64,000 nucleotides of DNA from NCBI GenBank assembly GCA_937902925.1, contig CALFNN010000080.1, forward strand, positions 1 through 64,000. Reading direction: 5' to 3'. This stretch comes from an uncultured Opitutaceae bacterium. GTDB taxonomy: Bacteria; Verrucomicrobiota; Verrucomicrobiia; Opitutales; Opitutaceae. This document shows positions 1 to 64,000 of this stretch, piece by piece (positions within the stretch are counted from its first letter, which is position 1; each line of letters opens with the position of its first letter). Position numbers and translations under genes: made by a program. Below the pieces are notes generated by a model. It did no database searches. It had not been told where the DNA came from and saw nothing but the letters and a program-made list of their open reading frames with translations.

Positions 1-855
1 TGCTTGATGATGTCCATCGTGCTCATGGCGAGGCCGGCGCCGTTGACGAGGCAGGCGATGTTGCCGTCGAGCGCGATGTAGTTGAGCGCGTGCCTGGAGG
101 CCTCGATTTCCTTCGGGTCCTCCTCGTTCAGGTCGCGGAGGGCGACGATCTCCGGATGGCGGAACAGCGCGTTGTCGTCGAAGGAAACCTTCGCGTCGAG
201 CGCCAGCACCTCGCCCGTCGGTGTGGTGATGAGCGGGTTGACCTCGACCATCGCCGCATCGGTTTCCCAGAAGCAGGTGTAGAGATTGCGGATGAGCTTG
301 CCGGCGTTCTTCGCCTCGGCGCCGGTGAGACCGAGCTTGAAGATCAGCTCGCGCACCTGGTAGTCGGCGAGGCCGTAGGCGGGATCGACGACGACCTTGG
401 TGATCTTCTCGGGCGTCTCGTGCGCGACCTTCTCGATCTCGACGCCGCCCTCGGTCGAGGCAACGATGACGGGCTTCGACGACGCGCGGTCGAGGAGGAT
501 GGCGAGGTAGTATTCCTTCTTGATGTCGCTCGCGACGGTGAAGTAGACGGTCTGGACCTTGCGGCCGGCGGGGCCGGTCTGGAGCGTGACGAGCGTGTTG
601 CCGAGCATCTTGCCGGCGAGTTCCTTGGCGTCGGCCTTGGTCTTGCAGAATTTCACGCCACCCTTGAAGCCGTCGGTGAACGTGCCCTTGCCGCGGCCGC
701 CGGCGTGGATCTGCGACTTCACCATGGTGGGCCCCTCGGGGAGCTGGGAGAGCGCGTTGATGAACTCCTCCGGCGAAGTTGCGGCGGCGCCCTTGGGGAC
801 CGGCACGCCGAATTTTTCAAAGAGGGCCTTGGCTTGATACTCGTGGATGTTCATC
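1..855 (-). CDS. sucC: succinate--CoA ligase (ADP-forming) beta subunit, N-terminal ~285 aa; gene continues beyond window start
   Basis: Reverse-strand translation from the ATG (complement of cat at 853-855) reads MNIHEYQAKALFEKFGVPVPKG...ATP-grasp fold of SucC. Not in the ORF track because it has no stop in the window. Confidence 0.85.
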
Positions 856-968
856 GGAAAGAAGGACGACCAGTCAGCCATAAACCGGCGGGGTAACGCA
901 CGAAAAAACGGCGGCCGGGACGCGGGGTCCCGGCCGGCCGTGGCAATACGAAGGGTCGCTGATGGCGC

Positions 969-1376
969 CTATGCCAGGTGCTTTTGCAGATCGAGCAGCA
1001 GTTCCTGCTCGGCGGCGGACACGTCGCCATCGGCGGCGAAGATTTTCCGGCAGAGCGCCATGGTGCGGGCCTTGGTGGCGGGCGTCGCGAGGCGTTCGGC
1101 GACCACGGCGAGGAAGTCCGCGCGGGAGGCGGGCGATTCCTTCACCGCGCGGGCGTTGGCGATGGAGCGGGCGGTGAACGCGTCGTAGGAGACGCGCGGG
1201 TCCCAGTTGAACTGGTCGACCGTGCGGGCGATGATCTCGTCCTCCTTGGCCGCGATGCTGTTGTCGGCATACATGCAGTAGAAGAGCAGATCGACCATCG
1301 CTTCGCGCTGGACTTGGGTCAGGCCGTCCTCGCCGAGTTTCGAGGAGCTGAACAGTTTCTTGAAGAGGTTTTTCAT
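969..1376 (-). CDS. TerB-like (tellurite-resistance TerB / DjlA-N-like) domain protein
   Basis: 135 aa ORF with a TerB-like helical pattern (DLLFYCMYADNSIAAKEDEII...AEQELLLDL). Lies 13 nt downstream of the flotillin gene. Confidence 0.55.
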   Translation of the reverse strand: MKNLFKKLFSSSKLGEDGLTQVQREAMVDLLFYCMYADNSIAAKEDEIIARTVDQFNWDPRVSYDAFTARSIANARAVKESPASRADFLAVVAERLATPATKARTMALCRKIFAADGDVSAAEQELLLDLQKHLA

Positions 1377-1388
1377 TGGGACGACAGG

Positions 1389-2906
1389 CTACGCGGAAGG
1401 CTTGTCGGGTTTCACGGCGTTTTTCAAGGCCGGCACCTGCTCGAGGAGTTTTTCGAACTTCACGCCGGTGAGCGCCTCGAGCACGGGCGGGAGCTGCGAG
1501 AGGATGGTGGTGACGTCGCCGGTGAGCTTGCTGGCGCCGCCGCCGGGACCGGAGCCGCCGCTGATGATGACCATCTTCTCCGTCTTCGCGAGCGGCGCGG
1601 AGATCTGGCCGGCGATCTCGGGCAGCGCCCGGACGATGAGCTCGATGATGGCGGCCTGGTTGTATTCCTTGAAGGAGTCGGCCTTCTTGCGCATCGCCTC
1701 GGCGGTCGCGAGGCCCTGCGCCTCGATGACGGTCGCCTCGGCGAGACCGCGCGCCTTGTTGGCGTCGGCCTCGGCGGTGCCGGTGGCCTTGACGACATCG
1801 GCCTGGGCGAAGCCGGTGGCCTTGGTGGCGGAGGCGGCGCCCGCGGCCTCGGTTTCAAGTTGGAATTTACGCGCGGTCGCGAGGGTCTCGACCTTGTAGC
1901 GCTCGGCGTCGGCGGGTTTTTGCACGTTGGCCTCGAGTTCGCGCTGCTTGCGGAGGATTTCCTGCTGCTGCAGCTCGATCTGCTTCTGTTTCTCGATGAT
2001 GCTGACCTGGACTTCCTCCGCCTTGACGAGCTGGTTGGTCTTGAACTTCTGGAGATCGTAGGCGAGTTCGGACTGGGCCTTCTTCTGGTTCACGGACGCG
2101 TTGTAGTCCTGGACATTCATCTGGTAGTCGCGCTGCGCCTCGGCGATTTTCGAATCGGCGGCGAACTTGGCCTCCTGGCCGGCTTGGGAGGCCTGCGCGG
2201 TGCGGATGGCGGCGTCGCGGTCGGCCTCGGCCTGGGCGATCTGCGCGTCGCGCTTGACCTGCGCGATGCGCGGCTTGCCGAGGGCGTCGAGGTAACCCTG
2301 CGTATCGCGGATGTCGCGGATGGTGAAGCTGACGATGCTGAGGCCCATGTTGGCCATGTCGCCGGCGGCGACTTCCTGGACCTTCGAGGCGAACGCGTCG
2401 CGGTTCTGGTAGATCTCCTCGACGGTCATCGTGCCGAGGATGGCGCGCAGGTGGCCCTCGAGGGTCTGCATCGCGATGTTCTTGATGTCGTCGACGCCCT
2501 TGCTGAGGAACTGCTCGGCGGCGGTGGCGATGGAGATGTCGTCGCCCTTGACCTTGATCTGCGCGACGCCATCGACCTTCACCGGCACGCCCTTGCTCGT
2601 ATAGACCTCGGGCGTCTGCACGTCGATGGTGAGGAGCTCGAGCGAGAGGATGTCGGCCTTCTCGACAACGGGGATGATAAACGTGCCGCCGCCCTTCACG
2701 ACGCGGAAGCCGCGGATCGAGCCCTTGCCGTCGGCGCCGACGATCCGGTGCTGGCGCCCGGAGACGATCAGCACCTCGTTGGGGCCGACCTTGGTGTAGC
2801 GGCTGGCCCAAACGATGAGCAGGAAGAATACGACAATGACGATGCCGACGACGGCGATGGCGCCGATGCCGAAGCCGCCGAGTTGAGCGAGGAGTGCAGG
2901 GTTCAT
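1389..2906 (-). CDS. flotillin-like SPFH/band-7 protein (YqiK/FloT type)
   Basis: N-terminal TM helix, SPFH domain (GGGTFIIPVVEKADILSLELLTIDVQTPEVYTSKGVPV), long EA-rich coiled-coil flotillin repeats. Start trimmed to the internal Met (MNPALLAQ); the upstream 39 codons of the ORF are Arg/Ser-rich run-on. Confidence 0.85.
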   Translation of the reverse strand: MNPALLAQLGGFGIGAIAVVGIVIVVFFLLIVWASRYTKVGPNEVLIVSGRQHRIVGADGKGSIRGFRVVKGGGTFIIPVVEKADILSLELLTIDVQTPEVYTSKGVPVKVDGVAQIKVKGDDISIATAAEQFLSKGVDDIKNIAMQTLEGHLRAILGTMTVEEIYQNRDAFASKVQEVAAGDMANMGLSIVSFTIRDIRDTQGYLDALGKPRIAQVKRDAQIAQAEADRDAAIRTAQASQAGQEAKFAADSKIAEAQRDYQMNVQDYNASVNQKKAQSELAYDLQKFKTNQLVKAEEVQVSIIEKQKQIELQQQEILRKQRELEANVQKPADAERYKVETLATARKFQLETEAAGAASATKATGFAQADVVKATGTAEADANKARGLAEATVIEAQGLATAEAMRKKADSFKEYNQAAIIELIVRALPEIAGQISAPLAKTEKMVIISGGSGPGGGASKLTGDVTTILSQLPPVLEALTGVKFEKLLEQVPALKNAVKPDKPSA

Positions 2907-2943
2907 GATAGGGTTAAGCTGGAGGGTTGAAAATCGCAGGGCG

Positions 2944-4323
2944 TCAGTCGGCCGTGACGTAGAATTGCGAGCCGACGACGCGCGTGATGCGGACCGCGCC
3001 GCCGTTGGGATGGGCTGCACCATCGTCGGCGCGGGCGGGCGCGGAGTAGCGCGTCCCGGATTGGACGTAGGCGATCTCGCCGACGCCGTCGGCAGCGATG
3101 GGCGTGATGACGGTGGCGTTGCAGCCGATCACATCGGCGATGCGGCCCTCGCTCGACGCCTGGGTGTTCCGGAAGATCGTCCGAAAAAGCCAAAAAACGC
3201 CCGCCGCGACCGCGAAGCCGCTCAGCGCGGCCAGTGGCGCGCTGACCCACGGGCTGCGGGTGGCATCGATCTCCGCGTAGATCATCCCGAAGCCGCCGAA
3301 CGAGGTGATGAACGTCGCGATGGTCGTCGGGCTCAGCGGCGCGAAGCCCGGCATGTCGCTGGCGCCGCCCCCGCCCTCGGCGTGGCCCTGGGCGTGACCA
3401 CCGCCGCCGTGCCCGGTATCAATGCTGTGCGCGATGTCGCCGTGCCCGCCGAGGACGTGGGCGCCGAGCGCGCTGATCAGCGTGAAGAGCAAGCCGACGC
3501 CGAAACACACGGAGTAGACAAGGAACGCCGTGGTCCCGGTCTGGGCGTCGACCTCCGCGGTGGCGAAACCCGCCGCACCGACACCGGCGAGCGAGAAGAC
3601 GCCCGACGGGACCTTGTTCATCGCGAAAAAATTGGAGAACTTCGCGCAGATGCCCGCGCCTCCGCCCATCGTGGCGGAGTGGGCGAGCGCGCCGCCGGCG
3701 AGCGCGGCGGCGAGGCCGGCGGGCGGCGCCGCGACGGCCTGCGTGGAGATCGCGAGGCCCAGGGCGGCGGCGGTGGACGTAACGCCCTTCTGCGCGAGCG
3801 CCTGCCGGAGTTTTTCGAGCGCACGCTCGGCCCGCATGCGCGCGGAGCTCTCGCCGATGCCGAGTTTTTTGCCCATCTCGGCGAAGGGCTGATCCTCGAA
3901 GTAGCGCATCAAGATGGGCGTGCGGTCGTGTTCGGCGAGATTGCAGAGCGCCGAATCCAGCAGCGGCCGGAGTTGTTCCCAGTCGGCCTCGTGGGCGGAG
4001 TCCCGTTCGATTTCTTCCATGGTGTGTGCCTCCTGTTCGCGGGCGGTGCGGCGCCGGCGTTCGCGCAGCGCCTTGAGCGCCGCAAACCGGGTGCTGGTGT
4101 AAAGCCAGCTCGTCAACACCGGCCGGTCGGCCAGCTCGCCCGCCTTGCGGGCGAGGTCGATGAAGACGCCCTGGCTGACATCCTGCGCGAGCAGCATGTC
4201 GCCGCCGACCTGACGCAGGGCGGCGGAATAAACGAGCCCCGCCTTGCGCCGAACGAGTTCGGTGAAGGCCGCTTCCGACCGCTCGCGAGCGTAGCGGCGG
4301 AGGAGTTCGGAGTCGTCGTTCAT
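2944..4323 (-). CDS. ECF sigma-70 factor (regions 2 and 4) fused through multi-TM segments to a C-terminal NfeD-like OB-fold domain
   Basis: Single uninterrupted frame. aa 1-190 carry sigma region 2 (LVYSAALRQVGGDMLLAQDVSQGVFIDL) and region 4 HTH (QPFAEMGKKLGIGESSARMRAERALEKL). Then 3-4 hydrophobic helices and a His/Gly-rich loop, then a YuaF/NfeD-type beta-barrel (GRIADVIGCNATVITPIAADGVGEIAYVQSGTRYSAPARA...VRITRVVGSQFYV). Start placed at MNDDSELLRRY (cat at 4321-4323). Confidence 0.7.
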   Translation of the reverse strand: MNDDSELLRRYARERSEAAFTELVRRKAGLVYSAALRQVGGDMLLAQDVSQGVFIDLARKAGELADRPVLTSWLYTSTRFAALKALRERRRRTAREQEAHTMEEIERDSAHEADWEQLRPLLDSALCNLAEHDRTPILMRYFEDQPFAEMGKKLGIGESSARMRAERALEKLRQALAQKGVTSTAAALGLAISTQAVAAPPAGLAAALAGGALAHSATMGGGAGICAKFSNFFAMNKVPSGVFSLAGVGAAGFATAEVDAQTGTTAFLVYSVCFGVGLLFTLISALGAHVLGGHGDIAHSIDTGHGGGGHAQGHAEGGGGASDMPGFAPLSPTTIATFITSFGGFGMIYAEIDATRSPWVSAPLAALSGFAVAAGVFWLFRTIFRNTQASSEGRIADVIGCNATVITPIAADGVGEIAYVQSGTRYSAPARADDGAAHPNGGAVRITRVVGSQFYVTAD

Positions 4324-4622
4324 CGCAGGGTTACACCCGCCGCGGAGGCAAATGGCACACGAGCCGGGTGATATTCGGAAAACCCCCGGGGCCGGGAGGC
4401 GGTGTCGAACCGGGATGCCGCCAGTCCAAGCCGGGCGGACCGGGGGCGGATCGGACGGGGGAGCGGAGGGTTCATCGGACGCCACGCATGGAAGCAGGTC
4501 CGCCGGATTAAATCACTTATAATGTCGCCGGAAATTCCCAGCGCCGCAGCGATCTTGCAAAAGCCGCGCCGCCACCGCCGCGGCTTGCCAAGCCGTGGGC
4601 GACTCCGCACGCTGCCGCCACC

Positions 4623-5093
4623 ATGGATTCCCACGAGGTGATGAGGGACGTGTTGAAGAAGACCAGCGCGAAGCAAATCGCCGCCGAGATGGGCCTGTCG
4701 CTGTCGTTGATCTACAAATGGGCGGAGCCGCCCGTGGATGAAAGCGGCAGCGGCACCGGCAGTCCGCTCGACCGCGTGGGCCAGCTCATCCGCATTTCCC
4801 GCGATGTGCGCGTGGCGCAGTGGGTGTGCGAGCAGGCCGGCGGATTCTACATCCGGAATCCGAAGAACCTGCCGACGGGCCAGCCGCTGATCCCGATGAC
4901 CAACGACATCGTGCACGAGTTCGCCGACATGCTGGCGACCATCGCCACGTCCTCGGCGGACAACGTGATCACGCAGGAGGAGGCGGAAAAAATCCGCGCG
5001 CGCTGGGAGGAATTGAAGAGCGTGACGGAAGGATTCGTCACCGCGGCGGAGAGCGGAAATTTCGGGGCGACGAAGGAGCTGGAGAAAAAATAG
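4623..5093 (+). CDS. hypothetical HTH domain protein, divergently transcribed from the sigma-NfeD gene
   Basis: 156 aa with an HTH-like segment KQIAAEMGLSLSLIYKWAE. No confident family assignment. Confidence 0.5.
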   Translation: MDSHEVMRDVLKKTSAKQIAAEMGLSLSLIYKWAEPPVDESGSGTGSPLDRVGQLIRISRDVRVAQWVCEQAGGFYIRNPKNLPTGQPLIPMTNDIVHEFADMLATIATSSADNVITQEEAEKIRARWEELKSVTEGFVTAAESGNFGATKELEKK

Positions 5094-5160
5094 GCCCGAC
5101 GGCGCCGGCCGGCCGGCGCCGGAACGTTGCGGCCATGCGGACCGCGGTCGCCTCCCTCTC

Positions 5161-5790
5161 ATGAATCCATCGTTTGACGCCGCGTTTTGGAACGACCGCT
5201 ACGGCGGCGACGGTTATGTCTACGGCACATCGCCCAACGAATTTCTCGCGTCGGTCGCGGCGGATGTTCCCGCCGGTCCCGTGCTCTGCCTCGCCGAGGG
5301 CGAGGGGCGTAACGCGACTTTTCTCGCCGGACGCGGTCATGCGGTGACCGCCGTCGACCAGTCGTCGGCCGGCCTCGCGAAGGCCGGCGCGCTCGCGCGG
5401 GGGCGCGGCGTGCCGCTCGCGACCGTCGTGGCCGACCTCGCGGATTTTGCGATCGCGCCGCAGGCGTGGTCGGGCGTCGTGGCGATCTTCATGCACCTGC
5501 CGCCGGCACTGCGTCGGGCCGTGCTCGCGCGCGCGGCGGCCGGGCTCCGGCCGGGCGGCGTGTTCGTGATGGAGGCCTATACGCCCGCGCAACCCGCCTA
5601 CGGCACTGGCGGCCCGCGCGACGTCACCCTTTTACCGACACTGGCGGAGCTCCAGGCGGAACTCGGCGACTTGGAGTGGCTGGTCGCCCGCGAACTCGTG
5701 CGTGACGTGCGGGAAGGCGGCGGTCACACCGGCAACTCCGCCGTCGTGCAGGTGCTCGCCCGTCGGCCGACGAGCGTCGACCGGCGCTAA
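5161..5790 (+). CDS. class I SAM-dependent methyltransferase (TehB/TPMT-like)
   Basis: Motif I VLCLAEGEGRNATFLAGRGHAVTAVDQS and post-I acidic residue; typical ~200 aa small-molecule methyltransferase. Confidence 0.8.
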   Translation: MNPSFDAAFWNDRYGGDGYVYGTSPNEFLASVAADVPAGPVLCLAEGEGRNATFLAGRGHAVTAVDQSSAGLAKAGALARGRGVPLATVVADLADFAIAPQAWSGVVAIFMHLPPALRRAVLARAAAGLRPGGVFVMEAYTPAQPAYGTGGPRDVTLLPTLAELQAELGDLEWLVARELVRDVREGGGHTGNSAVVQVLARRPTSVDRR

Positions 5791-6410
5791 GGTTCGTCGT
5801 CCGCGATCTCCGGCGGCTTGATGGCGGTGAGCAGGCGAGCGAGTTCGGCCGGCGTGGGATTGCGGATGGAGCGCACGGTGAGGATGGATTCGCCGGCAGG
5901 AAGCCTGACTTGGTTGGACGCGCCGACTGCGAGGCCGAGCGTGGCGGTGGCGAGCGGGGAATTGTGGGGCAGGCATTCGATGCCCGATTCGGGATCGGTG
6001 GCAGTCTCGCCGTGCGTGGTCACGAGAAACGTGAACCGGTGTTTTCGCTTCGTCGCGACGTCCACCTTTTCGATCGTGGTCACGTGCCCGAGCTGGAGGG
6101 TATCGGTCGGCTTCGTTAGCCACGAGGCGGGATCGACCTCGATGAACGTGTTGCGGGCGACGAAGCGGTCGAGCGCGGTCATCTTGCGGTCGACGGCGCG
6201 GATCGCGTCCTTGGCGGCCTTGAAGCCGAAGTTCTCGCGCAAATCGCCCTGGCTGTGCGCCTCGACCTTGTCCGCGACGAGGCCGACGCGCTTGACCTTG
6301 AGCGCCTCGAATTCCTCGGCCAGCACGCGGTTGTAGCCCGGCCGCACGTAGATCGTGGTGGGAGCGGGCGGGGGGATGCGGAAGATGCGTTTGCGGGCGA
6401 GAGGCATGCG
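5787..6410 (-). CDS. GreA/GreB-family transcription elongation factor
   Basis: N-terminal coiled-coil with DLRENFGFKAAKD (GreA DLSENAEY-like) and C-terminal FKBP-like domain VQLGHVTTIEKVDVATKRKHRFTFLVTTHGE...LGLAVGASNQVRLPAGESILTVRSI. Start uncertain; 6410 or 6449. Confidence 0.7.
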   Translation of the reverse strand, partial: RMPLARKRIFRIPPPAPTTIYVRPGYNRVLAEEFEALKVKRVGLVADKVEAHSQGDLRENFGFKAAKDAIRAVDRKMTALDRFVARNTFIEVDPASWLTKPTDTLQLGHVTTIEKVDVATKRKHRFTFLVTTHGETATDPESGIECLPHNSPLATATLGLAVGASNQVRLPAGESILTVRSIRNPTPAELARLLTAIKPPEIADDEP

Positions 6411-6565
6411 ATGCGGAGCCAACGAAACGCCCCCGAAAGTGAAAGGCAATCCGGTGGTGTCCCGCAGGGCTCGAGGTGGGGCCGCTTCTCCGAAGCGGCC
6501 TGGATTGAAGCCGCCGCTTGACGCACCAACCGGTTGATTTCACTTAACGCGGGTCCTCCTTTCCC

Positions 6566-6919
6566 ATGCCGGCCAAACATCGCATTTTCACGACGAGCGT
6601 CGCGAGGGTCTATCCCTACTACCTCGCCAAGGCGGAAAAAAAGGGGCGGAAGAAAGCGGAAGTGGATGCCGTGATTTGCTGGCTGACCGGTTACACGCCG
6701 CGGCAATTGGGGGGCGAGTTGAGGAAGCAAACCGACTTCGAGACCTTCTTCCGCGAAGCGCCCAAGCCGAATCCGGCACGGAAGTCGATCACCGGGACAA
6801 TCTGCGGCGTCCGCGTGGAAGACATCGAGGAGCCGACGATGCGGGAGATCCGTTACCTCGACAAACTGGTCGACGAACTGGCCAAGGGGAAGCCGATGGA
6901 AAAGATTTTGCGGACGTGA
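6566..6919 (+). CDS. DUF2200 family protein
   Basis: [43 protein letters not shown] matches the conserved DUF2200 N-terminus. Confidence 0.75.
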
Positions 6920-7152
6920 CGGCCGTGCTCCGGCTGAGGGCTGAAGTCAGGCGGCGGTGCTGCGGCAGATTCGAAAGTGGGGCCCGCTCTCCCGGCGGCC
7001 TGGGTTCCAACGAATTCGCGTGAAGAACCGTCGAGGCGGCCTGGGTTTTAGGATGGTTCGCCGAAGGAGCGGGCGGGCCGTAGCGCGAGCAGAGAGGGGT
7101 TGCACTCGTCTCCGCGGTTGGTCTTTAAGGATCGCCTCTACTTCGCACGACC

Positions 7153-7734
7153 ATGGCGACTTCCGATTCCCGTGTAACGCTTCACATGGTGGCGAGCCTC
7201 GACGGCTTCATCGCGCGCAAGGATGGGCGCGTCGACTGGCTCGAGACCGCCGACGAATTCGTCGGCGGGGAGACGATGGCCTCGGGAGCGGTCGAGGCGT
7301 TTCTCAAGACGATCGACTGCTACGTGATGGGCTCGCGCACCTACGAGGTGGCGCTGAACTTCGCCGCCCAGGGGCTGGGCTGGGCATATGGCGAGAAGCC
7401 CACCTTCGTCCTCACCCGGCGCACCTTGCGGCGGTCGCGCGAGACGGTGGAGTTTTGCGCAGGCGATCTCGCGGCGCTCATGACGGAACGCCTGCGGCCC
7501 CGTTTCCGCTCCATCTGGGTGGTCGGCGGCGGGGCCGTCGCCGCTGAATGCCTCCGGCGCGGGCTCGTGGACGAAGTCCGCTACTCGATCATGCCCGTCC
7601 TGATCGGCGAGGGGATTCCCTTCTTCGGCAACCTCGACCGCGATCTCGCCCTCCACCTGGTCGAGGTCAAGGGTTACCAGACCGGCATGGTGGGGTTGCG
7701 CTACGAGGTGAAGTTGCCGCCGGGCCGCCTTTGA
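7153..7734 (+). CDS. dihydrofolate reductase-family protein (RibD C-terminal domain, YwjB-like)
   Basis: RVTLHMVASLDGFIARKDG...CYVMGSRTYEV...IWVVGGGAVAAECLRRGLVDEVRYSIMPVLIGEGIPFF is the RibD_C/DHFR-like fold. Confidence 0.8.
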   Translation: MATSDSRVTLHMVASLDGFIARKDGRVDWLETADEFVGGETMASGAVEAFLKTIDCYVMGSRTYEVALNFAAQGLGWAYGEKPTFVLTRRTLRRSRETVEFCAGDLAALMTERLRPRFRSIWVVGGGAVAAECLRRGLVDEVRYSIMPVLIGEGIPFFGNLDRDLALHLVEVKGYQTGMVGLRYEVKLPPGRL

Positions 7735-7852
7735 CGGTTGCGAGCGACCGCCCGGCTCCGCCAAGGTCGGCCCGAGGGTGGCGTTGCGCTGCGAATATCT
7801 AAAGGATCGGATTTCCGACTGGTGGGGCTCGTTGTTCGTCACGAGGCAGCCG

Positions 7853-8160
7853 TCACTGCTCTTTCGCGCCGCCGTCGTAGCGGATGGCGTGGCCGACGGC
7901 GAGCAGGGAGTTGTTTAGGAAGGCGAAGCCTTCCGGGTGAGAGGTGATGGGTGACGGGTGATGGGCTTCATCCTGACCTTTGGCCTCAGACCCCTGACCT
8001 ATGGCCTGGCGGATGAACGCATCCGCCAAATACCAATCATATTTGTCGGGCTTCGTGGTGCAGACGATCACTTCGTCGCCGGGTCTGAGGAGGGCATCGA
8101 CAAAAGCCTTGGCGTCGCGGCGGGCGGCGGTGGTTGCGGGCCGGCAGTCTTACGGGCCGA
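7853..8160 (-). pseudogene. 3'-terminal remnant (duplicate) of the DUF1016_N-thermonuclease gene
   Basis: ~300 bp is ~90% identical to 8912-9217. The 72-aa ORF MIVCTTKPDKYDWYLADAFIRQAIGQGSEAKGQDEAHHPSPITSHPEGFAFLNN... mirrors the C-terminus of the full gene at 8912-9973. No N-terminal part is present. Confidence 0.65.
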
Positions 8161-8587
8161 TGTTCAGCCGCAGCGTGGTGGCGAGCCTGCGTTGGTTCGC
8201 ATCGAACGACAGAAAGGTCGTCGCTTTCAGCAGCCTCGCGGTGGCGACGTGCAGAATATCGAAGGAGCGGTGCCCGCCGCTCACGGTATGAAGCTCGGAC
8301 AAGCGCGCCGCCTCGGTTACAATGCCCGCCAAATCGCAGGAGGCCGGCTGCAGATGGCCGCTTTTAAGATCGGCCTCGACTGCGGCCAGTGAGGCCCGCG
8401 CGTCGGCAGGGGAGATGGCTTTGCGAAAGGCGGCGAAACGAATCGCGTTGCCCAGTTCGTAACGGCCAAGCGCGGTGACCGTGATCGGCAGTTGGGCCTG
8501 CTGCACCCAATTTTTGGCCGCCGGCGTGTGCGCGTCGTTGCCAAACAGCGAAAAGAGAAAACTCGTGTCGGCGACGGCGGCAGCCAT
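8150..8587 (-). CDS. vapC: PIN-domain toxin VapC
   Basis: MAAAVADTSFLFSLF...D at N-terminus, conserved acidic PIN residues, 145 aa. Start 1 nt after the antitoxin stop. Confidence 0.8.
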   Translation of the reverse strand: MAAAVADTSFLFSLFGNDAHTPAAKNWVQQAQLPITVTALGRYELGNAIRFAAFRKAISPADARASLAAVEADLKSGHLQPASCDLAGIVTEAARLSELHTVSGGHRSFDILHVATARLLKATTFLSFDANQRRLATTLRLNIGP

Positions 8588-8588
8588 G

Positions 8589-8834
8589 TCAGGAGCCCTG
8601 ACTGTCGGCCAGGAGCGCGCCGCTTTCGTCCGCCGTCAGGGTGGTGGCCCAGGCCCGGCGGCTGAGCGCGGCACTCTGCGACCAATCCACCTGCGTCGGT
8701 CTCGCCGCGGAAGGCGGAACGACCTTCGCCACGATTTTGCCCCGGCGCGTCACGTCGACTTCCTCGCCTTTGGCCACCCACTTGAGCACCTTGGAATAAT
8801 TGTTCCGCAGCTCGCGCACCGTTGTCGTTCTCAT
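8589..8834 (-). CDS. Phd/YefM-family antitoxin
   Basis: MRTTTVRELRNNYSKVLKWVAKGEEVDVTRRGKIVAKVVPP is a canonical Phd/YefM N-terminus. Start trimmed from the GTG-initiated ORF to the internal ATG. Confidence 0.75.
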   Translation of the reverse strand: MRTTTVRELRNNYSKVLKWVAKGEEVDVTRRGKIVAKVVPPSAARPTQVDWSQSAALSRRAWATTLTADESGALLADSQGS

Positions 8835-8911
8835 GTGCGACACAGTGTAGCACATCGCGGTCATGTCAATCGGGGAGGCGTCGGGCGACAGGGTCGGCGG
8901 AAGCGTGGCCT

Positions 8912-9973
8912 TCACTCCTCCTTCGTGCCGCCGTCGTAGCGGATGGCGTGGCCGGCGGAGAGGAGGGCGTTGTTGAGGAAGGCGAAGCCTTCCGGGTGAG
9001 AGGTGATGGGTGAAGGGTGATCGGCTTCATCCTGACCTTTGGCTTCAGACCCCTGACCCATGGCCTGGCGGATGAACACATCCGCCAAATAACGATCGTA
9101 TTTGTCGGGCTTCGTGGTGCTGATGATCACGTCGTCGCCGACGCGGAGGAGATTTTCCACGAAAGCCTTGGCGGCGCGGCCGGCGGCGGTCGAAATCTCC
9201 GGACAGTCGATCCCGCGCAGGCGCAGTTTCAACTGGTGCGTGAGGCCCGGCGCGACCGCGAGCGCGACGGCTAGCGTGTCGCCGTCGACGATTTTGCGGA
9301 TGGTGGCGACATAGGTGAAGAGCTGGTCCTTCGTCGCATGTTCCACCTTGCGGACGCCGTCCTCGTTCAACCGCACGATGTCCGTGGTCGTGAGCTTGGA
9401 GGCGGGGCCGAGCGAGCGGTAGAATTTGAACCCGAGATCGACCTCGGGGCCGTCGCCCAGATCGACGATCGGGTGCAGCCCCGGCGTGCCGAAGCGGGGC
9501 GTGAGGAGTCCGACGGGTGGGGCCGGCGCGGCGTCGTCCGAGGCGAGCGCGATGGCGTTGTAGGAGCGCACGCGCGTTTCGAGATCGGACTTGGTCCAGT
9601 TTTTCCGGATGGCCTCGGCTTCGAGCGTTTTTCGCTGCGCGGGGTCGGCGATCTGGATCAGCAATTGGTAGTGCGACCAGATCAATTTGGCATCGCGATG
9701 CCAAATCGGGTAGCACCGGTGGAACTGGGCGCACTGGCGCAGCGAGCGTTCGCTGATGTGGATGTCCGCAGTGAGTTTGGTGTAAACCCGGGCGCCGTAA
9801 TCGGCGCGGTCGCGAAACAGCAGCACGTGTTCGTTGATGAGCCGGCCGGTCTCGTGATAGGTGCCGAGCCACGCGCGATCGATTTCCCCGCGTCCCTGGA
9901 CGACGACGGCGATCACCGCATCGCGCAATTGCGCGTAGGTCTTCGGCGTCGGGGTGAGCGCGCGCGCGGGCAT
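8912..9973 (-). CDS. DUF1016_N (YhcG N-terminal) domain fused to staphylococcal-nuclease-like (SNase/thermonuclease) domain
   Basis: N-terminal half: YHETGRLINEHVLL...ADYGARVYTKLTADIHISERSLRQCAQFHRCYPIW...IWSHYQLLIQIADPAQRKTLEAEAIRKNWTKSDLETRV (YhcG_N pattern). C-terminal half: VDGDTLAVALAV...LRLRGIDCPE...AAKAFVENLL..VIISTTKPDKYDRYLADVFI (SNase fold). The first 211 codons of the ORF track entry are Arg-rich run-on; start set at MPARAL. Confidence 0.7.
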   Translation of the reverse strand: MPARALTPTPKTYAQLRDAVIAVVVQGRGEIDRAWLGTYHETGRLINEHVLLFRDRADYGARVYTKLTADIHISERSLRQCAQFHRCYPIWHRDAKLIWSHYQLLIQIADPAQRKTLEAEAIRKNWTKSDLETRVRSYNAIALASDDAAPAPPVGLLTPRFGTPGLHPIVDLGDGPEVDLGFKFYRSLGPASKLTTTDIVRLNEDGVRKVEHATKDQLFTYVATIRKIVDGDTLAVALAVAPGLTHQLKLRLRGIDCPEISTAAGRAAKAFVENLLRVGDDVIISTTKPDKYDRYLADVFIRQAMGQGSEAKGQDEADHPSPITSHPEGFAFLNNALLSAGHAIRYDGGTKEE

Positions 9974-10054
9974 GGTGGAGGCGGGACGGCGGTTTTTTGG
10001 CCGATCCACGTCGGAAAGTCGCGCGGAAACTGGACGACGCGGACGGGATCGAAG

Positions 10055-10150
10055 AGCACCAAGCACCAGTGAAGCACCAACGTTCAAAACTCCGATGACG
10101 GGAGCTTGAAGTTTCTCTGGGGTCTGGACGTTGATGCTTGGAGTTTTCGG
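10055..10150. repeat. intergenic palindromic repeat element (CCAAGCWCC-unit family), copy A
   Basis: caccaagcaccagtgaagcaccaa...ttgaagtttctctggggtctggacgttgatgcttggag, shared with 11247-11352 and inverted at 36468-36600. Confidence 0.7.
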
Positions 10151-10194
10151 CACGCCGCGCTGCCCCGCCAGACCTCGACGGCGGCGCCGACGCC

Positions 10195-11118
10195 CTATTT
10201 CTTCGGTGCCTGCGCGTCGTAGAATTCCTTGATCAGCCCCATGATTTGCGGGAGTTGCGCCTCGGCCTTCACCGCGTTCAACTGGGACTCCGACAGGAAC
10301 GACTGGGACTGCGCGATCACCTGGTTCCAGTCGGTCGTCTGCGGGGTCACCCTGCCGCCGCTCTGGTAGGTGCTGTTGGCGTTGGCGATCACCTTCAGGA
10401 GTTGATTCGATTGGTCGGGGGTGAATGGCCGGAAAACGGACATCGACGAGATGTCGGTCACGGTCCGCTCCAAGGGTTGCAGGCGGCGGAAATCCTCGAA
10501 GCTCTTGAACCCCTCGTCGCCGAGGATCTGTTTGATCTCGTCGTCCTTCAGGTTCGGGTCGTCCGGATGAACGCTGTTTGGGGTGAGCGCCAGGCTGTTG
10601 ATCCATTTCTCGGCGGTGGCGGTTTCCATGGCGTCGATTTGATCGGCCGTGAGCACGCCCGACCGGATGAGAGAGGAGAAATTCCGCTCAATCTGGGCCC
10701 GGCCGAGGTTCATCAGCATCGGCTTCACCTGGGCACCGTAGGCGGCGACGAAAGCCTGGCCGTCCGCCAGCGATTGCTTCCGCGCGGCTTCGGCGGCGGC
10801 TTTGCCGGGAGCCGGCATCGCGGGCGGACGGGGCCCCGGCGACACGGCGGCGGTTTTTGCCGCCTGCACCGCCGCCTCCTGTTCCTTGAGCTGGGCCTGC
10901 AATTGCGTCTGCCCCTGCTCCGCGGCGCGGGCCCGCCCCGCCATTTCCTGCAACTGTGCGAGGTCGGTCTGATGGACACGCTCCGCGGCGGTCACGGAAT
11001 CCTCCGCCTGCCTCGCCTGGGTAAACTCGTAGACGGCGATCCCAACGGCCAGGACCGTCAGAATTCCAAACAGCTTTAGTAGCGGCGAGGCAGCCCGTGG
11101 GCGATCGACAGGGTTCAT
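10195..11118 (-). CDS. hypothetical membrane-anchored coiled-coil protein
   Basis: N-terminal TM helix (LLKLFGILTVLAVGIAVYEF) then Q/A-rich coiled coil; no family recognised. Confidence 0.5.
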   Translation of the reverse strand: MNPVDRPRAASPLLKLFGILTVLAVGIAVYEFTQARQAEDSVTAAERVHQTDLAQLQEMAGRARAAEQGQTQLQAQLKEQEAAVQAAKTAAVSPGPRPPAMPAPGKAAAEAARKQSLADGQAFVAAYGAQVKPMLMNLGRAQIERNFSSLIRSGVLTADQIDAMETATAEKWINSLALTPNSVHPDDPNLKDDEIKQILGDEGFKSFEDFRRLQPLERTVTDISSMSVFRPFTPDQSNQLLKVIANANSTYQSGGRVTPQTTDWNQVIAQSQSFLSESQLNAVKAEAQLPQIMGLIKEFYDAQAPKK

Positions 11119-11246
11119 GGGGAAAGAAGCAACCGGGGTGACTAAGAGGACGGCGCGATACTCGACGCCGGCGTGACGAGTGACAAGTGACTTGTGACGA
11201 GTCGCCCGGGCATGCGCGGCGATACGGCGAGGCCGCGAAGGCGCCG

Positions 11247-11352
11247 AACACCAAGCTCCAACCTCCAGTGAAGCACCAAACTCCGAAGCCCCGGTAGTGA
11301 GGAATTGAGGTTTGAAGTTTCTCTGGAGCTTGGACGTTGGTGCTTGGAGCTT
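11247..11352. repeat. intergenic palindromic repeat element (CCAAGCWCC-unit family), copy B
   Basis: caccaagctccaacctccagtgaagcaccaaactccga...ttgaagtttctctggagcttggacgttggtgcttggagcttt. Confidence 0.7.
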
Positions 11353-13239
11353 TCAGCGCTCGGCGCCGATGCGCCAGATCTCGAAGGCGGCATCGCCGAA
11401 GCCTTTTAGCTTGGCGCTTTCACGCGCGCTCGTGAGGCCGGACGTGGGTGCGGCGAGGTGGGCGGCGACTTCGCCGTCGGCGTGGACCGCAGCGGAGAGA
11501 ATCAGGTCGGCGCCGGTGCACAGGCCGCAAAGGCGCGCAGTGGTGTTGACCGTCGTGCCGAAGTAATCGAGCCGCTCGTTCTGGTTGATCGCGAGGCACG
11601 GGCCGCAATGAATGCCGGCTTTCAACGCGAGCGGCTTGAGCGAGGAGGGCGGAACCGTCACGCCCTCGGGGAGCGAGAAATCCTGCGGGTGGGCGAGATG
11701 CTGTTGCGCGTGCAGCATCGCGCGGAGCGCGGCCACCGGTCGGGGGAACACCGCCATGATCGCGTCGCCCATCGTCTTTACGATGCAGCCGTTCTCGGCG
11801 GCGACGGCGGCTTTCAGGATTTCGAAATGCGTGAGCACGCGGCCGAAGGCGGGCGCGTCGCCGATGTCCTGGTAGAGTTGCGTGGAATTCTTCAGGTCGG
11901 TGAACACGACCGTCATCGAGCCCACGCTGATTTGCTCGCCGTGGCGCAGCACCTCGCGCGAGAAGAGGTCGCGGAAAAGCTGGAGCGACGTCACCTCGGC
12001 GGCGGTCGTGGATTGATCGCTCCAGGCGACGCGCTCGATGATGGCGAGGTGTTCGTGGCCGTCGGCGTTGACCAGCGTGAGCTGGCCGTCGGGCGCGACG
12101 AGATGCTCGGTCAACGACGAGGCGCCGAGGTCGATGCGCGCAGCGGCGGGCGCACCCGGCGCGGTGCGAAACGTGTGTTGCTCCGGCAGCCGCGGCGTGC
12201 GGACGCGGTAGCGGCCCGGGTCCAGCGCGAGCGGCAACACGCGGCGTTCGCCGGGCCGGAGCGACTGCTGGGCAACGACGTGCGGCGTGACCTGCGGGCC
12301 GCCGACGCAATAGTCCGCGCGCGTGACCGCGCGGATGGCGGGGTTCGGGATGAAGGTGAGCTCGACCGACTGGTCGAAGTTGGCGGTGAAATCGACGTTG
12401 CAGGTGTCGCAGTGCGCCGACGCCTTGACGGCCGAGAGCGAGGACTCGCTGGCCTTGGCGCCACGGCAGTGCGGGCAGACGAGATCCCAACTGAAGTCCA
12501 GGGCGCCGGCGCGCGTGGCGTGGAGGAAAAGCAGCAGCGTGTTTTGCCGGCTCGCGCGCCATTCGTCGGCGAGCGCGTAGGGGCGGATGCGGGCGGCGGC
12601 GAGATCGTCGGCGGTGGTGAGGAATTCCGTGAACCGGCCGACGAGCGGCGGGGGCTGGCTGGCGTCGTCGACCAGCGCGCGGCCGATCCGGGCGAGGCGC
12701 TCGGTGCCGCCGGAGGCGAGCCGGGGCCTTTGCGCGAGCTGCGAGGCCCGCAGGCCACGCTGGGCAAATTCGTCATAGCGGTGGAAGACGCGCCGGGTGG
12801 TGGCGCGCGCCCGCCGGCCGATGGAGAACGGCAGCGCGAGCCGGCCGAGGAAATTCGAGGGCGTCAGCCGCATGTCGTAGACGAGAGTGGTGCCGCCGCC
12901 AGCGCGCGGCGTGAGCTCGCAGAACATCAGCATCTTCGCCACGGGGCCGCTGTAGTAGGTGCGCTCGACACCGTAGCGCGTCGGCGCGAGCCACTCGAAG
13001 GCGAGTTCATCCCACTCGATGGTGACGCCCAGCACCGCGGCGCGGAGCCGGCGGGCGTTGGTGACCGGCGCGATTTTTGCCGCGGCGGCGCCGGGGCCCG
13101 ACGGCGTGACGACGGTGACCGGCGGGTAGCCGCAATCGCGGTTGAAGCGATCGGTATTGGAGACCAGCGGCCAGAGCGCCTCGGGCGGCGAAACGAGATC
13201 CCAGGTCCAGCGGAAATGTTGCTCGGAAAAGGCGGGCAT
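11353..13239 (-). CDS. adenylate/guanylate cyclase domain protein (class III CHD at C-terminus)
   Basis: C-terminal block MTVVFTDLKNSTQLYQDIGD...IVKTMGDAIMAVF...AGIHCGPCLAI...DYFGTTVNTTARL is a class III nucleotidyl cyclase; N-terminal region carries a Cys cluster (CPHCRG...CDTCN). Confidence 0.85.
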   Translation of the reverse strand: MPAFSEQHFRWTWDLVSPPEALWPLVSNTDRFNRDCGYPPVTVVTPSGPGAAAAKIAPVTNARRLRAAVLGVTIEWDELAFEWLAPTRYGVERTYYSGPVAKMLMFCELTPRAGGGTTLVYDMRLTPSNFLGRLALPFSIGRRARATTRRVFHRYDEFAQRGLRASQLAQRPRLASGGTERLARIGRALVDDASQPPPLVGRFTEFLTTADDLAAARIRPYALADEWRASRQNTLLLFLHATRAGALDFSWDLVCPHCRGAKASESSLSAVKASAHCDTCNVDFTANFDQSVELTFIPNPAIRAVTRADYCVGGPQVTPHVVAQQSLRPGERRVLPLALDPGRYRVRTPRLPEQHTFRTAPGAPAAARIDLGASSLTEHLVAPDGQLTLVNADGHEHLAIIERVAWSDQSTTAAEVTSLQLFRDLFSREVLRHGEQISVGSMTVVFTDLKNSTQLYQDIGDAPAFGRVLTHFEILKAAVAAENGCIVKTMGDAIMAVFPRPVAALRAMLHAQQHLAHPQDFSLPEGVTVPPSSLKPLALKAGIHCGPCLAINQNERLDYFGTTVNTTARLCGLCTGADLILSAAVHADGEVAAHLAAPTSGLTSARESAKLKGFGDAAFEIWRIGAER

Positions 13240-13262
13240 GGCGATGCCGAGCTGCTACGTCC

Positions 13263-14015
13263 CTAGAACTTCAACAGATGCTTCGTGAGGAAGGCGGTCT
13301 GGAGCGCGGCGAGTTCCTTGAGGCCTTTTTGCGCGACGCCGAGGAGCGACTGGAGTTGCTCGCCGGAGAACGTCGCCTCCTCGCCGCTGCCCTGCACCTC
13401 GACGAACTGGCCGCGGCCGGTCATGACGATGTTGGCGTCGACCTCGGCGTCCCGGTCCTCGAGGTAGTTCAGGTCGAGCAAGGTCTGCCCGCCGCAGATG
13501 CCGGCGCTGACGGCGGCGACGGAATCGGCGAGCGGATTCTCGGGGATTTTTTTGTCGTCGAGGAGTTTTTGGATGGCGAGGCGGGCGGCGAGGTAGGCGC
13601 CGGTGATCGACGCGGTGCGCGTGCCGCCGTCGGCCTGGAGGACATCGCAGTCGAGCCAGAGGGTGTTCTGGCCGAGTTTCTGGAGATCGATGACGGCGCG
13701 GAGCGAGCGGCCGATGAGACGCTGGATCTCGATGGTGCGACCGTCGATCTTGCCGCGGGAGCTGTCGCGCTGCTTCCGCTCGAGCGTGGAGTAGGGGAGC
13801 ATCGAGTATTCGGCGGTGAGCCAGCCGCCGGGGACGCGCTGCTGTTTCATCCACGTCGGCACGTTGGGCTCGATGGTGGCGGCGCAGATCACGCGCGTGA
13901 GGCCGAACGACACGAGCACGGAGCCGGTGGCGTAGGGAGCGATGTTCGCTTCAAAGGTGACGCGGCGAAGCTGGTCGGCGGAACGACCGTCGGCGCGGGA
14001 GGCGGGGGAAGACAT
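13263..14015 (-). CDS. rph: ribonuclease PH
   Basis: ADQLRRVTFEANIAPYATGSVLVSFGLTRVICAATIE...CDVLQADGGTRTASITGAYLAARLA aligns with RNase PH throughout. ATG at 14015 preferred over the upstream GTG. Confidence 0.85.
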   Translation of the reverse strand: MSSPASRADGRSADQLRRVTFEANIAPYATGSVLVSFGLTRVICAATIEPNVPTWMKQQRVPGGWLTAEYSMLPYSTLERKQRDSSRGKIDGRTIEIQRLIGRSLRAVIDLQKLGQNTLWLDCDVLQADGGTRTASITGAYLAARLAIQKLLDDKKIPENPLADSVAAVSAGICGGQTLLDLNYLEDRDAEVDANIVMTGRGQFVEVQGSGEEATFSGEQLQSLLGVAQKGLKELAALQTAFLTKHLLKF

Positions 14016-14079
14016 GGCCGCGACGGTAGCGGCGGCGCTTCCGACCGCCACTCCGAAAAGCGGGCGCGGGCAGCGGGCG

Positions 14080-15096
14080 TCAGCCGAGGGTCAGCTCGCC
14101 GGAATCGCGTTCCTCGCGCTCGATGGGCTTGATCTTGGTGGCGGGCAGATCGGCCTGCTCGTTCATGAACGAGATCAGCCGGTCGTTGAAATCCTTGGCG
14201 GGATCGTGGCCCATTTTCTTGAGGGCCTGGGTGAGGGCGGCGACCTCGACGAGTCGCGCGATGTCGCGGCCGGGCCGGACGAAGAGCTCGATGTGCGGCA
14301 GCTTCATGCCGAGGATCTCGTAAAAGCTCTGCTCGAGGCCGGTGCGCTCCTCGACGACGTCGGCGCTCCACTCGCGGAGGGAGACGACCATGTCGATGCG
14401 TTTCTCGGAGCGGACGCACTTGATGCCGAACATCTCGGCGATGTTGATGATGCCGATGCCGCGGCACTCCATGTAGCCGCGGTTGAGCGGGCGGCTGGAG
14501 GCGATGAGCTCGCGCTCGTCGAGGAGCTTGATCACCGTGAGGTCGTCGGCGACGAGCGAGTGGCCGCGCTCGATGAGGGCGAGGGCGCACTCGCTCTTGC
14601 CGACGCCGGAGTCGCCGCGGAGCATCACGCCGATGCCCTTGATGTCGAGGGTGGTCGCGTGCTCGGTGCCGCGCGGGGCGAACTCGTTGTCGATGCAGAG
14701 TGTGGCGAGGTTCACGAAATTCATCGTGATCATCGGCGTGCGGAAGAGCGGCAGGTTCATCTCCTCCGCGACGGCGAGCAGGGGATGGGTGGCGATGTAG
14801 TTGCGCGTGAGCACGAGGCACGGGATGCCGCGCTTCACCATCTGCTGGAAAATCTTGATCTGCTGGCGCTGCGACAGCGTCTTCAGGTAGGTCATCTCGG
14901 CGGCGCCGAGGATCTGAATGCGCTTGTTCGCGAAATATTTGAAGAACCCGGTGAGCGCGAGCGCGGGGCGGTTGATGCTGCCCTCGTGGATCAGCCGGTG
15001 CAGCCCCGCCTCGCCCGTGACGAGTTCCAGCTTCAGTTTCTCGCGGTAGGTCTCGAAGAAATGCGCTACGGTGATGCCGTGGATGGCTTTTTGCAT
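14080..15096 (-). CDS. hprK: HPr kinase/phosphorylase
   Basis: Walker A GVMLRGDSGVGKSECALALIERGHSLVADD and the HprK C-terminal signature. Confidence 0.9.
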   Translation of the reverse strand: MQKAIHGITVAHFFETYREKLKLELVTGEAGLHRLIHEGSINRPALALTGFFKYFANKRIQILGAAEMTYLKTLSQRQQIKIFQQMVKRGIPCLVLTRNYIATHPLLAVAEEMNLPLFRTPMITMNFVNLATLCIDNEFAPRGTEHATTLDIKGIGVMLRGDSGVGKSECALALIERGHSLVADDLTVIKLLDERELIASSRPLNRGYMECRGIGIINIAEMFGIKCVRSEKRIDMVVSLREWSADVVEERTGLEQSFYEILGMKLPHIELFVRPGRDIARLVEVAALTQALKKMGHDPAKDFNDRLISFMNEQADLPATKIKPIEREERDSGELTLG

Positions 15097-15112
15097 GGGG
15101 ACGGGCGGGCTG

Positions 15113-15200
15113 GAAGTAGTGAGTAGCGGGGAGCGGGTAGCGAGTAGAGCAGAAACTTTCGCGGGGGCATGCTCGCTACTCGCTACCCGCTACTCGCTGC
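15113..15200. repeat. GTAGCGA-unit palindromic element between lptB stop and hprK start
   Basis: gtagtgagtagcggggagcgggtagcgagtagagc ... gctcgctactcgctacccgctactcgctgc gives a ~30-bp imperfect stem. Confidence 0.6.
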
Positions 15201-15202
15201 TT

Positions 15203-16006
15203 TTATAAATCGAAATCCTCGCCGAGGTAGAATTTCCGGGCCTGCTCGTCGTGGATGAGAAACTCGCCGGTGCCCTCGGACAGGATCTTGCCGCGGTGCA
15301 GGAGATAGGCGCGGTCGACGATGCGGAGTGTCTCGCGGACGTTGTGGTCGGTGACGACGACGCCGATGCCGCGGGCCTTGAGCTGGAGAATCATCTTCTG
15401 CACCTCGGCGACGGAAATCGGGTCGATGGCGGCGAACGGCTCGTCCATCAGCAGGAACTTCGGCCGGGTGACGAGCGCGCGGGCGATCTCGAGCCGGCGG
15501 CGCTCGCCGCCGGAGAGGGTGAACGCCTTCTGCCTGGCGACGTGGGTGAGGTGCAGTTCGCTGAGATGCTGCTCGACCCGGGCCGCACGTTCCCGGCGGG
15601 GCACGCCGACCGCCTCGACGATGGCGAGGATATTCTCGGCCACGGTGAGCTTGCGGAAGACCGACGGCTCCTGCGGCAGGTAGCCGATGCCGCGGCGGGC
15701 GCGCTGGTGCATGCGCAGGCGCGTGATGTCGGCGCCGTCGAGCGACACCCGGCCGGAGGTCGCGGGGATCAGGCCGACGATCATGTAAAACGTGGTGGTC
15801 TTGCCCGCGCCGTTGGGACCGAGGAGCCCGACGACCTCGCCGGCCCGGAAGTGGACGTTCACGCCGTCGACGACCGTGCGGTCGCCGAAGCTCTTGACGA
15901 GGTTCGCGGTGCGAATCTCGGACGAACCGGGGGTGGGCGGGGCGACGACGGCGGCGAGGGGCGGCGCGGACGGCGGGAGGCGCCCGGGCCCGGAGTGGGG
16001 TTCCAT
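15203..16006 (-). CDS. lptB: LPS export ABC transporter ATP-binding protein LptB
   Basis: VKSFGDRTVVDGVNVHFRAGEVVGLLGPNGAGKTTTFYMIVGL, LSGGERRRLEIARAL, LLMDEPFAAIDP; ~20-aa N-terminal extension relative to typical LptB, so the true start may be downstream. Confidence 0.85.
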   Translation of the reverse strand: MEPHSGPGRLPPSAPPLAAVVAPPTPGSSEIRTANLVKSFGDRTVVDGVNVHFRAGEVVGLLGPNGAGKTTTFYMIVGLIPATSGRVSLDGADITRLRMHQRARRGIGYLPQEPSVFRKLTVAENILAIVEAVGVPRRERAARVEQHLSELHLTHVARQKAFTLSGGERRRLEIARALVTRPKFLLMDEPFAAIDPISVAEVQKMILQLKARGIGVVVTDHNVRETLRIVDRAYLLHRGKILSEGTGEFLIHDEQARKFYLGEDFDL

Positions 16007-16013
16007 CGTGGGA

Positions 16014-16577
16014 TTATTTCGGCGGCTCGGGTTTCGGGGCGGCGTCGGCGGCCGGCGGGACCGGTTTGGCCTGCTCGAAGCCGAGATCCTTGATGGTGGG
16101 GCCGACGACGTGCGCCTTGTTGACGATCACGCGGCGATCATGGTGGTCGAGGATGATTTCGTCGCCGGTGTTGGTCAGGTCGGCGCCGTGATCGACGACG
16201 ACCGGGTTTTGGGTGAGGACGACGCGGTCCTCATGCGGGAGCACCTCGGCGCGGCCGCAGGTGGCCTCGCGGTCGCCCTGCACGATCACGACGTGGCCGG
16301 TGGCGAGGAGGGTTTTGAATTTCTCGAGCGTCGGCAGGGTCGAGTTCTTGTCGCCGATGCCGAGCGCGGTGAACTCGAGGCGGTCGCAGGTGATCTTGAG
16401 ATTGGTGCCCGTCAGGGTGACCGAGCCGGTGCAGACGCCGCGGGTCTCCGGGCCGACACTCCACATCTCCGCATGGTCGCAATCGAGGGTGGTTTTTTGC
16501 GGGGTCTCATCGACCGCGAGGACGGGACCTCCGCAACCCAGGAGAAGTGCGGCGAGGAAGGCGGTGGGAAGTTTCAT
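16014..16577 (-). CDS. lptA: LptA/OstA-N-like periplasmic LPS transport protein
   Basis: Signal peptide plus OstA-like beta-jellyroll repeats (VTLTGTNLKITCDRLEF...GHVVIVQGDREATCGRAEV). Position between lptC and lptB. Confidence 0.7.
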   Translation of the reverse strand: MKLPTAFLAALLLGCGGPVLAVDETPQKTTLDCDHAEMWSVGPETRGVCTGSVTLTGTNLKITCDRLEFTALGIGDKNSTLPTLEKFKTLLATGHVVIVQGDREATCGRAEVLPHEDRVVLTQNPVVVDHGADLTNTGDEIILDHHDRRVIVNKAHVVGPTIKDLGFEQAKPVPPAADAAPKPEPPK

Positions 16578-17035
16578 TTCAGGAGATCCTTGAGTTCGGC
16601 GTTGAAGACTATTCGCACGCGGCCATCCAGCGAAACCTTTTTCTGGGCCTGGTCGTAGGTCCAGCGGGTGCCGGAAGCCTCGAGGTCGTCGCGGATGACG
16701 CGGACGGTCTGGTCGCCGCCCGCGCGATTTTCCTTGGTGAAAAAACTCGCGGCGGGACTGAGCAGCATGGTGTCGACGTGAGCGGCGGCGTCGCCGGAAT
16801 AGATCGTGATGCTGAGATCGGTGACGTTGATCTCGCCGGGCCCGGCGGGGTGCACCTCGGAGCCGCGGACGGACATCTGGCGATAACCCTCGGCGTCCGA
16901 AAACACGTGCATCGACCAGTTCTGGGCGGAGCCGCCGCCGCCGGCATCGACGGGCTTGGGGGGGGCGGGCTGGGGCGATTGCGCGCGGCCGGCCACGAGG
17001 GCGAGGAACGCGAAAAGGAGAGCGGGGCGTTTCAC
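16574..17035 (-). CDS. lptC: LptC-like protein (GTG start proposed)
   Basis: C-terminal 150 aa of the track ORF resemble LptC (NWSMHVFSDAEGYRQMSVRGSEV...VSLDGRVRIVF) with a signal-anchor KRPALLFAFLALVAG. The upstream part of the track ORF is Ser/Pro/Arg run-on. GTG at 17033-17035. Overlaps lptA start by 4 nt. Confidence 0.55.
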   Translation of the reverse strand: MKRPALLFAFLALVAGRAQSPQPAPPKPVDAGGGGSAQNWSMHVFSDAEGYRQMSVRGSEVHPAGPGEINVTDLSITIYSGDAAAHVDTMLLSPAASFFTKENRAGGDQTVRVIRDDLEASGTRWTYDQAQKKVSLDGRVRIVFNAELKDLLK

Positions 17036-17045
17036 TGGAGGCGGC

Positions 17046-17543
17046 CTAGACCCCGGAGGCGAGCAGGAGTTCGCAGATTTCGCGCACGGCGCCGCGGCCG
17101 GCGGGCCGGACGGTGACGTGGCCGGCGGCGGCGAGCGCCGCCGGCATCGCGTCGGGGACGCTGATGCCGATGCCGGCCCACGCGATGGCGGGGGCGTCGA
17201 TGTCGTCGTCGCCCATGTAGGCGCACTGCGCAGGCACGAGCTTGAGTTCGGCCGCGAGTTCCTGCAGCACGGCGAGCTTGTCGGTGCGGCCTTGGACGAG
17301 GTGCGGGATGTGCAGTTCGGTCGCGCGCGCAGTGGTCGCTCCGGAAGCGCGGCCGCTGATCCAGGCAAGGGCAACACCGGCCTTGCGGAGACGCACGAGG
17401 CCCATGCCGTCGAGCACGGAGAAGGACTTGGTCTCCGTGCCGTCGGAGGAGATTTTGACCGTGCCGTCGGTGAGGACGCCATCGACATCCATCGCGAAAA
17501 GGCGGATGGCGGCCCAGCGCGCGGATGGAATGGGAGATGGCAT
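17046..17543 (-). CDS. kdsC: KDO 8-phosphate phosphatase (HAD family)
   Basis: RLFAMDVDGVLTDGTV...GDDDIDAPAIAWAGIGISV matches KdsC motifs. Immediately upstream of lptC as in the classical kdsC-lptC-lptA-lptB arrangement. Confidence 0.8.
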   Translation of the reverse strand: MPSPIPSARWAAIRLFAMDVDGVLTDGTVKISSDGTETKSFSVLDGMGLVRLRKAGVALAWISGRASGATTARATELHIPHLVQGRTDKLAVLQELAAELKLVPAQCAYMGDDDIDAPAIAWAGIGISVPDAMPAALAAAGHVTVRPAGRGAVREICELLLASGV

Positions 17544-17546
17544 ATG

Positions 17547-17618
17547 AATCGTTCTCGTTCTTCGTTCTCTTACTCGTTCTCGATTGTAGAACCGCGGGAA
17601 AAAGAGAACGAGAACGAT
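17547..17618. repeat. perfect 15-bp inverted repeat (aatcgttctcgttct / agaacgagaacgatt) with TCGTTCT tandem units, between E1 stop and kdsC start
   Basis: Arms at 17547-17561 and 17604-17618; loop contains further tcgttct units. Confidence 0.65.
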
Positions 17619-19652
17619 TTAGCCCATCCAAACGGCGATTTGTTCGATGACCTTTTCCTTCGTCGGCCGGAAGGCGCCCTCGAGCTCGGGGGCGAAGGGC
17701 ACCGGGAGGTCGAGAGCGGCGATCCGGAGCGGGGCGGCTTTCAGCGTGGCAAAATGTTTCTCGGTCAGCCGCGCGACAAGCTCGGCGCCGAAGCCGTGGG
17801 TGCGGCGGCCCTCGTGCAATACGATCAGCCGACCGGTGCGCGCGAGCGAAGTCTCGATCGAGTCGAGTCGCAGCGGCGAGAGTGCGCGCAGGTCGAAGAG
17901 GTCGAACGTTTTTTCGTATTCGGCGGCGAAGTAATCGCAGGCCTCTCCGGCGAGGAGGGTCATTTCGCCATAGGTCACCATCGTCGCGTGGTTGCCGGAG
18001 CGGAGTTGCTTCGGCTGCCAGATCTCGCGGTAGTTCGGGTCCCACCCGACGGGCGCACGACCGCGGCGATAGAGGGCCTTGTGCTCGAAGAGGAGGACGG
18101 GGTTGTTGTCCTCGTAAGCGGCGAGGAGGGCGTTGAAGGCGTCCTGCGGCGTGCTGGGGTAGAGCGCCTTGAAGCCGGGCATCGAAAGGAACGTGGACTC
18201 GAGCTCCTGCGAATGAAACGAGCCGAACGTCAGCCCGCCGCCGCACGGCAGCCGGAGCACGAGCGGGCAGGTGGCGCCGGAGCGGAAGTGCATCGTGGCG
18301 GCGTTGAGCGTGAGCTGGGTGAACGCCTCCGTCGAAAAATCGGCGAACTGGAATTCCTCGATGGGCCGGTGGCCGTTGAGCGCCAGGCCGATCGCGTAGC
18401 CGGTGCAGGCGCTTTCGGCGAGCGGGGTGTTGAAGACGCGCGGGCGGCCGAAGTCGGCGAGGAGGCCCTCGGTGACCTTGAACGCGCCGCCGTAGGTCGC
18501 GATGTCCTGACCGAGCACGAGCGACTCGGGGCGCTCGGCAAGGATTTTGCGCAGGCCGTGGTTGAGCGCCTGCGCGAGCGTGAGCGATTCGGGCGTGGCG
18601 GGTTCGGGTTTCCACGGGAGCGGTGGCGAGGGCGGGGCGAAGAGACCGGCCTCCATGCCGGCGGGATTGGGGCGCGGCGTGGGGAGGGAAACGTTGACGC
18701 AGGCTTCGAGAAAAGCGTCCAGCTCGGCGTCGAGCGCGTCGAGACGGGCGACGCCGAGCGAAGCGGCGAGGGTGGCGCGGAATTTCGGCAGCGGATCGCG
18801 GGCGAAAAATCCCTCGCTCTCGCCGGGCTTCAGATAATCGCAGGTATCGTAGGCGGCGTGGCCGCGCAGCCGCAGCGTCCGCGCCTCGACGAGGACGGGA
18901 CGAGAAGTCGCGCGGACCTTCGCGATGGCGGCGGCGAGCGTGTGCGCCGTGCCGACGATGTCGGTGGCGTCGACGGCGAAGCCCTCCATCTGGTAGCCGG
19001 CGGCGCGGCGCCAGAGCTCCGTGCCGGCGGCGAACTGTTCGCTGACGGGCGTCGAGTAGGCGTAGGCGTTGTTCTCGATCACGAAGATGACGGGCAGCGA
19101 GAGCAGCGAGGCGAGGTTGAGCGACTCGTGCGTGTCGCCGGTGCTCGAGGCGCCATCGCCGAAAAACGTGAAGCCGACCGCGGGGCGGCCGAGGCGGCGC
19201 TGGGAATCGGTCGCGCCGGCGACGTTGGAGAGCATCGTGCCGAGATGGCTGATCATCGGCAGCGACCGGTGCGAGGGATCGCCGTGGTGGATGTTGCCCT
19301 CTCGGGCGTGGGTCGGGCTGCCGGCGTTGGCGAAATACTGGTTGAGGTGGTCGCAGAGGTGACCGCTCCAGATGAGGTGGCCGCCGAGGCCGCGGTGCGT
19401 GAACGAGACGACGTCGGTCGCCTTGTCGGCGAGGAGCGCGAGCGGGATGACGAGGCCCTCGTTGCCCTGGCCGCCGGTGACGGTGCCGCGAATGAGGCCC
19501 TGGCGAAACAGGTCGAGGATGCGGTTGTCCGCGGTGCGGGCGAGGTGCATCCACGCGTAGAGGCGCAGGAGGGCGGCGGGGGAATTGTTCTCGAGTTCCG
19601 CGGGGCGCAGGTCGCGCTCCGCCAGGACGGCGGGAGGAGTCGGAAAGGCCAT
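17619..19652 (-). CDS. fused 2-oxoacid dehydrogenase E1 component alpha/beta (TPP-dependent)
   Basis: N-terminal half has the E1-alpha TPP motif (GDGASSTGDTHESLNLASLLSLPVIFVIENN); C-terminal half is a transketolase-like E1-beta (VLGQDIATYGGAFKVTEGLLADFG...). Confidence 0.85.
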   Translation of the reverse strand: MAFPTPPAVLAERDLRPAELENNSPAALLRLYAWMHLARTADNRILDLFRQGLIRGTVTGGQGNEGLVIPLALLADKATDVVSFTHRGLGGHLIWSGHLCDHLNQYFANAGSPTHAREGNIHHGDPSHRSLPMISHLGTMLSNVAGATDSQRRLGRPAVGFTFFGDGASSTGDTHESLNLASLLSLPVIFVIENNAYAYSTPVSEQFAAGTELWRRAAGYQMEGFAVDATDIVGTAHTLAAAIAKVRATSRPVLVEARTLRLRGHAAYDTCDYLKPGESEGFFARDPLPKFRATLAASLGVARLDALDAELDAFLEACVNVSLPTPRPNPAGMEAGLFAPPSPPLPWKPEPATPESLTLAQALNHGLRKILAERPESLVLGQDIATYGGAFKVTEGLLADFGRPRVFNTPLAESACTGYAIGLALNGHRPIEEFQFADFSTEAFTQLTLNAATMHFRSGATCPLVLRLPCGGGLTFGSFHSQELESTFLSMPGFKALYPSTPQDAFNALLAAYEDNNPVLLFEHKALYRRGRAPVGWDPNYREIWQPKQLRSGNHATMVTYGEMTLLAGEACDYFAAEYEKTFDLFDLRALSPLRLDSIETSLARTGRLIVLHEGRRTHGFGAELVARLTEKHFATLKAAPLRIAALDLPVPFAPELEGAFRPTKEKVIEQIAVWMG

Positions 19653-19783
19653 GAACTTTGGCGCCGACGGTGAAGGGGCGGTGCGGCGCGGGCAAGCGAG
19701 AGATTTTTCGGCGAGCGGACGCGAGTCACGGGATACCCCGCAAACCGCCCCCGCCCCCGCTCATCGCCGGCCTCCGCTCGGAC

Positions 19784-19810
19784 AGTTTGTCAACTAATAG
19801 TTGACAAACT
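19784..19810. promoter_or_regulatory. palindromic box TTGTCAAC-TAATA-GTTGACAA, copy 1, in the divergent E1 / ABC-exporter intergenic region
   Basis: 11-bp perfect inverted arms with 5-bp AT spacer; the same 21-mer recurs at 46526-46546. Confidence 0.5.
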
Positions 19811-20044
19811 ATTTGGGGCGGATCGGGAAAAAGATGATGCGGACCGGCGTGCTGGCGGGCCAACGAGCCGGCGGGGCGGAGGAAAGTGGGAGCGGAGGGG
19901 CGACGCACCGGCAGGCGGCGGTGGGCGGCGGTGGGCGGCGGGTGGGGCGAAGGGTGGCAGGGTGGCGGGGCGCGGGGAAATGGCCGGGGGGCGGGGAAGC
20001 GGGCGACTTGACGACCGGGGGGCGCGCCCGGAACGTGGCGGCGC

Positions 20045-21922
20045 GTGAAATTCCCGCATCCGCCGCCCGTGAAGAGTCAGCGCAAGGACTCGCCACCGTT
20101 TTTCACGCGTGTGGCGGGAAGTTTTTCCCACACGCCGCGGACGCTGGCGCTCGCGTGGCGTTCATCGCCGGGCGGGCTGGTGTGGGTCGCACTGCTCGTC
20201 GTGGCGTCCTCGGTGCTGCCGGTGAGCGTCGCATGGGTGGGCAAGGTGATCGTCGACGCGGTCGTGGCGGCGCATGGCTCGACCGGGGCGATCCACGATG
20301 CGGCCGTCACGAAGGTGTGGCATTGGGTGCTCGTCGAGTGCGGGCTCGTCGTGGGCATGGGCCTGGTGGAACGCAGCGTCGGGCTCGTGCGCCAGCTCGT
20401 CGGCTCGCGGCTCGCGATCGATCTCGCGGTGATGATCATGGAGAAGGCGCTGACGCTCGACCTGCGGCATTTCGAGGACGCGCCGTTCTACGACAAGCTC
20501 ACGCGCGCGCGGCGGGAGGCGTCGTCGCGGCCGCTGTCGCTCGTGCAGCAGAATTTCCAGATCGTGCGCAGCGTGCTGACGCTGGCGGGCTACGCGGCGC
20601 TGCTGCTGAGCTTCAGCCCGTGGGTGGTGGCGGGCCTGCTGCTCGCGGGCGTGCCGGCGTTCGTGGCGGAGGCGCGGTTCTCCGGTGCCGCCTACCGGTT
20701 GCGCAACTGGCGTTCGCCGGACGCGCGGCGGCTCAACTACCTCGAATACGTGATCGGCAACGACGAGCACGCGAAGGAAGTGAAGCTCTTCGGGCTCGGG
20801 CCGCTGCTGCTGGAACGCTACCAGAAACTCGCGGAGATGTTTTTCGTCGAGGACCGGAAGCTCGCGGTGAGCCGCGCGGGATGGACGTTTCTCCTGTCAC
20901 TGATCAGCACGGCCGCGTTTTACGGATGCTATGTGGCGGTCGCGCTCGGAGCGGCGGCGGGGCGGGTGTCGCTCGGCGAGATGACGCTCTATGTCGTGGC
21001 GTTCCGGCAAGGGCAGGGGGCGTTCCAGTCGATCCTGTCGGCGCTCGGCGGGATGTATGAGGACAACCTGTATATGGCGAATCTGTTCGAGTTTCTGGAC
21101 ATGCCGACCGGGCGGGACGCAGAGCGGTTGACGCCGGCGCGGGTGGCGGCGCAACCGGTGCGGGTGGAGAAAGGCATCCGGTTCGAGGGCGTGGGCTTTC
21201 GGTATCCGGGCAAGACGGAGTGGGCGCTGCGTGGCGTGTCAGTGTTCATCCCCGAGGGTCAGAGCCTAGCCCTCGTCGGGCAGAACGGCGCGGGCAAGAC
21301 GACGTTCATCAAGCTGCTCACGCGCCTCTATGAACCGACCGAAGGCCGGGTATTGCTCGACGGGCGCGACCTGGCGGACTGGGACGAGGCGGCGCTGCGG
21401 CGGCGCGTGGGAGTGATTTTCCAGGATTTCAACCAGTATCAATTCGCGCTGCGGGAAAACGTCGGGTTCGGGAGCGTCGAGCACGTGACGGACGACGCGC
21501 GGATCGGGCGGGCGGTGGACCGCGGCGGGGCGCGCGAGTTCGTGGCGACGCTGGCGGCGGGACTCGAGACGCAGCTTGGACACTGGTTCAACGACGGCGC
21601 GGAGTTGTCGGGCGGGCAATGGCAGCGCGTGGGGCTGGCGCGGGCGTTCATGCGCGAGGAGGCGGACATCCTCGTGCTCGACGAGCCGACGGCGGCGCTC
21701 GACGCGGAGGCGGAGCACGCGATCTTCGAGCGGTTCCGGACGCTGACGCGCGGGCGCACGGCGATTCTGATTTCGCATCGGTTTCCGACTGTGCGCATGG
21801 CGGATCGGATCCTGGTGATCGAAGGCGGCGCCATCCGTGAGCAGGGCACGCACGCGGAGCTGCTGGCAAACGGCGGGATCTACGCGCGGCTGTTTTCGCT
21901 GCAGGCGGAAGGGTATCGGTAG
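20045..21922 (+). CDS. ABC exporter, fused permease/ATP-binding protein (MsbA-like)
   Basis: Six-TM N-terminal domain then Walker A LVGQNGAGKTTFIKLL, LSGGQWQRVGLARAF, Walker B ILVLDEPTAALD. Start may be downstream of 20045. Confidence 0.85.
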   Translation: MKFPHPPPVKSQRKDSPPFFTRVAGSFSHTPRTLALAWRSSPGGLVWVALLVVASSVLPVSVAWVGKVIVDAVVAAHGSTGAIHDAAVTKVWHWVLVECGLVVGMGLVERSVGLVRQLVGSRLAIDLAVMIMEKALTLDLRHFEDAPFYDKLTRARREASSRPLSLVQQNFQIVRSVLTLAGYAALLLSFSPWVVAGLLLAGVPAFVAEARFSGAAYRLRNWRSPDARRLNYLEYVIGNDEHAKEVKLFGLGPLLLERYQKLAEMFFVEDRKLAVSRAGWTFLLSLISTAAFYGCYVAVALGAAAGRVSLGEMTLYVVAFRQGQGAFQSILSALGGMYEDNLYMANLFEFLDMPTGRDAERLTPARVAAQPVRVEKGIRFEGVGFRYPGKTEWALRGVSVFIPEGQSLALVGQNGAGKTTFIKLLTRLYEPTEGRVLLDGRDLADWDEAALRRRVGVIFQDFNQYQFALRENVGFGSVEHVTDDARIGRAVDRGGAREFVATLAAGLETQLGHWFNDGAELSGGQWQRVGLARAFMREEADILVLDEPTAALDAEAEHAIFERFRTLTRGRTAILISHRFPTVRMADRILVIEGGAIREQGTHAELLANGGIYARLFSLQAEGYR

Positions 21923-22013
21923 GGGCCAAGAGAGAGGCGGTGCGACGCTGGAACCCAGGGCGGCTCGGAGAACCGCCCCCACCTTACGGAGTTTCGGTTT
22001 CCATCCGGACGAC

Positions 22014-22901
22014 TTATCCGCGCGGGGTCGTTGCCAGTTCCCTGGCGATTTGTGCGACCGCGTCGGGCGGCACCACGAGTTGCCAATTTGGTCCGTCCCG
22101 GTGAAGGGACAGATAGGTCACACTCGTCCGTTGATCATCAGGTGCGCGCGGCGGCTGGCGCTCGGGATGGGCGGCGCGGTCTGCCTTCTGTTGCAAGGCC
22201 AGGCGCGCTGTTTCTTCCCGACCCAGTGGCAGCGGCGTTTCAGGTTGCGGCACGTCGGGCGCGGCGGCTTCTCCTGGCATTGGCGGACGCTGGAGGAACA
22301 ATCCGACGGTCGCGTCGTTTTCGCCGCGTTGATTGAACCACACGAGCTGAGCCTCACCGAGAGGGATGTTCTTAATCGTGAATGCGGAGATCAGGTCCTC
22401 CGGCGTCGGATAAAGGGCGCGCGTCTCCGCCGGCAATTTCGCCAATAGCGAATCGGCGGCCTGGCGGGTGTCGTCGCCGACCGATAGAAGCCGCCTCAAG
22501 GTGAAGACGTCGCCGCCCGCGGCTGCCCAGAGCGCAGTCTCGACCGCGGCGTGCGGCGTGGCCTGGCCGCGATTCTTCCATTCGCGAGCGGGAGTCCACT
22601 GGCCGATCGGAAGCGCCGCCGGGGGCGTTGACGGCGTCGCGGGCGGCACGTCGATTTCATTTTGCAGTCGGGCGGATTCGGCGGTGGCGCGGCGCTGGGA
22701 CTCGAGTTCGCCGGCGGCCGGTTGCAGTGCGCGCAGCCGGTCCCGCTCGCGTTGCAGGTCGAGCAATTCCCGCTGTTGGCCGCGCTGTGCGTCGATCGCA
22801 GCAGTTAGTTGGCTGGTCGAGAATCGCTCGATGACCCAGGTCGCGGCGAGCGCGACCGACACCGCGAGAAGCAGGATGGTTTTCATCGGCTGCCAAACCA
22901 A
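22014..22901 (-). CDS. hypothetical membrane-anchored protein
   Basis: N-terminal TM helix, coiled-coil segment; downstream partner of the sigma-fusion gene at 22883-24100 and overlaps it slightly. Confidence 0.5.
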   Translation of the reverse strand: MVWQPMKTILLLAVSVALAATWVIERFSTSQLTAAIDAQRGQQRELLDLQRERDRLRALQPAAGELESQRRATAESARLQNEIDVPPATPSTPPAALPIGQWTPAREWKNRGQATPHAAVETALWAAAGGDVFTLRRLLSVGDDTRQAADSLLAKLPAETRALYPTPEDLISAFTIKNIPLGEAQLVWFNQRGENDATVGLFLQRPPMPGEAAAPDVPQPETPLPLGREETARLALQQKADRAAHPERQPPRAPDDQRTSVTYLSLHRDGPNWQLVVPPDAVAQIARELATTPRG

Positions 22902-24100
22902 GAGAAGCCCATCTTCGGATCCGGCGTGGCATCGCTTTCGACGACCACGTGGCTGATCCGGTTCCGACGCGCCTGGTCGATCGCGTAGGCGAGTTGGGAG
23001 AATTCCGAAAGTCCATTGATCCCGAGCGAAGCCCCGCCATCCGGCGCGGTCTGCTGCAGCGCCTTTAAGCGCGCAAGGAACTGCTGCAGATTCACCGGTT
23101 CGGAGCCCCAGCGGAGAGTGCCATTGGCCTGCACCGTGACGGTCGCCTGCGCGGGTGGGTTTAGGGCGGACGCCGTGGCCGTGGGTGCGACCTTGACGGA
23201 CGCGGCCGGGCGCTCCGCGGCGAGGCGGCGCAGATCGTCGGCTTCGGCGACGCGCCGGGCGAGCTCATGGTTTTCCGCCTGCAAGGCTGCGCCCGTGCGT
23301 TGCCCGGATTGGAGCTGGGCGAGTTCGGTTTCGAGTTGGCGGTTGACGCGGTGTTGGTGGGTCACGGCAAACGTGCCGAGGAGCAGCGCCGCGCCGACGG
23401 CGAGACCCGGGCCGAGCAGCGCGGCGAAACCCGAGCCCGCGCCGGCGGCCGCTCCCTGGGCCAGCGCGTGACCGGCGATCCGGGTCGCAAGGCCGGCGGG
23501 CGTGATGCCGGGCGCGAGTTCAACCAGCGCCAGCGTCAGCATCGCGGTCGTGGACGTGACGCCGCGGCGGGCGAGTCCGACGCGCAATTTTTCGAGTGCG
23601 CGGTCGACACGTTTGCGTGCGGCCTCTTCGCTCAGCCGCAAGGCGGCGCCCACTTCGGCGAAACTCCGTTGCTCGAAAAAGCGCAGCGCAATCGCCTCGC
23701 GATCCTCGTCGCGCAGGGTGACGATGGCTTCATCCAGCTCCGGACGCAGGTGGTTCCATTCGGGCGGCGGCGTCGAATCGTCGAGGAGCGTTTGCATGGT
23801 GTGGGCGGCGGCTTCGCGCGCCTTGCGGCGGCGTTCGGTGCGCACGACCTCCGCCGTGGCGACGTGCGTGCTGACGTAGAGCCAGCCGGAGAGACTCGCG
23901 CGGCCGGAGAGGGATGCGGCCTTGCGCGCCAGATCGGCGAAGACTTTTTGGGTGACGTCCTCGGCGAGGTGCGTGTCACCACCGACGCGGCGCAGCGAAG
24001 CGGAATAAACAAGGCCGACATGGCGGTGGACCAATTCGGCGAAAGCGGCCTCCGAGCGATCCTCGGCATAGCGGCGGAGCAGTTCGGCGTCGTGGGTCAT
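22883..24100 (-). CDS. ECF sigma-70 factor fused to TM helix, coiled coil and ExbD/TolR-like C-terminal domain
   Basis: MTHDAELLRRYAEDRSEAAFAELVHRHVGLVYSASLRRVGG (region 2), LRFFEQRSFAEVGAALRLSEEAARKRVDRALEKL (region 4), TM segment, coiled coil, then VTVQANGTLRWGSEPVNLQQFLARLKALQQ...ISHVVVESD resembling ExbD/TolR periplasmic domain. First 150 codons of the track ORF are Arg/Pro run-on; start at cat 24098-24100. Confidence 0.65.
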   Translation of the reverse strand: MTHDAELLRRYAEDRSEAAFAELVHRHVGLVYSASLRRVGGDTHLAEDVTQKVFADLARKAASLSGRASLSGWLYVSTHVATAEVVRTERRRKAREAAAHTMQTLLDDSTPPPEWNHLRPELDEAIVTLRDEDREAIALRFFEQRSFAEVGAALRLSEEAARKRVDRALEKLRVGLARRGVTSTTAMLTLALVELAPGITPAGLATRIAGHALAQGAAAGAGSGFAALLGPGLAVGAALLLGTFAVTHQHRVNRQLETELAQLQSGQRTGAALQAENHELARRVAEADDLRRLAAERPAASVKVAPTATASALNPPAQATVTVQANGTLRWGSEPVNLQQFLARLKALQQTAPDGGASLGINGLSEFSQLAYAIDQARRNRISHVVVESDATPDPKMGFSWFGSR

Positions 24101-24156
24101 GATGGATTGCCCAATGGCTGCCGCCGGGATGAAAACCGGACAAAAAAATCGCGAAA

Positions 24157-24840
24157 TCAGATTTCGATCGTCTCGCCGGCGCCCAGGACGCGGACGGTGT
24201 GGCCCGCAGCGAGGGCGGACTTCGCGAAGGCGTGCGGGTCCTGGCGGATTTTGTCCGTGGTGTCGTAGTGCATCGGCACGGCGAGTTTCGGACGGAGGAG
24301 ATTCAGCGCCTCGACGGCGTCGGCGGGGCCCATCGTGTAACGGTCGCCGATGGGCACGAGCGCCGCGTCGAGGCCGTGGCGGCCGATGAGCCGCATGTCG
24401 CCGAAGAGCGCGGTGTCGCCGGCGTGATAAAGCGATTTGCTGCCGGCGCGGATGAGATAGCCGCCGGGGACGCCCATGGGTTTGTTTTCGCCGCCGGGAA
24501 GCTCGAGCGCCGAGCTGTGGACCGCGGGCGTCATCGTGAGGCGGCCCCACGACAGGTCGATACCGCCGCCGGGCATGAGGTCGAGCGCGGTGGCACCCTG
24601 CGCCGCGAAATGCTCCGCGAGTTCGTAGGGGGCGACGATGGTCGCGCCATGCAGCCGGGCGAGAGCAAGGGCGTCGCAGATGTGATCTTCATGCGCGTGG
24701 GTGCAGAGAATGAAGTCGCACGGCACGCGGTCGAGCGGGACGCGACCGTGGGGGTTGTCGGTCAGATACGGATCGAGGACGAGCCGCGCGCCGGGAACCT
24801 CGACGAGGAAGCAGGAGTGGCCGAAGTAGGTGAGCTTCAT
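24157..24840 (-). CDS. metal-dependent hydrolase, MBL fold (UPF0173 family)
   Basis: MKLTYFGHSCFLVE...DPYL...CTHAHEDH motif typical of the UPF0173 beta-lactamase-fold family. Confidence 0.85.
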   Translation of the reverse strand: MKLTYFGHSCFLVEVPGARLVLDPYLTDNPHGRVPLDRVPCDFILCTHAHEDHICDALALARLHGATIVAPYELAEHFAAQGATALDLMPGGGIDLSWGRLTMTPAVHSSALELPGGENKPMGVPGGYLIRAGSKSLYHAGDTALFGDMRLIGRHGLDAALVPIGDRYTMGPADAVEALNLLRPKLAVPMHYDTTDKIRQDPHAFAKSALAAGHTVRVLGAGETIEI

Positions 24841-24956
24841 CGAAGAATGCTCAAATCACAAAGCGCCAAACGACAAAGGACCCCGGGCGCGGGTTTTCAA
24901 TTGGCGATTGAGAGTTGCGGCTGCTTTGGAATTTGGATCTTTGCTTTCTGGGATTT

Positions 24957-25949
24957 TCAGTCGGCGACGGGCTTGGAGATCGCGTCGAGGCGTTTCAGCA
25001 CGGCGGGGGTGAGCTGGTCGAGGAGGTCGAGCGCGCCGAGGTTTTCCGTGAGCTGCTCCACGCGGGAGGCGCCGAGGATGACGGTGCTCACCTGCGGGTT
25101 CTTCAGGCACCACGCGAGCGCGAGTCGCGGGAGCGACGTGCCGAGCTCGGCGGCGACGGCGGCAAACTTCGGGACGGCGGCGAGTTTTTTCTCGATGCCG
25201 GGCTGCTTGAGAATCAGGTCGCGGAGCCACTCCATGCCGGGCGCATCGAGGCGGGAGTTTTTCGGGACGCCGGCGTTGTATTTGCCGGTGAGGAGGCCGG
25301 AGCCGAGCGGCGACCAGATCGTGGTGCCGAGGCCGGTGGCGGAGGAGTAGAGCGCGGCGTATTCCTTTTCGACGCGCGAGCGGTGGAGGAGATTGTATTG
25401 CGGCTGCTCGACGATGGGCGCGTGGAGATTGTGCTCGGCGCAGGCGCGCTGGGCGGCGGCGATCTGGGCGGAGCTCCATTCGCTCGTGCCCCAGTAGAGC
25501 ACCTTGCCCTGCACGATGAGGTCGTGCATCGCGCGGGCGGTTTCGAGGACCGGCACGCGGTCGTCGGGACGGTGGCAATAGTAGAGATCGAGGTGGTCGA
25601 CCTGGAGACGGCGGAGCGCGTCGTGGCACGCCTCGACAACGTGTTTGCGGGAGAGGCCGGATTGGTTGGGTTTGTCGTCTTCCCAGCCGAAATAGACCTT
25701 GCTGGAGACGAGATAGCTGCTGCGCCGCCAGCCGGATTTTTTGAGGATGGCGCCCATCACGAGTTCGGCCTGGCCGTCGGCATAGGCCTCGGCGTTGTCG
25801 AAGAAATTCACGCCGGCGTCATACGCGGCGTGAAGAAGCTGTTTCGCGACGGGATCGCCGATTTGTTTCCCGAAAGTAACCCAGGCGCCGAAGGACAGCG
25901 CGCTGACTTGCAGGCCGGATTTGCCGAGCGGACGGTAGAGCATGCTCAT
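24957..25949 (-). CDS. aldo/keto reductase (Kv-beta/YajO-like)
   Basis: MLYRPLGKSGLQVSALSFGAW...DNAEAYADGQAE...LYYCHRPD...TSEW are AKR family hallmarks. Confidence 0.9.
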   Translation of the reverse strand: MSMLYRPLGKSGLQVSALSFGAWVTFGKQIGDPVAKQLLHAAYDAGVNFFDNAEAYADGQAELVMGAILKKSGWRRSSYLVSSKVYFGWEDDKPNQSGLSRKHVVEACHDALRRLQVDHLDLYYCHRPDDRVPVLETARAMHDLIVQGKVLYWGTSEWSSAQIAAAQRACAEHNLHAPIVEQPQYNLLHRSRVEKEYAALYSSATGLGTTIWSPLGSGLLTGKYNAGVPKNSRLDAPGMEWLRDLILKQPGIEKKLAAVPKFAAVAAELGTSLPRLALAWCLKNPQVSTVILGASRVEQLTENLGALDLLDQLTPAVLKRLDAISKPVAD

Positions 25950-25980
25950 GCGCGCAGCATGAGCGGCCCCGCCCGATTGT

Positions 25981-26613
25981 CTAACGACTAATGCTCAGGC
26001 CGGCCTGCAACCAATCCTGCGCGGATGCGACATCCGCCGGCGTGAGGGCGTGACTCGCCGGGTGGGTGCGCAGGGTGACCTCGGCGCCGCCGGCGCGAAG
26101 CAGGGCGGCGAGGCGGGGCGGGTGATCGGGCGGGACGAGCGGGTCGGTGGTGCCGCTGGCGAGCAAGGCGCGCTTGCCGGCAAGCGCGCCGGGCGCGGCA
26201 GGCTGGTCGAGGACCACCATCGCCCGGAAGAGCACGGCGGCGCCCAGCGACTCGGGACGGAGAAGGAGGAGCGTCGCAGCGATGTTGGCGCCGTTGGAGA
26301 AGCCGACGGCGGTGAGCCGGGCAGGCTCGAAGCCGTATTGTTTCGCGGCAGCGGCGAGGAAATCGGCGAGTCCGTGCGTGCGCTGCTCGACCTCGGCGGG
26401 ATCGAAGACCCCCTCGGCGAGCCGGGCGAAAAAGCGCCGGGCGCCACCCTCGCTGACATCGCCGCGCGGGCTGAGCAGCGCCGAGCCCGGGGAGAGCGTG
26501 CGGCCGAGGCGCAGGAGATCCTGCTCGTTGCCGCCGGTGCCGTGCAGCAGGAGCAGCGGGGGAGCGGCGGGAACGGTGCCGGGTTCGAAAATATGATGGT
26601 AGGCGAGGGCCAT
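25981..26613 (-). CDS. alpha/beta hydrolase (phospholipase/carboxylesterase family)
   Basis: LLLLHGTGGNEQDL...GFSNGANIAATLLL nucleophile elbow GxSxG context, ~210 aa. Confidence 0.8.
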   Translation of the reverse strand: MALAYHHIFEPGTVPAAPPLLLLHGTGGNEQDLLRLGRTLSPGSALLSPRGDVSEGGARRFFARLAEGVFDPAEVEQRTHGLADFLAAAAKQYGFEPARLTAVGFSNGANIAATLLLLRPESLGAAVLFRAMVVLDQPAAPGALAGKRALLASGTTDPLVPPDHPPRLAALLRAGGAEVTLRTHPASHALTPADVASAQDWLQAGLSISR

Positions 26614-26838
26614 TGTTCGAGAGAGACGGCGGAGCGGTGGAAGAGATGCAAATAAGCCAAAGATGACCCGGAGTCAAAAAACGCCGGGTGGCGGGGACGA
26701 AAACCGGCAAGCTTCGCCGAGGTCCAAGGCCGAAGCGGGCGAACGCGCACGCGGCGCCGGATCGGCGGACCGCAAGGCGTCGGGGTGTCCCCGGTAATTT
26801 TCCCGGCGGAGACGGACGATGACGCCGGTCAAAGCCGA

Positions 26839-27285
26839 TCAGACGCCGTCGATCTTTTTGATCCGGGCGAGATGGCGGCCGCCTTCGAAGTCGGTGGTCA
26901 GCCAGGTGCGCACGATCTGCAGCGCCTCGGGTTCGGTCACGGTGCGCTGGCCGATGGAGAGGACGTTGCCGTCGTTGTGGGCGCGATTCCAGATGGCGAG
27001 CTGGTCGTTCCAGCAGACGCCGCAGCGGATGCCGCGGACACGGTTGGCGACGATGGCCTCGCCGTTGCCGGAGCCGCCGAGCACGATGCCGCGCTCGAAT
27101 TCGCCGCGGGCCACCGCCTCGGCGACGGGGCGGATGAAATCGGGATAGTCGCACGCCGCATCCGAGTTCGTGCCGAAATCGCGCACGGTGTGGCCGGCGG
27201 CGAGCAGCATGGTCTTGATGGCTTCCTTGTAGGCGAAGCCGGCGTGATCGGAGCCGATGGCGATGGAATACAGCGGGGAGGTCAT
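26839..27285 (-). CDS. rpiB: ribose-5-phosphate isomerase B
   Basis: YSIAIGSDHAGFAYKEAIKTML...GIVLGGSGNGEAIVANRVRGIRCGVCW are RpiB/LacAB motifs. Only the C-terminal 148 aa of track ORF 26839-27981 are genic; start at cat 27283-27285. Confidence 0.85.
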   Translation of the reverse strand: MTSPLYSIAIGSDHAGFAYKEAIKTMLLAAGHTVRDFGTNSDAACDYPDFIRPVAEAVARGEFERGIVLGGSGNGEAIVANRVRGIRCGVCWNDQLAIWNRAHNDGNVLSIGQRTVTEPEALQIVRTWLTTDFEGGRHLARIKKIDGV

Positions 27286-27328
27286 GGGCGATGGGTCAAG
27301 GGTGGCGGGCGAGGAAAAGCGGTGGCGG

Positions 27329-28006
27329 TCAACCGACGAGATTCCAGAACGCGGCGGCGTCCGCAAGGTCGGGCAGCGCGGCGTCGGGTGCGTGGGCGCG
27401 GAGCGAGTCGAGCGAATGGCTGCCGGTGGCGAGCGCGAGCGTGCGCGCGCCGATCGCCCGGCCGCAGGCGATGTCGTGCGGGGTGTCGCCGATGACCCAG
27501 ACGCGAGTGGGCTCGAAATCGACGCCGGCGTGTTCGCGCGCGCGACGAAGCGCGTGCGGGCCGAGGTCGTTGCGGTGTTCGCTGTCGTCGGCAAAGGCGC
27601 CGAACGGGAAATGGTCCCAGAGCCCGTGGTGCCCGAGCTTCGCCTGCGCCCCGCGGCGGATGTTGCCGGTGAGCAGGCCCTGGGTGACATCGGGGCGCGC
27701 GGCGGCGGCGGCCAGCAACGCGCGGACGCCGGGCAGCACGCGGGCGTGCGGGTTGGCGAGCGCGGCGGGCAGCGCGGCGACGTAGGCCTCCAGGTAGCGC
27801 GCGAAATTCTCCTCGGTCGCCGGGAGCGAAAATTTCTCGAAAATACGGCGGAGAATCCAGCGGTCGGTGCGACCGGCAAAATCGATGTCGTCGAGCGGGC
27901 CGTCGACCGCGAACACGCGGGCCAGCGCGACCTGCAGCGCCCGCAGGCCCGCGCCGCCGGAGGCGAGGAGGGTGCCGTCAATGTCCCAGAGGAGGAGTGT
28001 TTTCAA
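27329..28006 (-). CDS. HAD-family hydrolase (phosphoglycolate phosphatase-like)
   Basis: Motif I LLLWDIDGTLL near the N-terminus, motif IV VWVIGDTPHD. Start proposed at TTG 28004-28006 (giving MKTLLLWDIDGT); the alternative is ATG at 28090 with a 28-aa leader. Confidence 0.7.
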   Translation of the reverse strand: MKTLLLWDIDGTLLASGGAGLRALQVALARVFAVDGPLDDIDFAGRTDRWILRRIFEKFSLPATEENFARYLEAYVAALPAALANPHARVLPGVRALLAAAAARPDVTQGLLTGNIRRGAQAKLGHHGLWDHFPFGAFADDSEHRNDLGPHALRRAREHAGVDFEPTRVWVIGDTPHDIACGRAIGARTLALATGSHSLDSLRAHAPDAALPDLADAAAFWNLVG

Positions 28007-28088
28007 GATAGCGACGAAACAAAAAGCATCAAGGGGGCGTCTCAACTGGCGAGCAAAACTCGCAACCCTCAGCCAAGGAGAATGTGTC

Positions 28089-28529
28089 ATGAAAACATCC
28101 CGATTTCTCCTACCCCTCGCCGCGGCCGCTGCCGCGATTTCGCTGGCCGGCTGTGCCACACCGGCGACGCGCATCCGGGAAAACCCGGGGCTCTTCGCCA
28201 GTTACGCACCGGCGCAGCAGGACCTGATCAAGCGCGGCCAGGTGGCCGTGGGCTTCGACATGGACATGGTGCGCCTCGCCCTCGGCGATCCCGACCACGT
28301 GCGCACGCGGACGACGCCCGACGGCGTCTCGCAGGTGTGGAGCTACGTCACCTACGAGAGCCCGGACGGCTACCCGCTCTACCGCGGATGGTATCACCGC
28401 TACTACGCGTGGCGCGATCCGTTTTATCCCTGGTATCTGGATTATCCGGCGCGGCGCGAGCACGAGCACATGCGCGTGGTCTTCAACCGCACCGGCCGCG
28501 TGACATCGATCGAGCAGGCGTTGAGCTGA
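28089..28529 (+). CDS. lipoprotein with SmpA/OmlA (BamE-like) domain
   Basis: MKTSRFLLPLAAAAAAISLAGC lipobox, then GQVAVGFDMDMVRLALGDPDHV resembling the BamE fold. Start trimmed to the internal ATG. Confidence 0.55.
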   Translation: MKTSRFLLPLAAAAAAISLAGCATPATRIRENPGLFASYAPAQQDLIKRGQVAVGFDMDMVRLALGDPDHVRTRTTPDGVSQVWSYVTYESPDGYPLYRGWYHRYYAWRDPFYPWYLDYPARREHEHMRVVFNRTGRVTSIEQALS

Positions 28530-28615
28530 ACCCGGGCGCGCCGGCGGCGGGGCCCGCCGCGCGCCGCCGATTTGTGCGACGGGCGCGCTAGGGGATTCCC
28601 CCGGCGCCACGCCGC

Positions 28616-31360
28616 TTGCATTGCCATGGTGCGGCTGTTTGCCTGCGCGCCATGCTGGACTGGCTCGCGGGGAACCTCGATTACCTGCTTTACGTTTTGG
28701 GGTGTGCGATCGTTTTCGGGCTGTTGGAATGGTGGCTGCGGCGGCGGGAACCGCGGGGCCGGCTGCCGCGGTGGACCTGGCCGGCGTTTGCCGCGGTGCT
28801 CGCGGTCGGCTGGTTCATCGTCGACGCGGCGGGCGACGCGGAGCACGCGCGGATCGAGGGCTTCCTGCAAGGGGTGGCGCCGACCTACGCGCAGGAGATC
28901 GAGCGGATGGGGCACGAGCGGATCACGCGCGCCACGCCGCCGGACGATCCCGGCTACCTCGCGATGATCGAGGCGATGAAGCGGTGGAAAAAAGCGAACC
29001 CGGTCATCAGCGACGTCTACACCTACCGCCGGATCGACGGGAAGGTGCGGCTGATGGTCGACAGCGAGACGGACTACGATCACGACGGAAAGATCGCGGG
29101 GACGCGCGAACAGCGCGTGCCGATCGGCAAGGAGTATCCGGAGGCGGATCCGGACATGCTCCGGGCGCTCGACGGCAGGACGACATTTTCGGAGCAACCG
29201 GTGGCGGACGAGTGGGGCGTCTGGGTCAGCGCGCAAGTGCCGTTGCGCGACAGTGCGGGCCGCGTCGAGGGCGCGCTGGGCGTCGACTACCCCGCGGATG
29301 CGTGGCTCCAGGCGATCGCGCTCGGCCGGCAGCGCATGGAGTGGTTCCTCGCGATTCCGCTGCTGATCCTCGGGTTCGCCGGGGCGGTGACGGGGGTGTT
29401 GCGCGCGGAACTGGGGGCGCGGCGCGCCGTGGAAGCGCGACTGGGCGAGAGCGAGGCGCGGCTGCGGACCGCGATCGACAACCTGCCGTGCGATTTTTGG
29501 ATGATGGATGGCTCGCTGCGCTACACGCTGGTCAACGCGGCCTCGCGCGAGCACTGGGGCGACAACGTGGGCCGCGGGCTCGACGACCTGAAAATCGCGC
29601 AGGCGACACGCCTCGAATGGGCGGAGGTGAACCGCCGGGCGTTTGCCGGCGAGGTCGTGCGGCACGAGGTCGTCTACGAGCTGCGCGGCCGGCGGCACCA
29701 CTACTCGAGCATGGTCGCCCCGGTGCGCGTGGACGGGAAGGTGATCGCGATCCTCGGCGTGAATTTCGACATCACGGACCGGGTCGAGACCGAGGCGGCG
29801 CTGCGCCGCTCGGAGGAAAAACTCGCGTTGCACGTCCGCCAGACGCCGCTCGCGGTGATGGAGTGGAACCTCGCCTTCCGGGTCACGGCGTGGAACCCGT
29901 CGGCGGAGCGGATCTTTGGCTTCACCGCGGCGGAGGCGATGGGGCGGCACGCGGTCGGGCTCATCGTCGCGGAGCCCGGCCGCTCGCACGTCGAGCGGAT
30001 CTGGGCGGCGCTGCTGACGCACAAGGGCGGCACGCGCAGCACCAACGAGAACATCACGAAGGACGGCCGCGTGATCCGCTGCGAGTGGTATAACACGCCG
30101 CTCGTCGACGGCTCGGGGGCGGTGATCGGCGTCGCGTCCAGCGTGCAGGACATCACCGAGCGCGAGGTGCTGGAGCGGCAGCTGCACCAGGCGCAGAAGA
30201 TGGAGTCCGTCGGCCAGCTCGCGGGCGGCGTCGCCCACGAGTTCAACAACCTGCTCACGCCAATGCTCGTGCAGACCGACCTGATCGGGTTTCACTATGC
30301 ACAGGACGCGAAGCTGCTCGCCATGCTGCACCCGGTGCAGGAGGCGATCCAGCAGGCGGCGCAGCTGAACCAGCGCATCCTGGCCGTGGGGCGGCGCGGG
30401 ACGGAGCAGCGGGAATTCCAGCCGCTCAACCCGCTGGTGGAAAACGCCGTCGCCCTGCTGCGCCCCGCGCTCGACCGCCGGGTCGAGCTCACGATGGCGC
30501 TGACCCCCGGCCTGCCGGCGGTGCTGGTCGACCGGGCCCAGATCACGCAGGTCGTGATGAACCTCGTGCTCAACGCGCGCGACACAGTGCTCGAGCGCCA
30601 CCAGAAGCACATCGCGCCCGGCTGGGTTCCGCGGATCACGATCGCCACCGCGGCGGCGACCTCGGCGGAACGGCGCGACGGCGCCTCGGCGTCGCCGTTT
30701 GCGCAACCGTGCGAGCGGCTGACCGTGACCGACAACGGCTGCGGGATTTCCCCGGAACTCGGGACGCGGATCTTCGAACCGTTCGTGACGACGAAAGCCC
30801 CGGGCCAGGGCACGGGCCTCGGGCTTTCCGTGGTGTGGAGCGTGGTGCACAGTCTCGACGGATGGATCGAGTTCGAGCCGGGTCCGGCGGGCGAAGGCAC
30901 GAGCTTTCATGTGTTCCTGCCGTTGCTCGAACCGCCCGCGGCGCTGGTCGGCGGCACGATGAAAACGGCGGCGGGCGAATTCAGGCTGGGCCGCGCGGCG
31001 GCGCGACCCCTGCGCGTGCTGCTGGTCGAGGACAACGCACTGGTGGCGGACACGTTCGCCGCGCTGCTCACGACGGCGGGGCACACGGTCACGGCGGCGG
31101 TCGACGGCCAGGAAGGCTGGGAACTGTTCAAGACTCCTGGCGCGCACCACGATTTGGTGCTGGCCGACTACAATATGCCGCGACTGAACGGCGCCGAGCT
31201 GCTGGAACGCATCAAGGGCTCGGGCTTCGCCGGCCGGGTCGTGATTGTCAGCGGTTACCTGACCAGCGACAAAGTCGAAGAGCTGACGCGGCTCGGCGCG
31301 GACGCGGTGCTGAAAAAGCCCGTGACACCGGCGAAGCTGCTGGCGGCGCTCGAGGGGTAG
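28616..31360 (+). CDS. hybrid sensor histidine kinase/response regulator with periplasmic sensor and PAS domains
   Basis: Two TM helices flanking a periplasmic domain, two PAS-like segments, HisKA (GVAHEFNNLLTP), HATPase (DNGCGISPE...GTGLGLSVV), C-terminal REC (LLVEDNALV...DLVLADYNMPRLNG). Confidence 0.85.
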   Translation: MHCHGAAVCLRAMLDWLAGNLDYLLYVLGCAIVFGLLEWWLRRREPRGRLPRWTWPAFAAVLAVGWFIVDAAGDAEHARIEGFLQGVAPTYAQEIERMGHERITRATPPDDPGYLAMIEAMKRWKKANPVISDVYTYRRIDGKVRLMVDSETDYDHDGKIAGTREQRVPIGKEYPEADPDMLRALDGRTTFSEQPVADEWGVWVSAQVPLRDSAGRVEGALGVDYPADAWLQAIALGRQRMEWFLAIPLLILGFAGAVTGVLRAELGARRAVEARLGESEARLRTAIDNLPCDFWMMDGSLRYTLVNAASREHWGDNVGRGLDDLKIAQATRLEWAEVNRRAFAGEVVRHEVVYELRGRRHHYSSMVAPVRVDGKVIAILGVNFDITDRVETEAALRRSEEKLALHVRQTPLAVMEWNLAFRVTAWNPSAERIFGFTAAEAMGRHAVGLIVAEPGRSHVERIWAALLTHKGGTRSTNENITKDGRVIRCEWYNTPLVDGSGAVIGVASSVQDITEREVLERQLHQAQKMESVGQLAGGVAHEFNNLLTPMLVQTDLIGFHYAQDAKLLAMLHPVQEAIQQAAQLNQRILAVGRRGTEQREFQPLNPLVENAVALLRPALDRRVELTMALTPGLPAVLVDRAQITQVVMNLVLNARDTVLERHQKHIAPGWVPRITIATAAATSAERRDGASASPFAQPCERLTVTDNGCGISPELGTRIFEPFVTTKAPGQGTGLGLSVVWSVVHSLDGWIEFEPGPAGEGTSFHVFLPLLEPPAALVGGTMKTAAGEFRLGRAAARPLRVLLVEDNALVADTFAALLTTAGHTVTAAVDGQEGWELFKTPGAHHDLVLADYNMPRLNGAELLERIKGSGFAGRVVIVSGYLTSDKVEELTRLGADAVLKKPVTPAKLLAALEG

Positions 31361-31423
31361 GGGCGCGGCGAAGGAATCCCCGGCGCGCCTCGATTCGGAG
31401 CGTGAAGCCGCCCGTCCCGCCGG

Positions 31424-33586
31424 TCAGCGCGCCTGCGCCGGGTAGCGCCGGAGATCGAGGGTGTAGCGGCTCTCGGGCGGGAAATCGATTTTGGGAATGA
31501 AACGCTCCTGGCCGAGCGTTTTCTTCCACGGCTCCCAGCGCTCGGCGCGACGGGCGGCGGCCTCGGCGTCGTCGGCGGGGACGGCGGCGTAGTCGGCGTT
31601 GCGGGGATTCCAGACGTGCCAGCGGGCGGCGGCCACGACGCGCAGCGTGGCGCGATCGACCCATTCGAGCAGCAGCGGCGCGTGCACGGGGACGTGCGGC
31701 TGGAGCGACGGCGTGAGATAAAACGCGCGATAGCGGATGCCGCAGGCGCAGCCCCCGTCGGCCGTCGGGCGGAATTCGCAGGGGAGGCCGTTGACGAGGA
31801 GGAGGCCGCCCTCGAGGAACTTTTTATCGGAGAGACGCGCCTCGAGGCGGTCGACGCTCGAGTCGACGGTGCGGGCGACGGTGCCGGCGTTGGGCGACTC
31901 GCCGAGGAGCGGCCACGCTTCGAGCGCCTGGCGAAACTCGAGGGCGAACTCGCCGTTTTTTTTGTCGCCCAAGGCGAACTCACCGAGTTTCGGGAAACGA
32001 AATTCCCACGGCGGGCGGAGCCATGCGGGGTCGAACGCGATGGCGTGTTTTTTCAGATCCTCGCAGATCGCGACGAGGTCCTCCCGGACAAAGGCGGGGA
32101 GAAAGAACCGGTCGTGGAGTTCGCCGGCCCAGCGGACGAAGGGCGCCGGGAACGGCGCGGCGCAGAGGCGCGCGAGGATGGCACGGACGAAGAGAGCGGT
32201 GACGGATTGGACGGCGGGCGCGGGATGGGTCTCGAACGCGCGGAACTCGACGAGGCCGAGACGGCCGTTCGGCGCCCAAGGGTTCCAGAGCTTGTCGACG
32301 CTGATCTCGGCGCGGTGGGTGTTGCCCGAGCGATCCATCAGCAGGTCGCGGAAGAGCAGATCGAAGAGCGCGAGATTTTGCGGCGAGCCGAGATTTTCGG
32401 CGCCGGCGCAGGCAAGCTCGAGTTCGTAGAGCGCCTCGAAGGTGGACTCGTCGATCCGCGGTGCCTGCGAGCTCGGGCCCATGTAGGCGCCGGTGAAGGC
32501 GTAACTGAGCGCCGGGTGGTGCTGCCAGTAGCGGATGATCGACGGGAGCAGCGCGGGGAACGCGAAGAACGGCGAGAGCAGGCCGGCGGGTCCGCCGAAA
32601 ACAAGGTGCGCGCCGCCGCCGGTGCCGACCTCGCGGCCGTCGAACTGGAGCTTCCGCGCGCAGAGGCCGCAGGTTTGCGCCGCGGCGAAAAGTTGGGCGA
32701 GCTGCCGGTCGAAGTCGACCCAGGTCGCGCAGGGCGAGACGTTGATCTCAAGCACGCCCGGATCGCTGGCGAGGCCGACGGTCGGCAGCGCGGCGTCGGC
32801 CGGCGGCGCGTAGCCGGCGAGCACGACGTCGGCGAGTTTCAGTTTGGCGAGGGTCTTTTCGATCTGCGGGAGCAGGTCGCAATAAGCGGGGAGCAGCAGC
32901 GGCGGGATGAAAATCGTCAGGGTGCCGGCGCGGATTTCGGCGGTGAGGGCGCGGCGGAGATTTTTCTCGCCGAGCTTCGCGAGCGGCAGGCGGAGGCCGG
33001 CGGGGCTTTCGCCGGGAAAAAGCGGCAGCGGGCCGGCGCCGAGCGCGGGCGTCCAGTCGTCGGTGAGCCAGCGCGTGCCGTCGTGGTCGAGCGGGAGGAC
33101 GCAGCCCGTGACAGCGTCGGGGGCCGCCGTCTCGGCGAACGGGAGGCAGTGCGTAGAGTCGACGGCGAGGGATTTGGCGAGGGCGACCGCGAATTTTTTC
33201 GCATCGGCCGGAGTGTGCGGGCCGGGTTCGGTGTCGGCGCGGAGGCGGGTGATATCGCGCCAGAGCCGCGTGCCGTCAGCGCGATGCTGGATGAGCAGCG
33301 CCCAGCGCGGCAGCGGTTCGCCGGGATAATGTTTGCCGGAAGTCTCGAGGATGACGGAGCCGGGAAACGCGGAGCGAACGAGTTCGCGAGCCAGGCGGCG
33401 CGCATAGGCGAGTTTCGTGGGGCCGAGTGCGGCGGTCTGCCACTCGGCGCCGCTGGGAGCGGCGGGAACGAAGGTGGGCTCGCCGCCCATCGTGAGCGAG
33501 ACGTGGTGGCGGTGGAGCGAGGACTCGACGGCGCGGCCGCACGCGAGGATTTTCTTCCAGACGGGAGCGGCGTAGGGCGTGGTCAT
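31424..33586 (-). CDS. DUF2126-like large protein of the cpATP-grasp/alpha-E/transglutaminase cluster
   Basis: 720 aa with no TM; the pattern (PTFVPAAPSGAEW...) and position 3' of two transglutaminase genes fit the DUF2126 family member of this conserved cluster. Assignment from memory of family features only. Confidence 0.55.
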   Translation of the reverse strand: MTTPYAAPVWKKILACGRAVESSLHRHHVSLTMGGEPTFVPAAPSGAEWQTAALGPTKLAYARRLARELVRSAFPGSVILETSGKHYPGEPLPRWALLIQHRADGTRLWRDITRLRADTEPGPHTPADAKKFAVALAKSLAVDSTHCLPFAETAAPDAVTGCVLPLDHDGTRWLTDDWTPALGAGPLPLFPGESPAGLRLPLAKLGEKNLRRALTAEIRAGTLTIFIPPLLLPAYCDLLPQIEKTLAKLKLADVVLAGYAPPADAALPTVGLASDPGVLEINVSPCATWVDFDRQLAQLFAAAQTCGLCARKLQFDGREVGTGGGAHLVFGGPAGLLSPFFAFPALLPSIIRYWQHHPALSYAFTGAYMGPSSQAPRIDESTFEALYELELACAGAENLGSPQNLALFDLLFRDLLMDRSGNTHRAEISVDKLWNPWAPNGRLGLVEFRAFETHPAPAVQSVTALFVRAILARLCAAPFPAPFVRWAGELHDRFFLPAFVREDLVAICEDLKKHAIAFDPAWLRPPWEFRFPKLGEFALGDKKNGEFALEFRQALEAWPLLGESPNAGTVARTVDSSVDRLEARLSDKKFLEGGLLLVNGLPCEFRPTADGGCACGIRYRAFYLTPSLQPHVPVHAPLLLEWVDRATLRVVAAARWHVWNPRNADYAAVPADDAEAAARRAERWEPWKKTLGQERFIPKIDFPPESRYTLDLRRYPAQAR

Positions 33587-33595
33587 GGCGGCGGA

Positions 33596-34465
33596 CTACA
33601 ATTTGTCGACGGTCAGCGTGGCATGCAGGTTCGACGCCACCGGGCCGGAGCTGTAGAAATTGCCCTGGATCGGGTTGACGCTTTCGGCGAGGGCGGAATG
33701 GGCGAGGGGAACGAAGTTGTCGTCGCAAAAAATCCCGCGCGTCGGATCGAGGCCGCGCCAGCCGGCGCCGGGCAGATAGACCTCGGCCCACGCGTGGAGC
33801 GCCGGGGGCAGCGGCGAGGCGAGGTCGGGGGCGGGCGGTTCGTGGAGGTAGCCGCTGACGAAGCGGGCGGCGAGGCCGAGTGTGCGGCAGAGGGCGATGA
33901 AAAACACGGCGTAGTCGCGACACGAGCCGCCGCCGCGCGCGAGCGTGCCGGCCGGCGTCTGGATGCCGGGTTCGTCGCGGCGCGCGTAGACGAGCGCCTG
34001 GCGGACGGCGGAGTTCAGTGCGGAAAGAAAAGCGACGGTGTCGGCCGGCGGCGAGGGCAGGTGGGCGGCGAGCCAGGCGCGGAGCTGGGTTTCGTCGGAG
34101 CCGGCCGGCGGCACGAGGCAGGGCGAGAGCGCGTAAAGCTCGGCGGGCTCGTAGGCGAAGGGAAAGGAGAGCGCGGACGACTTGAGAAAGAAATCGAACG
34201 GGTTGGCGTCGAGCGTCTCGGCGAGGATTTCCGAGCGAAACTCAAGGACGGTGGCGGGCGTGTCGGCGGCGAAAAACGCCCACTCGAGGGCGTTGCCCTC
34301 GACGTCGCTGGTGGCGACGCGGCGGGCGGCGGGGCTGACGTCGAGCTTGAACTCGTGCAGCCGCTGGCGCGGCGTCTCCCGCGGGCGGAGGTAAATCGCA
34401 TGCGGCGCAAACGTCACCGGCTGCGCGTAGGTGTAGCGCGTGAGATGGTGGATGCGGAGAAACAT
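33596..34465 (-). CDS. transglutaminase-family protein (Bact_transglu_N + TGase core)
   Basis: MFLRIHHLTRYTYAQPV N-terminal domain and catalytic Cys context GGGSCRDYAVFFIALCRTLGLAARFVSGY, with His/Asp downstream. Confidence 0.8.
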   Translation of the reverse strand: MFLRIHHLTRYTYAQPVTFAPHAIYLRPRETPRQRLHEFKLDVSPAARRVATSDVEGNALEWAFFAADTPATVLEFRSEILAETLDANPFDFFLKSSALSFPFAYEPAELYALSPCLVPPAGSDETQLRAWLAAHLPSPPADTVAFLSALNSAVRQALVYARRDEPGIQTPAGTLARGGGSCRDYAVFFIALCRTLGLAARFVSGYLHEPPAPDLASPLPPALHAWAEVYLPGAGWRGLDPTRGIFCDDNFVPLAHSALAESVNPIQGNFYSSGPVASNLHATLTVDKL

Positions 34466-34492
34466 GGGCGGACGGGCGGCGGCGCGCCGCGG

Positions 34493-35353
34493 CTAGACGG
34501 CGACGGGCGCGGCCGTCTCGCGGACGGTGACCTCGACCTTGAGCGAACGCGTGGGCGCGCCGCGGTAGGTGCCGTTGACGGGGCGGATGTCCGCGTAGTC
34601 GCGACCGACCGCGACCTTGACGTAACGATCGTCGGCGGCGCGGTTGTGCGTCGGGTCGAACGCGGCCCAGCCGTGGCCGGGCACGTAGGCCTCGATCCAC
34701 GCGTGCGAGGCCTCGATCTCGCGCGGACGGCGGGTGTCGTTGAAAAAATAACCGCTCACGTAGCGGGCGGGAATGCCGACGCTGCGGCAGAGACCGAGGA
34801 GCACGTGGGCGAAATCCTGGCAGACGCCCGTGCGCAGCTTGAGCGCCTCGGGGGCGCGCGTGTTCACGCCGGTGGAGTTCGGTTTGTAGGCGAAGGTCTT
34901 GTAGATGTGTTCGCCGAGGCGGCGGACATCGCTCCACACATCGGCACGGCCCACCGCGAGCGCGTCCTGGGCCTCGCGCCAGAGTTCGACGTCGAGCGGG
35001 ACGTAGTTGGAACTCGTGTAGAACTCGGCGAGCATCTCACGCTCCGGGGCGACCTCGAGCGCGGCGGCGGAGACGACGGGCACGGCGGGGCGCTCGGCCG
35101 TCGGCACCGTGTCGACCATGGACGTGGCCTCGATGATCAACTTGGTGTGCGGTGCGGCGACGTCGAAGTAGTGGATGGTGTTGCCGTAAAAGTCCTCGTA
35201 TTCGCGGGTCGCGGCCGACGGCGTGAGCTCGAGCTGGAACTCGCGGCAATGCTGCAGCGGATCGCGCAACGGCTGGAGGCGGACCTCGTTGAAGCTGTCG
35301 TGCGCCTTGCCGGCGTAGGTGAAGGTGGTGCGATGGACAACGCGAAGATTCAT
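34493..35353 (-). CDS. transglutaminase-family protein (paralog)
   Basis: MNLRVVHRTTFTYAG...TGVCQDFAHVLLGLCRSVGIPARYVSGY...ASHAWIEAY. Start at cat 35351-35353; upstream 73 codons are run-on. Confidence 0.8.
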   Translation of the reverse strand: MNLRVVHRTTFTYAGKAHDSFNEVRLQPLRDPLQHCREFQLELTPSAATREYEDFYGNTIHYFDVAAPHTKLIIEATSMVDTVPTAERPAVPVVSAAALEVAPEREMLAEFYTSSNYVPLDVELWREAQDALAVGRADVWSDVRRLGEHIYKTFAYKPNSTGVNTRAPEALKLRTGVCQDFAHVLLGLCRSVGIPARYVSGYFFNDTRRPREIEASHAWIEAYVPGHGWAAFDPTHNRAADDRYVKVAVGRDYADIRPVNGTYRGAPTRSLKVEVTVRETAAPVAV

Positions 35354-35414
35354 GGCGTCGGGCCGGGTGGGCGGGGCGCGGCGGAAGGGGAGCGGGAACG
35401 GAACGAGGCGACAG

Positions 35415-36467
35415 CTATTGCTGCTGCTGTTGCTGCTGCTGTTCCTCGATCGAGGACTCCGCGGGGTAAAACATGGTCGTCTGGACGACTTCGTCGCCGA
35501 TGGTGTCGAGGGTGGCTTGGATATCCATGAGGAATTCGTGCAGGCCTTGGTCCAGCACATCGGTGATGGCAAGCGATTGCAGGTCGGCGAGGAGGCGGCG
35601 CGAGGCGCGGCCGGCGGCGGTGCGGGGGCGGGCGCCGGTCTCGCCGAGGATGCGGCGGAGAAACTCGTCGACCTGCGCGACGCAGAAATGCAGCGAGCGG
35701 GGGAAGGAGTCGGAAAAAATGAGAAACTCGCCGACCTTCCACGGAAGGATTTCGCGGACGTAGAAACGGCGGTAGGCCTCGAGCGCGCTGGCGGAGCGGA
35801 GCACGGCCTGCCATTGCGCGGTGTCGACCGCGCCGCCGACGTCGGTCGCGCTGGGAAGCAGGATGTGGTATTTGACGTCGAGGATGCGGGTGGTCTTGTC
35901 GGCGCGCTCGAGGTATTTGCCGAACTCGATGAATTCCCAGCCCTCGCTGCGCGAATAGGTCGAGGTCGTGAGGCCCTGGAAGAGATGGGCGGCGCGCTTG
36001 ACGTTGTTGAAGAACTCGCCGGCGCCCGTCGCCCAGATCTCCTCGGAGCTGCGGTCGTGGAGGTAGAGGTAGAGCTCGTTGATCGTCTCCCACATCTCGG
36101 CGGAGATCTGGTCGCGGATCATGCGGGCGTTCTCGCGCGCGGCGTTGACGCAGCCGCGGATGGAGTTCGGATTACGCAGGTCGAACGCGAAATACTCGGT
36201 GACGTTGTGGCTGTCGGCGATGTCGTAGTGCTTCGCGAATAATTCCTCGTCGCCCGAGCTGAGCAGGATCGAGCCCCAGTGCTCCTTGATGGTGGTGTCG
36301 GTGAAGCCCTGGAAATCGAGCAGGAGCTGGAGGTTGACGTCGAGGAGGCGCGAGAGGTTTTCGGCGCGCTCGATGTAACGGCTCATCCAATAGAGCGAGT
36401 GCGCGACGCGGGACAGCATCACGGTCGCCTGCGGGCGGAGGAGGGGGGCGTTGGCGGGGGTGGGCAT
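35415..36467 (-). CDS. alpha-E domain protein (DUF403), with C-terminal poly-Gln tail
   Basis: MLSRVAHSLYWMSRYIERAENLSRLLDV is the canonical alpha-E N-terminus. Ends EEQQQQQQQQ, encoded by (CAG/CAA)8. Confidence 0.8.
   Translation of the reverse strand: MPTPANAPLLRPQATVMLSRVAHSLYWMSRYIERAENLSRLLDVNLQLLLDFQGFTDTTIKEHWGSILLSSGDEELFAKHYDIADSHNVTEYFAFDLRNPNSIRGCVNAARENARMIRDQISAEMWETINELYLYLHDRSSEEIWATGAGEFFNNVKRAAHLFQGLTTSTYSRSEGWEFIEFGKYLERADKTTRILDVKYHILLPSATDVGGAVDTAQWQAVLRSASALEAYRRFYVREILPWKVGEFLIFSDSFPRSLHFCVAQVDEFLRRILGETGARPRTAAGRASRRLLADLQSLAITDVLDQGLHEFLMDIQATLDTIGDEVVQTTMFYPAESSIEEQQQQQQQQ
35418..35446. repeat. (CAG/CAA)8 trinucleotide repeat encoding a poly-Q tail
   Basis: ttgctgctgctgttgctgctgctg on plus strand, in frame at the 3' end of the alpha-E gene. 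Confidence 0.8.
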
Positions 36468-36600
36468 GCTTTTCAGAAGCTCCAGACTTCAAGCGCCAAG
36501 CTCCAGAGAAACCTCGAAAATCGAAGTCGGGAAAATCAGGAGCTGGGAGGTTGGGAGCTTCATGGGAGCTTGGAGATTGGTGCCGGGAGCTTCCGGCTCG
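36468..36600. repeat. intergenic palindromic repeat element (CCAAGCWCC-unit family), copy C (inverted)
   Basis: caagcgccaagctccagagaaacctcgaaa is the reverse complement of tttgaagtttctctggagcttgg in copies A/B; also ggagcttggagattggtgccgggagctt. Confidence 0.65.
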
Positions 36601-36606
36601 TCCGGC

Positions 36607-38067
36607 TCATTCGTCGCCCTGGAGCACCCAGGTGTCCTTCGAGCCGCCGCCCTGGGAGGAGTTGACGACGAGCGAACCCTTGCGGAGCGCGACGCGCGTG
36701 AGGCCGCCGGGTGTGACGGTGATCTTTTCGCCGTAGAGGATGTAGGGGCGCAGGTCGATGTGGCGGCCCTCGAGGTGGCCGTCGCACCAGGTCGGCGAAC
36801 GCGAGAGATTGATGGGATCCTGCGCGATGAAGTTGCGGGGATTGGCGGCGACCTGGGCACGGAAGGCCTCGCACTCCGCCTTGGTCGACGCGGGGCCGAT
36901 CAGCATGCCGTAGCCGCCGGCCTCGTTGGCGGATTTCACGACGAGCTTCTCGATGTTCTCCAGGATGTATTTCCGCTGGAGCGGCTCGGAGGCGAGATAC
37001 GTGTTCACGTTCGCGAGGATCGGCTCCTGGTCGAGGTAGTATTTGATGAGCTGGGGGACGTAGGCGTAGATGACCTTGTCGTCGGCGACGCCGGTGCCGA
37101 TGGAATTGGCGAGCGCGACATGGCCGGAGCGGTAGGCGTTCACGAGGCCGGGCACGCCGAGCATCGAGTCGGGCCGGAAGACGGACGGGTCGAGAAAATC
37201 GTCGTCGATGCGCCGGTAGATGACATCGACCCGCACGAGCCCGGCGGTCGTGCGCATGAACACGCGGTCGTCGCGGACGACGAGATCGCGGCCCTCGACG
37301 ATGGGGATGCCCATCTGGCGCGCGAGGAAGCTGTGCTCGAAATAGGCGCTGTTGAAGACGCCGGGCGTGAGGAGGACGACGCTGGGCTTGTCGCTGCGGG
37401 CCGGGGCGAGGTGGAGAAGCGCCTTGAGGAGATCGTCCGCGTAGGTCTCGACCGGGCGGACGCCGTAGCTCTGAAACAAATTCGGAAAGGCGCGGCGCAT
37501 CGCGCTGCGATTTTCCACCATGTAACTCGCGCCGGACGGACAGCGGAGGTTGTCCTCGAGCACGAGGTAGTTGCCGCGGGCGTCGCGAATCAGGTCGGTG
37601 CCGCAGATGTGAACGTAGATGCCGCGCGGCACCTTGCAGTTCATGAACTCGCGGCGGAAATGCTTCGCGCCGAGGATGAGCGCGGGCGGCACGAGTTTGT
37701 CCTTGAGGACCTTCTGGCCGTGATAGACGTCGTCGAGAAACAGGTTGAGCGCCGTGATGCGCTGCACGAGGCCGGCCTCGATGCGGGACCACTCGGCGTT
37801 CGGGATGACGCGGGGGACGAGATCGAACGGGAAGATGCGCTCGGTGCCCTGCGAATCGCTGTAGACCGTGAAGGTGACGCCGCGCCGCAGAAACGCGAGG
37901 TCGACGGCGCCGCGCCGCTGCTCGAACTCGTCCCGGGCCAGCGTGCCCAGCCGCTCCGCGAGGCGGCGGTAGTGGGGGCGCACGTCGGTGGACGACGTGA
38001 ACATCTCGTCGAAATAGTCGGCGGTTTCGTAGCTGGGATTGAGGATCGACAAGGAGGGTTTTGACAC
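36607..38067 (-). CDS. circularly permuted type-2 ATP-grasp protein
   Basis: Conserved family signature throughout ([11 protein letters not shown]...[34 protein letters not shown]...). GTG start (cac 38065-38067). Confidence 0.85.
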
Positions 38068-38125
38068 GGGCCCGCTGGTTGAGCAGTTCCCTTGCCAGAC
38101 AGGCTCGCCGGGCGGCCGGGGGTCG

Positions 38126-39001
38126 TCAACGACGCAGCACGGTAAACACCGTGCCCGCCAGGATCAGCGCGGCGCCGGCCAGTTCGTGGACGGTGAAATG
38201 CTCGTGGAAAAACGCCGCGCCGCCCGCGGCGACACCGAGCGGCACCAGCATTTGCAGCAACGATCCCTCGCCGACCGGCAGGTCGCGGAACGCCCGGGTC
38301 ATGGTGAGTTGACCGCTGCCGGCGGTCAGGCTGGCCAGGAGCAGGACGCCCCAGGCGGCGGGGGAAAGCGGCGCGAAGGTGGCCACGGCCGGCACGGTGC
38401 AGATCAGGAGGCCGTAGACGCATTGCGCGGAGAAGATCGTCGAGGTGTGCTCGGTCGCGTGCAATTGTCGGATCATCACGACCACGTAGGCCGAGCCAAA
38501 GGCGGAAAGGATGGCGACGAGATCGTAGAAGCCGGGCCGGGCATCGAGGGCGAGGAGGTTCGTGAGCAGGGCGAGCCCGGCCAGCGCGGCGGCGCTCCCG
38601 GCGAGCAGGGCGGGTCGGAGCCGTTCGCGCAGGATCCACGCGGCAAGCAGCGCACCCCAGATCACGTAGGTGTTGTTGATGAAAATCGCGCGGCCGGCGC
38701 CGAGGTGGATGACGGCGAGGTAAGTGAGGTAGACCCCGAAGCCGCCGACGAGCCCGCGCTCGGCGAGCTTGCGGCGGCGGAAGAGATGCGACGGCTCGAA
38801 CTCGCGCCAGTAGACGGCGGCGATCAGCCCGAGGCCGACGACGAACCGGCTGCACGAGACGAGCCAGAGATTGGCGGCGTGCATCTCGCCGAGCGCCCGC
38901 ACCAGGAGGACATTCGCCGTGAAACACGCGGTCGAAACGAGCATGAGCACCACACCGCGGGCGTGGTGCGACGAGCTGGGCGGCGACGGTTGGTCGGTCA
39001 T
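38126..39001 (-). CDS. DMT-superfamily (EamA-like) transporter
   Basis: Ten predicted TM helices in two EamA-like halves. Confidence 0.75.
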
Positions 39002-39102
39002 CGGGAAGGCGCCCCGATGCTCGGCTGCCGCAAAGACGAACGGCAATGGGAAACGCGGGCGGCTGCCCAGGCCGGCCGAATTGGATCAATCCGCTGCGCG
39101 AC

Positions 39103-40479
39103 TCACAACGCGTGCAGTGCGGACTTGCTGACGGCGAGCGCGGCTTCCTTGACGGCCTCGCTCATCGTCGGGTGGGCGTGGATCGTGCGCGCGAGGTCCT
39201 CGGCGCTGCCGCCGTATTCCATGTGCGTGACGACCTCGCTGATGAGCTCGCCCGCGCCGCGGCCGAGAATCTGCGCCCCGAGGATTTTGTCGGTCTTCGC
39301 GTCCGCGACGATCTTCACGTAGCCGTCGGTGGCGTCGGCGGCGATGGCGCGGCCGTTGGCGGCGAAATTGAACTTGCCGACGTTGACGGCGATCCCCGCG
39401 GCCTTCGCAGCGTCCTCGCCGAGGCCGACGCTCGCGACCTCGGGGTCGGTGTAGACGATGGCGGGGACGAGATCCCAGTTCACGTGGCCGGCCTTGCCCG
39501 CAATCCATTCGGCGACGGCCACGCCGTCTTCCTCGGCCTTGTGGGCCAGCATCGGACCGGCGACGACATCGCCGATCGCCCAGACGCCGGGGGCGGACGT
39601 GCGCAGGTGGTTGTCGACCTTGATGCGCTTCTTGTCGTCGAGTTGGACGCCGGCCCGGTCGAGCGCGAGGCCGTCGGTGAACGGGCGGCGGCCGACGGCG
39701 ACGAGGACCTTGTCGGCGGGAATGGAAAGTTTTTCGCTGGCGCGCGCGGCGGTGAGGACGCCCTTGGCGAAGCCGGTGACCTTGGCGCCGACCTCGATCT
39801 TCATGCCTTGTTTCTGGATCAGGCGGGTGAAATTCCGGACGATGTCGGCATCGTAGGTCGCGATGATGCTGGGCAGGAATTCGACGACGGTCACGTCGCT
39901 GCCGAGCCGCGACCAGACGGAGCCGAGCTCGACGCCGATGACACCGCCGCCGACGACCACGAGTTTCTTCGGCACGGAATCGAAGGCGATGGCGTCGTCG
40001 CTCGAGACGACCGTCTGGCCGTCGAACTTCAGAAACGGCAGCTCGACCGGGGCGGAGCCGGTGGCGATGACGATGTTTTTCGCGGTGAGCTTTTGATCGC
40101 CGATGGCCATCGTGCCGGCCGAGACGAACGACGCGGCGCCGGTGACGACGGTGATCTTGCGGGCCTTGGCGAGCTGGGCGACGCCACCGGTGAGCTTCGC
40201 GACGACGGCGTCCTTCTTTTTGAGGAGCGTGGCGAGGTCGAGCTCGATGGAGCCGAGTTTTACGCCATGATCGGCGGCGTGCTGCCTGGCGAAGACGTAG
40301 TGCTCGGAAGAGGAGAGCAGGGCCTTGCTCGGGATGCAGCCGACATTGAGGCAGGTGCCGCCGAGCGTGGCGCGTTTCTCGACGAGCGCGACCTTGAGGC
40401 CGAGCTGCGCGGCGCGAAACGCGCAGACATAGCCGCCGGGGCCGGCGCCGATGACGATGAGATCGAATTCGGAGGGCAT
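39103..40479 (-). CDS. lpdA: dihydrolipoyl dehydrogenase (E3)
   Basis: [26 protein letters not shown] motif, redox-active [16 protein letters not shown]-binding and dimerisation domains. Confidence 0.9.
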
Positions 40480-40546
40480 GAGGAGAGTTGAATTCAGAAG
40501 CCAGGAAACCAGGAAACAAGTCTTGGCTTCATGGCTTTTGAATTCG

Positions 40547-41782
40547 TCAGATTCCGATCACGAGACGCGCGGGATCCTCGATCGCCTGTTTCACTTTCAC
40601 GAGGAAAGTGACGGCTTCCTTGCCGTCAACGAGGCGGTGGTCGTAGCTCAGGGCGACATACATCATCGGGCGGATGACGACCTGGCCGGCGATCGCGATG
40701 GGGCGGTCGTTGATCGCGTGGAGGCCGAGGATGGCGCTTTGCGGCGGGTTGATGATCGGGGTCGAGAGCAGCGAGCCGAACGTGCCGCCGTTCGTGATCG
40801 TGAAGACGCCGCCCTCGAGATCGGCGAGCGTGATCTTGCCCTCGCGGGCGCGCTTCGCGACGTCGGCGATGGATTTTTCGATGTCCGCCATGCCGAGCGT
40901 GTCGCAACCGCGAATGACCGGGACCATGAGGCCCTTGTCGGTCGAGACGGCGATGCCGATGTCGTAGAAATGATTTTCGACGATGCTGTCGCCGTCGAGC
41001 TGGGCGTTGACCGCCGGGACTTCGCGCAGGGCGTGGACGACGGCCTTCGCGAAGAACGACATGAAGCCGAGCTTGAGGCCGTTTTTCTTGACGAAGTCGT
41101 CCTGATATTTCGCCCGGAGCGCCATGACGGCGGACATATCGACCTCGTTGAACGTGGTGAGCATGGCGGCCTCGTGCTGGGCGGCGACGAGGCGCTGGGC
41201 GATCTTGGCGCGGAGCGGGGAGAGCTTTTTGCGCGTCTGGCGCTCCCCGGTGACGACAGGCGCGGAAACTTTTTGAACGGGCGCCGGCGTTGCAGCCGGG
41301 CCCGTTGCGCCCGGCCCGGAACTGGCGGCGCCGGCGGCAACGGCGGGTTTCGCCTCGGCGGCGGCAAGCATGTCGCCTTTTGTGACGCGGCCGGCCTTGC
41401 CGGTGCCGGCGACGGTGGCGGGGTCGAGGCCGGTCTCGGCAGCGAGGCGGCGGACGGCGGGGGAAACAGTGGCGGAGTCGCCGGTCCGAGATGATGTGGC
41501 CGGGCTCGCTGAGCCCGGGCCGGGGTCAGCGACCCCGGCTACAACTGCGGGATCGATCGTGGCGACGACCTGGCCGATTTTCACCTCGTCGCCGACGGCG
41601 GCCTTGAACGAGATTTTTCCCGCGGCCTCCGCCGTGCCCTCGCTCGTGATCTTGTCGGTCTCCAGCTCGAAGAGCGGCTGGTCCTTTTTGACGACGTCGC
41701 CGTCGTTGACGTGCCACTTGGCGAGAATACCGGAGGTGATGGATTCACCCATCGGCGGGATTTTTACTTCGAGGAGGGGCAT
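40547..41782 (-). CDS. sucB: dihydrolipoyllysine-residue succinyltransferase (E2 of 2-oxoglutarate dehydrogenase)
   Basis: Lipoyl domain ETDKITSE, E3-binding domain, catalytic domain with DHRLVDG. Confidence 0.85.
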
Positions 41783-41825
41783 GGGAAAAATTGCGGTGTG
41801 ATGGGTGGCGTGGGACGAAACAGAA

Positions 41826-44612
41826 TCAGAGACTGAAGGCGTCGTTGAGGAGAGCGGCGACCTCGAAACGATGGAGGGCGAGGGTGCCGACGGCGGGCGA
41901 GGCGGCGGCGTCGCGGCCGGCGTAGAGCGGGAGGAAGCCGAAGATCTCGGCGAACTGCGGGCAGACGTAGGACCAGGCGCCCATGTTCTGCGGCTCCTCC
42001 TGGCACCAGACGACGCGGGCGCCGGCGTAGCGGTCGGCGAGCTCGGCGAGGTGATTGCGATGAAGCGGATAGAGCTGTTCGAGGCGCACGATGGCCGTGT
42101 CGGTGAGCTGCTTCTTCGTGCGATAGTCGATGAGATCGTAGTAGACCTTGCCGGAACAGAAGATCAACCGGGCGGGCTTCGCGTCGGCGAACGACGGATC
42201 GTCGATGACTTCCTGAAACGCGCCGGCCGTGAATTCGGCGAGTTTCGAAACCGCGGCGGGATGGCGGAGGAGCGACTTGGGCGACATGACGACGAGCGGC
42301 TTCTTGACGTCGCGCTTCACCTGGCGGCGGAGGGCGTGAAAGAAATTGGCGGGCGTCGTGATGTTGGCGACCTGGATGTTGTCCTCGGCGCAGAGCTGGA
42401 GGAAGCGCTCGAGGCGCGCGGAGGAATGCTCGGGGCCCTGGCCCTCGTAGCCGTGCGGGAGCAGCAGCACGATGCCGCTCGTGCGCTGCCATTTCGATTC
42501 GCCGCTGGCGATGAACTGGTCGATCACGACCTGCGCGCCGTTGGCAAAATCGCCGAACTGCGCCTCCCACAGGCAGAGCATGTTGGGGAAATCGAGCGAG
42601 TAGCCGTAGTCGAACCCGAGCACCGCGGCCTCGGAGAGGAGCGAGTTGTAGACGCAGAAGCGCGCCTGCTGCGGGTCGAGATTTTTCAACGGCGCGTAGG
42701 TGTTGCCGTTGTCCATATCGTGCAGCACGGCATGCCGGTGGCTGAAGGTGCCGCGCTCGCAATCCTGGCCGCTGAGCCGGATCGGCTCGCCCTCGAGGAC
42801 GAGCGTGCCAAACGCGAGCGCCTCGGCGAAGCCCCAGTCGATCGGGCCGCCGTCGCGATGGGCGTTCACGCGGGCGTCGAGGAAGCGCTTGATCTTCGGG
42901 TTGGGCTTGAAGCCGGCGGGCAGCGTCGTGAGGCCGCGAACCACGCGGTCGATGAGTTCGGACGAGACGCCGGTCGGCACGGGTTTGAAATGGAAATCCG
43001 GCTGGAAGACGGCGGTAGAGCCTGCGAATTTTTTCGCCTCGGCGGCGGCGGCGCGCTTGGCGGACTTGGCGGTCTCGGTGGCCTTGGCCATCTCGAGGTT
43101 CTTCTCGAGCGCCTCCGAATACTCCGCGCGAATCGCCTCGGCCTTGGCCTCCGTGATGGTGCCCTCGGCGATGAGCTTGCGCGTGAGCACGGCGGAGATC
43201 GCCGGGTGGGCGGCGATTTTCTTGTAGAGGAGCGGCTGGGTGAAGGCGGGCTCGTCGGTCTCGTTGTGCCCGTGCTTGCGGTAACAGAACATGTCGATGA
43301 CGACGTCGCGCTGCCATTTCTCACGGAATTCGAGGGCGAGGCGGGCGACCAGGCAGACGGCCTCGGGGTCGTCGCCGTTCACATGGAAGATCGGCGCCTC
43401 GATCATTTTCGCGACGTCGGTGCAATAGAGCGTCGAGCGCGAGTCGCTCGGATCGGTCGTGAAACCGATCTGGTTGTTGATGACGAAATGCAGCGTGCCG
43501 CCGGTTTGGTAGCCGGGGAGTTGGGAGAAATTGAGCGTCTCGGCGACGACGCCCTGGCCGGCGAACGCGGCGTCGCCGTGGATGAGGAGCGGCAGGACGG
43601 TGGTGCGGCGCTCCATGTCGCCGCGGGCGCGCTGGCGGGCGCGGGCGCGGCCTTCGACGACGGGGTTGACGATCTCGAGGTGCGAGGGATTCGAGGTGAG
43701 GCGGACCTCGACCTGCTTGCCCGAGGCGGTGTCGAGGACGGCGTGGTAGCCGAGGTGGTATTTCACGTCGCCGTCGCCGCCCACGGCGTCGGGGAGGTAG
43801 TTTTCGGAAAACTGCTCGAAGAGGACATCGAAGTGTTTCCGCATGACGCTGGTGAGGATGTTGAGCCGGCCGCGGTGGGCCATGCCCATGACGACCTCGG
43901 CGACGCCGGCGCGCGGGCAGTGCTCGATGATCGAGTCGATCGCGGCGATCATGGTCTCGCCGCCCTCGAGCGAGAAGCGTTTCTGGCCGACGTATTTCGT
44001 GTGGAGAAAGCGCTCGAAGAGCTCGGCCTTGTGGATGCGGCGGAGGATGCGGATTTTCTCGGCCTTGGAAAAATCGGGCTGGTTGCGCGTCGTCTCCATT
44101 TTTTCCTGGAGCCAGCGGCGGACGTCGACGTCCTGGATGTGGGTGTATTCGACGCCGATATGGTCGCAATAGGTCGTGCGGAGCGCGATGAGGATGTCGC
44201 GCAGCTTCATCTGGCCGCCGCCAAGGTAGGTGCCGATGTCGAAGAACGTGTCGAGGTCGGCGTCGGAGAGGTTGAACGCGGCGAGGGCGAGCTTGGGATG
44301 GGGCTCGGGCGGCTCGCCGAGGGGATCGAGGTGGGCCTCGAGGTGCCCGAGCGCGCGATAGGTGTTGATGAGATGGTGGACGTGCGACTGCTTGAGGCTG
44401 TCGATGATGGGAGTCGCGGCGGCGGGATGGGTCGATTCGGCGAGCGCCGCGGAAGGCGTGGCGCCGGAGTTGCCGAGGGTGAAGCCCTGAAAGAACGCGC
44501 GCCACGTCGGGTCGACCGAGTCGGGATTTTGCAGCCACGATTCGTAGGCCGCCTCAATGACGGCGGCATTGGCGGCGGTGGGCAGCGAGGAGGAAGATTT
44601 GACGGGAGACAT
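41826..44612 (-). CDS. sucA: 2-oxoglutarate dehydrogenase E1 component
   Basis: ~930 aa with the E1o N-terminal [18 protein letters not shown] and TPP-binding regions. Start at cat 44610-44612; upstream 34 codons run-on. Confidence 0.9.
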
Positions 44613-44748
44613 GCGGATGGTCGCGCGCGGCGCGGGAGCAAAGAAACGGAGGGTCAACGAAACACGGCGGCCGCGCAGACTCAAGTGCGGCGCGGACCGC
44701 GACAGGGATTGCAAAGAGCCTTAACGTGGGTAACAGCGGGATTAGTAT

Positions 44749-45015
44749 TTGCTCCCGACGATCATGGAAACCCAGATAAAAGCGTCCCTTAACTCGCTCC
44801 TTGCGGCCATCAAAGCGGCTGATGGCCAGACGATTGCCGACGAAATGGCGAAATTGGATGGCATGTTGGAGCACGGGCGGGCGGGGCTGCATCCGCAACT
44901 GGCTCATTTTCTGGAGAACCGGAGCTACGCGAAGGCGCTGATGTTTTTGGGCGGCGAGAGCGACATTCCGGTCGGAGTGTGCGGCGGGCGGGCAGGGAAA
45001 ACGGGAGGAGCCTGA
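44749..45015 (+). CDS. small hypothetical protein, translationally coupled to yciH
   Basis: 88-aa ORF ending TGA 3 nt before the yciH ATG. No family recognised, coding status uncertain. Confidence 0.35.
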   Translation: MLPTIMETQIKASLNSLLAAIKAADGQTIADEMAKLDGMLEHGRAGLHPQLAHFLENRSYAKALMFLGGESDIPVGVCGGRAGKTGGA

Positions 45016-45017
45016 AT

Positions 45018-45443
45018 ATGGCCGGCGGCGGAAAGATTCCGACGGATGGCGGCGGCGGCCTTGGGCAGAATCCGTTTGGCGCGCTGAGCGCCGCGGGGTT
45101 GCCGGTCGCTCCGAAGGTGGTTTTGGAGCAGGCGGCGGCGAAGCTGGCCGGGAACCCGGGGCGGCCGGGGACAGTCGCGACCGCCGCTCAGACGAAGAAT
45201 CGTGGACGCGTGGATATCCGGCGCGAGACGGGAAACCGCGGCGGAAAGACGGTCACGGTCGTCGACGGATTCGTGGGGATCGGGCTGCCGGAAAAGGAGC
45301 AGCTCGCGAAGAAAATGCGCGCGGCGTGCGGCTGTGGCGGAACGGTGAAGGACGGCGCGATCGAGATCCAAGGCGACCAGCGGGAAAAAATCGCGGCGAT
45401 TTTGAGCGCGGCGGGATTCCGGCCGGTATTCGCGGGCGGATGA
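45018..45443 (+). CDS. yciH: translation initiation factor SUI1-family protein (YciH-like)
   Basis: RRETGNRGGKTVTVVDGF...CGCGGTVKDGAIEIQGDQREKIAAIL matches SUI1/YciH. GGGAGGAG SD-like sequence 7 nt upstream. Confidence 0.8.
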   Translation: MAGGGKIPTDGGGGLGQNPFGALSAAGLPVAPKVVLEQAAAKLAGNPGRPGTVATAAQTKNRGRVDIRRETGNRGGKTVTVVDGFVGIGLPEKEQLAKKMRAACGCGGTVKDGAIEIQGDQREKIAAILSAAGFRPVFAGG

Positions 45444-45542
45444 AGAAATGGGTCTCGCGAAGGACGCGAAGGAAACGAAGGGAAGCAAAGGGGCAGGGAG
45501 AAGGACCGGGGGCTGTCTCCGACGCGCCTTTCGCGAAGCGAT

Positions 45543-46421
45543 TCAGGCGGCCAGGCCGGCCGTGAGGGCGAGGGCGCCTTTGGCCCGGTTGAGAATGTAG
45601 AGGTGGTAACCGGGCGCGCCGTTGGCGAGCAGGCCGCGAATCTGGTTGAGCGCCCAGTCGACGCCGACGATCTCGACGACCTCGGGGCTCTCGGCGGCGA
45701 CCTCGAGGCGGGTGGTGAGCGGCGCGGGGAGCGTCGTGCCGCAGATCGAGGTGAACCGGCGGATCTGTTTCAACGACAGCACGGGCATGATGCCGGGGAC
45801 GATCGGCACGGTGATGCCGGCCGCGCGGCATTTTTCGACGAAGCGGTAATAGACGGCGTTGTCGAAGAAGAGCTGCGTCGTGATGAAATCGGCGCCGGCG
45901 TCGACCTTGCGCTTGAGATGGGTGAGGTCGGCGTCGAGCGACGGTGCCTCGGGGTGTTTCTCCGGATAGCCGCCAACCCCGAGGCAGAAATCGGCGTGGC
46001 GCGACTTGAGCAGGGCGACGAGGTCGCTCGCGTAACGAAGACCGTCCAGATAGGGCGTGAACGTGGTCTCACCCTTCGGCGGATCGCCGCGCAGCGTCAT
46101 GATGTTCCGGAAACCGCTCGCGTGAATCCGGTCGGCGACCTCGGCGAGCTCGGCGCGCGAATGGCCGACACAGGTGAGGTGGGGCATGACCGTGAAGTTG
46201 AACTCCGACTTGAGCAGCGCGCTGACCTGCGCGGTGCGTTCGCGGGTCGAGCCGCCGGCGCCGTAGGTGACGGACACGAAATCGGGATTCATGCGCCGGA
46301 GCGCGGCCGCGGTGGCGCGGAGGGCCTCGACGCCGGCATCGTCCTTGGGCGGAAAAAACTCCAGCGAGCGCAGCGGGCGGCGTTGCGCGAAGAGTTCGGA
46401 GATGGGCCGGTCGGGCGTCAT
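45543..46421 (-). CDS. metF: 5,10-methylenetetrahydrofolate reductase
   Basis: SLEFFPPK...FVSVTYGAGGSTRERT...LTCVG...IMTLRGDPP...GVGGYPEKHPEA are MetF hallmarks. Start 46421 preferred over 46499. Confidence 0.85.
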   Translation of the reverse strand: MTPDRPISELFAQRRPLRSLEFFPPKDDAGVEALRATAAALRRMNPDFVSVTYGAGGSTRERTAQVSALLKSEFNFTVMPHLTCVGHSRAELAEVADRIHASGFRNIMTLRGDPPKGETTFTPYLDGLRYASDLVALLKSRHADFCLGVGGYPEKHPEAPSLDADLTHLKRKVDAGADFITTQLFFDNAVYYRFVEKCRAAGITVPIVPGIMPVLSLKQIRRFTSICGTTLPAPLTTRLEVAAESPEVVEIVGVDWALNQIRGLLANGAPGYHLYILNRAKGALALTAGLAA

Positions 46422-46522
46422 GCGTGGCGGCGACGGAAAGCGAAAGGCGGCCGGTCGTAAAGCGGCGAGTGCGGCATGCGTGGCGGACGGCGCGGGCACG
46501 CTGGGGTCCGGGGGGCCGGAGA

Positions 46523-46549
46523 GGTTGTCAACTAATAGTTGACAACCGG
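46523..46549. promoter_or_regulatory. palindromic box TTGTCAAC-TAATA-GTTGACAA, copy 2, upstream of metF
   Basis: Identical 21-nt core to 19787-19807, ~100 bp upstream of the metF ATG. Confidence 0.5.
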
Positions 46550-46677
46550 CGCTTTGCCCGGCGGAGCGGGGACCGTCGACGGGCGATTCCGGTCGCCGAG
46601 ACGGGAGCGTCGACGGGCGGTTCCGATCTACGAGGTAGGCCCGTCGACAAGGTGGGGCCGTTGACGGGGCGGGGCGA

Positions 46678-48477
46678 TTAGACGGAGCGGGCGAGGTAGG
46701 CGCGCCAGCCGCCGAAACGCGTGATGTCCTCGGCGCCGGCGAGGGCGGCGGGTTCGCAGAGGAAACCTTTCACGGATTCGCCCGTGGCGAGGACCACGGT
46801 GCCGATGCAGAGCGGCGATGGCACGGCGGCAACAAAACTGCCGAAAGCGGCAACGGGGAGTTCCCACACTTCCACGGCGATGGATGCACCGCCGTCGGCG
46901 ACACGGACGAGGCCGGGTTTCGGCGGGGTTGAGTTGGGCAGGGCGTGGAGACGGTAGACCGGCGCGGTGTTGCCCGACCAGACGAGGCGAGCGCCACGGT
47001 CGGTGAGTTGATGATTGAGGGGCAGACCGGAGAGATGGGCGCCGACGACGGCGAGCTGGATGGTCGTTGGTGCGGCCGTAGTGGCGGTGGGCGGCGATGA
47101 CGGCGCGGGCGGGAGCGGATGCGAGGTGGCGCCGAGTTTGCCGCCGATGGCGGCGTGCCAACGGGCGGCAAGGGCGAGGAGAGTGGGCTCGCTCCACGCG
47201 GGTGCGATGAACGTGACGCCCCACGGGGCGCCGTCGCGGCGGATGCCGGCGGGCACGGCGAGGGCGGCGAGGTCGAGGAGGTTAACGAAGTTGGTGTAGG
47301 TGCCGAGGCGGGTGTTGAGGAGCAACGGCTCGGCGGCGACCTCGGCGACGGTGTAGGGGCGCGGCGCAGTGGGGACGAGGAGCACATCCATTTTCTCCCA
47401 CTCGGCGGCGGCGCGGCGGGCGAGGGCGGCGAGGCGATAAAAGCCTTCGAACGTGTCGGCGGCGCTGAGATTCGCGGCGCCCTCGACGATCTTGCGCGTG
47501 ACGGGGAAAAACGCGTCCGCGTTTTTCTGGTGAAATGCGCGGAGCGCGGCCCAGCGCTCAGCGACCCACGGACCCTGGTAGAGCAAGGCGGCGGCTTCGC
47601 GGAAAGGGGAAAAGTCGATCTCGACGAGCTGGGCGCCGAGGGCGGTAATGCGGGAGAGATTTTCGCGGAAGAGGCGTTCGGCTTCGGCGTCACCGAAGAA
47701 CTCGAGCGCGGTGGGTTCGGGAACGCCGACGCGAAGCGACGCGGGAGCGGAGGTGGTGGTTGCGCGCGAGCGGGAAAACGAATCCTCGGGATCGAAGGCC
47801 TCGGCGACGCGGGCGACATCGGCGGCGTCGCCGCAGGTGAGCGCGAAGATCGAAACGCAGTCGAGCGAGCGGCAGGCGGGGACGACGCCGCGGGTGCTGA
47901 GGGCGCCCTTGGTGAGCTTGAAGCCGACGAGGTTGTTCAGGCCGGCGGGGATGCGGCCGGAGCCGGCGGTGTCGGTGCCGAGGGAAAACGAGGCGAGGCC
48001 GGCGGCGACGGCGACGGCGGAGCCGCTGCTGGAGCCGCCGGGGATCAGGTCGGCGCGAAACGGATTGCGCGGGACGCCATAGGGCGAGCGGACGCCAACG
48101 AGGCCGGTGGCGAACTGGTCGAGGTTGGTCTTGCCCACGGGAATCGCGCCGGCGTCGAGGAGACGCTGGACGACGGGCGCGGAGTCGGCGGGCGTGTAGG
48201 CGAACTCCGGGCAGCCGGCGGTGGTGGGGACGCCGGTGAGGTCGATGTTGTCCTTGATCGCGAAGGGAACGCCGTAGAGCGGCAACGTGGAGCGGTCGAG
48301 CGATTCGAGACGGCGGGCGTGGACGAGGAGTTCGTCGCGCGAGAGGAGACGAATCCAGACGGCGGGATCGGCGTGCGTGGCGATGCGACGGAGAAGTTCG
48401 TCGACGAGAGCGGTCGGCGTGAGGGAGCCGTCGGCGTAGGCGGCACGGAGGGCGGCGAGGTCGAGGGAGAAAGGCAT
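46678..48477 (-). CDS. atzF: allophanate hydrolase
   Basis: Amidase-signature domain (GGSSSGSAVAVAAGLASFSLGTDTAGSGRIPA) and the AtzF C-terminal domain. Start at cat 48475-48477. Confidence 0.85.
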   Translation of the reverse strand: MPFSLDLAALRAAYADGSLTPTALVDELLRRIATHADPAVWIRLLSRDELLVHARRLESLDRSTLPLYGVPFAIKDNIDLTGVPTTAGCPEFAYTPADSAPVVQRLLDAGAIPVGKTNLDQFATGLVGVRSPYGVPRNPFRADLIPGGSSSGSAVAVAAGLASFSLGTDTAGSGRIPAGLNNLVGFKLTKGALSTRGVVPACRSLDCVSIFALTCGDAADVARVAEAFDPEDSFSRSRATTTSAPASLRVGVPEPTALEFFGDAEAERLFRENLSRITALGAQLVEIDFSPFREAAALLYQGPWVAERWAALRAFHQKNADAFFPVTRKIVEGAANLSAADTFEGFYRLAALARRAAAEWEKMDVLLVPTAPRPYTVAEVAAEPLLLNTRLGTYTNFVNLLDLAALAVPAGIRRDGAPWGVTFIAPAWSEPTLLALAARWHAAIGGKLGATSHPLPPAPSSPPTATTAAPTTIQLAVVGAHLSGLPLNHQLTDRGARLVWSGNTAPVYRLHALPNSTPPKPGLVRVADGGASIAVEVWELPVAAFGSFVAAVPSPLCIGTVVLATGESVKGFLCEPAALAGAEDITRFGGWRAYLARSV

Positions 48478-48486
48478 TTCGGAAGA

Positions 48487-48590
48487 GTGTCTCGCGAAGG
48501 ATTGGAAGGGAGCGAAGGATAAAACCAAAGGAAGGAAAAGGTTGGAGCTGGGATGGATTGGGCCTTCGCTTCCTTCGAATCCTTCGCGGG
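48487..48590. repeat. CGAAGG-unit imperfect hairpin element between uca stop and atzF start
   Basis: Arms cgcgaaggattggaagggagcgaagg and ccttcgcttccttcgaatccttcgcg, ~26 bp, separated by a ~30-nt loop. Confidence 0.65.
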
Positions 48591-48604
48591 AAATTTGGAT
48601 TGGA

Positions 48605-51600
48605 TCAGCTTTCCAGGACGATGAGGGTTTCGCCGGCGTTGACGGGGCGGCCTTCGGCGCAGCGGATTTCGCGGACTTTGCCTGCGCGGCTGGCGACGAC
48701 GGTGATTTCCATCTTCATCGATTCGAGGATCACGAGCGCGTCACCCTCGTTGACGGCGGCGCCGGCGGCGACGGCGATTTTCCAGACGTTGCCGGGGATA
48801 TGGGCGATCACGGCGGTGCAGCCGGCGGGAATCGCCTGCTCGTCGACGGCGGCGGCCGAATCGGATTCGGAGGAGAAGTTGAGCTGGCCGGAAATCTCCC
48901 AGCGATGGCGCTCGGCCTCGAAGGCGGCCTGCTGGCGGGATTTGGCGGCGGCGATCGTAGCGGCGTTGGCGGCGAGAAATTTTTCGTAGTCGCGGAGACG
49001 GAAGGTCGTTTGCTCGATTTTCAGCTGCGCGCGACCGTGGGTAAAATCTTCACGGAACTTCGTGAGCTCGGCGTTCGTGACCGGATAGAAACGAATCTGG
49101 TCGAAGAAGCGGAGGAGCCACGGGTGGCCGTCGGTGAACTCGGCGGTTTGCTTGTAGCGGTTCCACATCTGGCAGGTGCGGCCGATGAACTGGTAGCCAC
49201 CGGGGCCCTCCATGCCGTAGACGCAGAGGTAGGCGCCGCCGATGCCGACGGCGTTTTCCGGCGTCCAGGTGCGGGCAGGATTGTATTTCGTGGTGACGAG
49301 ACGGTGGCGCGGATCGACCGGGGTGGCGACGGGGGCGCCGAGGTAAACGTCGCCGAGCGCGAGGACGAGGTAGCTTGCCTCGAAGGCGATGCGGTGGACG
49401 TCGGCGACGGAATCGAGGCCGTTGATGCGGCGGATGAACTCGATGTTGCTGGGGCACCACGGCGCGTCCTTGCGGACGATCTGCATGTATTTGCGGATCG
49501 CGAGAAGGGTGGACTCGTCCTCCCAGGAGAGCGGCAGGTGAACGATGCGCGAGGGCACCTCGATGTCGTCGACGGCGGGGAGTTCGGACTCGGCGCGGAG
49601 CAGAATCTCCATCAGGCGTTCGAGCGGAAGCAGGCGGGCGTCGAAATGAATTTGGAGCGAGCGGATGCCGGGCGTGAGGTCGACGATGCCGGGGAGGTGG
49701 TGGCGTTCGAGCCAGGTTTGGAGCGCGTGGACGCGCATCCGGAGCGCGATGTCGAGGACGAGCGGACCGTATTCGACGAGGAGGTAGGCGTCGCCGGCGC
49801 GGCGGTAGACGACCGCGGGGGCGGCGGGGCGGGCGGGGATGGCGTGGAGGATGGCGGGTTCGGAGGGCGAGGAATGACGAATGACGGATGACGAATGACG
49901 AATGGCGGAGAGGCGGAGGGATTCGATTTCGGCGTCCTGGGCGGTCGCGATGATCCGGGCTTGTTCGGCGGTGAGGGCACGGAAGCGGACCTTGTCGCCG
50001 GGCTTGAGCTGGCCGATTTTCCAGAGTTCGCCGCTGGCGATCGTCGCGGGACAGACGAAGCCGCCGCAACTCGGGCCGTCGGGGCCGAGGATGATCGGCA
50101 TGTCGCCGGTGAAATCGATCGCGCCGATCGCGTAGGCGTTGTCGTGGATGTTCGAAGGGTGCAGGCCGGCCTCGCCGCCGTCGCGGCGCGCCCACTGCGG
50201 TTTCGGGCCGATGAGGCGGACGCCGGTCCGGGCGGAGTTGTAGTGGACTTCGTAGATGGCGCTGAAGAGAGCGGCGATGTCGTCGTTGGTGAAAAAATCT
50301 GGCGCGCCGTGCGGGCCGTAGAGGACGCCGATATCCCAGTCGCGCGTGAGCGGCGAGTGGATCGAGGCGGGTGCGCGGAGGAGCGGAGCGGCGTCGGTCA
50401 CGCCGGCGGGCGTGGCGCGATTGACGCGAAGGACATCGCCGGTGCGGAGGGCGCGGCCGGAGTGACCGCCGAAGAGGCCGAGCGTGAAGGTGGATTTGCT
50501 GCCGAGGTAATCCGGGACGTCGAGGCCGTGGCGGATGGCGAGGTAGGCGCGGAGGCCGGGGCCGTCGACGGAAGCGAGTTGGAGGGTCTGGCCGCGTTTG
50601 ATGCGAAAGGCGCGATGAAAGGCGATGGGTTTGCCGTCGAGCGTCGCGGGCATGTGCGCGCCGGTGAGCGCGACGACGGCGGCCGTGTTGAAGCGGAGCC
50701 TGGGGCCGTTGACGGTGAGTTCGAGGCCGGCGGCGGTGTCGGGGTTGCCAACGAGACGGTTGGCGAGGCGGAACGAGCGGCCATCCATCGGGCCGGAGGG
50801 TGGAACACCGACGTCCCAATAGCCGAGGCGGCCGGGATAATCCTGCACGGTGGTCTGGGTGCCGCCCTCGAGGACGTCGATCGTCGAGGCGGCGTAGGGC
50901 AGCGTGGCGAGGTATTTGGTGGTGACGCCGCCGGCGCGAAACCCGGTGGAGGCGGCGATCTGGCGAAGGTAGTCGAGATTGGTTTCGAGGCCGTGGAGGC
51001 GGGTGTCGGCGAGGGCGGCGTCGAGGCGGGCGAGGGCATCGGCGCGGTCGGAACCGCGGACGATGATTTTCGCGAGGAGCGGATCGTAGAACGCGGAGAC
51101 CTCGGTGCCGCGCTCGATCCACGTCTCGATGCGGGCGGACGTGGCGAAATGGACGTCGGTGAGGGTGCCGGCGGCAGGTTGAAAGTTTTTGCCGGGATCC
51201 TCGGCGTAGACGCGGACCTGGATCGAGGCGCCGGTGGAGGCGGGCGTGAAGTTGGAAAGATCAAGTTCGCCGGCGGCGGCGCGAAGCATCCATTCGACAA
51301 GATCGATGCCGGTGACTTCCTCGGTGACGCCGTGCTCGACCTGGAGGCGCGTGTTGACTTCGAGAAAATAGAATTCGCCGGTGGCGTTGTCGTAGACGAA
51401 TTCGACGGTGCCGGCGTTCTGGTAGCCGGCGGCGGCGCCGAGGCGGGCGGCGCAATCGAGGAGGCGCGTGCGCTGCGCGGGCGACAGGCCGGGAGCGGGC
51501 GTCTCCTCGATGACCTTCTGGTTGCGGCGCTGGACGGAGCAGTCGCGTTCGCCGACGGCGACGACGTGGCCGCGGCCGTCGCCGAAAATCTGGACCTCGA

Positions 51601-52222
51601 TGTGGCGGGCGTGCTCGACGAATTTCTCGAGGAAGATGCCGCCCTCCTTGAAATTGTTTTTCGCGAGGCGGCCGACGGCGGCGAAGGCGGCGGAGAGCTC
51701 GGCGGGCTGGCGGATGAGCGACATGCCGATGCCGCCGCCGCCGGCGGTGGACTTGAGCATGACGGGGTAGCCGATGCGCGCGGCCTCGGCGCGGGCGTGA
51801 GCCTCGTCGCGGAGAAGTTCGGAGCCGGGGAGGAGGGGGACGTTTTGTTTTTGCGCGATGGCGCGGGCGGCGTGCTTGAGCCCGAACATGCGCATCTGGT
51901 CGCCAGTGGGGCCGATGAAGACGAGGCCGGCGGCGGCGCAGGCGTCGGCGAAGGCGGGATTTTCGGAGAGGAAACCGTAGCCGGGATGGATGGCTTGAGC
52001 GCCGGTGGCTTTGGCGGCGGCGATGATCTTGTCGGCGTCGAGGTAAGACTGAGCGGCAGGAGCGGGGCCGAGGTGGACGGATTCGTCGGCTTGCTGGACG
52101 TGGAGGGAGTGCCGGTCGGCGTCGGAGTAAACGGCGACGGACGCGATGCCCATGTGCCGCAAGGTGCGAATCACACGGCAGGCGATGGCGCCGCGGTTGG
52201 CGATGAGGACTTTGGAAAACAT
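48605..52222 (-). CDS. uca: urea carboxylase (biotin carboxylase + carboxyltransferase/AHS domains + biotinyl domain)
   Basis: N-terminal biotin carboxylase (MFSKVLIANRGAIACRVIRT), central allophanate-hydrolase-subunit-like domains, C-terminal biotin attachment motif EAMKM variant ESMKMEI. Confidence 0.9.
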   Translation of the reverse strand: MFSKVLIANRGAIACRVIRTLRHMGIASVAVYSDADRHSLHVQQADESVHLGPAPAAQSYLDADKIIAAAKATGAQAIHPGYGFLSENPAFADACAAAGLVFIGPTGDQMRMFGLKHAARAIAQKQNVPLLPGSELLRDEAHARAEAARIGYPVMLKSTAGGGGIGMSLIRQPAELSAAFAAVGRLAKNNFKEGGIFLEKFVEHARHIEVQIFGDGRGHVVAVGERDCSVQRRNQKVIEETPAPGLSPAQRTRLLDCAARLGAAAGYQNAGTVEFVYDNATGEFYFLEVNTRLQVEHGVTEEVTGIDLVEWMLRAAAGELDLSNFTPASTGASIQVRVYAEDPGKNFQPAAGTLTDVHFATSARIETWIERGTEVSAFYDPLLAKIIVRGSDRADALARLDAALADTRLHGLETNLDYLRQIAASTGFRAGGVTTKYLATLPYAASTIDVLEGGTQTTVQDYPGRLGYWDVGVPPSGPMDGRSFRLANRLVGNPDTAAGLELTVNGPRLRFNTAAVVALTGAHMPATLDGKPIAFHRAFRIKRGQTLQLASVDGPGLRAYLAIRHGLDVPDYLGSKSTFTLGLFGGHSGRALRTGDVLRVNRATPAGVTDAAPLLRAPASIHSPLTRDWDIGVLYGPHGAPDFFTNDDIAALFSAIYEVHYNSARTGVRLIGPKPQWARRDGGEAGLHPSNIHDNAYAIGAIDFTGDMPIILGPDGPSCGGFVCPATIASGELWKIGQLKPGDKVRFRALTAEQARIIATAQDAEIESLRLSAIRHSSSVIRHSSPSEPAILHAIPARPAAPAVVYRRAGDAYLLVEYGPLVLDIALRMRVHALQTWLERHHLPGIVDLTPGIRSLQIHFDARLLPLERLMEILLRAESELPAVDDIEVPSRIVHLPLSWEDESTLLAIRKYMQIVRKDAPWCPSNIEFIRRINGLDSVADVHRIAFEASYLVLALGDVYLGAPVATPVDPRHRLVTTKYNPARTWTPENAVGIGGAYLCVYGMEGPGGYQFIGRTCQMWNRYKQTAEFTDGHPWLLRFFDQIRFYPVTNAELTKFREDFTHGRAQLKIEQTTFRLRDYEKFLAANAATIAAAKSRQQAAFEAERHRWEISGQLNFSSESDSAAAVDEQAIPAGCTAVIAHIPGNVWKIAVAAGAAVNEGDALVILESMKMEITVVASRAGKVREIRCAEGRPVNAGETLIVLES

Positions 52223-52228
52223 CGGAAA

Positions 52229-52332
52229 GGTGTCTCGCGAAGGATTCGAAGGGGACGAAGGTTCGAAAAAAGGAGAGCCGGAATATCTCTACTGGATTGG
52301 ACGTTCGCTTCCTTCGTATCCCTCGCGAGACA
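52229..52332. repeat. CGAAGG-unit imperfect hairpin element immediately upstream of uca start
   Basis: Arms gtgtctcgcgaaggattcgaaggggacgaagg and cgttcgcttccttcgtatccctcgcgagacat; same family as 48487-48590; single arms at 52743-52780, 54805-54837, 45450-45500. Confidence 0.65.
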
Positions 52333-52340
52333 TGGGATTA

Positions 52341-52742
52341 TCAGGCGAAGAAATCTTTTCCCTCGGCTCCGTTCGTGACGCGCGTGATGCCGTTTTTGAG
52401 ATGAACTTCGTTGAAGTTGATGAGGAACCCGAGCTGGAGCGGGATCAGGCGAAGGTAATTCCAAGTCGTCTTCTTGAAGAGGTCGGTGACTTGAGCCACG
52501 GACTTCAGCTCGACCAAGACGAGATTGTCGATGATGAGGTCGGCGCGAAAGCCGACTTCCTCCAGCAGTTCACCATCGTAAAAAACAGGAATCGGTTTCT
52601 GTCGTTCGATTTGGTGACCAAGCTTTCGGAGTTCCTTCGCCATCGCGGTTTCGCAAGCGGACTCCAGCAGACCCGGCCCGAGTTTCGTGTGGGCTTTGAA
52701 CGCGGCATCTAACGCGGCTTTTCCAACGATCTCTTGGTTCAT
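52341..52742 (-). CDS. GxxExxY protein (PD-(D/E)XK-like small protein)
   Basis: LGPGLLESACETAMAKELRKLGH...FRADLIIDNLVLVELKSV...LQLGFLINFN is the GxxExxY family pattern. Only the C-terminal 133 aa of track ORF 52341-53351 are genic. Confidence 0.8.
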   Translation of the reverse strand: MNQEIVGKAALDAAFKAHTKLGPGLLESACETAMAKELRKLGHQIERQKPIPVFYDGELLEEVGFRADLIIDNLVLVELKSVAQVTDLFKKTTWNYLRLIPLQLGFLINFNEVHLKNGITRVTNGAEGKDFFA

Positions 52743-52780
52743 GATTCCTTCGTTTCCTTCGGACCCTTCGCGAGACACCC

Positions 52781-53416
52781 TCAGGGATTCCAGATCAGGA
52801 CCTCGATCGGCGTCGGGTTGTAGGCGTTGCAGGGGTTGTTGAGCTGGGGGCAGTTCGAGATCACGCAGACGACGTCGCGCTCGGCGCGGAGTTCGACGTA
52901 GTAGCCCGGGGCGCTGACGCCGTCGGCGAAGGTGAGGCGGCCGTCGGGCGTCACAGGGACGTTCATGAAGAAATTGATGTTCGGGGCGACGTCGCGCTTG
53001 CCGAGATCGGGGCGCCAGGCGTGGACGCCGCAAATGAAGCTGTCGCGACAGGCGTGCATGAACTCCTTGTCGTGGGCGTAGCGCATCGTGTTGCTCTCGC
53101 GGGAGCAGGCGCCGCCGAGCGTGTCGTGTCGGCCGCAGGTGTCGGCGACGATGGTAAGAAGCGGGTCGCCGAGCTGGGAGTAGAGCGTTGTCCCGGTGCT
53201 GAGATAGAGCGCGGCCTGACGCTGGACGGTGTCGCTCGCGCTGTAGCGGTTGAACGGATCGTGCGCGTCGTAGAAGAGAGTGTCCGCGGCCTGGTTGCCC
53301 TCGAGGTCGACGATGCGGAGGATCTGGCCGCGTTTGATTTCGTGCGACCACGGATCGCCGGCGGGGATGACATGGCGATAAAGAGCCACGGTTGGATCGA
53401 GCGTGCTGGTGGTCAT
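52781..53416 (-). CDS. urea carboxylase-associated protein (DUF1989 family), copy 2
   Basis: 211 aa ([40 protein letters not shown]...) with the cupin-like DUF1989 pattern. Paired with the adjacent paralog next to urea carboxylase, as in the known uca cluster. Confidence 0.75.
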
Positions 53417-53421
53417 GGCGA

Positions 53422-54177
53422 TCAATCGCGGAGGGCGTGGTAGGTTTCGGTGTTCGCGAAGGCGCGGACGTTTTCGGGGCGGGAGCGGCGGCACGCGTCG
53501 TCGGGAGCGGGAGGCGAAGTGCGGAAGACCTCGAGGCGGACGGAGCGCGGGTGATAGGCGGGATCGGGATCGAGCGGATGCTGGCAGGTGTTGAGGACGA
53601 CGAGCGTGTCGAGTTCGAAGCGCAGGTCGACGTGGGCGCCGGGTGGCGAGTTGTCGGGCACGAAGGTGAGGCGGCCGGTATCGTCGGCGACGACCTTGCT
53701 GAAAAGATTGAGGTTGGGGACGAGGTCGCGCGGGCCGAGGCCCCATTTCGCCAGTTCGATGAGAAAGCAGTCGCGGGCGTTGCGATGCCAGTCGTTGCGG
53801 GCGGTCTGATAGTTTTTCAGGCCGTATTTTTTCGCGACGAGGCTGGCGTCGGAGCAGCCGCAGACGGTGTCGTGCCAGCCGGCGGTGTCCGCGGTGATCG
53901 AGGCGAGGATGCGGCCCATGTCGGAGTGGAGGCAGTAGGGCGCGCGGAGATAGAAAATGTGCTGGCCCTTGAGCGTGTCGGGGAGGTTGTAGCGCTCGGT
54001 CGGAACGTCGGCGTGATAGAGGAGGAGGCCGACGTTGGCGCCGCCGTCGAGATCGGTGAGGCGGAGGGTCTTGCCGCGGGAGAGCACGGCGGACCACATG
54101 CCGGCGTGGGTGAGCGTGCGGGCGAAGATCGGGGCGGCGGGCGCGGGGTCGATGATGAGGTCGGGAGCGGCGGGCAT
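53422..54177 (-). CDS. urea carboxylase-associated protein (DUF1989 family), copy 1
   Basis: 251 aa, paralog of the downstream gene ([19 protein letters not shown]...). Stop 5 nt upstream of the copy-2 start. Confidence 0.75.
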
Positions 54178-54359
54178 GGCGGGCGGGGGAGGAATGGGAC
54201 CGACGGGACGAATGGGACCAATGGGACGGATAGGGTGGGTGGAGATGGCGGATGGAAACGGGAGGATGTTACGATTATTTATATTCGTGTGCTGACAAGA
54301 GCAGAGCGCGGGCCAAACCCGAGACGGCGTGCGGCGGGCAAGACCGTGCGAGCGAGGCG

Positions 54360-54797
54360 CTACAGGAGCGGCGGCATCGCGGTGGCGGTGAGGTTCAGGC
54401 GGGCGTGCTTCACGCCCTTGCAGGCGGCGAGCGTGTCGGCAAGGCTGCGCAGATCGCGGGCGGGACCCTGCACGAGGAGCACCTCGAGATAGTGATGGTG
54501 CTCGAGATGGACGTGGGTCGAGGTGACGACCATGAGATAATTCTGGTGCTGGATGTCGGCGAGCTTCCGCTGGAGATTTCGTTTCCGATAGTCGTAAACG
54601 AGGCTGATCGTGCCGGCCATCGACTTGGTGCCGAGCTCCTGCGCGTGCTCGATCAATTGCTCGCGGGCCATCTCGGCGATGGCGTGGGAGCGGTTGGGGA
54701 GCTGACGACGGGTGACCATGTCGTCGAGCTCGTCGAGGAGGTCGGCGGGGAGCGAGACGCTGAAGCGGGCGAGCTGGGGGCGGCGGGCGGCGGTCAT
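54360..54797 (-). CDS. nikR: nickel-responsive transcriptional regulator NikR
   Basis: Ribbon-helix-helix N-terminus ([38 protein letters not shown]) plus C-terminal ACT-like domain with the His/Cys nickel site ([21 protein letters not shown]...[10 protein letters not shown]). Confidence 0.8.
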
Positions 54798-54884
54798 GGG
54801 CGGGGTGTCTCGCGAAGGGAGCGAAGGGCGGAGGAGGCAGACTTCATGGCCGGGAGGGTTTGCGCAAGACGTGGCGGTCGCGGG

Positions 54885-55793
54885 CTATTCGACATCATCG
54901 CCGACCTGCGTCAGGCGGACGATGGGAAGTTTTTCCACGGCGGATTCGGTGCGGGGGTGGATGAGTTCGTCGATGCGACGGCGGGTGGCGAGGAACTCGG
55001 GCGCGGTGAACTGGTCGGCGTGACGCGGGCGCGGGACGGAGACCTCGATGAGTTCCTGCACCTCGCCCGGGTGCGCCTTGAGCACGAGGATGCGGTCGGC
55101 AAGCAGCACGGCCTCGTCGAGGTCGTGCGTGATGAAGAGGATGGTGACGTCGACGTTGCGCCAGATTTCCATCAGGTGCATCTGCATCTGGCAGCGGGTC
55201 TGGGCGTCGAGGGCGCCGAACGGTTCGTCCATGAGCAGAATCCGGGGCTGGGCGGCGAGGGCGCGGGCGATGGCGGTGCGTTGCTTCATCCCGCCGGAGA
55301 GTTGCGCGGGATAGGAATCCTGAAAACGCGAGAGGCCGACGAGATCGATCCACTGGCGGGCCTCGCTGTCGGCCTGACTGAGCGACATGCCTTTCATCGT
55401 GAGCCCGAACATCACGTTGCGCTTTACGGTGAGCCACGGGAAGAGCGTGTAGCCCTGAAACACCATGCCGCGATCGGGGCCGGGGCCGTGGACCTCGTGG
55501 CCGTCGAGCAGGATCCGGCCCGAGGTCGGCTGCTCGAGGCCGGCGACGAGGCGGATGAGGGTGGACTTGCCGCAGCCCGAGGGCCCGATCACGCAGATGA
55601 ATTCGCGCCGATGGACGCGAAACGAAACGTCGCGCAGCGCGGTGACGATGCCGCCATCGTTGCCGGCGAACTGGCGGCCGAGGTGCTCGACGTCGAGAAC
55701 GACGGGGCGTTCCTTCAGCCGGCGGAAACGATCGGCGACCGCGGGCGATTGCGCGCGATAGTCGGGCAGGAAATCTTCGACCGGAGCGCTCAC
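54885..55793 (-). CDS. ABC transporter ATP-binding protein (NitT/TauT family)
   Basis: Walker [31 protein letters not shown], Walker [16 protein letters not shown] start overlapping the permease stop (GTGA). Confidence 0.85.
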
Positions 55794-56836
55794 GATCCCG
55801 TGGGAGGTTGGTCGTTGTCCGGGAACAGCAGCACGTCGCGCCCGGCGAAGAGCCGCTGGAAGAAATTGCGAATGCCGGTCGGGCGGGGATCCTTCCAGAC
55901 GAAGATCTGGCGGCCGAGAAACGCGAGGGCCTGGTCGGTGGTGAGCCCGATCACGCCGATGATGATGATGGCGGCGTAGACGTTGTCGAAGTTGCGGTAT
56001 TTGGCCTGCTGGTTGATGAAAAACGTGATTCCGCTGCTGACGCCGACGACCTCGGCGACGATGAGGTAGGTCCACGCCCAGCCGAGGAGGATGCGCTGGT
56101 CGTTGTAGATGTCGACAAGGCAGCTCGGGACGATGACGCGAAGCAGGAGCTGGCCGGGGCGGGCGCCGAGGGTTTGCGCGGCCTCGACGAGCGCGGGGTC
56201 GTGGCGGCGGACGGTGTTGGCGATGACGAGGACCTGTTGAAAAAACGTGCCGAGGACGATGATGGCGATCTTCGGCGCGTCGTAGATGCCGAGGACGGCG
56301 ACGGCGAGCGCGCCGAACGCCGGCGCTGGCATGTAGCGAACGAAATCGATCACCGGCTCGAAGAGGCGCGAGACCGGGCCATAGGCGCCGCAGACGATGC
56401 CGAGAGGGACGCCGACGAGCGACGAGATGACGAAGCCCCAGAAGATGGTCTTGATGCTGAGCGCGAGACTCTGGTGAAGCCACGGCTCGCCGCGGAGAAT
56501 CGGCGGCGTCGTGAAGGCGGTCCAGAATGCGCGACCGACCTCGTGCGGCGCGGGGAGAAAAACGGGATTCGCCGGCCGGCCGGTGGCGGCGTGGCCGCCG
56601 GCGGCGACGGCCTTCGCATTTTCCTCGGCGAAGGCCGGGCGCTCCACGAGGAGGCCCGGCTTGAACCACGCGACGTCACCCGGCGAATCGATCCGCATCA
56701 GCGGGTGCCAGATCCACGGCACGTAGCTGACGAGCGCCCAAAGCGCCAGCGGCAGGAGGAACGAGCAGGTCGTCAGGACCGCACGCAGGCGAGGCGAGGG
56801 CTCCCTGCCGATGGCCACCCAGCGGGCGCGAGACAT
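55790..56836 (-). CDS. ABC transporter permease (NitT/TauT family)
   Basis: Six TM helices with EAA-like loop ([23 protein letters not shown]). Confidence 0.8.
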
Positions 56837-56872
56837 GAACGCGAGGTTGAACGGGCGCCGGTGGCCCGGGAA

Positions 56873-57868
56873 TTATTTTTTCGCGGCGGCGATGGCCTCG
56901 GCGGTGAGCTTGGCGTCGAAGTAAGTGGTGACGTTCTGCGACTCCTTGTAGACGCTGTTTTTCACGTTGAAATCGTTGGCGACGGCGGAGGAGCCGGCGA
57001 GCGAATTGAAGCCGGGGCCCTTCCTGGCGATGATTTTCGCGCTGTCCGCGAGCGTGAGAAAATGGGTGCCGCCGATGAACGCCGCATAGTCGGCGGGCGT
57101 GGAGCCGGTGCGCGCGGCCATGATCTTCAGGGCGTCGTCCTTCGTGGCCGGGTCGGTGATGTAGGCGAGGACCTTGTCCCAGACCGAGACGAGCTTCACC
57201 CATTCGGCGCGATGCTGCGCGAGGCTCTGCGGGGAGACGGCGATGGTGTCGTAGATGAGGCCGGGCTCGTTGGCGCTGGTGTAGATGGCGGTCGAGCCGG
57301 CGACGGCCTTGAGCGCCTGGCCGGCGTTGGGATTCCAGGCGGCGATGGCGTCGACCTGGCCCGAGGCGAAGACCTGCGGCGTCTGGTTGGTCGGCGTGTT
57401 GACGATGGTGAGATCGGCCTCGCTCATCCCGATTTTCTTGAGGGCGTTGAGCAGCATGAGGTGCTCGACGAGGCCGACCTCGAGGCCGATCTTCCTGCCC
57501 TTGAGCTCGGCGAGCGACTTGATGCCGGGCTTCGCGACGATCATGTCGTTGCCGTTCGAATAGTCGGTCAGCATGATGACGACGTTCTTCGCGCCGTTGG
57601 CGCCGGTGACGAGCGAGTCGCCGTTGGTGACCATGACGGCGTCGACCTTGCCGGCGGTGAACGCGTCCATCGACGGGGCGTATTCGAACCATGAAAATTC
57701 GGCGTCGACGCCGGCGTCCTTGAGCCAGCCCTTCTGGATGGCGACCTCCCACGCAACCCAGCCGGGCCAGTCGCTATAGGCGATTTTAAGCGGGGCGGCC
57801 GGCAGGATGGAAGGCAGCGCGGCGAGCACCGGAAGGGCGAGGCAGAGAAGGCGGCGGAGGAGCTTCAT
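56873..57868 (-). CDS. ABC transporter substrate-binding protein (NMT1/THI5-like, NitT/TauT family)
   Basis: Signal peptide then periplasmic binding fold (LKIAYSDWPGWVAWEVA...). Belongs with the permease/ATPase and the urea carboxylase region. Confidence 0.8.
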   Translation of the reverse strand: MKLLRRLLCLALPVLAALPSILPAAPLKIAYSDWPGWVAWEVAIQKGWLKDAGVDAEFSWFEYAPSMDAFTAGKVDAVMVTNGDSLVTGANGAKNVVIMLTDYSNGNDMIVAKPGIKSLAELKGRKIGLEVGLVEHLMLLNALKKIGMSEADLTIVNTPTNQTPQVFASGQVDAIAAWNPNAGQALKAVAGSTAIYTSANEPGLIYDTIAVSPQSLAQHRAEWVKLVSVWDKVLAYITDPATKDDALKIMAARTGSTPADYAAFIGGTHFLTLADSAKIIARKGPGFNSLAGSSAVANDFNVKNSVYKESQNVTTYFDAKLTAEAIAAAKK

Positions 57869-58018
57869 GGCGGGATCGTGTTACGAATGTTTTCGGGTGT
57901 GTTACGCCTCGGTTTCAGCACGTAGTGTGCCGGGCCATCGAGAATTTGCCCATGGGGTGGAGGCAGCGGCGCGGGCATCGATAGCGGCGCCGTGTCTGCC
58001 GGATGCCGCGCGGACGAC

Positions 58019-58044
58019 AAAAAAAGCCCGGCGGGTGGCCGGGC
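58019..58044 (-). terminator. rho-independent terminator after the DUF4340 gene
   Basis: Minus-strand RNA reads AGCCCGGCCACCCGCCGGGCU followed by UUUUUUU; 10 nt after the stop at 58054-58056. Confidence 0.6.
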
Positions 58045-58053
58045 TGGGAGGAA

Positions 58054-59283
58054 TCAGGGCTTGGCCGGGACGGCGGCGGGCGGCTTGGCCCCGGCCTTCT
58101 TGTCGTCCGCCTTGGCGGGGGCGGGCGGCGGCGGGGGCGGGGCGGGCTCGAAAAGTTCGTCCGTCTTTTGCGGGAGGCCGGTGAAGATGTAGTCGGAAAT
58201 CTGGAAGGCCCGTTTCTGCATGAGCGCGTTCACCGGCGCGGCGGCGTCGCTGCTGGAGACGACGACGAAGACGGGACCGGCGGGAATGGTTTCGTATTCG
58301 GGTGCGAGGGGTTTCTTTTCGTCCGGCTTCTTGTCGTCGGCGGCCTTGGGTTCGCTTTCCTTGGGGGCGGTTTCCTTCTTGGCGAGATCGGTCACGGAGC
58401 CCAGGGAGGCCGGACCGGTCTTGCCGTCGGTGGTCGGCGCGGGCGGCTTGAGTTTCTTCTCCTCGGGCTTGCGGCCCATCGCGACGGTGTAGGTCTTGCC
58501 GTCAAAAGTCGTGAGCTTGAAAACGCGTTCGTTCGCCTTGGCCGCGGCGAAGTTCGGATCGGTGAGGTCGTTGGTGTCGGAAAAGCGAATGTTTCCGAGC
58601 GAGGAGAGAACCGAGGAGACCTTGTCGGCTTTCACTTTTTGCCCCGCCGGTGTCTTGCCGGCGGTCCACGGGTCATCCTTCTTGGCGCGGGAAACCGTGA
58701 CCGGTCCGCCGTCGGTGAAAGGAATTTCGACCTTCGCGATATCCTCGGGCTTGAGATTCAGGAGTTCGGCGTTGGCCCAGTTCTTCGATTCGGAGTCGAT
58801 CCAAGCGCTGACATTGGCGAGGTAACCTTTCTGTTCGGTGCCGTAGCGCACGTAGCGGCCGCCGCTGTCGGCGGTCTTGCCGAGGGTGACGGACCAGAGT
58901 TCCTTGCCGGCCGCGTCGAGGAGCGCGACCTTGGTGTCCTTGAACTCGAGACGCGCGAGGCGTTCGGCGTTGCTCGTGACGAGACGCTGGATCTTGGCGT
59001 CGGTGAGATTGCCGATGAAACCGGAGAGCTTGGTGAAATCGGCGGGAAGGTCGTAGTAGGACGTGACGCGCCAGGTGCCGTCGGATTGGCGCGCGAGGTC
59101 GACGGTCTTGCCCTGGTCGGAGAGACGAAGCTTGGCGGCTTTTTCCACCACAGCCTGGTCGACGAGCGACTGGCCGAGGCGCGGGTCGGTCGACGGCGGC
59201 GGGGCGGGACGACGGGCGATGAAGGCGGCGACGGACAACGCGGCGAGGACGGCGACGGTGATGATCAGGGAGCGGAGTTTCAT
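58054..59283 (-). CDS. DUF4340 domain protein (GldG-associated)
   Basis: N-terminal TM anchor, large periplasmic domain, Pro/Lys/Ala-rich C-terminal tail; directly downstream of the GldG-like gene as is typical for DUF4340. Confidence 0.75.
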   Translation of the reverse strand: MKLRSLIITVAVLAALSVAAFIARRPAPPPSTDPRLGQSLVDQAVVEKAAKLRLSDQGKTVDLARQSDGTWRVTSYYDLPADFTKLSGFIGNLTDAKIQRLVTSNAERLARLEFKDTKVALLDAAGKELWSVTLGKTADSGGRYVRYGTEQKGYLANVSAWIDSESKNWANAELLNLKPEDIAKVEIPFTDGGPVTVSRAKKDDPWTAGKTPAGQKVKADKVSSVLSSLGNIRFSDTNDLTDPNFAAAKANERVFKLTTFDGKTYTVAMGRKPEEKKLKPPAPTTDGKTGPASLGSVTDLAKKETAPKESEPKAADDKKPDEKKPLAPEYETIPAGPVFVVVSSSDAAAPVNALMQKRAFQISDYIFTGLPQKTDELFEPAPPPPPPAPAKADDKKAGAKPPAAVPAKP

Positions 59284-59377
59284 CGCGAAGAAGCGGGAAA
59301 GTCGAAAGTGAGTGGGAAGGGAGGGTCGCGAGAGAGGTGGAATCCAGCCGGGACGCGAGGCCGGGCGGAGGTTGGCG

Positions 59378-61291
59378 CTACTTTTTGCGGGCGCGGTAGA
59401 ACCAGAGGCCGAAACCGCAGACGAGCAGCGGGCTGGCGAGCAGGTTGAGGATCAGCAGGTGATTTTCGAGGGCGTCGATGTCCTCGCGGAGCGCGCGGCG
59501 GATTTCGCGGCGCTGCCCGCGGAGGTCGGCCTGCTGCTTTTGGAAATCCTCGATGGCCTTGGCCATCTCGGGCGTGGCGACGAGGCGGTTGCCTTCGGTC
59601 TTCTTGCCCTGGATGTCGCTCAATTTTTTCTGCACATCGGAAAGGCGGGCATCGAGCTCGGTGAGCTTGTCCTGGTATTTCTTCTGGGCCGTCGCCTCCA
59701 TCTTGCGCACGACGGTGAACGGCCGGATCGAGCTGCCCTTGCCGCGAATGGAGATGAGGTCCTCGGAGCCGCCGAGGAACTCCATGGTGTTGGCGGCGAG
59801 GGCGAGGTTGTCGTTGAACGGCTCGGCGGCGGTCTGGCCGAAGAAGTTGTATTTGCGAACGCTGTAGTCGTCGAAGAGCCAGTCGGTGTCCGCGATGACG
59901 AAGAGCGTCGAGGTCGTCTTCGATTCCTTGAGCGCGGGCGCGGCGGGTTTTTCCTCGGGCTTTTTCTCGTCCTTCTTGTCGGCCGTCTTCGCGGCGTCGT
60001 CCTTTTTCTCCTCCTCCTTCGGCGGACCGTCGGGGAACGCGGACTTGAACTTGCCGGTGACGAGCGCGGCGATGGTTTTCTCGCCGCTCGGCGTGATCTG
60101 CCGCGAAACGTCGTCGGGCTGGGCGAATTGCAGCATCATGCTCGCGACGGTGCCGGCCTGCGCGGAGGTGCGGATGAGCGGCGTGAAGGTGAGGCTGCTG
60201 CCGGCCTTGGGGGCGATGGCGCCCGCCTCGATGAACATCGCGGAGTTGAGTTGCGCGGTCGCCATCGCCTGCTGGTTGAAGGCGTCCTTCTGCAGGCTGA
60301 GCCAGATGGGATAACGGGCGACGCCGCCGTTGCCGGTCGAGACCTGGGTCGCGTTGTTGAGGTCGCCGACGACCTTCTGCGGATCGTAGTCGACGCCGTA
60401 AGCGTTGAGCAGCGTCGGCAGATCGCTCGAGACGTTGGGCTGCGGGCCGCCCATCATGGCCTGCTGGCCGCCCTGGCGCTTGAAGTATTGCGAGGCGGGA
60501 TCGACGGCGAGGAAGACGGGCTTGCCGCCGAGGAGGAACTGGTCGATGGCGAACTGGAGCTTGGGCGTGACGTTCTCCGGATGGATCACCGCGAGGGCGT
60601 CGAGGCCGGCGGGGAGTTCGGTCGCGGTGGGTTCGACGGTGACGATGTCGAAAGTATCCTTCCATTCCTCGATGATGAACTGGCCGGGCTGAGGCTGCTG
60701 CCGCATCATCATCATCATTTGCACGTCCTGCGGATTGCTGCCCTGGAGCGGCAGGCTGGTGAGCAGGCCGAGCTTCCGCTTGTCGAGTTGCTGCACGCTG
60801 TAGATGAGCTTCGAGAGGTCGTATTCGAGGAACTGCTCGCGTTGCGGCGTGAAGGCCGGGACGGTTTTCTGCTGGTCGGCCTGGATCACGACCAGGCCGA
60901 AGTAGAACTGGTCGCCGCCCTGCTGCGAAACCTGGGGCGTGAGGCCGGCGGCGGTCGCCTTCTCCTCCTCGGGCGTGTCGGGACCCGGGTTGATGACGTT
61001 GAGCGTGAGGTGGCCATGCCCGGCGCGGACGTATTGGCGGAGCATCTCCTCGACGCGCGCGGCGTAGTTCTTGTAGGCGATGGGGAGGCCGTTCGCGTCC
61101 TTGGAAAAATAAAGCTCGAGCGAGACCGGTTCCTCGATCTTGCCGAGCATCGCCTTGGTGCCGGGCGAGAGCGAATAGATGGACTCGGCCGTCGCGTCGA
61201 GCCGCACAGGGATCGACGAGGCGAGGTAGTTGACGAGCACGAGGCCGACGAAAAGGAGCGCGATGGCGAGGGCTTTGCTGCCGAATTTCAT
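59378..61291 (-). CDS. gldG: GldG-like auxiliary component of ABC-2 transporter
   Basis: N-terminal TM, large periplasmic domain, C-terminal coiled coil and TM anchor (LLILNLLASPLLVCGFGLWFY). Lies after the ABC-2 permease and ATPase genes. Confidence 0.8.
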   Translation of the reverse strand: MKFGSKALAIALLFVGLVLVNYLASSIPVRLDATAESIYSLSPGTKAMLGKIEEPVSLELYFSKDANGLPIAYKNYAARVEEMLRQYVRAGHGHLTLNVINPGPDTPEEEKATAAGLTPQVSQQGGDQFYFGLVVIQADQQKTVPAFTPQREQFLEYDLSKLIYSVQQLDKRKLGLLTSLPLQGSNPQDVQMMMMMRQQPQPGQFIIEEWKDTFDIVTVEPTATELPAGLDALAVIHPENVTPKLQFAIDQFLLGGKPVFLAVDPASQYFKRQGGQQAMMGGPQPNVSSDLPTLLNAYGVDYDPQKVVGDLNNATQVSTGNGGVARYPIWLSLQKDAFNQQAMATAQLNSAMFIEAGAIAPKAGSSLTFTPLIRTSAQAGTVASMMLQFAQPDDVSRQITPSGEKTIAALVTGKFKSAFPDGPPKEEEKKDDAAKTADKKDEKKPEEKPAAPALKESKTTSTLFVIADTDWLFDDYSVRKYNFFGQTAAEPFNDNLALAANTMEFLGGSEDLISIRGKGSSIRPFTVVRKMEATAQKKYQDKLTELDARLSDVQKKLSDIQGKKTEGNRLVATPEMAKAIEDFQKQQADLRGQRREIRRALREDIDALENHLLILNLLASPLLVCGFGLWFYRARKK

Positions 61292-61309
61292 GGTGGGGCG
61301 GCGAAGGGT

Positions 61310-62035
61310 TTAGCGTTCGAGGGCGACGACGTTAAGGAAGAGCGTGAAGCCCATCAGCGACAGGAAGAACACGACGTCCTTTGGGTCGATGATGCCCTTG
61401 GTGAACGCATCGAAATGCGTGATGAAGCTGAAATTCGCGAATGCGTCCGCGACCGCGACCGGCAGGAAGCCCTCGAGCGTGTCGGTGAAGCTGCTGAAAC
61501 CGAGAAACAGGACGATCGCGCAGGCGCCGAGACTGAGCACGAAGCTGATGACCTGGTTTTTCGTGAGCGCCGACGTGAGCGCGCAGACGCCGAGGTAGCC
61601 GCCGGCCATCAGGATCGCGCCGAGATAGGTCGTGACGATGACGCCCCAATCGGGGTCGCCGAGATAGGCGAGCGTGAGCGTCATCGGAAAACTCAGCAGC
61701 ACGGCGAGCGAGAGGAACGCCCAGCCGGCGAGAAATTTGCCGAGCACCGCCTCGAGCGTCGTGACGGGCAGAGTGAAGAGCAACTCGACGGTGCCGGAGC
61801 GCTTTTCCTCGGACCAGAGCCGCATGCCGACGGCGGGGACGATGAAGAGAAAAAGCCACGGGAAAAACGTGAAGTAGCTCTCCATGCTCGCGACGCCGCC
61901 CTTGAAGAAGCCGCCGTAGCGCGAAAAGGCGAGCGACACAGAGATGACGAGAAAGGCGACGAGGAAGACGTAGGCGACGGGCGCGCGGAAATAGCCGAGG
62001 AACTCGCGCTTGAAGACGGGGGGAATCTGTTTCAT
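61310..62035 (-). CDS. ABC-2 type transporter permease (GldF-like)
   Basis: Six TM helices, 241 aa, between the ATPase and gldG. Confidence 0.8.
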   Translation of the reverse strand: MKQIPPVFKREFLGYFRAPVAYVFLVAFLVISVSLAFSRYGGFFKGGVASMESYFTFFPWLFLFIVPAVGMRLWSEEKRSGTVELLFTLPVTTLEAVLGKFLAGWAFLSLAVLLSFPMTLTLAYLGDPDWGVIVTTYLGAILMAGGYLGVCALTSALTKNQVISFVLSLGACAIVLFLGFSSFTDTLEGFLPVAVADAFANFSFITHFDAFTKGIIDPKDVVFFLSLMGFTLFLNVVALER

Positions 62036-62054
62036 GGGCGGGAACGGGGCGGGC

Positions 62055-62777
62055 TTACACGTCGGACGCGGTCAGCGCGCGGAAAACTTCATCCAAGCGC
62101 GCCCCGGGCTTGCGCGCGTGAAGCTGGGCCGGGGTCTCGTCGGCGACGACCTTGCCCTGCGAGATGATGATCACGCGGGTGCAGATGGCGTCGACCTCCT
62201 CGAGGATGTGCGTCGAGAGGATGACCGCCTTTTCGACCGCCATGTTCTTGATGAGCGAGCGGACCTCGTTCTTCTGGTTGGGGTCGAGGCCGTCGGTCGG
62301 TTCGTCGAGCACCAGCGCCGGCGGGTCGTGGAGGAGCGCCTGCGCGAAGCCGACGCGCTGCTTGAAACCCTTCGAGAGCGTCTCGATCGTCTGCGCGCGG
62401 ACCGGCGCGAGATGGGTCAGGCCGATGGCGCGGTCGACCGCGGCGCGCCGGGCGTCGTGGGCGCGAAAGCCGCGCACCTCGGCAATGAACGCGAGAAACT
62501 CCTCGACGGTCATCTCGGGATAGGCGGGCGCGCTCTCCGGGAGGTAGCCGAGCTTGCGTTTGACGGCGACGGGATCGGCCGTGACATCGATGCCGTCGAC
62601 GGTGGCGGTGCCGGCGTCGGGCCGCAGGAAGCCCGTGATCATCTTCATCGTGGTCGACTTGCCGGCGCCGTTGGGGCCGAGGAAGCCGAGGATATCGCCG
62701 CGTTTCACGGCGAAGCTGACGCCGTCGACTGCGCGTTTGGGGCCGTATGTTTTAACCAGACCTTTGACTTCAATCAT
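62055..62777 (-). CDS. ABC transporter ATP-binding protein (GldA-like)
   Basis: Walker A FLGPNGAGKSTTMKMI, LSKGFKQRVGFAQAL, Walker B LVLDEPTDGLD. Start at MIEVKGL (cat 62775-62777). Confidence 0.85.
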   Translation of the reverse strand: MIEVKGLVKTYGPKRAVDGVSFAVKRGDILGFLGPNGAGKSTTMKMITGFLRPDAGTATVDGIDVTADPVAVKRKLGYLPESAPAYPEMTVEEFLAFIAEVRGFRAHDARRAAVDRAIGLTHLAPVRAQTIETLSKGFKQRVGFAQALLHDPPALVLDEPTDGLDPNQKNEVRSLIKNMAVEKAVILSTHILEEVDAICTRVIIISQGKVVADETPAQLHARKPGARLDEVFRALTASDV

Positions 62778-62909
62778 GATTGGGCGAAGCGGGAGGGAAC
62801 AAAACGGTTCTGACAAACGCGACGGAAAAGGTTCCGTTTTAAATTTGCGGGCGAGTGGCGTAAAAAATCGCGGGGCGCCGGGGCAAGGGAAATTTTCTGG
62901 CGCGGAGAT

Positions 62910-63983
62910 TTATGACGAAGGTGCGTCGACGCCCAATATCATAAAACCGGGATTTTCGCCGAGGACTTGCAGTCGGAACGGCGGGCCGCCCCAGCGGGCG
63001 TGGCGGTTCACGAAGGCGACCGCCGGGGCGAATTTCGAGAGCACGACGACGTGCAGCCCCGACTCACGCCACCGGCGGGCGGCGTCGGCGGGGGACAGTT
63101 GCGGGTCGAACAACCACGCCGCCTGCGGGCTCCAGAACGGAATCGCGGAGACGCCGTGGGGCGCGAGCAGCGGTTGAAAGCCGGGGCTGTCGGTGAGCAC
63201 GACCGAGGGATGCTGCGCAAGAATCGCGGGCACAATTTGTTCGCCACCGCCGGGCGCGGCCGGCGGCGCGAGGCGCCATGGCGCGGGCCAGTCGCGGAGA
63301 GGGATACGTGCGGGATTCTGCGGCAACAGCAGCGTGAACGGGAGCGTGACGAGAACCAGCGCGGCGGGCAACGCGGACCGAACGGCGACGAACCGCGCGC
63401 GGGCAACGAGAACTCCCGCGGCAACCGCACCGAGGGCGAGCGCCGGACTCGCCACGCGCAGGGAATAGAACAATCCGCCGATGGTATAGGGGACCGAGAG
63501 AAACCAGAGGCCAAGCAGAGTCGCGATCGCCACCCCGGCAAATGCGGCGCGACGCTGCCGGCGGGCCGCTACCAGCAAGACGATCCATCCGGTGAGCGCG
63601 GGGGCGGCGCCAAGGGCGAGCCAGCGCAGCACGTAGAGCCAGCCGGCGCGGTCGGCGAGCGCGGCGCCGAAGACTGCCCGGTGGTGGTTGAGCCATGCGA
63701 CGAAGACGGCGTTGACCGGCAGCAGCCCCGCGAAATCGAGACTGTAGAAGGGGTTTCCGGTGCGGAGAACGCAACGCGCGGGCCACGCCAGCGCGAGCGG
63801 GAGCGCCGCGAGTGCGAACGCGATCCACGTCGCACGCGTCGCGCGTCCGAAAAGCAGTGCCGCGACCGCCAGCGCGGGGAAAACGAGACCGTATTCGCGC
63901 GTCATCGCGCCGAGCACGGCGACGAGTCCGGCGGCGGCGGCCCAGGCAGGACGGGAGGTCGACCGCCACCGCAGGAGCGCCAA
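62910..63983 (-). CDS. hypothetical polytopic membrane protein (possibly continues upstream of window end)
   Basis: 357 aa with at least 8 hydrophobic helices, Ala/Leu/Arg-rich. No family assigned. Only 17 nt remain to the window edge, so the N-terminus may be truncated. Confidence 0.45.
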   Translation of the reverse strand: MALLRWRSTSRPAWAAAAGLVAVLGAMTREYGLVFPALAVAALLFGRATRATWIAFALAALPLALAWPARCVLRTGNPFYSLDFAGLLPVNAVFVAWLNHHRAVFGAALADRAGWLYVLRWLALGAAPALTGWIVLLVAARRQRRAAFAGVAIATLLGLWFLSVPYTIGGLFYSLRVASPALALGAVAAGVLVARARFVAVRSALPAALVLVTLPFTLLLPQNPARIPLRDWPAPWRLAPPAAPGGGEQIVPAILAQHPSVVLTDSPGFQPLLAPHGVSAIPFWSPQAAWLFDPQLSPADAARRWRESGLHVVVLSKFAPAVAFVNRHARWGGPPFRLQVLGENPGFMILGVDAPSS

Positions 63984-64000
63984 CGCGAGTCCGAGCGCAG

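Follow-up and report, generated by a model that had tools for sequence, protein, structure and literature searches.

An ECF sigma factor fused to the NfeD partner of flotillin in Opitutaceae

Known RIP-released sigma factors (RIP, regulated intramembrane proteolysis) have one transmembrane (TM) helix and a large periplasmic domain in which the first cut is made. Membrane-tethered ECF sigma factors with C-terminal extensions include IutY of Pseudomonas putida (a sigma/anti-sigma hybrid, ECF243), SCO4117 (ECF52), ECF48/53 and ECF263, the last with an extension of 5-7 TM helices. IutY is activated by proteolytic release involving Prc and RseP, and release has been proposed for ECF52 (PMC8999054; PMC7826278).

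Short NfeD proteins with an SPFH partner are represented by YuaF-FloT of Bacillus subtilis, YqiJ-YqiK and YbbJ-QmcA of Escherichia coli, and NfeD-FloA of Staphylococcus aureus. They comprise three TM helices and a C-terminal OB-fold, and their genes lie immediately upstream of the SPFH/flotillin gene. In the long NfeD proteins (NfeD1b, for example PH1510; YqeZ type), a ClpP-like protease is fused N-terminally to NfeD, which provides a precedent for a functional, cytoplasm-facing domain that precedes the membrane region and OB-fold of NfeD in an SPFH operon (PMC2636767). A link between an ECF sigma factor and such an operon exists in B. subtilis. There, σW is a separate protein that is held by the anti-sigma factor RsiW and released by PrsW/RasP proteolysis. 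It responds to envelope stress and drives yuaF-floT-yuaI (yuaFGI) (PMC2636767).

The protein described here combines elements of these systems. It is a membrane-tethered ECF sigma factor with a fused extension, and like the tethered ECF sigma factors it carries σ2-σ4 and TM helices in one polypeptide, with no separate anti-sigma gene. Unlike them, it shows neither FecR, zf-HC2 nor any other recognisable anti-sigma domain between σ4 and the membrane, its extension spans the membrane several times as an NfeD whose OB-fold is predicted to face the cytoplasm, in place of a periplasmic sensor, and it occurs in a different phylum. The organization of its NfeD part and the position of its gene are those of the short NfeD proteins, and its fold matches YuaF, YbbJ and PH1510-C; short NfeD proteins, however, lack the N-terminal sigma module, the linker and the additional TM helix, and the fusion protein scores below the Pfam NfeD cut-off. 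In long NfeD, the fused part cleaves the stomatin partner as a serine protease, whereas here it is a putative transcription initiation factor. In contrast to the σW system, the regulator and NfeD form one chain.

Architecture of the sigma-NfeD fusion protein

The window, a stretch of 64,000 nucleotides of DNA from an uncultured Opitutaceae bacterium, encodes a single polypeptide composed of an ECF sigma factor (σ2 and σ4), an Ala-rich linker, an extra TM helix (TM0) and a short NfeD, in which three TM helices precede the C-terminal OB-fold. The fusion gene (2944-4323, minus strand) is one ORF of 459 amino acids plus stop, within a minus-strand frame that is free of stops from 2944 to 4485. The ATG at 4323 is supported as the probable start: it was chosen by independent gene calls on two contigs, orthologues of the fusion protein begin with M-x-DD-x-ELLRRY, and the alternative GTG at 4485 is disfavoured because it would place a conserved promoter-like motif (4331-4359) inside the ORF.

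It is hardly conceivable that an assembly or frameshift artefact joined two separate genes. The identical fusion protein was called on contigs under two different sample accessions, and the whole architecture, with an uninterrupted frame that includes the linker and TM0, is kept in 78 protein clusters from many metagenomes (447-494 aa, 58-100% identity) and in six GTDB species. Such conservation of the full-length frame refutes the artefact, and the alignment of orthologues shows invariant residues in both halves of the protein. The uninterrupted frame reported in the first-pass annotation stands. That annotation was aware of no described sigma-NfeD fusion, and the literature searched contained none either.

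Sigma region 2 (residues 23-92; 4048-4257, minus strand; pLDDT 84-97) matches Pfam Sigma70_r2 (PF04542) with 31.4 bits against a cut-off of 24. Region 4 (residues 122-174; 3802-3960, minus strand) matches both Sigma70_r4 (PF04545, residues 126-174, 36.7 bits, cut-off 24.1) and Sigma70_r4_2 (PF08281, 35.6 bits, cut-off 25.7), and the ECF model TIGR02937 covers residues 19-176 with 70.5 bits against a cut-off of 42.9. With regions 2 and 4 only, and neither region 1.1 nor region 3, the content is of the ECF type, so that the complete N-terminal ECF module noticed earlier is borne out by the HMM searches. The best PDB matches by sequence and by fold (Foldseek) are ECF sigma factors (RpoE, SigE, SigL, SigK, AlgU and SigW), and the structure model of this part also aligns with the ECF sigma factors of holoenzyme structures. 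All orthologues share the residues that characterise regions 2 and 4. Identity among the fused orthologues is 70-76% for the sigma part, 58-75% for NfeD and 57-59% for the linker, which indicates that the constraint on the sigma part is at least equal to that on NfeD.

The Ala-rich linker (residues 181-237, about 55 residues; 3613-3783, minus strand) is conserved in paralogues with unrelated C-terminal domains and is presumably cytoplasmic. Searches of residues 181-237 against Pfam and NCBIfam gave no match and no recognisable anti-sigma domain, including one of the IutY type. The pLDDT of the linker is below 60 in both AlphaFold (AF2) models, made with two different alignments, and autoinhibition is therefore unsupported.

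TM0 (residues ~238-259; 3547-3612, minus strand) comes after the invariant K237 and was assigned by homology and hydropathy profile rather than by a dedicated topology predictor. It is homologous to the sole TM helix of paralogues that carry TonB_C or ExbD. As TonB_C, ExbD, SLBB/Poly_export and CarboxypepD_reg are extracytoplasmic domains, an odd number of TM helices must precede them, which identifies TM0. According to the hydropathy profile, the AF2 model and the alignment, TM0 is followed by a loop of 8-12 residues and three more helices, an arrangement different from the single TM helix and large extracytoplasmic domain of the IutY type. Judged from the sequence, TM0 would return the chain across the membrane ahead of the NfeD part. 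The sigma part, the OB-fold and the His/Gly-rich loop are all predicted to be cytoplasmic, and both extracytoplasmic loops to be about 12 residues or shorter. In S. aureus, the OB-fold of NfeD lies in the cytosol, where it binds FloA (PMC11222466). A standalone NfeD with four TM helices, an RPRPAR stretch and a TM0-like helix also exists.

The NfeD membrane region (3163-3534, minus strand) consists of three TM helices (residues 264-291, 332-351 and 358-387), delineated by PF25842, the AF2 helices and hydropathy, and of a His/Gly-rich loop (residues 293-330). The OB-fold, the putative partner-binding domain (residues 395-458; 2950-3141, minus strand), was recognized from the AF2 strands and Foldseek; five strands are modelled between residues 402 and 458 with pLDDT of 76-92. 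Foldseek aligned the AlphaFold model with YuaF (2k14, E = 6.9e-4, TMt 0.75, rmsd 2.9 Å; TMt is the TM-score normalised to target length), with PH1510-C (3wwv, TMt 0.79), with 3cp0 (TMt 0.79) and with YbbJ in 8z5g (E = 3e-3, 126 columns). A profile built from relatives also had B. subtilis YuaF as its top PDB match (E = 0.03). The first reading of TM helices and a C-terminal OB-fold agrees with these results. By HMM, the assignment to NfeD divides: a match to PF25842 (NfeD_TM) is precomputed for this exact protein, whereas the match to PF01957 (Pfam NfeD) is weak, at 20.3 bits below the cut-off of 29.1, although PF01957 is matched by 19 of 20 close relatives (best 1.1e-5). The His/Gly-rich loop is present as noted, but it is not peculiar to the fusion. 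Its motif H-A-E...M-P-G-F is conserved in the standalone NfeD proteins of the clade, which makes the loop a feature of NfeD and not a product of the fusion.

The flotillin operon and its promoter-like motif

The fusion gene opens a unit that runs on into flotillin. The flotillin gene (1389-2906, minus strand) starts after a gap of 37 nt with no predicted terminator, and encodes a 505-residue protein of the FloT/YqiK type with an N-terminal TM helix. It matches Band_7 (115.3 bits) and Flot (31.3 bits) of Pfam; the NCBIfam FloT score of 520 bits is below the equivalog cut-off of 700, so that the protein is a flotillin whose equivalence to FloT remains putative. Flotillin is 77-92% identical across all related loci, and it lies directly downstream in the same orientation in each of the 7 fused loci and in every unfused locus for which the available sequence reaches past nfeD. 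The NfeD-flotillin pair recognized at the outset is thus a conserved arrangement.

A TerB-like gene (969-1376, minus strand; 135 aa; Pfam TerB, 36.3 bits against 24.4) is the last in the transcription unit in this genome and is followed by a strong predicted terminator, a hairpin with a 10-bp stem, nine G-C pairs and a T run (912-936, minus strand). Its presence after flotillin had been reported correctly, but it is not a conserved neighbour: homologues occur downstream of flotillin only in loci L002 (the same sequence) and L041, and the gene is missing there from most fused loci (absent in L003-L008 and L084). The divergent HTH gene (4623-5093, plus strand; 156 aa) encodes a CII-like transcriptional activator (phrog_101, 38.9 bits; Pfam Phage_CP76, 27.3 bits). 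It too is present as annotated and is not specific to the fusion, as it stands divergently beside fused and many unfused nfeD-flotillin loci; this ancestral gene is kept in most fused loci. A conserved intergenic element, ATTATAAGTG-N16-CTGCTT (4492-4523, no strand assigned), the reverse complement of which contains TATAAT, was recognized by visual inspection of fused loci and of the unfused Opitutae loci L012, L013, L016 and L083.

Upstream of the fusion gene, the two-block promoter-like motif TGTGCCATT-N12-GGCGGGTGTAA (4331-4359, minus strand) ends 7 nt before the ATG. A motif of this type stands 35-43 nt ahead of the ATG in 50 of 69 genes of the family of sigma-linker-TM-X proteins to which the sigma part belongs. 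A loose form of the pattern has 97 matches in 847 kb compared with about 53 in shuffled sequence, an excess about equal to the 50 matches at family gene starts. The variant of the motif shifts with the sigma subfamily, and most paralogues have a TG-N-TATAA element that resembles an extended -10. The motif also stands ahead of neighbouring non-sigma genes. It is absent upstream of unfused nfeD genes, which have a sigma70-like promoter and a Shine-Dalgarno sequence instead. Thus, the fusion gene carries the promoter-like motif of the sigma-linker-TM-X family itself.

Distribution and origin of the fusion

The sigma-linker-TM-X family is large in Verrucomicrobiota, and X can be TonB_C, ExbD, SLBB/Poly_export or CarboxypepD_reg in other members and is NfeD here. 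A second member is encoded within the same window. Paralogues with TonB_C, ExbD or CarboxypepD_reg have a single TM helix and a large extracytoplasmic domain. The sigma part is accordingly no isolated case, since the same sigma-linker-TM module joins many C-terminal domains across the phylum.

The fusion occurs in soil and freshwater Verrucomicrobia (Opitutaceae) and is confined to one Opitutae subclade; the six GTDB species with the full-length form all belong to Opitutae/Opitutaceae. A search of 1.84 billion representative proteins gave a single full-length fused representative among its 150 best NfeD relatives. Other Verrucomicrobiota have a standalone nfeD upstream of flotillin, an arrangement seen in about 30 loci with an nfeD of ~190-200 aa. 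The fused loci fall within one clade that also contains three unfused loci, one of them nested among fused ones. The fused state is derived: in one Opitutae lineage, the resident nfeD acquired a sigma-linker-TM-X member at its N-terminus.

Tethering, release and alternative readings

In SREBP/ATF6-type factors and pro-σK (SpoIVFB), a membrane-held transcription factor domain is released by intramembrane proteolysis, and SREBP, whose two helices form a hairpin around a short luminal loop, responds to the lipid state of the membrane. Their likeness to the fusion is one of analogy and not of homology. By analogy with S. aureus NfeD-FloA and the QmcA-YbbJ complex (8z5g), the NfeD part probably binds its flotillin (SPFH) partner, an association that would tether the sigma factor to flotillin microdomains. 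The overall explanation proposed here, to which we give roughly even chances, is a flotillin-held sigma factor that is freed by a change in membrane or flotillin and autoregulates an nfeD-flotillin circuit. The OB-fold and TM helices would associate with flotillin in the way of other NfeD-SPFH pairs and thereby confine the sigma domain to flotillin assemblies, where RNA polymerase could not use it productively, until an altered membrane or flotillin state releases it. The likeliest route would be cleavage in or beside TM0 or the linker, and unmasking in the absence of cleavage may also occur; release by proteolysis is plausible by analogy with IutY and SREBP. The freed sigma factor would drive its own promoter, and hence nfeD and flotillin. 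The result would be a self-contained, positively autoregulated membrane-stress circuit, a one-protein counterpart of the σW control of yuaF-floT, in which a membrane scaffold (flotillin, the function of which is unclear) is linked directly to gene control.

Several observations weigh against the flotillin-held, releasable sigma factor. No anti-sigma domain was detected between σ4 and TM0, and only about 8-12 residues separate TM0 from the next helix, unlike the known RIP-released sigma factors. The QmcA-YbbJ complex holds 26 QmcA copies. NfeD and the SPFH protein are reportedly present at 1:1 in the solved 26-mer, a ratio that would place many sigma copies in each assembly. Some other factor might read the motif, and with the CII-like gene retained in most fused loci, the control of flotillin need not have moved to the fused sigma factor.

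The same short loops (poorly suited to site-1/site-2 protease logic in a polytopic anchor) and the same lack of an anti-sigma domain would suit a sigma factor that is active while tethered and never released. It would bring RNA polymerase to the membrane, with the conformation or assembly of NfeD-flotillin as the gate instead of cleavage, and transcribe its own operon there in the manner of the membrane-bound regulators of the ToxR and CadC type, as the motif directly on its own membrane-protein operon would allow. We nevertheless consider this distinctly unlikely: to our knowledge, no sigma factor is known to function as an integral membrane protein, the paralogues that combine one TM helix with a large periplasmic domain look like IutY and other RIP substrates, and some motif copies stand before other genes, so that the sigma factor would have to reach several loci. 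Alternatively, the sigma-like domain might no longer be a sigma factor, serving in protein interaction or as a decoy, for which the sigma-like domain of PhyR offers a comparison, or persisting as a decaying relic. The presumed high stoichiometry with flotillin would fit such a role, and the evidence of transcriptional activity is indirect. This is very unlikely, however, given Pfam scores above cut-off for both sigma domains, the match of the model to ECF sigma factors in holoenzymes, conservation at least as strong as that of NfeD, the invariant residues of regions 2 and 4, and the family-specific motif that still precedes the fused gene.

The remaining alternative concerns NfeD rather than the sigma factor. 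NfeD may be just another interchangeable anchor or sensor, in which case the sigma regulon would be unrelated to flotillin function, the fusion would be neutral or would simply ease co-expression, and the state of flotillin would not be signalled to the sigma factor. The many unrelated C-terminal domains accepted by the family, the young and narrowly distributed fusion, the retained CII-like activator gene and the nested unfused locus, which suggests that the fusion is dispensable, all lean this way, and yet this reading appears unlikely. The partner is no random membrane protein but the resident nfeD of a conserved nfeD-flotillin pair, the architecture persists in the 78 clusters even at 58% identity, both halves having invariant residues, and the OB-fold, through which NfeD binds flotillin in other systems, is preserved in full.

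Domain architecture and membrane topology

The sigma-NfeD fusion is encoded at 2944..4323 of the window (minus strand), within a frame that an ORF scan found to be free of stop codons over 2944..4485. Translation from ATG 4323 yields 459 aa, and this start is accepted because the orthologue N-termini (M-x-DD-x-ELLRRY), the gene calls on two contigs and a promoter-like motif immediately upstream, at 4331-4359, all agree with it. The orthologue N-termini, the independent gene calls and the position of the motif also rule out a GTG start at 4485, which would give a longer protein. A frameshift or misassembly is ruled out by conservation of the fusion, the full length being kept in 78 clusters, and the first-pass annotation was correct in placing the sigma and NfeD parts in a single frame. 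Its proposal of a complete N-terminal ECF sigma module is borne out by above-threshold matches to Pfam Sigma70_r2 (aa 23-92, 31.4 bits) and Sigma70_r4 (aa 126-174, 36.7 bits), and to the NCBIfam ECF superfamily model TIGR02937 (70.5 bits, cut-off 42.9). The AlphaFold2 model of the fusion has a mean pLDDT of 67.5, with values of 79-94 in the sigma part and 76-92 in the OB-fold. A Foldseek comparison of this model with the PDB returned, among ECF sigma factors, M. tuberculosis SigE, SigK, AlgU, sigmaE and SigW with E about 1e-5.

The C-terminal half is accepted as NfeD on the basis of its fold, membrane region and gene context, although the window protein itself scores 20.3 bits against Pfam PF01957, under the threshold of 29.1. 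The same model is matched by 19 of 20 close relatives, and PF25842 (NfeD_TM) has a precomputed match on this exact protein. Searched as a single sequence against PDB sequences, the C-terminal half retrieved nothing relevant; profile and fold comparisons were required. The top PDB sequence match of the relatives' profile is B. subtilis YuaF (E = 0.03), which is the partner of FloT in that organism. Foldseek against the PDB likewise matched YuaF (2k14; E = 6.9e-4, TM-score normalised to target length, TMt, 0.75, rmsd 2.9 Å), PH1510-C (3wwv) and 3cp0 (TMt 0.79), as well as, over 126 aligned columns, the YbbJ chain of the QmcA-YbbJ complex (8z5g).

Two strong helices stand out in the hydropathy analysis (aa 262-294 and 358-384), and the signal is weaker at aa 196-214, 241-259 and 331-350. 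The partner domains of the paralogues, including TonB_C and ExbD, are extracytoplasmic, so that the number of membrane crossings in these proteins should be odd. The helix that follows M-x-K (aa about 238-259), termed TM0, is predicted to be the crossing used by the paralogues. The Ala-rich segment at aa 196-214 was rejected as a transmembrane helix despite its hydropathy flag, since it would leave the TonB_C or ExbD domain of the paralogues in the cytoplasm; the segment is predicted to be cytoplasmic. The order would then be sigma module (inside), TM0, a loop of ~8-12 aa (outside), TM1, a His/Gly-rich loop (inside), TM2, a short loop (outside), TM3 and the OB-fold (inside). This topology agrees with that of S. 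aureus NfeD, whose cytosolic OB-fold binds FloA (PMC11222466).

Standalone 3-TM NfeDs begin right at TM1. A 4-TM form is represented by the standalone NfeD P0087 (locus L083, 4001-4846), whose N-terminus is extended by an RPRPAR stretch and a helix resembling TM0. No sigma remnants were found in L083, and this form could be either a precursor or a remnant of the fusion. The locus is devoid of the divergent CII-like gene, and flotillin and sucC lie downstream as in the fused locus L084. The His/Gly-rich loop between TM1 and TM2 (aa 293-330, window 3334-3445; conserved H-A-E...M-P-G-F), to which the first-pass annotation drew attention, is part of the NfeD region and is not derived from the fusion, since its H-A-E and M-P-G-F motifs are also seen in the standalone NfeDs of the clade in the alignment that includes NfeD sequences (A2). 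The loop may serve as a metal- or partner-binding site.

Distribution and origin of the fusion

A search of 5.8 billion clusters yielded 78 that keep the full length, at 447-494 aa and 58-100% identity, every one of which contains sigma r2, sigma r4 and NfeD_TM; the names given by the sources are all Opitutus, Opitutaceae or Verrucomicrobia. Residues invariant among the orthologues occur in the sigma half and in the NfeD half. With one genome per GTDB species, full fusions were found at six loci (L003-L008), each followed by a flotillin gene (87-92% identity). Standalone nfeD genes of about 190-200 aa are located upstream of flotillin at about 30 loci of Pedosphaera, Limisphaerales, Chthoniobacteraceae and some Opitutaceae, and correspond to aa 267-459 of the fusion with 56-65% identity. 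In neighbour-joining trees of flotillin, of NfeD and of both combined, the fused loci are all gathered in one Opitutae clade, within which the unfused L013 and L016 are basal and the unfused L012 lies beside the fused L007; as the trees carry no bootstrap, loss of the fusion and a second event are indistinguishable for L012. When a profile of the NfeD half was run against 1.84 billion representatives (50% identity), the best 150 matches included one full-length fused representative (P0015) and a 312-aa fragment that keeps part of sigma region 4 (P0082), nearly all of the others being standalone NfeDs or shorter fragments of at most about 300 aa. The distribution of standalone nfeD, the single fused clade and these best matches together indicate that the fusion, narrow in distribution, is a derived, young and lineage-specific invention.

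The sigma-linker-TM-X family and its promoter-like motif

At about 45 loci the same sigma module is joined to other, longer C-terminal regions; its identity there is 50-62% across aa 1-180, in many cases extending as far as about aa 265. The partners comprise TonB_C, SLBB/Poly_export, ExbD/TolR and CarboxypepD_reg repeats, and the family members have in common an Ala-rich linker (GVTSTAAAL...AAPAGLAA...) followed by M-x-K and one hydrophobic helix. A further member within the window (22889-24100, minus strand) encodes 404 aa with an ExbD/TolR-like domain and a sigma part 55% identical to the fusion. This gene has no ExbB or TonB neighbour, and the idea that family genes always lie beside the partners of their machine is not supported. 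No description of the family was found in the papers searched; it might have a counterpart among the ECF Hub groups, such as ECF263 (5-7 TM extension). Nor did the literature searched on NfeD in combination with ECF factors, or on fused ECF sigma factors in Verrucomicrobia, yield a sigma-NfeD fusion, in line with the first reading. These proteins constitute a large Verrucomicrobiota family, apparently undescribed, of sigma factors that are anchored in the membrane as single chains; its members share the promoter-like motif, and their genes are probably nearly leaderless. The family may matter more than its NfeD-fused member, and together with the motif it merits a study of its own.

Most family genes are preceded by TTTTTGTGCGGTTTT-N9-GGCGGGTGCTATAA, the first block of which starts 38-43 nt before the ATG; a second rendering of this motif, TGTGCGGTTT-N10-GGCGGGTGCTATAA, fits most family genes across Verrucomicrobiota loci L011-L082 (e.g. 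L044 5950-6000). In a more distant subfamily, at 43-49% identity, TGTCGGATT...GGCGGCGATAT takes its place, and the fused genes have TGTGC(C/G)(A/T)TT-N12-GGCGGGTGTAA, starting 35-36 nt before the ATG. The motif of the window's fused gene, on the minus strand, includes the block GGGTGTAA at 4331-4338. The search patterns matched only this copy in the 64-kb window; a variant before the sigma-ExbD gene, TTTTTTTGTCCGGTTTTC...GGCGG (about 24117-24142, first block 42 nt before the ATG), was noticed by reading the sequence, outside these patterns. A loose pattern gave 97 matches in 847 kb of loci versus about 53 in shuffled sequence; of the 97, 50 lie no more than 70 nt ahead of the starts of the 69 family genes. 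At two sigma-TM-TonB_C genes, the lipoprotein/TonB_C-like genes just upstream are themselves preceded by good copies (L011 5305; L037 3230).

Given their spacing of ~16 nt and their distance to the ATG, we read the two blocks as the -35 and -10 elements of an ECF-type promoter that would yield a leaderless or nearly leaderless mRNA. The motif probably serves as a regulon marker and as an ECF promoter that is autoregulated and nearly leaderless, and its co-variation and position suggest that the sigma module of the fusion reads it. Flotillin was considered as an ancestral target and rejected, as the sigma-family motif was sought and not found upstream of unfused nfeD. The unfused genes are preceded by a sigma70-like CTTGCT-N17-TTACT, a 5' UTR and a Shine-Dalgarno sequence. 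Thus, the sigma family's own promoter-like motif came with the fusion, ahead of nfeD and flotillin.

Possible coupling to flotillin and neighbouring genes

Sensing and signalling by bacterial flotillins and their NfeD partners are still debated. A natural NfeD-sigma fusion predicts a transcriptional read-out of the assembly state of flotillin-NfeD, for which reason it should interest those who study flotillins and ECF sigma factors alike, and the motif-driven promoter supplies a built-in reporter for this prediction. Seen from the sigma side, the protein is a membrane-tethered ECF factor to which a C-terminal extension is fused; seen from the other side, it is an NfeD lengthened at its N-terminus. 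Its polytopic, cytoplasm-facing partner is new among ECF sigma factors with fused extensions. To our knowledge, the N-terminal fusions of NfeD known so far involve a ClpP-type protease, and a transcription factor is a new kind.

The analysis establishes the architecture, origin and motif of the fusion, whereas the mechanism is what we infer, and the first-pass annotation, confirmed in its observation, is supported in part in its interpretation. In the preferred model, the OB-fold and TM helices would assemble with flotillin as in other pairs of NfeD and SPFH proteins (the superfamily of flotillin and QmcA), holding the sigma module at the membrane; an altered membrane or scaffold state would free it by cleavage near TM0 or the linker, and the freed sigma would induce its own operon. 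The sigmaW-dependent yuaFGI operon (PMC2636767), the membrane-tethered sigma factors IutY, ECF52 and relatives (PMC8999054), and the ClpP-NfeD fusion as an N-terminal addition to NfeD (PMC2636767) are counted as precedents. Against the model, no anti-sigma domain was found in the fusion, and the linker was predicted at low confidence in two AlphaFold runs, the second of which (aa 1-266, paralogue-rich alignment) tested its docking on the sigma module. The extracytoplasmic loops are also very short for a site-1 cut. The QmcA-YbbJ complex contains 26 QmcA copies, and its NfeD:SPFH ratio is reportedly 1:1, which would place many sigma copies in each assembly and is a further point against the preferred model. 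Among the rivals of this model, we regard a fusion devoid of functional coupling to flotillin as unlikely, a sigma factor that works while tethered to the membrane as decidedly unlikely, and a non-transcriptional role of the sigma-like domain as highly improbable.

A more far-reaching form of the preferred model is possible but doubtful: flotillin assemblies would gate a transcription switch, and the family would represent a general wiring of sigma factors to the envelope. The sigma domain, present about 1:1 in NfeD-flotillin complexes, would be sterically kept from RNA polymerase until membrane perturbation or scaffold disassembly exposed TM0 or the linker to SREBP-like cleavage, and the released sigma would induce nfeD-flotillin and other targets. 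If true, it would give a bacterial SPFH scaffold its first described direct signalling output, and sigma-linker-TM-X would be a general Verrucomicrobiota solution by which sigma factors are wired to envelope machines (TonB, ExbD, Wza-like and NfeD components) without a separate anti-sigma factor.

As initially annotated, the NfeD part lies directly upstream of flotillin (1389-2906; Band_7 115 bits, Flot 31 bits, FloT model 520 bits), with a gap of 37 nt. The TerB-like gene (969-1376, minus strand, 36 bits) does follow flotillin here, but elsewhere it does so only in the close relatives L002 and L041, sucC taking its place at other loci. A strong terminator-like hairpin is located at 912-936. 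The divergent HTH gene (4623-5093, plus strand) is likewise present; its product matches phrog_101 (38.9 bits) and Pfam Phage_CP76 (27.3 bits) and is a CII-like transcriptional activator. Five of the 6 fused GTDB loci have this gene divergent from nfeD-flotillin, as do many unfused loci of several Verrucomicrobiota orders, and it is probably the ancestral local regulator, retained after the fusion. An intergenic element at 4492-4523, ATT(A/G)TAAGTG-N16-20-CTGCTT, is common to fused and unfused Opitutae loci, and its reverse complement contains TATAAT/TACAAT; the CII-like gene and this element may represent the ancestral regulator and its own promoter or operator. Anti-phage defence models gave 0 matches with the four proteins.

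A SAM methyltransferase gene (5161-5790, plus strand) shows a weak match to TehB (tellurite resistance; 18.6 bits, below cut-off), and its position a few kb from the TerB-like gene is probably a coincidence. The gene calls of locus L001 beyond this methyltransferase are GreA-like, DUF2200 and RibD_C. A 72-aa ORF (7853-8071, minus strand) is closely similar to the C-terminal ~70 residues of a 564-aa ORF ~1 kb away (8912-10606, minus strand); with the common ending ...TTKPDKYD.YLAD.FIRQA.GQGSEAKGQDEA.HPSPITSHPEGFAFLNN.LL..GHAIRYDGG.KE., the shorter ORF looks like a duplicated gene fragment.

Follow-up and report, generated by a model that had tools for sequence, protein, structure and literature searches.

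The 64,000-nt stretch of Opitutaceae DNA analyzed here (the window) carries an autonomous type II toxin-antitoxin (TA) module, a Phd-VapC cassette with its own putative operator, which lies directly 3' of a gene for a DUF1016_N-SNase nuclease and adjoins, on its other side, a second, truncated copy of the end of that gene. The composite of nuclease end, TA module and nuclease end recurs in about ten genomic contexts with its arms variously decayed and, judging from the sequences, the event that created it was neither recent nor local, such that the junction was not formed in this genome. We consider it fairly probable that one old insertion-duplication made the TA slot, and that recombination between nuclease paralogs or alleles would then have spread, swapped and partly refreshed it. 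All genes of the nuclease-phd-vapC-remnant locus are encoded on the minus strand, as follows:

8912..9973, minus strand: intact nuclease gene, 353 aa (Pfam, PADLOC, AlphaFold, Foldseek)
8908..9208, minus strand: upstream repeat copy, consisting of the last 98 nuclease codons, the stop codon and 4 nt (repeat alignments)
8835..8911, minus strand: 77-bp spacer with the TA control region (inverted repeat, conserved upstream block)
8589..8834, minus strand: phd/yefM-type antitoxin gene, 81 aa, ATG at 8834 (Pfam PhdYeFM)
8150..8587, minus strand: vapC toxin gene, PIN domain, 145 aa (Pfam PIN)
7853..8149, minus strand: nuclease 3' remnant, the downstream repeat copy, 297 bp, 98 codons to the stop (repeat alignments)

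An earlier note on this DNA had described a duplication of about 300 bp of the nuclease 3' end at about 90% identity and had proposed aligning the two segments. This alignment yielded a gap-free direct repeat of 283 nt (7849-8131 and 8908-9190; 89% identity, spacing 1059 nt), with homology at the codon level extending to 8149/9208. The duplication is consequently real, but its identity is not uniform. Across all 297 nt the copies are 86% identical (79% as protein over the 98 codons), and divergence is concentrated in the first 70-90 nt (~30%) as opposed to the other ~213 nt (~8%), with a significant breakpoint inside the repeat (maximum chi-square; 0 of 2000 permutations reached the value). 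One repeat boundary lies 4 nt beyond the nuclease stop codon. The other coincides with the vapC stop codon, where TAA is followed directly by GAC TGC, which encode D-C of the nuclease motif GIDCPE and stay in frame with vapC; the placement of Phd-VapC exactly between the copies, with the first homology ending at the vapC stop, was thus correctly read. The only other sizeable local direct repeat in the 64-kb window is a neighboring pair (10055-10192 and 11254-11398), and the GC content of the island is slightly lower (0.62-0.66 vs 0.68-0.73), a difference that is not diagnostic. An assembly artifact was ruled out, as the nuclease-phd junction is present at 99.9-100% identity in three separate ENA assemblies, two of which (L001 and L105) cover the entire TA-remnant bracket, while the third (L002) stops within phd. 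A k-mer assembly artifact is also excluded because the repeat copies are too diverged, differing at 42 of 301 positions.

The downstream copy has DNA homology to the nuclease end that continues to 7849, yet it lacks a start codon and has lost a catalytic Glu (DCPE to DCRP) as well as a catalytic Arg (DKYDR to DKYDW), which together mark 7853-8149 as a non-functional remnant. A Pfam search of it returned no match, and its dN/dS relative to the intact gene is 0.56 overall. The 3' two-thirds of the remnant are 92% identical to the neighboring nuclease and the 5' third carries old remnant-specific changes, while the hypervariable insert of the nuclease is the same in both window copies and occurs in no other homologue. 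Several further properties of the tail were considered and rejected. Selection at the DNA level is not apparent from identical codons at synonymous sites (0.80 vs 0.83-0.84 in other segments); the RNAalifold structure of the remnant is weak, with a positive covariation term and compensatory changes only in a small 7-bp hairpin; and a phage or plasmid origin was discarded, since the viral contig collection contains no exact match to the tail.

The module itself is an ordinary one. Its sequence features are those of a type II TA system, with a full-length PIN toxin, an adjacent upstream antitoxin and a palindromic putative operator. The PIN match (PF01850, 6.6e-9) covers residues 5-136 of the 145 in VapC, whose 739 homologues are nearly all 145 aa long (range 143-152), and the VapC C-terminus is native. 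The antitoxin matches PhdYeFM (PF02604, 1.6e-8) over residues 1-42 against profile positions 1-43, and its stop codon is separated from the vapC start by a 1-nt gap. The spacer contains a TTGACA box as well as a 23-bp palindrome (8833-8855) overlapping the phd start codon, which is formed by the inverted repeat ATGTGCGACAC/GTGTAGCACAT and presumably serves as the operator. A block upstream of phd (...CCCCGATTGACA...ATGTGCTACACTGTGTCGCACATG) is kept in six loci, whereas consensus scans for promoters and terminators gave no match on the gene strand. Gene callers fuse the antitoxin ORF onto the nuclease stop; the resulting 108-aa ORF (GTG at 8915, overlapping the nuclease stop) was rejected as an annotation artifact, as its reading frame runs through the promoter region, and in L087, among other loci, a stop codon interrupts this 5' extension. 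The order of antitoxin before PIN toxin, the 1-nt gap and the palindrome over the antitoxin start are all as in other VapBC-type systems with a Phd/YefM antitoxin, which are similarly small and scattered across many genomic contexts. What is unusual is the constant presence of nuclease debris on both sides.

In the nuclease, residues ~13-145 form an N-terminal helical DUF1016_N domain and ~166-209 a small beta domain, followed by a staphylococcal-nuclease OB fold at ~220-340 that contains the disordered hypervariable insert (305-325). The domain calls of the earlier note were upheld by Pfam for both DUF1016_N (PF17761, 2.5e-12) and SNase (PF00565, 2.8e-6), and for the SNase fold also by an AlphaFold model (pLDDT 82) that Foldseek aligns to staphylococcal nuclease (TM 0.69, E 2e-6). 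The columns of the SNase catalytic motifs (DGDT, LRLRGxDCPE, KPDKYDRYLADV and KYDRY) are invariant across 28 nuclease homologues; with its OB fold and catalytic residues, the protein thus belongs to the SNase superfamily and is a predicted nuclease. PADLOC PDC-S02 models match only its N-domain (residues ~12-145, down to 2e-18), and the Pfam search did not detect YhcG_C (PF06250), the PD-(D/E)XK C-terminus. Given the absence of PF06250 and a C-terminal half modelled as an SNase fold, the nuclease is better regarded as a domain-swapped relative than as a member of the YhcG/DUF1016 nucleases. It shares with these and with PDC-S02 the DUF1016_N N-terminus and a defense-island neighborhood, but replaces their PD-(D/E)XK C-terminus with the small beta domain and the SNase fold. 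Enrichment of DUF1016 genes beside RM and BREX systems has been described, as has their occurrence on mobile elements (PMC9881135, PMC4316617, PMC3424549). The architecture had been called atypical, which it is not, being common to at least 895 proteins. The family is widespread in Verrucomicrobiota and Omnitrophota and multi-copy, with up to 7 loci per genome and mosaic identity profiles among its genes. A link to defense islets had also been suggested and is evident in the family at large, as Hachiman, DRT, RM, IetAS, CapP, Cas3 and other systems are often encoded directly 3' of its members. PIN genes are rare neighbors: 62 of the 66 nuclease loci with usable downstream sequence have none within the first two downstream ORFs.

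Phd-VapC cassettes related to that of the window (VapC identity of at least 81%) were found in about nine further genomic contexts in Opitutales metagenomes, in surroundings as unrelated as sucA, an M20 peptidase, lipA, a GFO_IDH oxidoreductase, NamZ and a clpB island. 3' of vapC, these cassettes carry degenerated stretches of the remnant seen in the window, and most also retain an upstream nuclease tail. The comparison sequences are all metagenome assemblies, and several of the junction homologies are short, decayed stretches judged by eye in alignments. A vapC stop followed by GAC(T/C)G is common to the window, L093 and L095. In L089, positions 4456-4509 are 87% identical to the window remnant vs only 77% to the intact copy, and both remnants share R-to-W and V-to-A changes (codons TGG and GCG) at family-invariant positions; the remnant-specific AACCAC is common to L089 and L091. 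The recurrence of the same junction and of these remnant-specific changes in other contexts implies that the composite is old and was either inherited or spread as a unit. Decayed remnant pieces together with the tail (..RYDGGAKEE and stop) are kept in L003, L087, L093, L095 and L106. Beside the cassette, the upstream nuclease is a full gene in the window and L003, partial in L106 (~125 to the end), L093 (201-353) and L087 (262-353), and a degraded tail in L089 and L095. Between the window and L003, the entire nuclease-phd-vapC block is 83% identical, with homology beginning 18 nt before the nuclease start and stopping at the vapC stop, and the identity of the TA genes (82-96%) is decoupled from that of the mosaic nuclease (54-90%).

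The same bracket also holds other cargo. An AbrB-like/PIN pair is bordered by a nuclease 3' end on one side and the same insert-plus-tail remnant on the other in L030, L059 and L083, the last being the one useful locus among only four recovered by a metagenome scan with a single nuclease protein. A ParE/Unstab_antitox pair lies between two further copies of the remnant tail in L095 and L099, where the array reads tail, Phd-VapC, tail, ParE TA, tail. Conversely, L089, L091 and L096 encode the TA without a nuclease gene, which, together with the lack of a TA beside most paralogs, indicates that nuclease and TA do not work as a pair. The uninterrupted arrangement that the earlier note had suggested seeking exists in L006, where the same chromosomal locus (HprK-RNase PH-cyclase-nuclease) has neither TA nor remnant; L091, at the same locus, has the TA and no nuclease, and L059 has the DUF2200 flank alone in common and carries the other TA type. 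None of the fetched loci offers a clean empty site that has the window's downstream flank. As a separate observation, the same genomes contain brackets formed from a gene's own 3' end around other small genes, namely at a cyclase, clpB and an OB-fold gene. Mobility genes were sought as well: there is no integrase or transposase among the called genes of the cassette loci (about ten contexts) except in the distant L097, no integrase, transposase or recombinase among the ten large ORFs of the window (1-22 kb) that were tested, and no intI in the loci read, which are on short contigs, so that an integrase farther away may have been missed. The repeated unit is the nuclease coding tail and has neither RYYYAAC/GTTRRRY cores nor a convincing conserved structure of the attC type. 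With no recombinase and a repeat of ~50 to 300 nt that has no fixed core, the loci do not resemble an integrase-borne island or CIME, although the cassette may be mobilized in trans.

Based upon these observations, the bracket can be read as the footprint of recombination around a self-contained TA cassette, as had been proposed, and a sequence of events can be suggested. The shared junctions point to a single ancient insertion-duplication that would have joined the cassette to the end of a nuclease gene, leaving the last ~300 bp on both sides, with an illegitimate joint just past the vapC stop at GA/GACTG. Such a joint would fit homology-facilitated illegitimate recombination or a Campbell-type single crossover; with only 2-5 nt of microhomology, it does not fix the original mechanism. 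As the nuclease is multi-copy, nuclease sequence on both sides would supply the cassette with homology arms. Recombination or gene conversion between paralogs or alleles could then copy the cassette behind another nuclease gene while leaving that gene unbroken, and the same recombination between the arms could loop the cassette out. Similarly, recombination within the bracket could swap the TA, and a live gene could overwrite part of its remnant; the contrast between the two parts of the window remnant fits such partial overwriting. As a presumed addiction module, the cassette would tend to outlast a decaying neighboring nuclease, which would produce loci with a TA and only nuclease debris. 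Part of this pattern could also arise without any hopping, if an old composite were inherited vertically and then rearranged and decayed, and homologous recombination alone does not account for how three TA types first came to enter one bracket.

The three TA families found between tails, the arrays of L095 and L099 and the similar gene-3'-end brackets in the same genomes lend some appeal to a dedicated attachment site, in which the ~50-nt nuclease tail would be used by a site-specific recombinase or by the nuclease itself to capture cassettes into integron-like or CIME-like arrays. We nevertheless judge this unlikely, as these loci show no integrase or recombinase, the repeat varies in length around no fixed core, the tail shows neither extra synonymous-site conservation nor an attC-like structure, and it occurs on no viral contig. 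A related view would treat the nuclease 3' end as a true docking site, at which a dedicated mechanism, possibly the nuclease cutting near its own gene end, captures TA or defense cargo and leaves duplications of 50-300 nt. In effect, such a site would be an integron-like cassette system that lacks an integrase, and it would explain both the presence of Hachiman, DRT, RM, IetAS, CapP and Cas3 directly 3' of different paralogs and the brackets at the cyclase, clpB and OB-fold genes, but we hold it to be quite unlikely.

Alternatively, the window could descend from a tandem pair of nuclease paralogs on either side of a TA, of which the downstream one lost its 5' 255 codons by deletion, without any insertion-duplication. 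A multi-copy family and a remnant that has diverged from the intact gene, both in its 5' part and in its overall dN/dS, agree with this, but this would require a deletion endpoint precisely at the vapC stop codon, none of the ~100 loci examined has two complete nucleases around a TA, and the window copies share a hypervariable insert absent from every other homologue; such an origin is decidedly improbable. Highly improbable, and rejected here, is a single three-gene defense or addiction system of nuclease, Phd and VapC with an incidental remnant. The block shared with L003 does end at the vapC stop and gene callers do extend the antitoxin ORF as far as the nuclease stop, yet related TAs stand alone, nearly all nuclease loci lack a nearby PIN gene, the TA has its own putative operator, the ORF extension is not conserved, and TA and nuclease identities to L003 are decoupled.

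The insertion-duplication followed by recombination that we favor has parallels among known systems. Phage 21 and e14 integrate into the 3' end of a protein gene, E. coli icd, and supply a replacement end, just as genomic islands integrate in the ends of tRNA, tmRNA or trmE genes. The icd type similarly leaves an intact target gene and a diverged, displaced or duplicated 3' end beyond the insert, but here there is no integrase, the insert is only 0.76 kb, the repeat varies among loci, and the bracket also travels to sites without the target gene. The rhs/cdiA polymorphic toxin genes have displaced "orphan" C-terminal modules downstream, and there too small genes separate a full gene from a 5'-truncated copy of its 3' end, a layout that arises by recombination at conserved sequence. 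In the present case, however, the genes in between are a TA pair rather than an immunity gene for the nuclease, and the remnant is decaying and has no alternative toxin domain. Homology-facilitated illegitimate recombination, which de Vries and Wackernagel reportedly described in 2002 in naturally transformable bacteria, inserts foreign DNA by means of a homologous anchor and a microhomology joint and duplicates recipient sequence; the GA/GACTG joint after vapC matches this, making it a candidate for the founding event only. The minimal mobile elements of Neisseria are cassettes exchanged via homologous recombination in conserved flanking genes (PMC1797815, PMC3787668). They likewise present varied cargo between the same flanks, no mobility genes and movement attributed to homologous recombination, but differ in that both flanks here are the 3' end of one gene, arranged as direct repeats that also permit loop-out and entry behind any paralog, and in that these flanks move along with the cargo. 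Our literature search for TA insertion via homology-facilitated illegitimate recombination, or for TA pairs flanked by gene remnants, found nothing directly comparable.

Chromosomal TA pairs are notoriously mobile, usually without a mobility gene, and to our knowledge how they move is poorly documented. In this instance, one cassette lineage can be traced across about ten contexts with pieces of its host gene on both ends, and two other TA types occupy the same bracket. The sequence evidence suggests that TA modules may move and be exchanged via homology arms borrowed from a multi-copy gene, which serves as the target and is left intact. The host genes themselves constitute an uncharacterized nuclease family, and the position of DUF1016_N-SNase members at the edge of defense-system hotspots makes them candidates for either a defense gene or a hotspot anchor.

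All relevant genes of the nuclease-TA region (TA, the phd/yefM and vapC toxin-antitoxin pair) are carried on the minus strand and are listed below.

Nuclease, TA pair and remnant, in order of transcription
9973 to 8912, minus strand: nuclease gene, 353 aa, first in transcription order
77 bp, minus strand: spacer between the nuclease gene and phd/yefM
8834 to 8589, minus strand: phd/yefM, followed by a 1-nt spacer
8587 to 8150, minus strand: vapC, ending in TAA
8149 to 7853, minus strand: remnant of 98 codons directly behind the vapC TAA, equivalent to the last 98 nuclease codons, from the D-C of GIDCPE to the stop

The earlier note had described a duplicated nuclease 3' end (~300 bp, ~90% identity) with the Phd/YefM-VapC pair between the copies and the homology ending at the vapC stop, and both statements are borne out. 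Repeat finder and alignment define a direct repeat (7849-8131 versus 8908-9190) of 283 nt, gap-free, 89% identical and with a period of 1059, while the full 297 coding nt are 86% identical and their peptides 79%. No other comparable local direct repeat was found in the 64 kb besides the pair 10055-10192 / 11254-11398. An assembly artefact is ruled out, since separate ENA assemblies of the same locus (L001 and L105) carry the arrangement at 99.9-100% identity; a further one (L002) stops within phd. The 42 differences between the copies are unevenly distributed, with divergence of ~30% in the first 70-90 nt past the joint of vapC stop and remnant and ~8% over the other ~213 nt, and none of 2000 permutations matched the observed value for this mosaic breakpoint (maximum chi-square test). 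The dN/dS between the copies is 0.56, and a hypervariable insert (..GQGSEAKGQDEA.HPSPITSHPEG..) is common to both, being absent in this form from other homologues. The remnant opens without a start codon and is missing residues 1-255; the catalytic Glu (DCPE to DCRP) and the catalytic Arg (DKYDR to DKYDW), each at a column invariant across the family, are gone from it. Its Pfam search returned no match, nor does the 72-aa ORF placed on it by the gene caller have a domain match. It is a pseudogene fragment.

Pfam assigns the antitoxin to PhdYeFM (1.6e-8) and the toxin to PIN (6.6e-9). With 145 aa, VapC has the length of nearly all of its 739 homologues (143-152) and is thus full length, which makes its stop codon native and not a product of the joint. 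The pair has its own control region, consisting of a TTGACA box and a 23-bp palindrome over the phd start, both conserved upstream of phd in six loci. A 108-aa antitoxin ORF overlapping the nuclease stop is an annotation artefact; stop codons close the extension in other loci.

Both domains previously proposed for the nuclease are supported by Pfam (DUF1016_N, 2.5e-12, residues 30-137; SNase, 2.8e-6). Its AlphaFold model (pLDDT 82) has three parts, namely a helical N-domain (residues 13-145), a small beta domain (166-209) and an OB fold like staphylococcal nuclease (220-340; Foldseek E 2e-6, TM 0.69), plus a disordered insert (305-325). Across 28 homologues, the motifs for SNase metal binding and catalysis do not vary. 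Since only the N-domain matches the candidate defence gene PDC-S02 in PADLOC (2e-18) and no PD-(D/E)XK C-domain was found in the protein, the nuclease is a domain-swapped relative of YhcG/DUF1016 nucleases. The architecture had been called atypical, which is correct as to SNase replacing the PD-(D/E)XK C-terminus, but it is not rare, with at least 895 matching proteins in the database, almost all of which combine these two Pfam domains. Their source names are 'thermonuclease family protein' or 'DUF1016 N-terminal domain-containing protein'; most belong to Opitutae, and the family extends to Omnitrophota and Planctomycetes. The gene is also multi-copy, with seven loci from one Opitutaceae MAG and three or four from several others.

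Residues ~305-330 (window 8951-9040) form a hypervariable low-complexity insert of 0-45 aa among homologues, disordered in the model. In three compared loci (L003, L030, L059) the insert DNA is a perfect hairpin (GCCGGGCTC GTT GAGCCCGG), and that of L003 (6895-6960) recurs 3 kb off on the opposite strand (10119-10178), which suggests that small palindromic repeats may have been inserted in frame into the nuclease. The insert of the remnant lineage differs, having a small covarying hairpin (CGGTGCC-GAY-GGCACCG). When the window nuclease (8912-9973) is compared with L003-L011 and L030, sliding identity is strongly mosaic and the closest relative switches every 100-200 nt (per-segment identities: L005 91%, L030 89%, L003 90%, L009 91%), a pattern that indicates frequent recombination among nuclease alleles and paralogs.

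The same bracket, a TA pair between nuclease ends, is found in other genomes. In L003 (Opitutales MAG, JBBRLB010000041), the nuclease-phd-vapC block is 83% identical to the window, the homology beginning 18 nt ahead of the nuclease start and running up to the vapC stop, past which ~125 nt of decayed sequence precede a ~70-nt nuclease tail copy. In other contexts, the VapC genes nearest to that of the window (81-90% identity) follow sucA (L087), an M20 peptidase gene (L089), RNase PH (L091), lipA (L093), a GFO_IDH oxidoreductase gene (L095/L099) or NamZ (L096), or are on another contig (L106); in all of these, nuclease-derived sequence stands behind the vapC stop. No nuclease-derived flanks were found for more distant VapC relatives (74-77%). 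The joint reads TAG GACTG-GAGATCGA in L093 (coding DCPEIS), TAG GACCGAGG in L095 and TAA AGCTACCGGACCGCG in L096, versus TAA GACTGCCGGCCCGCA in the window. The L089 and L091 remnants begin with AACCAC, a remnant-specific string shared with the window, followed by the GDEVIVC region, and L089 4456-4509 is closer to the window remnant (87%) than to the intact gene (77%), sharing with the former Trp and Ala codons at invariant positions. The insert CTCAACTCTCAACTCGGTGCCGAyGGCA (coding LNSQLGADG, as in the L004 allele) and the tail are kept in L003, L087, L093, L095 and L106. Upstream of phd, the nuclease sequence varies in length, from the full gene (window, L003) through residues ~125 to the end (L106), 201-353 (L093) and 262-353 (L087) to a degraded tail only (L089, L095). 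From the identical joints and the shared derived changes it follows that the joint formed once, before the divergence of cassettes whose DNA is now 81-87% identical between loci. The window holds the best-preserved copy.

The cargo of the bracket varies as well. In L030, L059 and L083, an AbrB-like antitoxin and a different PIN toxin lie between the nuclease 3' end and the same insert-plus-tail remnant, and L095 and L099 have a ParE/Unstab_antitox pair flanked by the post-vapC remnant on one side and another insert-plus-tail copy on the other, giving the layout tail, TA, tail, TA, tail. Three TA families, AbrB/PIN, ParE and Phd-VapC, therefore use nuclease-tail brackets, and the bracket is a slot in which TA types have been swapped. 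The array (L095 2651-4309; L099 9650-11310; also L100, L101, L103 and L104) carries its ParE/Unstab_antitox pair on the opposite strand, and no nuclease gene lies nearby in L095/L099. Contigs reaching the third-tail side (L099, L100, L101, L104) all end ~65-165 nt past the third tail, which suggests an assembly-breaking repeat beyond it. In L099 9757-9999 / L095 2757-2999, phd was not called by the gene caller and the operator palindrome is degraded (ATGTGCTCCGATGCGTCGCGCATG); the phd frame looks open and vapC is intact, and TA regulation may be altered in this array.

At the chromosomal locus, the window order is HprK, RNase PH, a cyclase-like gene, p307 (a 307-aa gene without known domain), nuclease, TA, remnant, RibD_C, DUF2200 and GreA-like. 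The uninterrupted arrangement that had been sought in related genomes is present in L006, where HprK, RNase PH, cyclase and nuclease occur without p307, TA or remnant. L004 has the nuclease and, farther on, the GreA-like gene, without TA; L059 has nuclease, AbrB/PIN pair, remnant, IetAS and DUF2200; and L091 has HprK, RNase PH, Phd-VapC with remnant vestiges and DUF2200, without nuclease. Compared with the window, these show one locus in several states: nuclease alone, nuclease with either of two TA types, and TA alone.

Other gene ends are duplicated in like style. A second bracket (10055-10192 / 11254-11398) surrounds p307 (10195-11118, minus strand), in that the last ~45 nt of the cyclase-like gene (11353-13239) and ~100 nt downstream recur in frame right behind the p307 stop at 70-79% identity. 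Because syntenic L006 passes from cyclase to nuclease without p307, p307 looks like another insertion-duplication. The non-coding part of this repeat (10055-10150, 11254-11350) is a ~100-nt palindromic element, and as it matches a third window site (36477-36592, both strands, ~70% identity), it is probably a dispersed REP/MITE-like repeat. In L003, the clpB 3' end is present three times (4410-4543, 5551-5813, 10180-10441; 76-90% identity). These copies set a 4.4-kb island containing the nuclease-TA block apart from two small genes, one for an HpiC1-like protein with an apparent terminal PEP-CTERM anchor and one adjacent to it; here too, a gene end is repeated behind each insert. A small-gene 3' end (C-terminus ..RGTITEYKGQPQIEIT..) is likewise duplicated in L003 (8098-8240 / 8556-8698; 99% identical, enclosing a 72-aa DUF433 ORF) and L006 (9046-9134 / 12333-12421; 90% identical, 3.3 kb apart), and the L003 duplication looks recent.

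The bracket had been proposed as the footprint of a recombination event bringing in either the TA module or the whole nuclease-TA cassette. The comparisons show the anatomy, the joint's single origin and many contexts, the swapped TA types, the multi-copy nuclease genes with their mosaic identity and the mosaic repeat; the founding event and the spread are what we infer. The founding event would be an insertion-duplication. Homology-facilitated illegitimate recombination joining at GA/GACTG could have produced it, as could a Campbell-type crossover, and from then on the nuclease sequence flanking the cassette could act as homology arms. If a loaded locus underwent a double crossover with any other nuclease gene, or shared a conversion tract with it, 'gene end + TA' would be copied behind that gene, which would stay intact; recombination of one arm with the other would remove the cassette and leave a single gene. 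Conversion from the live gene could renew the remnant, in keeping with the 92% segment in the window and the lack of indels, and an addictive TA could outlive the nuclease, which fits loci with TA plus debris. We regard the descriptive part of this reading as highly probable and spread by homologous recombination as about an even chance; the whole package of description and spread is somewhat probable.

A dedicated att-like site served by an unseen recombinase would also account for the arrays and the three TA types, but the repeat length is variable, neither structure nor extra synonymous conservation is evident, and no recombinase gene was seen in the cassette loci examined, the distant L097 aside, or in the ten large window ORFs examined, which makes it unlikely. 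Decay of a tandem nuclease paralog is quite unlikely, and a functional three-gene system very improbable. TA pairs of this kind are known, and so are SNase and DUF1016_N domains; duplication of gene ends at insertion sites and the exchange of cassettes via flanking homology are known as well. For a TA lineage carrying both arms of one multi-copy host gene through many contexts, with the bracket shared with other TA types, the literature searched yielded no precedent.

Each close nuclease paralog has a different defence system directly 3' of it.

Genes directly 3' of nuclease paralogs
L008 7090-10236: Hachiman HamB, 1192 bits
L009 7186-10158: DRT reverse transcriptase-nitrilase, 845 bits
L010 3814-5898: RM methyltransferase
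L004 7276-9198: AriA/GajA-like ATPase
L006 7697-8908: Schlafen/AlbA_2 protein
L059 1772-5307: IetAS
L083 4508-5293: CapP

With such neighbours, the nuclease appears to mark a defence-hotspot boundary. Among the two nearest downstream ORFs of 66 nuclease loci, Cas3, type III RM and PDC-S01 also occur, beside ordinary metabolic genes. In published work, DUF1016 genes are enriched beside RM and BREX systems and on mobile elements (PMC9881135, PMC4316617). The window's only such cargo is the TA pair; for the nuclease family, the defence genes beside its paralogs and the published DUF1016 enrichment make the proposed label of 'defence or addiction islet' a reasonable one.

Follow-up and report, generated by a model that had tools for sequence, protein, structure and literature searches.

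Introduction

The IVS of Coxiella burnetii is a selfish element lodged in helix 45 of the 23S rRNA. [quoted passage not shown] The S23p family consists of four-helix bundles assembled as pentameric rings, a structure from Xanthomonas being cited as homopentameric, and the origin and mobility of the 23S rRNA IVS have been unclear since its identification more than 25 years ago (PMC4990558). We describe here a family of inverted-repeat elements, three copies of which lie in the window (the whole stretch of 64 kb of DNA that was analysed). The family resembles the S23p-type IVS (Coxiella burnetii, Leptospira; PMC4990558) in its stem-forming terminal inverted repeats with tandem-heptamer arms and, in long members only (loci L017, L021, L130 and L131), in a TIGR02436/PF05635 ORF within the loop. 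Both kinds of element are regarded as selfish or mobile, and both are without a known mobility enzyme. The elements described here differ in that they occupy mRNA spacers at stop codons, not helix 25 or 45 of the 23S rRNA, in that most copies are devoid of an ORF and measure 115-135 bp, and in that a fixed 52-nt arm design has been kept across orders.

The literature on repeats in Verrucomicrobia yields only the GTAG REPs of Opitutus terrae, 20-40 bp elements of another kind. The preliminary description of this locus had likened its repeats to REP/BIME sequences. Indeed, as in the REP/REPIN-RAYT systems (PMC3733652), we find dispersed extragenic inverted pairs with genome-specific variants, as well as a single-copy gene flanked by repeats, which is here the four-helix-bundle gene at preA/mmsA. 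Membership of the described GTAG/CGTC kinds is not supported. The GTAG/CGTC tag and the short palindromic unit are absent, the arms are 52 nt long, end in AGCTT and do not form palindromes by themselves, and the gene that they flank in the loci examined encodes a four-helix bundle instead of an HUH/Y1 transposase.

Two further groups of repeats invite comparison. The ERIC/IRU sequences of enterobacteria are imperfect palindromes of ~127 bp in transcribed intergenic regions, and are like the present elements in size, in the imperfect hairpin, in their occurrence in both orientations, in the choice of transcribed spacers and in having no transposase of their own. To our knowledge, they are unrelated in sequence, have no heptad periodicity and no gene-bearing form, and are confined to enterobacteria and vibrios. 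The STRR heptanucleotide repeats of heterocystous cyanobacteria are also intergenic tandem heptamers, but as simple direct arrays they have no core, no fixed length and no inverted partner.

Results

Three copies in the window

Two look-alike intergenic elements had been reported previously, here named copies A and B. Both are present at the places given for them, and they align with 82% mean column identity over ~130 columns. Repeat finding and a profile search revealed a third, copy C (36477-36592), in the orientation opposite to that of A and B, and no copies beyond these three in the 64-kb window. Minus-strand genes flank all three copies. The arms and their neighbours, in order of position for each group, are:

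10053..10091, plus strand: C-type (CCAA) arm of copy A, degenerate and truncated; core CCAGTGAAGC at 10066-10075; read from the sequence
10095..10146, plus strand: T-type (TTGG) arm of copy A; core GTTTCTCTGG at 10111-10120; nhmmer 34.7 bits, E = 8e-09
11239..11290, plus strand: C-type arm of copy B; core CCAGTGAAGC at 11265-11274; nhmmer match on the minus strand, 12.7 bits
11301..11352, plus strand: T-type arm of copy B; core GTTTCTCTGG at 11317-11326; nhmmer 48.8 bits, E = 3e-13
36477..36528, minus strand: T-type arm of copy C, reading GTTTCTCTGG... on the minus strand; nhmmer 39.3 bits
36541..36592, minus strand: C-type arm of copy C, decayed (CCAA to CCCA/CCCG) relative to its orthologue in L221; nhmmer 14.9 bits
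8912..9973, minus strand: gene downstream of copy A, DUF1016_N / SNase-like nuclease
10195..11118, minus strand: gene between B and A, 307 aa (gene Y in the comparison of orthologues)
11353..13239, minus strand: gene upstream of copy B, DUF5939 and guanylate cyclase domain
35415..36467, minus strand: alpha-E domain gene (PF04168) downstream of copy C
36607..38067, minus strand: CP_ATPgrasp-type gene upstream of copy C, an assignment made by synteny with L221 and L224

Copy A is present as had been described, but its left arm, truncated and degenerate, can be recognised only from ~10053; a single intact CCAA heptad is left in it, and the arm profile missed it. The 9-mer CCAAGCWCC, taken at first as the unit of construction, is enriched in the window (7 occurrences against 1.17 expected, with none of 100 shuffles reaching 7). 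The building block itself, however, is not this 9-mer but a 7-nt heptad (NNNCCAA / TTGGNNN), repeated round a 10-nt core.

The elements had also been thought to fill the entire gaps between genes, which they do not. The terminal AGCTT of copy B directly adjoins the stop codon (TCA, 11353-11355; stop-codon distance -1) of the cyclase gene on the minus strand, but the copy falls ~120 nt short of the next start, over an interval that includes an unrelated GTGACGA heptamer array. Copy A is separated by 48 nt, counted from its T-type arm, from the preceding stop (that of the 307-aa gene) and by 79 nt from the next start. The C-type arm of copy C starts 14 nt past the stop of the CP_ATPgrasp gene. 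The 307-aa product of the gene between B and A had no Pfam match. Gene-less arrays of several other inverted-heptamer families are present in the window as well, and no rRNA was found in it.

In prediction, all three copies fold as long imperfect hairpins. For copy B, whose C-type arm is paired with the right arm, the fold reaches z = -5.1 on the plus strand and -4.2 on the minus strand; the values for copies A and C are weaker (-1.7 to -3.7). The loops between the arms of A, B and C span only ~3-12 nt and are without an ORF. The mobile-repeat reading had been made to depend on further copies and on a stable fold: further copies exist, and B folds stably.

A family with a fixed arm design

A genome collection was scanned with the 17-nt core pattern GTTTCTCTGGRGYYTGG, which fixes the core sequence of one arm, and 120 loci were retrieved. 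The full architecture of the element is seen in 66 of them, nearly all titled Verrucomicrobiota, and about half of the 120 are chance matches in unrelated phyla, without the architecture. The titles of the family-bearing loci are Opitutus, Oleiharenicola, Opitutaceae, Chthoniobacterales, Udaeobacter, Pedosphaera, Limisphaerales and Verrucomicrobiales, and the orders are Opitutales, Chthoniobacterales, Pedosphaerales/Limisphaerales and Verrucomicrobiales. Copies A, B and C belong to an inverted-repeat family that spans at least four orders of Verrucomicrobiota.

The arm is a 52-nt array composed of two TTGR heptads, the core GYTTCTCTGG, three NNNTTGG heptads and a terminal AGCTT. A core-anchored alignment of 68 arms has zero gaps; TTGG recurs with a 7-nt period, and the arm stops abruptly behind AGCTT. 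As a consensus it reads GAGYTTGRWGYTTGRW-GTTTCTCTGG-AGCTTGG-RGNTTGG-NRYTTGG-AGCTT, and the sequence beyond is random. Conservation is 90-95% at the TTGG/CCAA positions, with free variation in the 3-nt spacers. The partner arm has this same 52-nt design in reverse complement; in partner arms that the search pattern did not fix, GCTTCTCTGG is commoner in the core than GTTTCTCTGG. The distance from core to core is mostly 41-67 nt, and gene-less elements are 115-135 bp long (~120 bases). Solo arms also occur. Many that look solo belong to inverted pairs whose loops span 200-500 nt, and nested repeats are found inside some loops. Few arms, mostly solo, were found in a scan of viral contigs.

The loci of other genomes contain about one additional element per 48 kb, and the window three per 64 kb. 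Extrapolation from this local density, which is not a count, suggests on the order of a hundred copies or more per genome. At the gathering threshold, Rfam 15 gave no match to the element in the window or in 16 loci, and at E up to 10 it gave only weak matches to miRNA precursors, at chance level. No paper in the open-access literature was found with the element sequence strings; an earlier description elsewhere is possible.

Filled and empty sites

The host operon of copy C is CP_ATPgrasp - alpha-E - transglutaminase. The CP_ATPgrasp/alpha-E junction is filled in the window and in L221 (alpha-E 93% identical), with spacers of 139 and 129 nt, respectively. The same junction is empty in L222/L223 (alpha-E 89%) and in L224/L225 (86%), where it reads TGA-CT-ATG and TAA-C-ATG. 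Copy C is an insertion polymorphism. The inserted segment is made up of 5-14 nt, the element and a tail of 8-9 nt (YTGAAAR), an arrangement that places the terminal GGAG of copy C 12 nt upstream of the ATG of the alpha-E gene in the junction alignment. In the C-type arm of the window copy, CCAA has changed to CCCA/CCCG relative to the L221 copy; given this decay, the arm is not being maintained at that site. In gene-Y orthologues of 82%, 66% and 61% identity, A and B are missing and other repeat families are found there.

Arms are more alike at their variable positions within a genome than between genomes (0.522 vs 0.458; none of 500 permutations reaches this). Examples of such dialects are TGTTTGG in an Amazon MAG and GGATGTTGGCGCTTGG in Oleiharenicola. 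The comparison shows that arms are homogenised within genomes. The earlier suggestion of a mobile miniature element is supported by these data, namely the many copies, both orientations, genome-specific dialects and a filled versus an empty orthologous site for copy C. As for target-site duplications, the lengths of flanking direct repeats match those of the shuffled control, and there is none at the filled/empty junction of copy C. Of the two marks of a MITE of a DDE transposon, terminal inverted repeats are present and a target-site duplication is absent; the family is no MITE of the kind that has such duplications.

Placement at gene ends

The orientation of genes was assigned by a crude ORF/GC3 rule, which correctly recovered the minus-strand calls on both flanks of A, B and C. 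Among the 42 elements with both flanks called, 28 lie between co-directional genes, 10 between convergent and 4 between divergent genes, and the co-directional contexts divide into 15 vs 13 by the orientation of the element. Inferred 3' ends of genes lie -3 to +21 nt from the outer end of the element in ~37 of 50 cases, on both of its sides, and are at most 3 nt from it in 21 of the 50 (e.g. TGAagctcc, TAAagctcc). All copies examined are situated between protein-coding genes, including co-functional cistrons (preA-mmsA-amidohydrolase; CP_ATPgrasp-alpha-E-transglutaminase). The family prefers stop-start junctions, and an element usually begins 0-20 nt past a stop codon.

The preliminary description had allowed for a terminator. 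The positions after AGCTT are random, with no U-tract, the terminator scan did not flag the elements, and copies are located between the cistrons of conserved operons, which together speak against this role. A canonical intrinsic terminator, with a G+C-rich stem followed by a U-tract, was discarded because the U-tract is missing and the copies are intercistronic.

Conservation of arms and pairing

Pairing between the arms is seen in 90-95% of elements at the CCAA:TTGG and core positions, and Watson-Crick pairing of the 3-nt spacers in only ~40-50%. The stems are imperfect, with ~75% Watson-Crick pairs. Arm-to-arm covariation is absent: complementarity at 24 variable positions was 0.466 for arms of the same element vs 0.451 for random pairing (z = 1.2). 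RNAalifold on 26 elements returned 15 invariant pairs, 0 compensatory ones and a covariation term of -0.05. An excess of G.U over A.C on the sense strand was absent in co-directional contexts (71 vs 85). Because both the covariation and the G.U bias are absent, RNA pairing is not demonstrably selected. The conserved feature is the arm rather than the pairing, and the stem clearly can form.

These observations bear on two other explanations of the family. According to one, the elements are a signal at the 3' ends of genes that is selected by the host, either a bidirectional terminator or an mRNA-stabilising hairpin, REP-like as at the gene ends of E. coli, and the conservation throughout the phylum reflects function at each site. 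The copies are tight against stop codons on both sides, they are under-represented between divergent genes (4 of 42), and copy B has a fold that is stable on either strand, all of which would be expected of such a signal. We nonetheless give this explanation a slim chance. Besides the missing U-tract and the silence of the terminator scan, copies separate co-functional cistrons (as in the preA and CP_ATPgrasp operons), the element is missing from the CP_ATPgrasp/alpha-E junction of close relatives, copies A and C have weak arms that are in decay at their sites, and neither the covariation nor the G.U bias is there.

According to the other, the arm would be a sequence-specific binding array, whose five TTGG/TTGR heptads might be contacted by a multimeric protein on DNA or on single-stranded RNA, the hairpin being incidental. 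An array of this kind would explain the heptads and would be compatible with mobility. It agrees with the 90-95% conservation of TTGG/CCAA next to free 3-nt spacers that do not covary between arms, with the persistence of solo arms, with the five chains in the 2RLD entry, and with the S23p of Xanthomonas, cited as a homopentameric ring (PMC4990558). The heptad spacing is broken by the core, however, and recent copying of master elements could equally explain the conservation. A binding array is an unlikely account of the family.

Association with a four-helix-bundle gene

The loops of L017 and L021 contain a gene of ~124 aa that matches TIGR02436 (E = 5e-17) and PF05635 23S_rRNA_IVP (S23p), and orthologous genes in L130 and L131 are likewise flanked by arms. 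The gene-flanking arms score ~34-49 bits, and only ~7-16 bits in the divergent dialect of L131; in L021 and L131 their dialect is that of nearby short copies. The four-helix-bundle gene is the only ORF found between arms, in all four gene-bearing loci recovered. The data show that arms of the family are physically associated with this gene. The four loci represent a single site in the pyrimidine-catabolism operon (preA/mmsA), in the order DHO_dh - (arm, gene, arm) - Aldedh - (element) - amidohydrolase. Since the gene-bearing copies of the CCAA type are all at preA/mmsA, the gene could instead have entered a pre-existing hairpin. No four-helix-bundle gene was found in the 64-kb window or in the other loci searched.

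A second four-helix-bundle gene in L130, at a second operon junction, is bracketed by other arms, (GTGACNN)n, whose last heptamer provides the ATG of the downstream gene. A metagenome scan with a single query, the protein of this second lineage, gave 80 loci, 72 of them testable. The gene is bracketed by inverted AGTGRCN-type arrays of 3-5 heptamers in 64 of the 72, far above shuffles. The heptamers include AGTGACG, AGTGGCG, AGTGGCT and AGTGGAC, and their type tracks the identity tier of the protein. The 32 loci of the second lineage with both flanks represent at least 15 different genomic contexts, and in this lineage the arms and the gene therefore move as one unit.

Among solved structures, the closest relative of the protein encoded in the loop is 2RLD, an entry with five chains. 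Proteins of TIGR02436/PF05635 are abundant, with more than 4,800 clusters from one search. We know of no mobility enzyme among the TIGR02436 proteins.

Discussion

In A, B and C we probably see miniature, gene-less forms of a mobile inverted-repeat element that resembles an IVS and resides in mRNA spacers. Such an element would land, in either orientation, in the tiny spacer right behind a stop codon, often between the cistrons of an operon. As it is quasi-palindromic, any incoming transcript meets a C-rich arm first; the RNA would thus be read as the C-rich arm (AAGCUCCAAG...) followed by the U/G-rich arm, and the GGAGCUU end of the second arm, which is Shine-Dalgarno-like, could leave the downstream gene open to translation. 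With the TIGR02436 gene (23S_rRNA_IVP / S23p) in the loop of its long members, the family has the architecture of the S23p-type 23S rRNA IVS. The short copies would derive from gene-bearing ones. By analogy with IVS stems, the RNA hairpin may be cut by RNase III, and the four-helix-bundle protein is a candidate for the family's own factor, one that would recognise the heptads.

A different source of mobility would make the elements REPINs or REPs that depend on a RAYT (Y1 tyrosine transposase) for their movement, or else a MITE of a DDE insertion sequence with its transposase elsewhere in the genome. Inverted pairs of a repeat unit, in many extragenic copies with dialects within genomes, speak for such a source, and many REPs are known in O. 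terrae. We nevertheless hold this source to be very unlikely, for the GTAG/CGTC tag is wanting, the 52-nt arm is not self-complementary, target-site duplications are at chance level, and the one ORF between arms, in all four gene-bearing loci recovered, is the four-helix-bundle gene.

The IVS-like reading admits a broader version, which we put forward tentatively and as rather doubtful. The 23S rRNA IVS might be only that part of a very large mobile class, as yet undescribed, which resides in rRNA; in this class, a TIGR02436 gene would be bracketed by lineage-specific inverted heptamer arrays, and the elements would colonise stop-start junctions and hairpin loops and spawn hundreds of gene-less miniatures per genome. 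The ring-forming protein, which is related to the DGR accessory protein Avd, would then be the cognate factor, reading the heptads (five TTGG/TTGR units per arm) to move or maintain the elements.

The data tie the TIGR02436/PF05635 gene to inverted heptamer arrays outside rRNA, and they reveal gene-less elements spread through Verrucomicrobiota genomes together with a clean filled/empty site. With this tie and this site, the function of TIGR02436 and the origin and mobility of the IVS become testable. There is a practical side as well. Gene callers routinely translate arms as KLQAPSSKLQRSSK... extensions, and arms split the cistrons of conserved operons; annotation is therefore affected, and possibly the expression of operons too. 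Among the 120 closest protein clusters of the four-helix-bundle gene, the called N-terminus is a translated C-type arm (KLQAPSSKLQRSSK) in 85.

Arms and coding sequence

The C-type (CCAA) arm of these inverted-repeat elements stays open in frame, and open reading frames continue across it uninterrupted. A 564-aa frame running across copy A (8912-10606, minus strand) is spurious, and public four-helix-bundle protein entries (P0012-P0131) carry false N-terminal extensions (MKLQAPSSKLQRSSKSQAP...). Both the 564-aa frame and the N-terminal extensions are annotation artefacts. At L130, a locus outside the window, the amidohydrolase gene downstream of the element takes its ATG and first codons from the last heptamer of the arm (ATGTCAC, within 5500-5560), and its serine codon is accordingly unlike that of L017 and L131.

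A few IMG/VR contigs, viral or prophage (L212-L217, L220), also contain genuine arms, which score 27-47 bits and are mostly solo. One viral contig has several sites with same-strand arms (L216, n = 3; L217, n = 1), and some of these coincide in part with reading-frame 3' ends.

Other repeats in the window

The window holds heptamer arrays at further sites, together with an array of 9-nt period.

11173-11202: solo array, GTGACGA x4.3 (gtgacgagtgacaagtgacttgtgacgag), in the stretch from copy B to the gene Y start
15115-15198: short-loop hairpin pairing (AGTAGCG)n with (CTCGCTA)n, its reverse complement, between two genes
17549-17630: hairpin, (TCGTTCT)n ... (AGAACGA)n
49872-49904: (GAATGAC) x4.7 array, 92% identity
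54187-54228: array of 9-nt period (AATGGGACC), x3.9

The heptamer of the GTGACGA array is of the same type as that of the arms around the second four-helix-bundle gene, at L130 and many metagenome loci. The hairpin at 15115-15198 is another heptamer-array element without a gene.

A second dispersed set, the CGAAGG/CCTTCG family, follows the same logic as copies A, B and C. Its arms are inverted, with a unit period of 8-9, and adjoin the core GTCTCGCGA; its members lie near inferred gene starts and ends.

48479-48594 and 52222-52333: copies
45442-45481, 52738-52781 and 54797-54836: partial copies

GACGAAG arrays were found within the loops of the elements at locus L096.

A PhdYeFM antitoxin/PIN toxin pair is flanked by direct repeats of 283 nt. 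The repeated segment is a duplication of the DUF1016 nuclease gene at its 3' end, and a (GGGTGAT)n array is present in both copies.

7849-8131 and 8908-9190: 283-nt direct repeat, 89% identity

Companion repeats in other genomes

Further widespread repeats share genomes with the arm family.

L022 and L094: repeats located beside half elements
L128: 245-400 and 1500-1539
L125: 3700-3740 and 5185-5225

The repeats of this set comprise agagatgtttcgctYcgctcaacatgaca, gtcatcctgagcgaagcgaaggatctc, ctctgtgctctccgtgttctctgtgttgaaaa and CTAC-tagged units (ccgctacgacggcggc), the last being similar to the GTAG-type REPs described from O. terrae.

Follow-up and report, generated by a model that had tools for sequence, protein, structure and literature searches.

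In REP/RAYT systems, short palindromes are dispersed outside genes with a bias towards 3' ends and convergent gene pairs, some of them in clusters; copies flank a dedicated gene, and the variant of the sequence follows the variant of the protein. The Opitutaceae palindrome described here shares these features. It differs in carrying no GTAG/CGTC tag, in having an A+T-rich core within a genome of 67% G+C, in occurring in tens and not hundreds of copies, and in a core that is identical across the whole bacterial family and at orthologous sites. The flanked gene also differs, as it encodes an XRE-like helix-turn-helix protein of ~120 aa that has no HUH/Y1 catalytic domain. Autoregulated pairs of the Cro/CI/XRE type (controller C proteins and C-boxes of restriction-modification systems, Aca proteins, DdrO/RDRM) are similar in other respects, namely a small protein of lambda-repressor fold with a palindrome over its own promoter or start, several operators round the gene, and self-sites that are slightly imperfect. 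However, the sites in those pairs serve one operon or a coherent regulon and are promoter-proximal, whereas the Opitutaceae sites are mostly at 3' ends or between convergent genes, beside unrelated housekeeping genes. By analogy, the palindrome and its candidate protein look like a system with the layout of REP/RAYT and a protein-site pair resembling a Cro/CI/C-protein autoregulatory module, with most sites at gene ends.

Other systems offer partial parallels. Streptomyces BldD, with its TNAC-N5-GTNA box, and Mycobacterium EspR have an XRE-type domain and very many degenerate chromosomal sites, largely associated with promoters. In its AC-N5-GT geometry the BldD box is similar to the CAAC-N5-GTTG of the Opitutaceae palindrome, but neither protein has a detectable sequence relationship to the Opitutaceae protein, for which Pfam matches are only sub-threshold. 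The matS/MatP, NBS/Noc and SBS/SlmA systems likewise have tens of strong palindromic sites per chromosome, independent of the function of neighboring genes, but their proteins belong to other families and show no sequence resemblance. The LexA box of Verrucomicrobia is also a palindromic operator (TGTTC-N4-GAACA), and the LexA regulon in Opitutaceae comprises at most two operons, with sites upstream of SOS genes (PMC4951493). A comparison with LexA had been proposed when the palindrome was noted; identity with this box is rejected, as sequence, spacing and targets all differ. No published description of the palindrome motif or of the helix-turn-helix protein was found in the literature searched.

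The palindrome was recognized in a stretch of 64,000 nucleotides with ~67% G+C (the window). Proteins named Opitutaceae, Opitutia or Verrucomicrobia match its MTHFR at 83-91% identity, and the source is therefore an Opitutaceae-like verrucomicrobium. The 21-mer TTGTCAACTAATAGTTGACAA occurs exactly at two intergenic sites in the whole window (Table 1), as reported in a sequence-only reading of this DNA. No further match with up to three mismatches was found elsewhere in the window or in 100 dinucleotide-preserving shuffles, and the chance expectation for TTGTCAACTAATAGTTGACAA in the window is none, which bears out the claim that the identity is beyond chance. The coordinates given in that reading are correct for copy 1 and one base too high for copy 2 (46526-46546). 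Its description of additional flanking palindromy also holds, but the anatomy is not one of 8-bp arms and a 5-bp spacer: the 21-mer is perfectly palindromic, with two 10-nt arms separated by one central A.

Table 1. Palindrome copies and neighboring features in the 64,000-nt window
Feature	Position	Strand	Description
Palindrome copy 1	19784..19810 (21-nt core 19787-19807)	.	27-nt perfect palindrome AGTTTGTCAACTA-A-TAGTTGACAAACT
Palindrome copy 2	46523..46547 (core 46525-46545)	.	25-nt perfect palindrome GGTTGTCAACTA-A-TAGTTGACAACC
Fused E1 alpha/beta 2-oxoacid dehydrogenase (neighbor, outside the element)	17619..19652	-	E1_dh, Transket_pyr, Transketolase_C
E1 conserved upstream box	19687-19704	-	ATCTCTCGCTTGCCCGCG, about 35-50 nt before ATG
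ABC exporter, fused membrane and ATPase domains, divergent from E1	20045..21922	+	Same 625-aa gene call in ENA contig L001
metF (MTHFR)	45543..46421	-	MTHFR, E = 4e-91
metF conserved ~60-nt leader	about 46422-46480		Between metF and copy 2
Allophanate hydrolase, 3' end facing copy 2	46678..48528	-	Amidase, AH_C

Domain matches show that the neighboring genes had been assigned correctly as an E1 dehydrogenase, an ABC exporter and metF. Copy 1 is in the divergent intergenic region between the E1 and ABC exporter genes, 134 nt upstream of the E1 ATG, a type of context that is rare for this palindrome family. Copy 2 lies in a tandem intergenic region leading from the 3' end of the allophanate hydrolase gene to the 5' end of metF, 132 nt downstream of the hydrolase stop codon and 103 nt upstream of the metF ATG. 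Both could fold into stable hairpins (-25 to -29 kcal/mol with z about -7 for copy 1, and -25.6 to -28.5 kcal/mol for copy 2).

The 19-nt core TGTCAACTAWTAGTTGACA is a lineage-wide repeat in Opitutaceae genomes, with the family consensus TGTCAAC-TAWTA-GTTGACA. An exact-match scan with TGTCAACTANTAGTTGACA (18 specified bases) over 596 billion bases, one genome per species, recovered more than 111 stretches with the exact 19-mer, which is a lower bound. Among the matches listed, at least 100 exact copies are distributed over about 24 Opitutaceae/Opitutia/Lacunisphaera assemblies, roughly from several to at least 17 per assembly, and nine matches fall outside this group. Seven of these nine come from archaea, Veillonella, cyanobacteria and Melainabacteria with low-G+C genomes, and the other two are in one Pyrinomonadaceae and one Microthrixaceae assembly; because roughly 17 chance matches are estimated for a scan of this size, chance or unrelated operators could account for all nine. 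The related genomes that we compared are all metagenome-assembled and fragmented. In one of them (JBEKWG), copies occur on at least ten different contigs, with no sign of regional restriction at this level of fragmentation. Extra one-mismatch copies were about as frequent as extra exact copies in 836 kb of high-G+C loci, and all were intergenic. A phage origin was rejected, as the seven viral contigs with the exact 19-mer are unrelated and have 23-40% G+C.

The copies are placed in an unusual manner relative to genes, which were called with a home-made codon-usage caller trained on the window (two small window genes were missed). In loci that are 82% coding, 107 of 114 copies are intergenic; on either strand of the core, two of the three frames contain stop codons. 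The sequence-only reading had taken many copies throughout coding regions as the mark of a repeat element rather than an operator. The many copies do place the palindrome in a repeat family, yet nearly all of them are intergenic rather than coding. For 92 copies, flanking genes are convergent in 44 cases, tandem in 42 and divergent in six. By comparison, all intergenic regions of these loci, counted from a length of 25 nt upwards, are convergent in 90 cases, tandem in 311 and divergent in 101; a Fisher test of convergent versus divergent gives an odds ratio of 15 (p = 5e-12). Convergent regions are typically only 120-170 nt long, so there is no room for a missed gene; their median length is 168 nt with a copy and 102 nt without, a difference of about 66 nt. 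Measured from a copy, the nearest stop codon is at a median distance of 77 nt and the nearest start at 120 nt, and copies are often in groups of two to four per intergenic region. The palindrome is thus a member of a conserved family that is dispersed outside genes and avoids promoter-only regions. An operator or promoter module would predict the reverse of this bias towards convergent and tandem contexts and 3' ends.

Neighboring genes share no common function. We found no functional theme among the genes with a 5' end facing a copy (61 Pfam families among 43 genes, including MTHFR, TrpA, PurA, Ffh and LplA), nor among those with a 3' end facing a copy (139 Pfam families among 100 genes). The search for a regulon, which had been suggested as a check, returned many copies per genome beside functionally unrelated genes. 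Orthologous loci gave a similar picture, and conservation upstream of E1 and metF orthologues is largely lacking. The palindrome is upstream of E1 in two of 69 metagenomic orthologue loci (73-84% identity, with enough upstream DNA), at -123 and -115, and in both of these the upstream gene is a tandem hydrolase and not the divergent ABC exporter. It is absent upstream of E1 in the other 67 loci; the E1-orthologue loci contain only three palindromes in 503 kb altogether, so that the whole system may be missing from many of these lineages. Four of the five E1 upstream regions that we read have the ATCTCTCGCTTGCCCGCG box in common, with small variations. The palindrome lies outward of this box at a variable distance of about 45-80 nt, and copy 1 of the window is about 80 nt beyond it. 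In two distinct metF orthologue contexts (88% identity) the palindrome is absent from both and the upstream genes differ; the ~60-nt metF leader is kept in these palindrome-free contexts as well as in the window. E1 and metF are alike in that the palindrome is located just outside conserved promoter-proximal sequence, where synteny breaks. The proposal that an operator links E1 and metF in one regulon is not supported, given the copy number, the placement, the lack of a functional theme and the mostly palindrome-free orthologues.

Each arm of the palindrome does contain TTGACA, as had been pointed out, but its interpretation as a -35 element acting in both directions does not hold. No sigma-70-like promoter was matched at either window copy in a promoter scan, and no -10 hexamer occurs 16-18 nt outward of TTGACA in the window or across the family. 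In 220 outward half-flanks, the positions where a -10 element would be are G+C-rich (63-84% G+C at +18 to +22, and 58% at +23). The promoter-module version is thus largely refuted, and the palindrome is neither a pathway operator nor a -35 element.

The hairpins of the family have a median of about -20 kcal/mol, and no T-tract follows the stem: the mean is 1.5 T per 10 nt, which is the background level, and five or more T occur in only three of 130 cases. A terminator scan gave no terminator-like match at either window copy, and no Rfam family reached its gathering threshold anywhere in the window. When the core and 12 nt on each side were masked, the remaining hairpins in copy-bearing convergent regions were as strong as those in copy-free ones (-25.5 versus -23.5 kcal/mol, p = 0.59). 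The palindrome was therefore rejected as the terminator of its intergenic region; given the greater length of these regions and their undiminished other hairpins, it is an addition to them. In tandem intergenic regions, hairpin energy did not differ between sense and antisense (8 versus 13, p = 0.36). The central base, whose shared orientation in the two window copies had seemed meaningful, may be A or T across the family and is unbiased relative to the strand of flanking genes (20 A, 21 T). The data speak for intrastrand pairing or copy-paste spread; none speak for RNA-specific selection, since sense and antisense are equal and the center lacks strand bias.

The evidence for pairing or spread comes from the flanks. 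Self-complementarity at positions +1 to +5 is 85, 71, 71, 54 and 49%, versus 61, 32, 29, 28 and 34% expected; at least ten further perfect pairs occur in 11 of 110 copies, where 0.1 would be expected, and some stems reach at least 20 bp. Each lineage has its own symmetric flank consensus, for instance GCTGA...TCAGC in one assembly and AACA...TGTT or GCAA...TTGC in others. Pooled "covariation" of the flanks was for this reason rejected as proof of a hairpin, as it mostly reflects these lineage-specific consensuses; a smaller excess remains within genomes (239 pairs versus 194.6 +/- 10.1 on within-genome permutation, with a maximum of 226 in 2000 permutations). Symmetry that extends past the likely protein footprint is not needed by a dimeric binder of double-stranded DNA, and suggests that hairpins or cruciforms play a part or that the copies spread by copy-paste.

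The core itself is constrained. Exact copies are found at orthologous sites even though the surrounding sequences, mostly coding, are only 71-94% identical (median 82%), and at one orthologous locus an exact copy is kept in four genomes at 73-75% identity. In one assembly, ten of 17 copies have an orthologous exact copy in another genome, among the matches listed. With a per-site identity of 75%, the probability of 19 matches out of 19 is about 0.004, and the core is therefore kept by purifying selection or homogenization. The nucleotides directly beside the core differ between orthologous sites and match the consensus of the respective genome.

A candidate for the protein that recognizes the palindrome is encoded beside some of the copies. 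The first gene of this family that we found (locus L062) encodes a protein of ~118 aa and has a variant palindrome (TGTCATCTATTARATGACA) 30 nt upstream; a homologue (L112) has one copy 6 nt before its ATG and another 19 nt after its stop codon. All nine further homologues have an upstream palindrome, which in eight is 0-15 nt before the ATG or overlaps it and in the ninth (L123) is 97 nt upstream. The palindrome is thus 0-30 nt before, or overlapping, the ATG in ten of 11 distinct homologues, and most of these genes have one or two more copies just past the stop codon or further upstream. The self-sites usually have one or two mismatches (TGTCAGC, CGTCAAC, or a CAATA center), whereas the dispersed copies are perfect. 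In a protein collection the family has 393 members of about 118-124 aa, all annotated as hypothetical and without a Pfam domain, and every named member is from Opitutaceae or Verrucomicrobiota. The proteins consist of an N-terminal helix, an Arg-rich linker and a C-terminal lambda-repressor-like (XRE/Cro) helix-turn-helix domain. A search by sequence among solved structures gave nothing significant, and the protein is unrelated to MatP, ParB/Noc and TetR/SlmA; PHROGs gave only weak repressor-type matches, and PADLOC gave none. A profile search of six-frame translations found no gene for this protein in the window, and across the 1.6 Mb of loci examined the family occurs only at its known loci. 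In two assemblies, CAZKDK and JAQUYL, dispersed canonical copies occur together with the gene, whose self-site is canonical too.

The recognition helix has an invariant R-Q, and the residue that follows tracks the half-site. Proteins with RQR (P0107, P0116, P0118 and that of L062; 4/4) have TGTCAC[CT] or TGTCATC as the half-site beside the gene, and those with RQ[T/A/Q] (the seven others; 7/7) have TGTCAAC, in a raw tally over 11 homologues that ignores kinship. The half-site of L204 was predicted from its helix before the DNA was inspected. The protein and the palindrome thus show the hallmarks of an XRE/Cro-type repressor-operator pair in fold, in a palindrome overlapping the start (10/11), and in co-variation of helix and half-site (11 proteins, kinship ignored). 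On the basis of these sequence features, the palindrome is very probably an operator-type site, that is, a predicted protein-binding site. Adjacency and co-variation, on which the link between protein and site rests, strongly suggest that the XRE-like protein binds to it; this protein would be autoregulated via weaker, start-overlapping self-sites. The proposal of a transcription-factor operator in the sequence-only reading is therefore retained for the type of site, with an XRE/Cro-like candidate protein that has the palindrome near its own start, and is dropped for a pathway operator of E1 and metF.

We consider it fairly probable that the dispersed palindromes are high-affinity sites of a dedicated XRE/Cro-like protein of ~120 aa, and propose that they act at gene boundaries. 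The cognate gene would be elsewhere in the source genome, outside the window. A dimer could read the two TGTCAAC half-sites with its recognition helix, in which the invariant R-Q is followed by a specificity residue. At its own gene, binding to the site over the start codon and promoter region would lead to autorepression. Occupied dispersed sites would not switch particular promoters, and most likely would act at gene boundaries on what passes through, as a roadblock or insulator formed by the protein, as a 3'-UTR hairpin, or both. A boundary effect on passing transcription is thus what we infer, by preference, for occupancy of the dispersed sites. The copies probably spread by REP-like copying and were later fixed. 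Such copying is likely because a perfect 19-21-mer is not expected to arise tens of times by point mutation, and because convergent regions with a copy are ~66 nt longer and the arms have excess symmetry.

Several of these observations can be read without a dedicated binder. The palindromes could be REP-like hairpin elements, that is, small repeats, mobile now or once, which act as single-stranded DNA or RNA hairpins (3'-UTR stabilizers or partial terminators), with the helix-turn-helix gene either REP-associated or having borrowed a copy as its operator. The grouping of extragenic copies at 3' ends and between convergent genes, the self-complementary flanks that extend beyond the core also within single genomes, the added length of copy-bearing regions, as predicted for inserted DNA, and the need for a copying process are all consistent with this. 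E. coli REPs, moreover, are now reported to form 3'-UTR hairpins that affect transcripts, as Rho-dependent attenuators and mRNA stabilizers without T-tracts (bioRxiv 10.64898/2026.03.23.713779). We nevertheless regard this explanation as unlikely. Neither the core nor the flank consensus contains GTAG or CGTC, and no Y1 transposase is among the 25 most-matched families of either flanking-gene census (143 genes). Equal sense and antisense energies leave no G-U signature of RNA selection. The identical core in about 24 species-level assemblies and at orthologous sites is unlike typical REPs, which are species-specific and decay, and half-site variants track the recognition helix of the protein. 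The GTAG/CGTC REP families of Opitutus terrae were rejected as a source of the palindrome, as its core does not occur in the supplementary files published with the survey in which they were catalogued. Those REPs are partly intragenic, and the peptides encoded by the intragenic ones are Gly/Ala/Pro-rich, so that they appear to be G+C-rich. A terminator function of the canonical intrinsic (Rho-independent) type, with a shared conserved apex, would fit the central position of copies in short convergent regions soon after stop codons and the stability of their hairpins. The missing T-tracts, the negative scan at both window copies, the other hairpins of normal strength that copy-bearing regions keep and the copies directly on the start of the helix-turn-helix gene make it scarcely credible.

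Readings that accept a bound protein differ in what binding would do. Co-regulation of E1/ABC and metF as a regulon, through a classical transcription-factor operator (or a -35 module in both directions), is suggested by the location of both window copies upstream of genes, by the similar placement of two of the three palindromes in E1-orthologue loci, by TTGACA in each arm, and by a helix-turn-helix protein that probably binds the site. We consider it very unlikely, given that almost half of the copies (44/92) have convergent genes on their two sides and so no promoter beside them, and that facing genes have no theme, most orthologue loci lack the palindrome, and no -10 element accompanies it. 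In addition, E1 and metF have conserved sequences of their own nearer the start, and the spacing between palindrome and box at E1 is variable. The sites could instead organize the chromosome in the manner of MatP/matS, Noc/NBS or SlmA/SBS, by marking a domain or guiding segregation or division, and be intergenic at 3' ends only to spare genes. Tens of near-perfect conserved sites per genome, unlinked to gene function, are in keeping with such a role; the stop codons of the core would exclude it from most coding DNA, and avoidance of promoters is expected from interference. This reading is hardly probable, however, as the protein is unrelated to MatP, ParB/Noc and TetR/SlmA, the sites of one (fragmented) assembly are on at least ten contigs without visible regional restriction, and the clustering at the protein's own gene and in local arrays is more typical of repressor-operator systems.

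In its most far-reaching form, the binding of a dedicated protein to the dispersed sites would make up a boundary system. The protein on its perfect palindrome would mark gene boundaries, especially convergent ends, as a protein-dependent terminator or insulator whose sites spread in a REP-like manner and were fixed by selection, and whose own level is set by the weaker self-sites. We put this forward as a speculative and distinctly doubtful proposal. It would be a bacterial counterpart of roadblock termination of the mTERF or Reb1 type. If the dispersed palindromes are indeed the sites of the dedicated protein, a whole bacterial family would have an undescribed two-part system, composed of an orphan XRE-like protein and tens of perfectly conserved palindromes at gene ends, and the genomic layout of REP/RAYT would be combined with a repressor-type binder in place of the transposase. 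Opitutaceae would then be a tractable case for the purpose of dispersed extragenic palindromes, for the conversion of repeats to fixed host functions, and for sequence-specific proteins as transcription boundaries in bacteria.

As a practical warning, an exact palindrome common to two upstream regions need not mean that the genes are co-regulated. A Y1-transposase-like gene adjoins metF in a relative and was discounted, as it has no counterpart in the window. In the window, copy 2 separates metF from a urea carboxylase/allophanate hydrolase unit.

The region directly upstream of the E1 dehydrogenase gene contains a short box, ATCTCTCGCTTGCCCGCG. Of five upstream regions of E1 orthologues that were read, four have it too, with slight variation (L125, L127, L129 and L197, loci from other genomes with 75–84% identity at the protein level); it was not found in the fifth, L143. 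The box is probably the true E1 promoter or a regulatory element. The same intergenic region, shared with the divergent ABC exporter gene, also has a G-rich tandem repeat, GGCGGCGGTGGGC, of about three units (19900–19960), downstream of the first copy of the palindrome.

The metF gene is likewise preceded by a leader, which is kept in 88%-identical orthologues (L214–L216), whose upstream genes differ. The leader may be a promoter or 5' UTR element that has been conserved, and it has no Rfam match at the gathering threshold. In a close relative (contigs of the protein P0123), metF adjoins a 180-aa gene with a weak match to Y1_Tnp (IS200/RAYT-like), and the window holds no counterpart of that gene.

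Features of the window, with positions and strands
Feature	Positions	Strand	Description
E1 upstream box	19687–19704	−	ATCTCTCGCTTGCCCGCG, about 35–50 nt before the E1 start
Single ORF	22883–24550	−	matches sigma-70 regions 2 and 4, also ExbD/TolR
Two small genes	44764–45430	+	convergent with metF; missed by the codon-usage gene caller
metF leader	about 46422–46480	−	about 60 nt immediately 5' of metF; includes GCCGCAYTCGCCGCTTTACG and, further on, TTCCGTCG
Local direct repeats	46566–46660		CGTCGACGGGCG(A/G)TTCCG and a GTAGGCCCGTCGAC motif, in the stretch separating the stop codon of the allophanate hydrolase gene from palindrome copy 2

Genomic regions in two other Opitutaceae (L116 and L121, genes 2829–5357) carry a helix-turn-helix gene and its palindrome just 3' of urea carboxylase/allophanate hydrolase genes. 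The second palindrome copy has the same neighbours (compared region, 46525–52222) and, unlike those two loci, no helix-turn-helix gene beside it in the window. The shared neighbourhood may be a remnant, or it may have come about by chance. The direct repeats next to this copy may be related to the GTAG-type repetitive extragenic palindromes reported for Opitutus terrae; the 13-mer does not recur above chance elsewhere in the window.

A variant palindrome, TGTCATCTATTARATGACA, occurs in arrays within repeated modules of about 110 nt in two other loci (L062, 1–3000; L043, 1340–2200). The immediate neighbours of the arrays are a tRNA-Met gene, a gene for an IS-like integrase with inverted repeats, and a divergent helix-turn-helix family gene. 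The arrangement looks like an integrated element with its own protein–palindrome pair. Beyond the Opitutaceae, the identical 19-mer core is present as single copies, often directly 5' of genes, in low-G+C phage contigs, Veillonella and archaeal genomes (L207–L213; L032, L110, L021, L055). They are likely to be operators for other repressors of the Cro/XRE type that share this half-site, with no relation to the Opitutaceae palindromes.

Elsewhere in the window, the ORF with sigma-70 and ExbD/TolR matches may represent a fused gene, or the ORF listing may have joined two genes; the codon-usage gene caller sets the gene's end at 24100. One of the two small genes convergent with metF is SUI1/YciH-like, from its translation read by eye. 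GC skew is strongly positive across the whole window (0.07–0.27) and nearly all genes lie on the minus strand, so the coding strands are C-rich.
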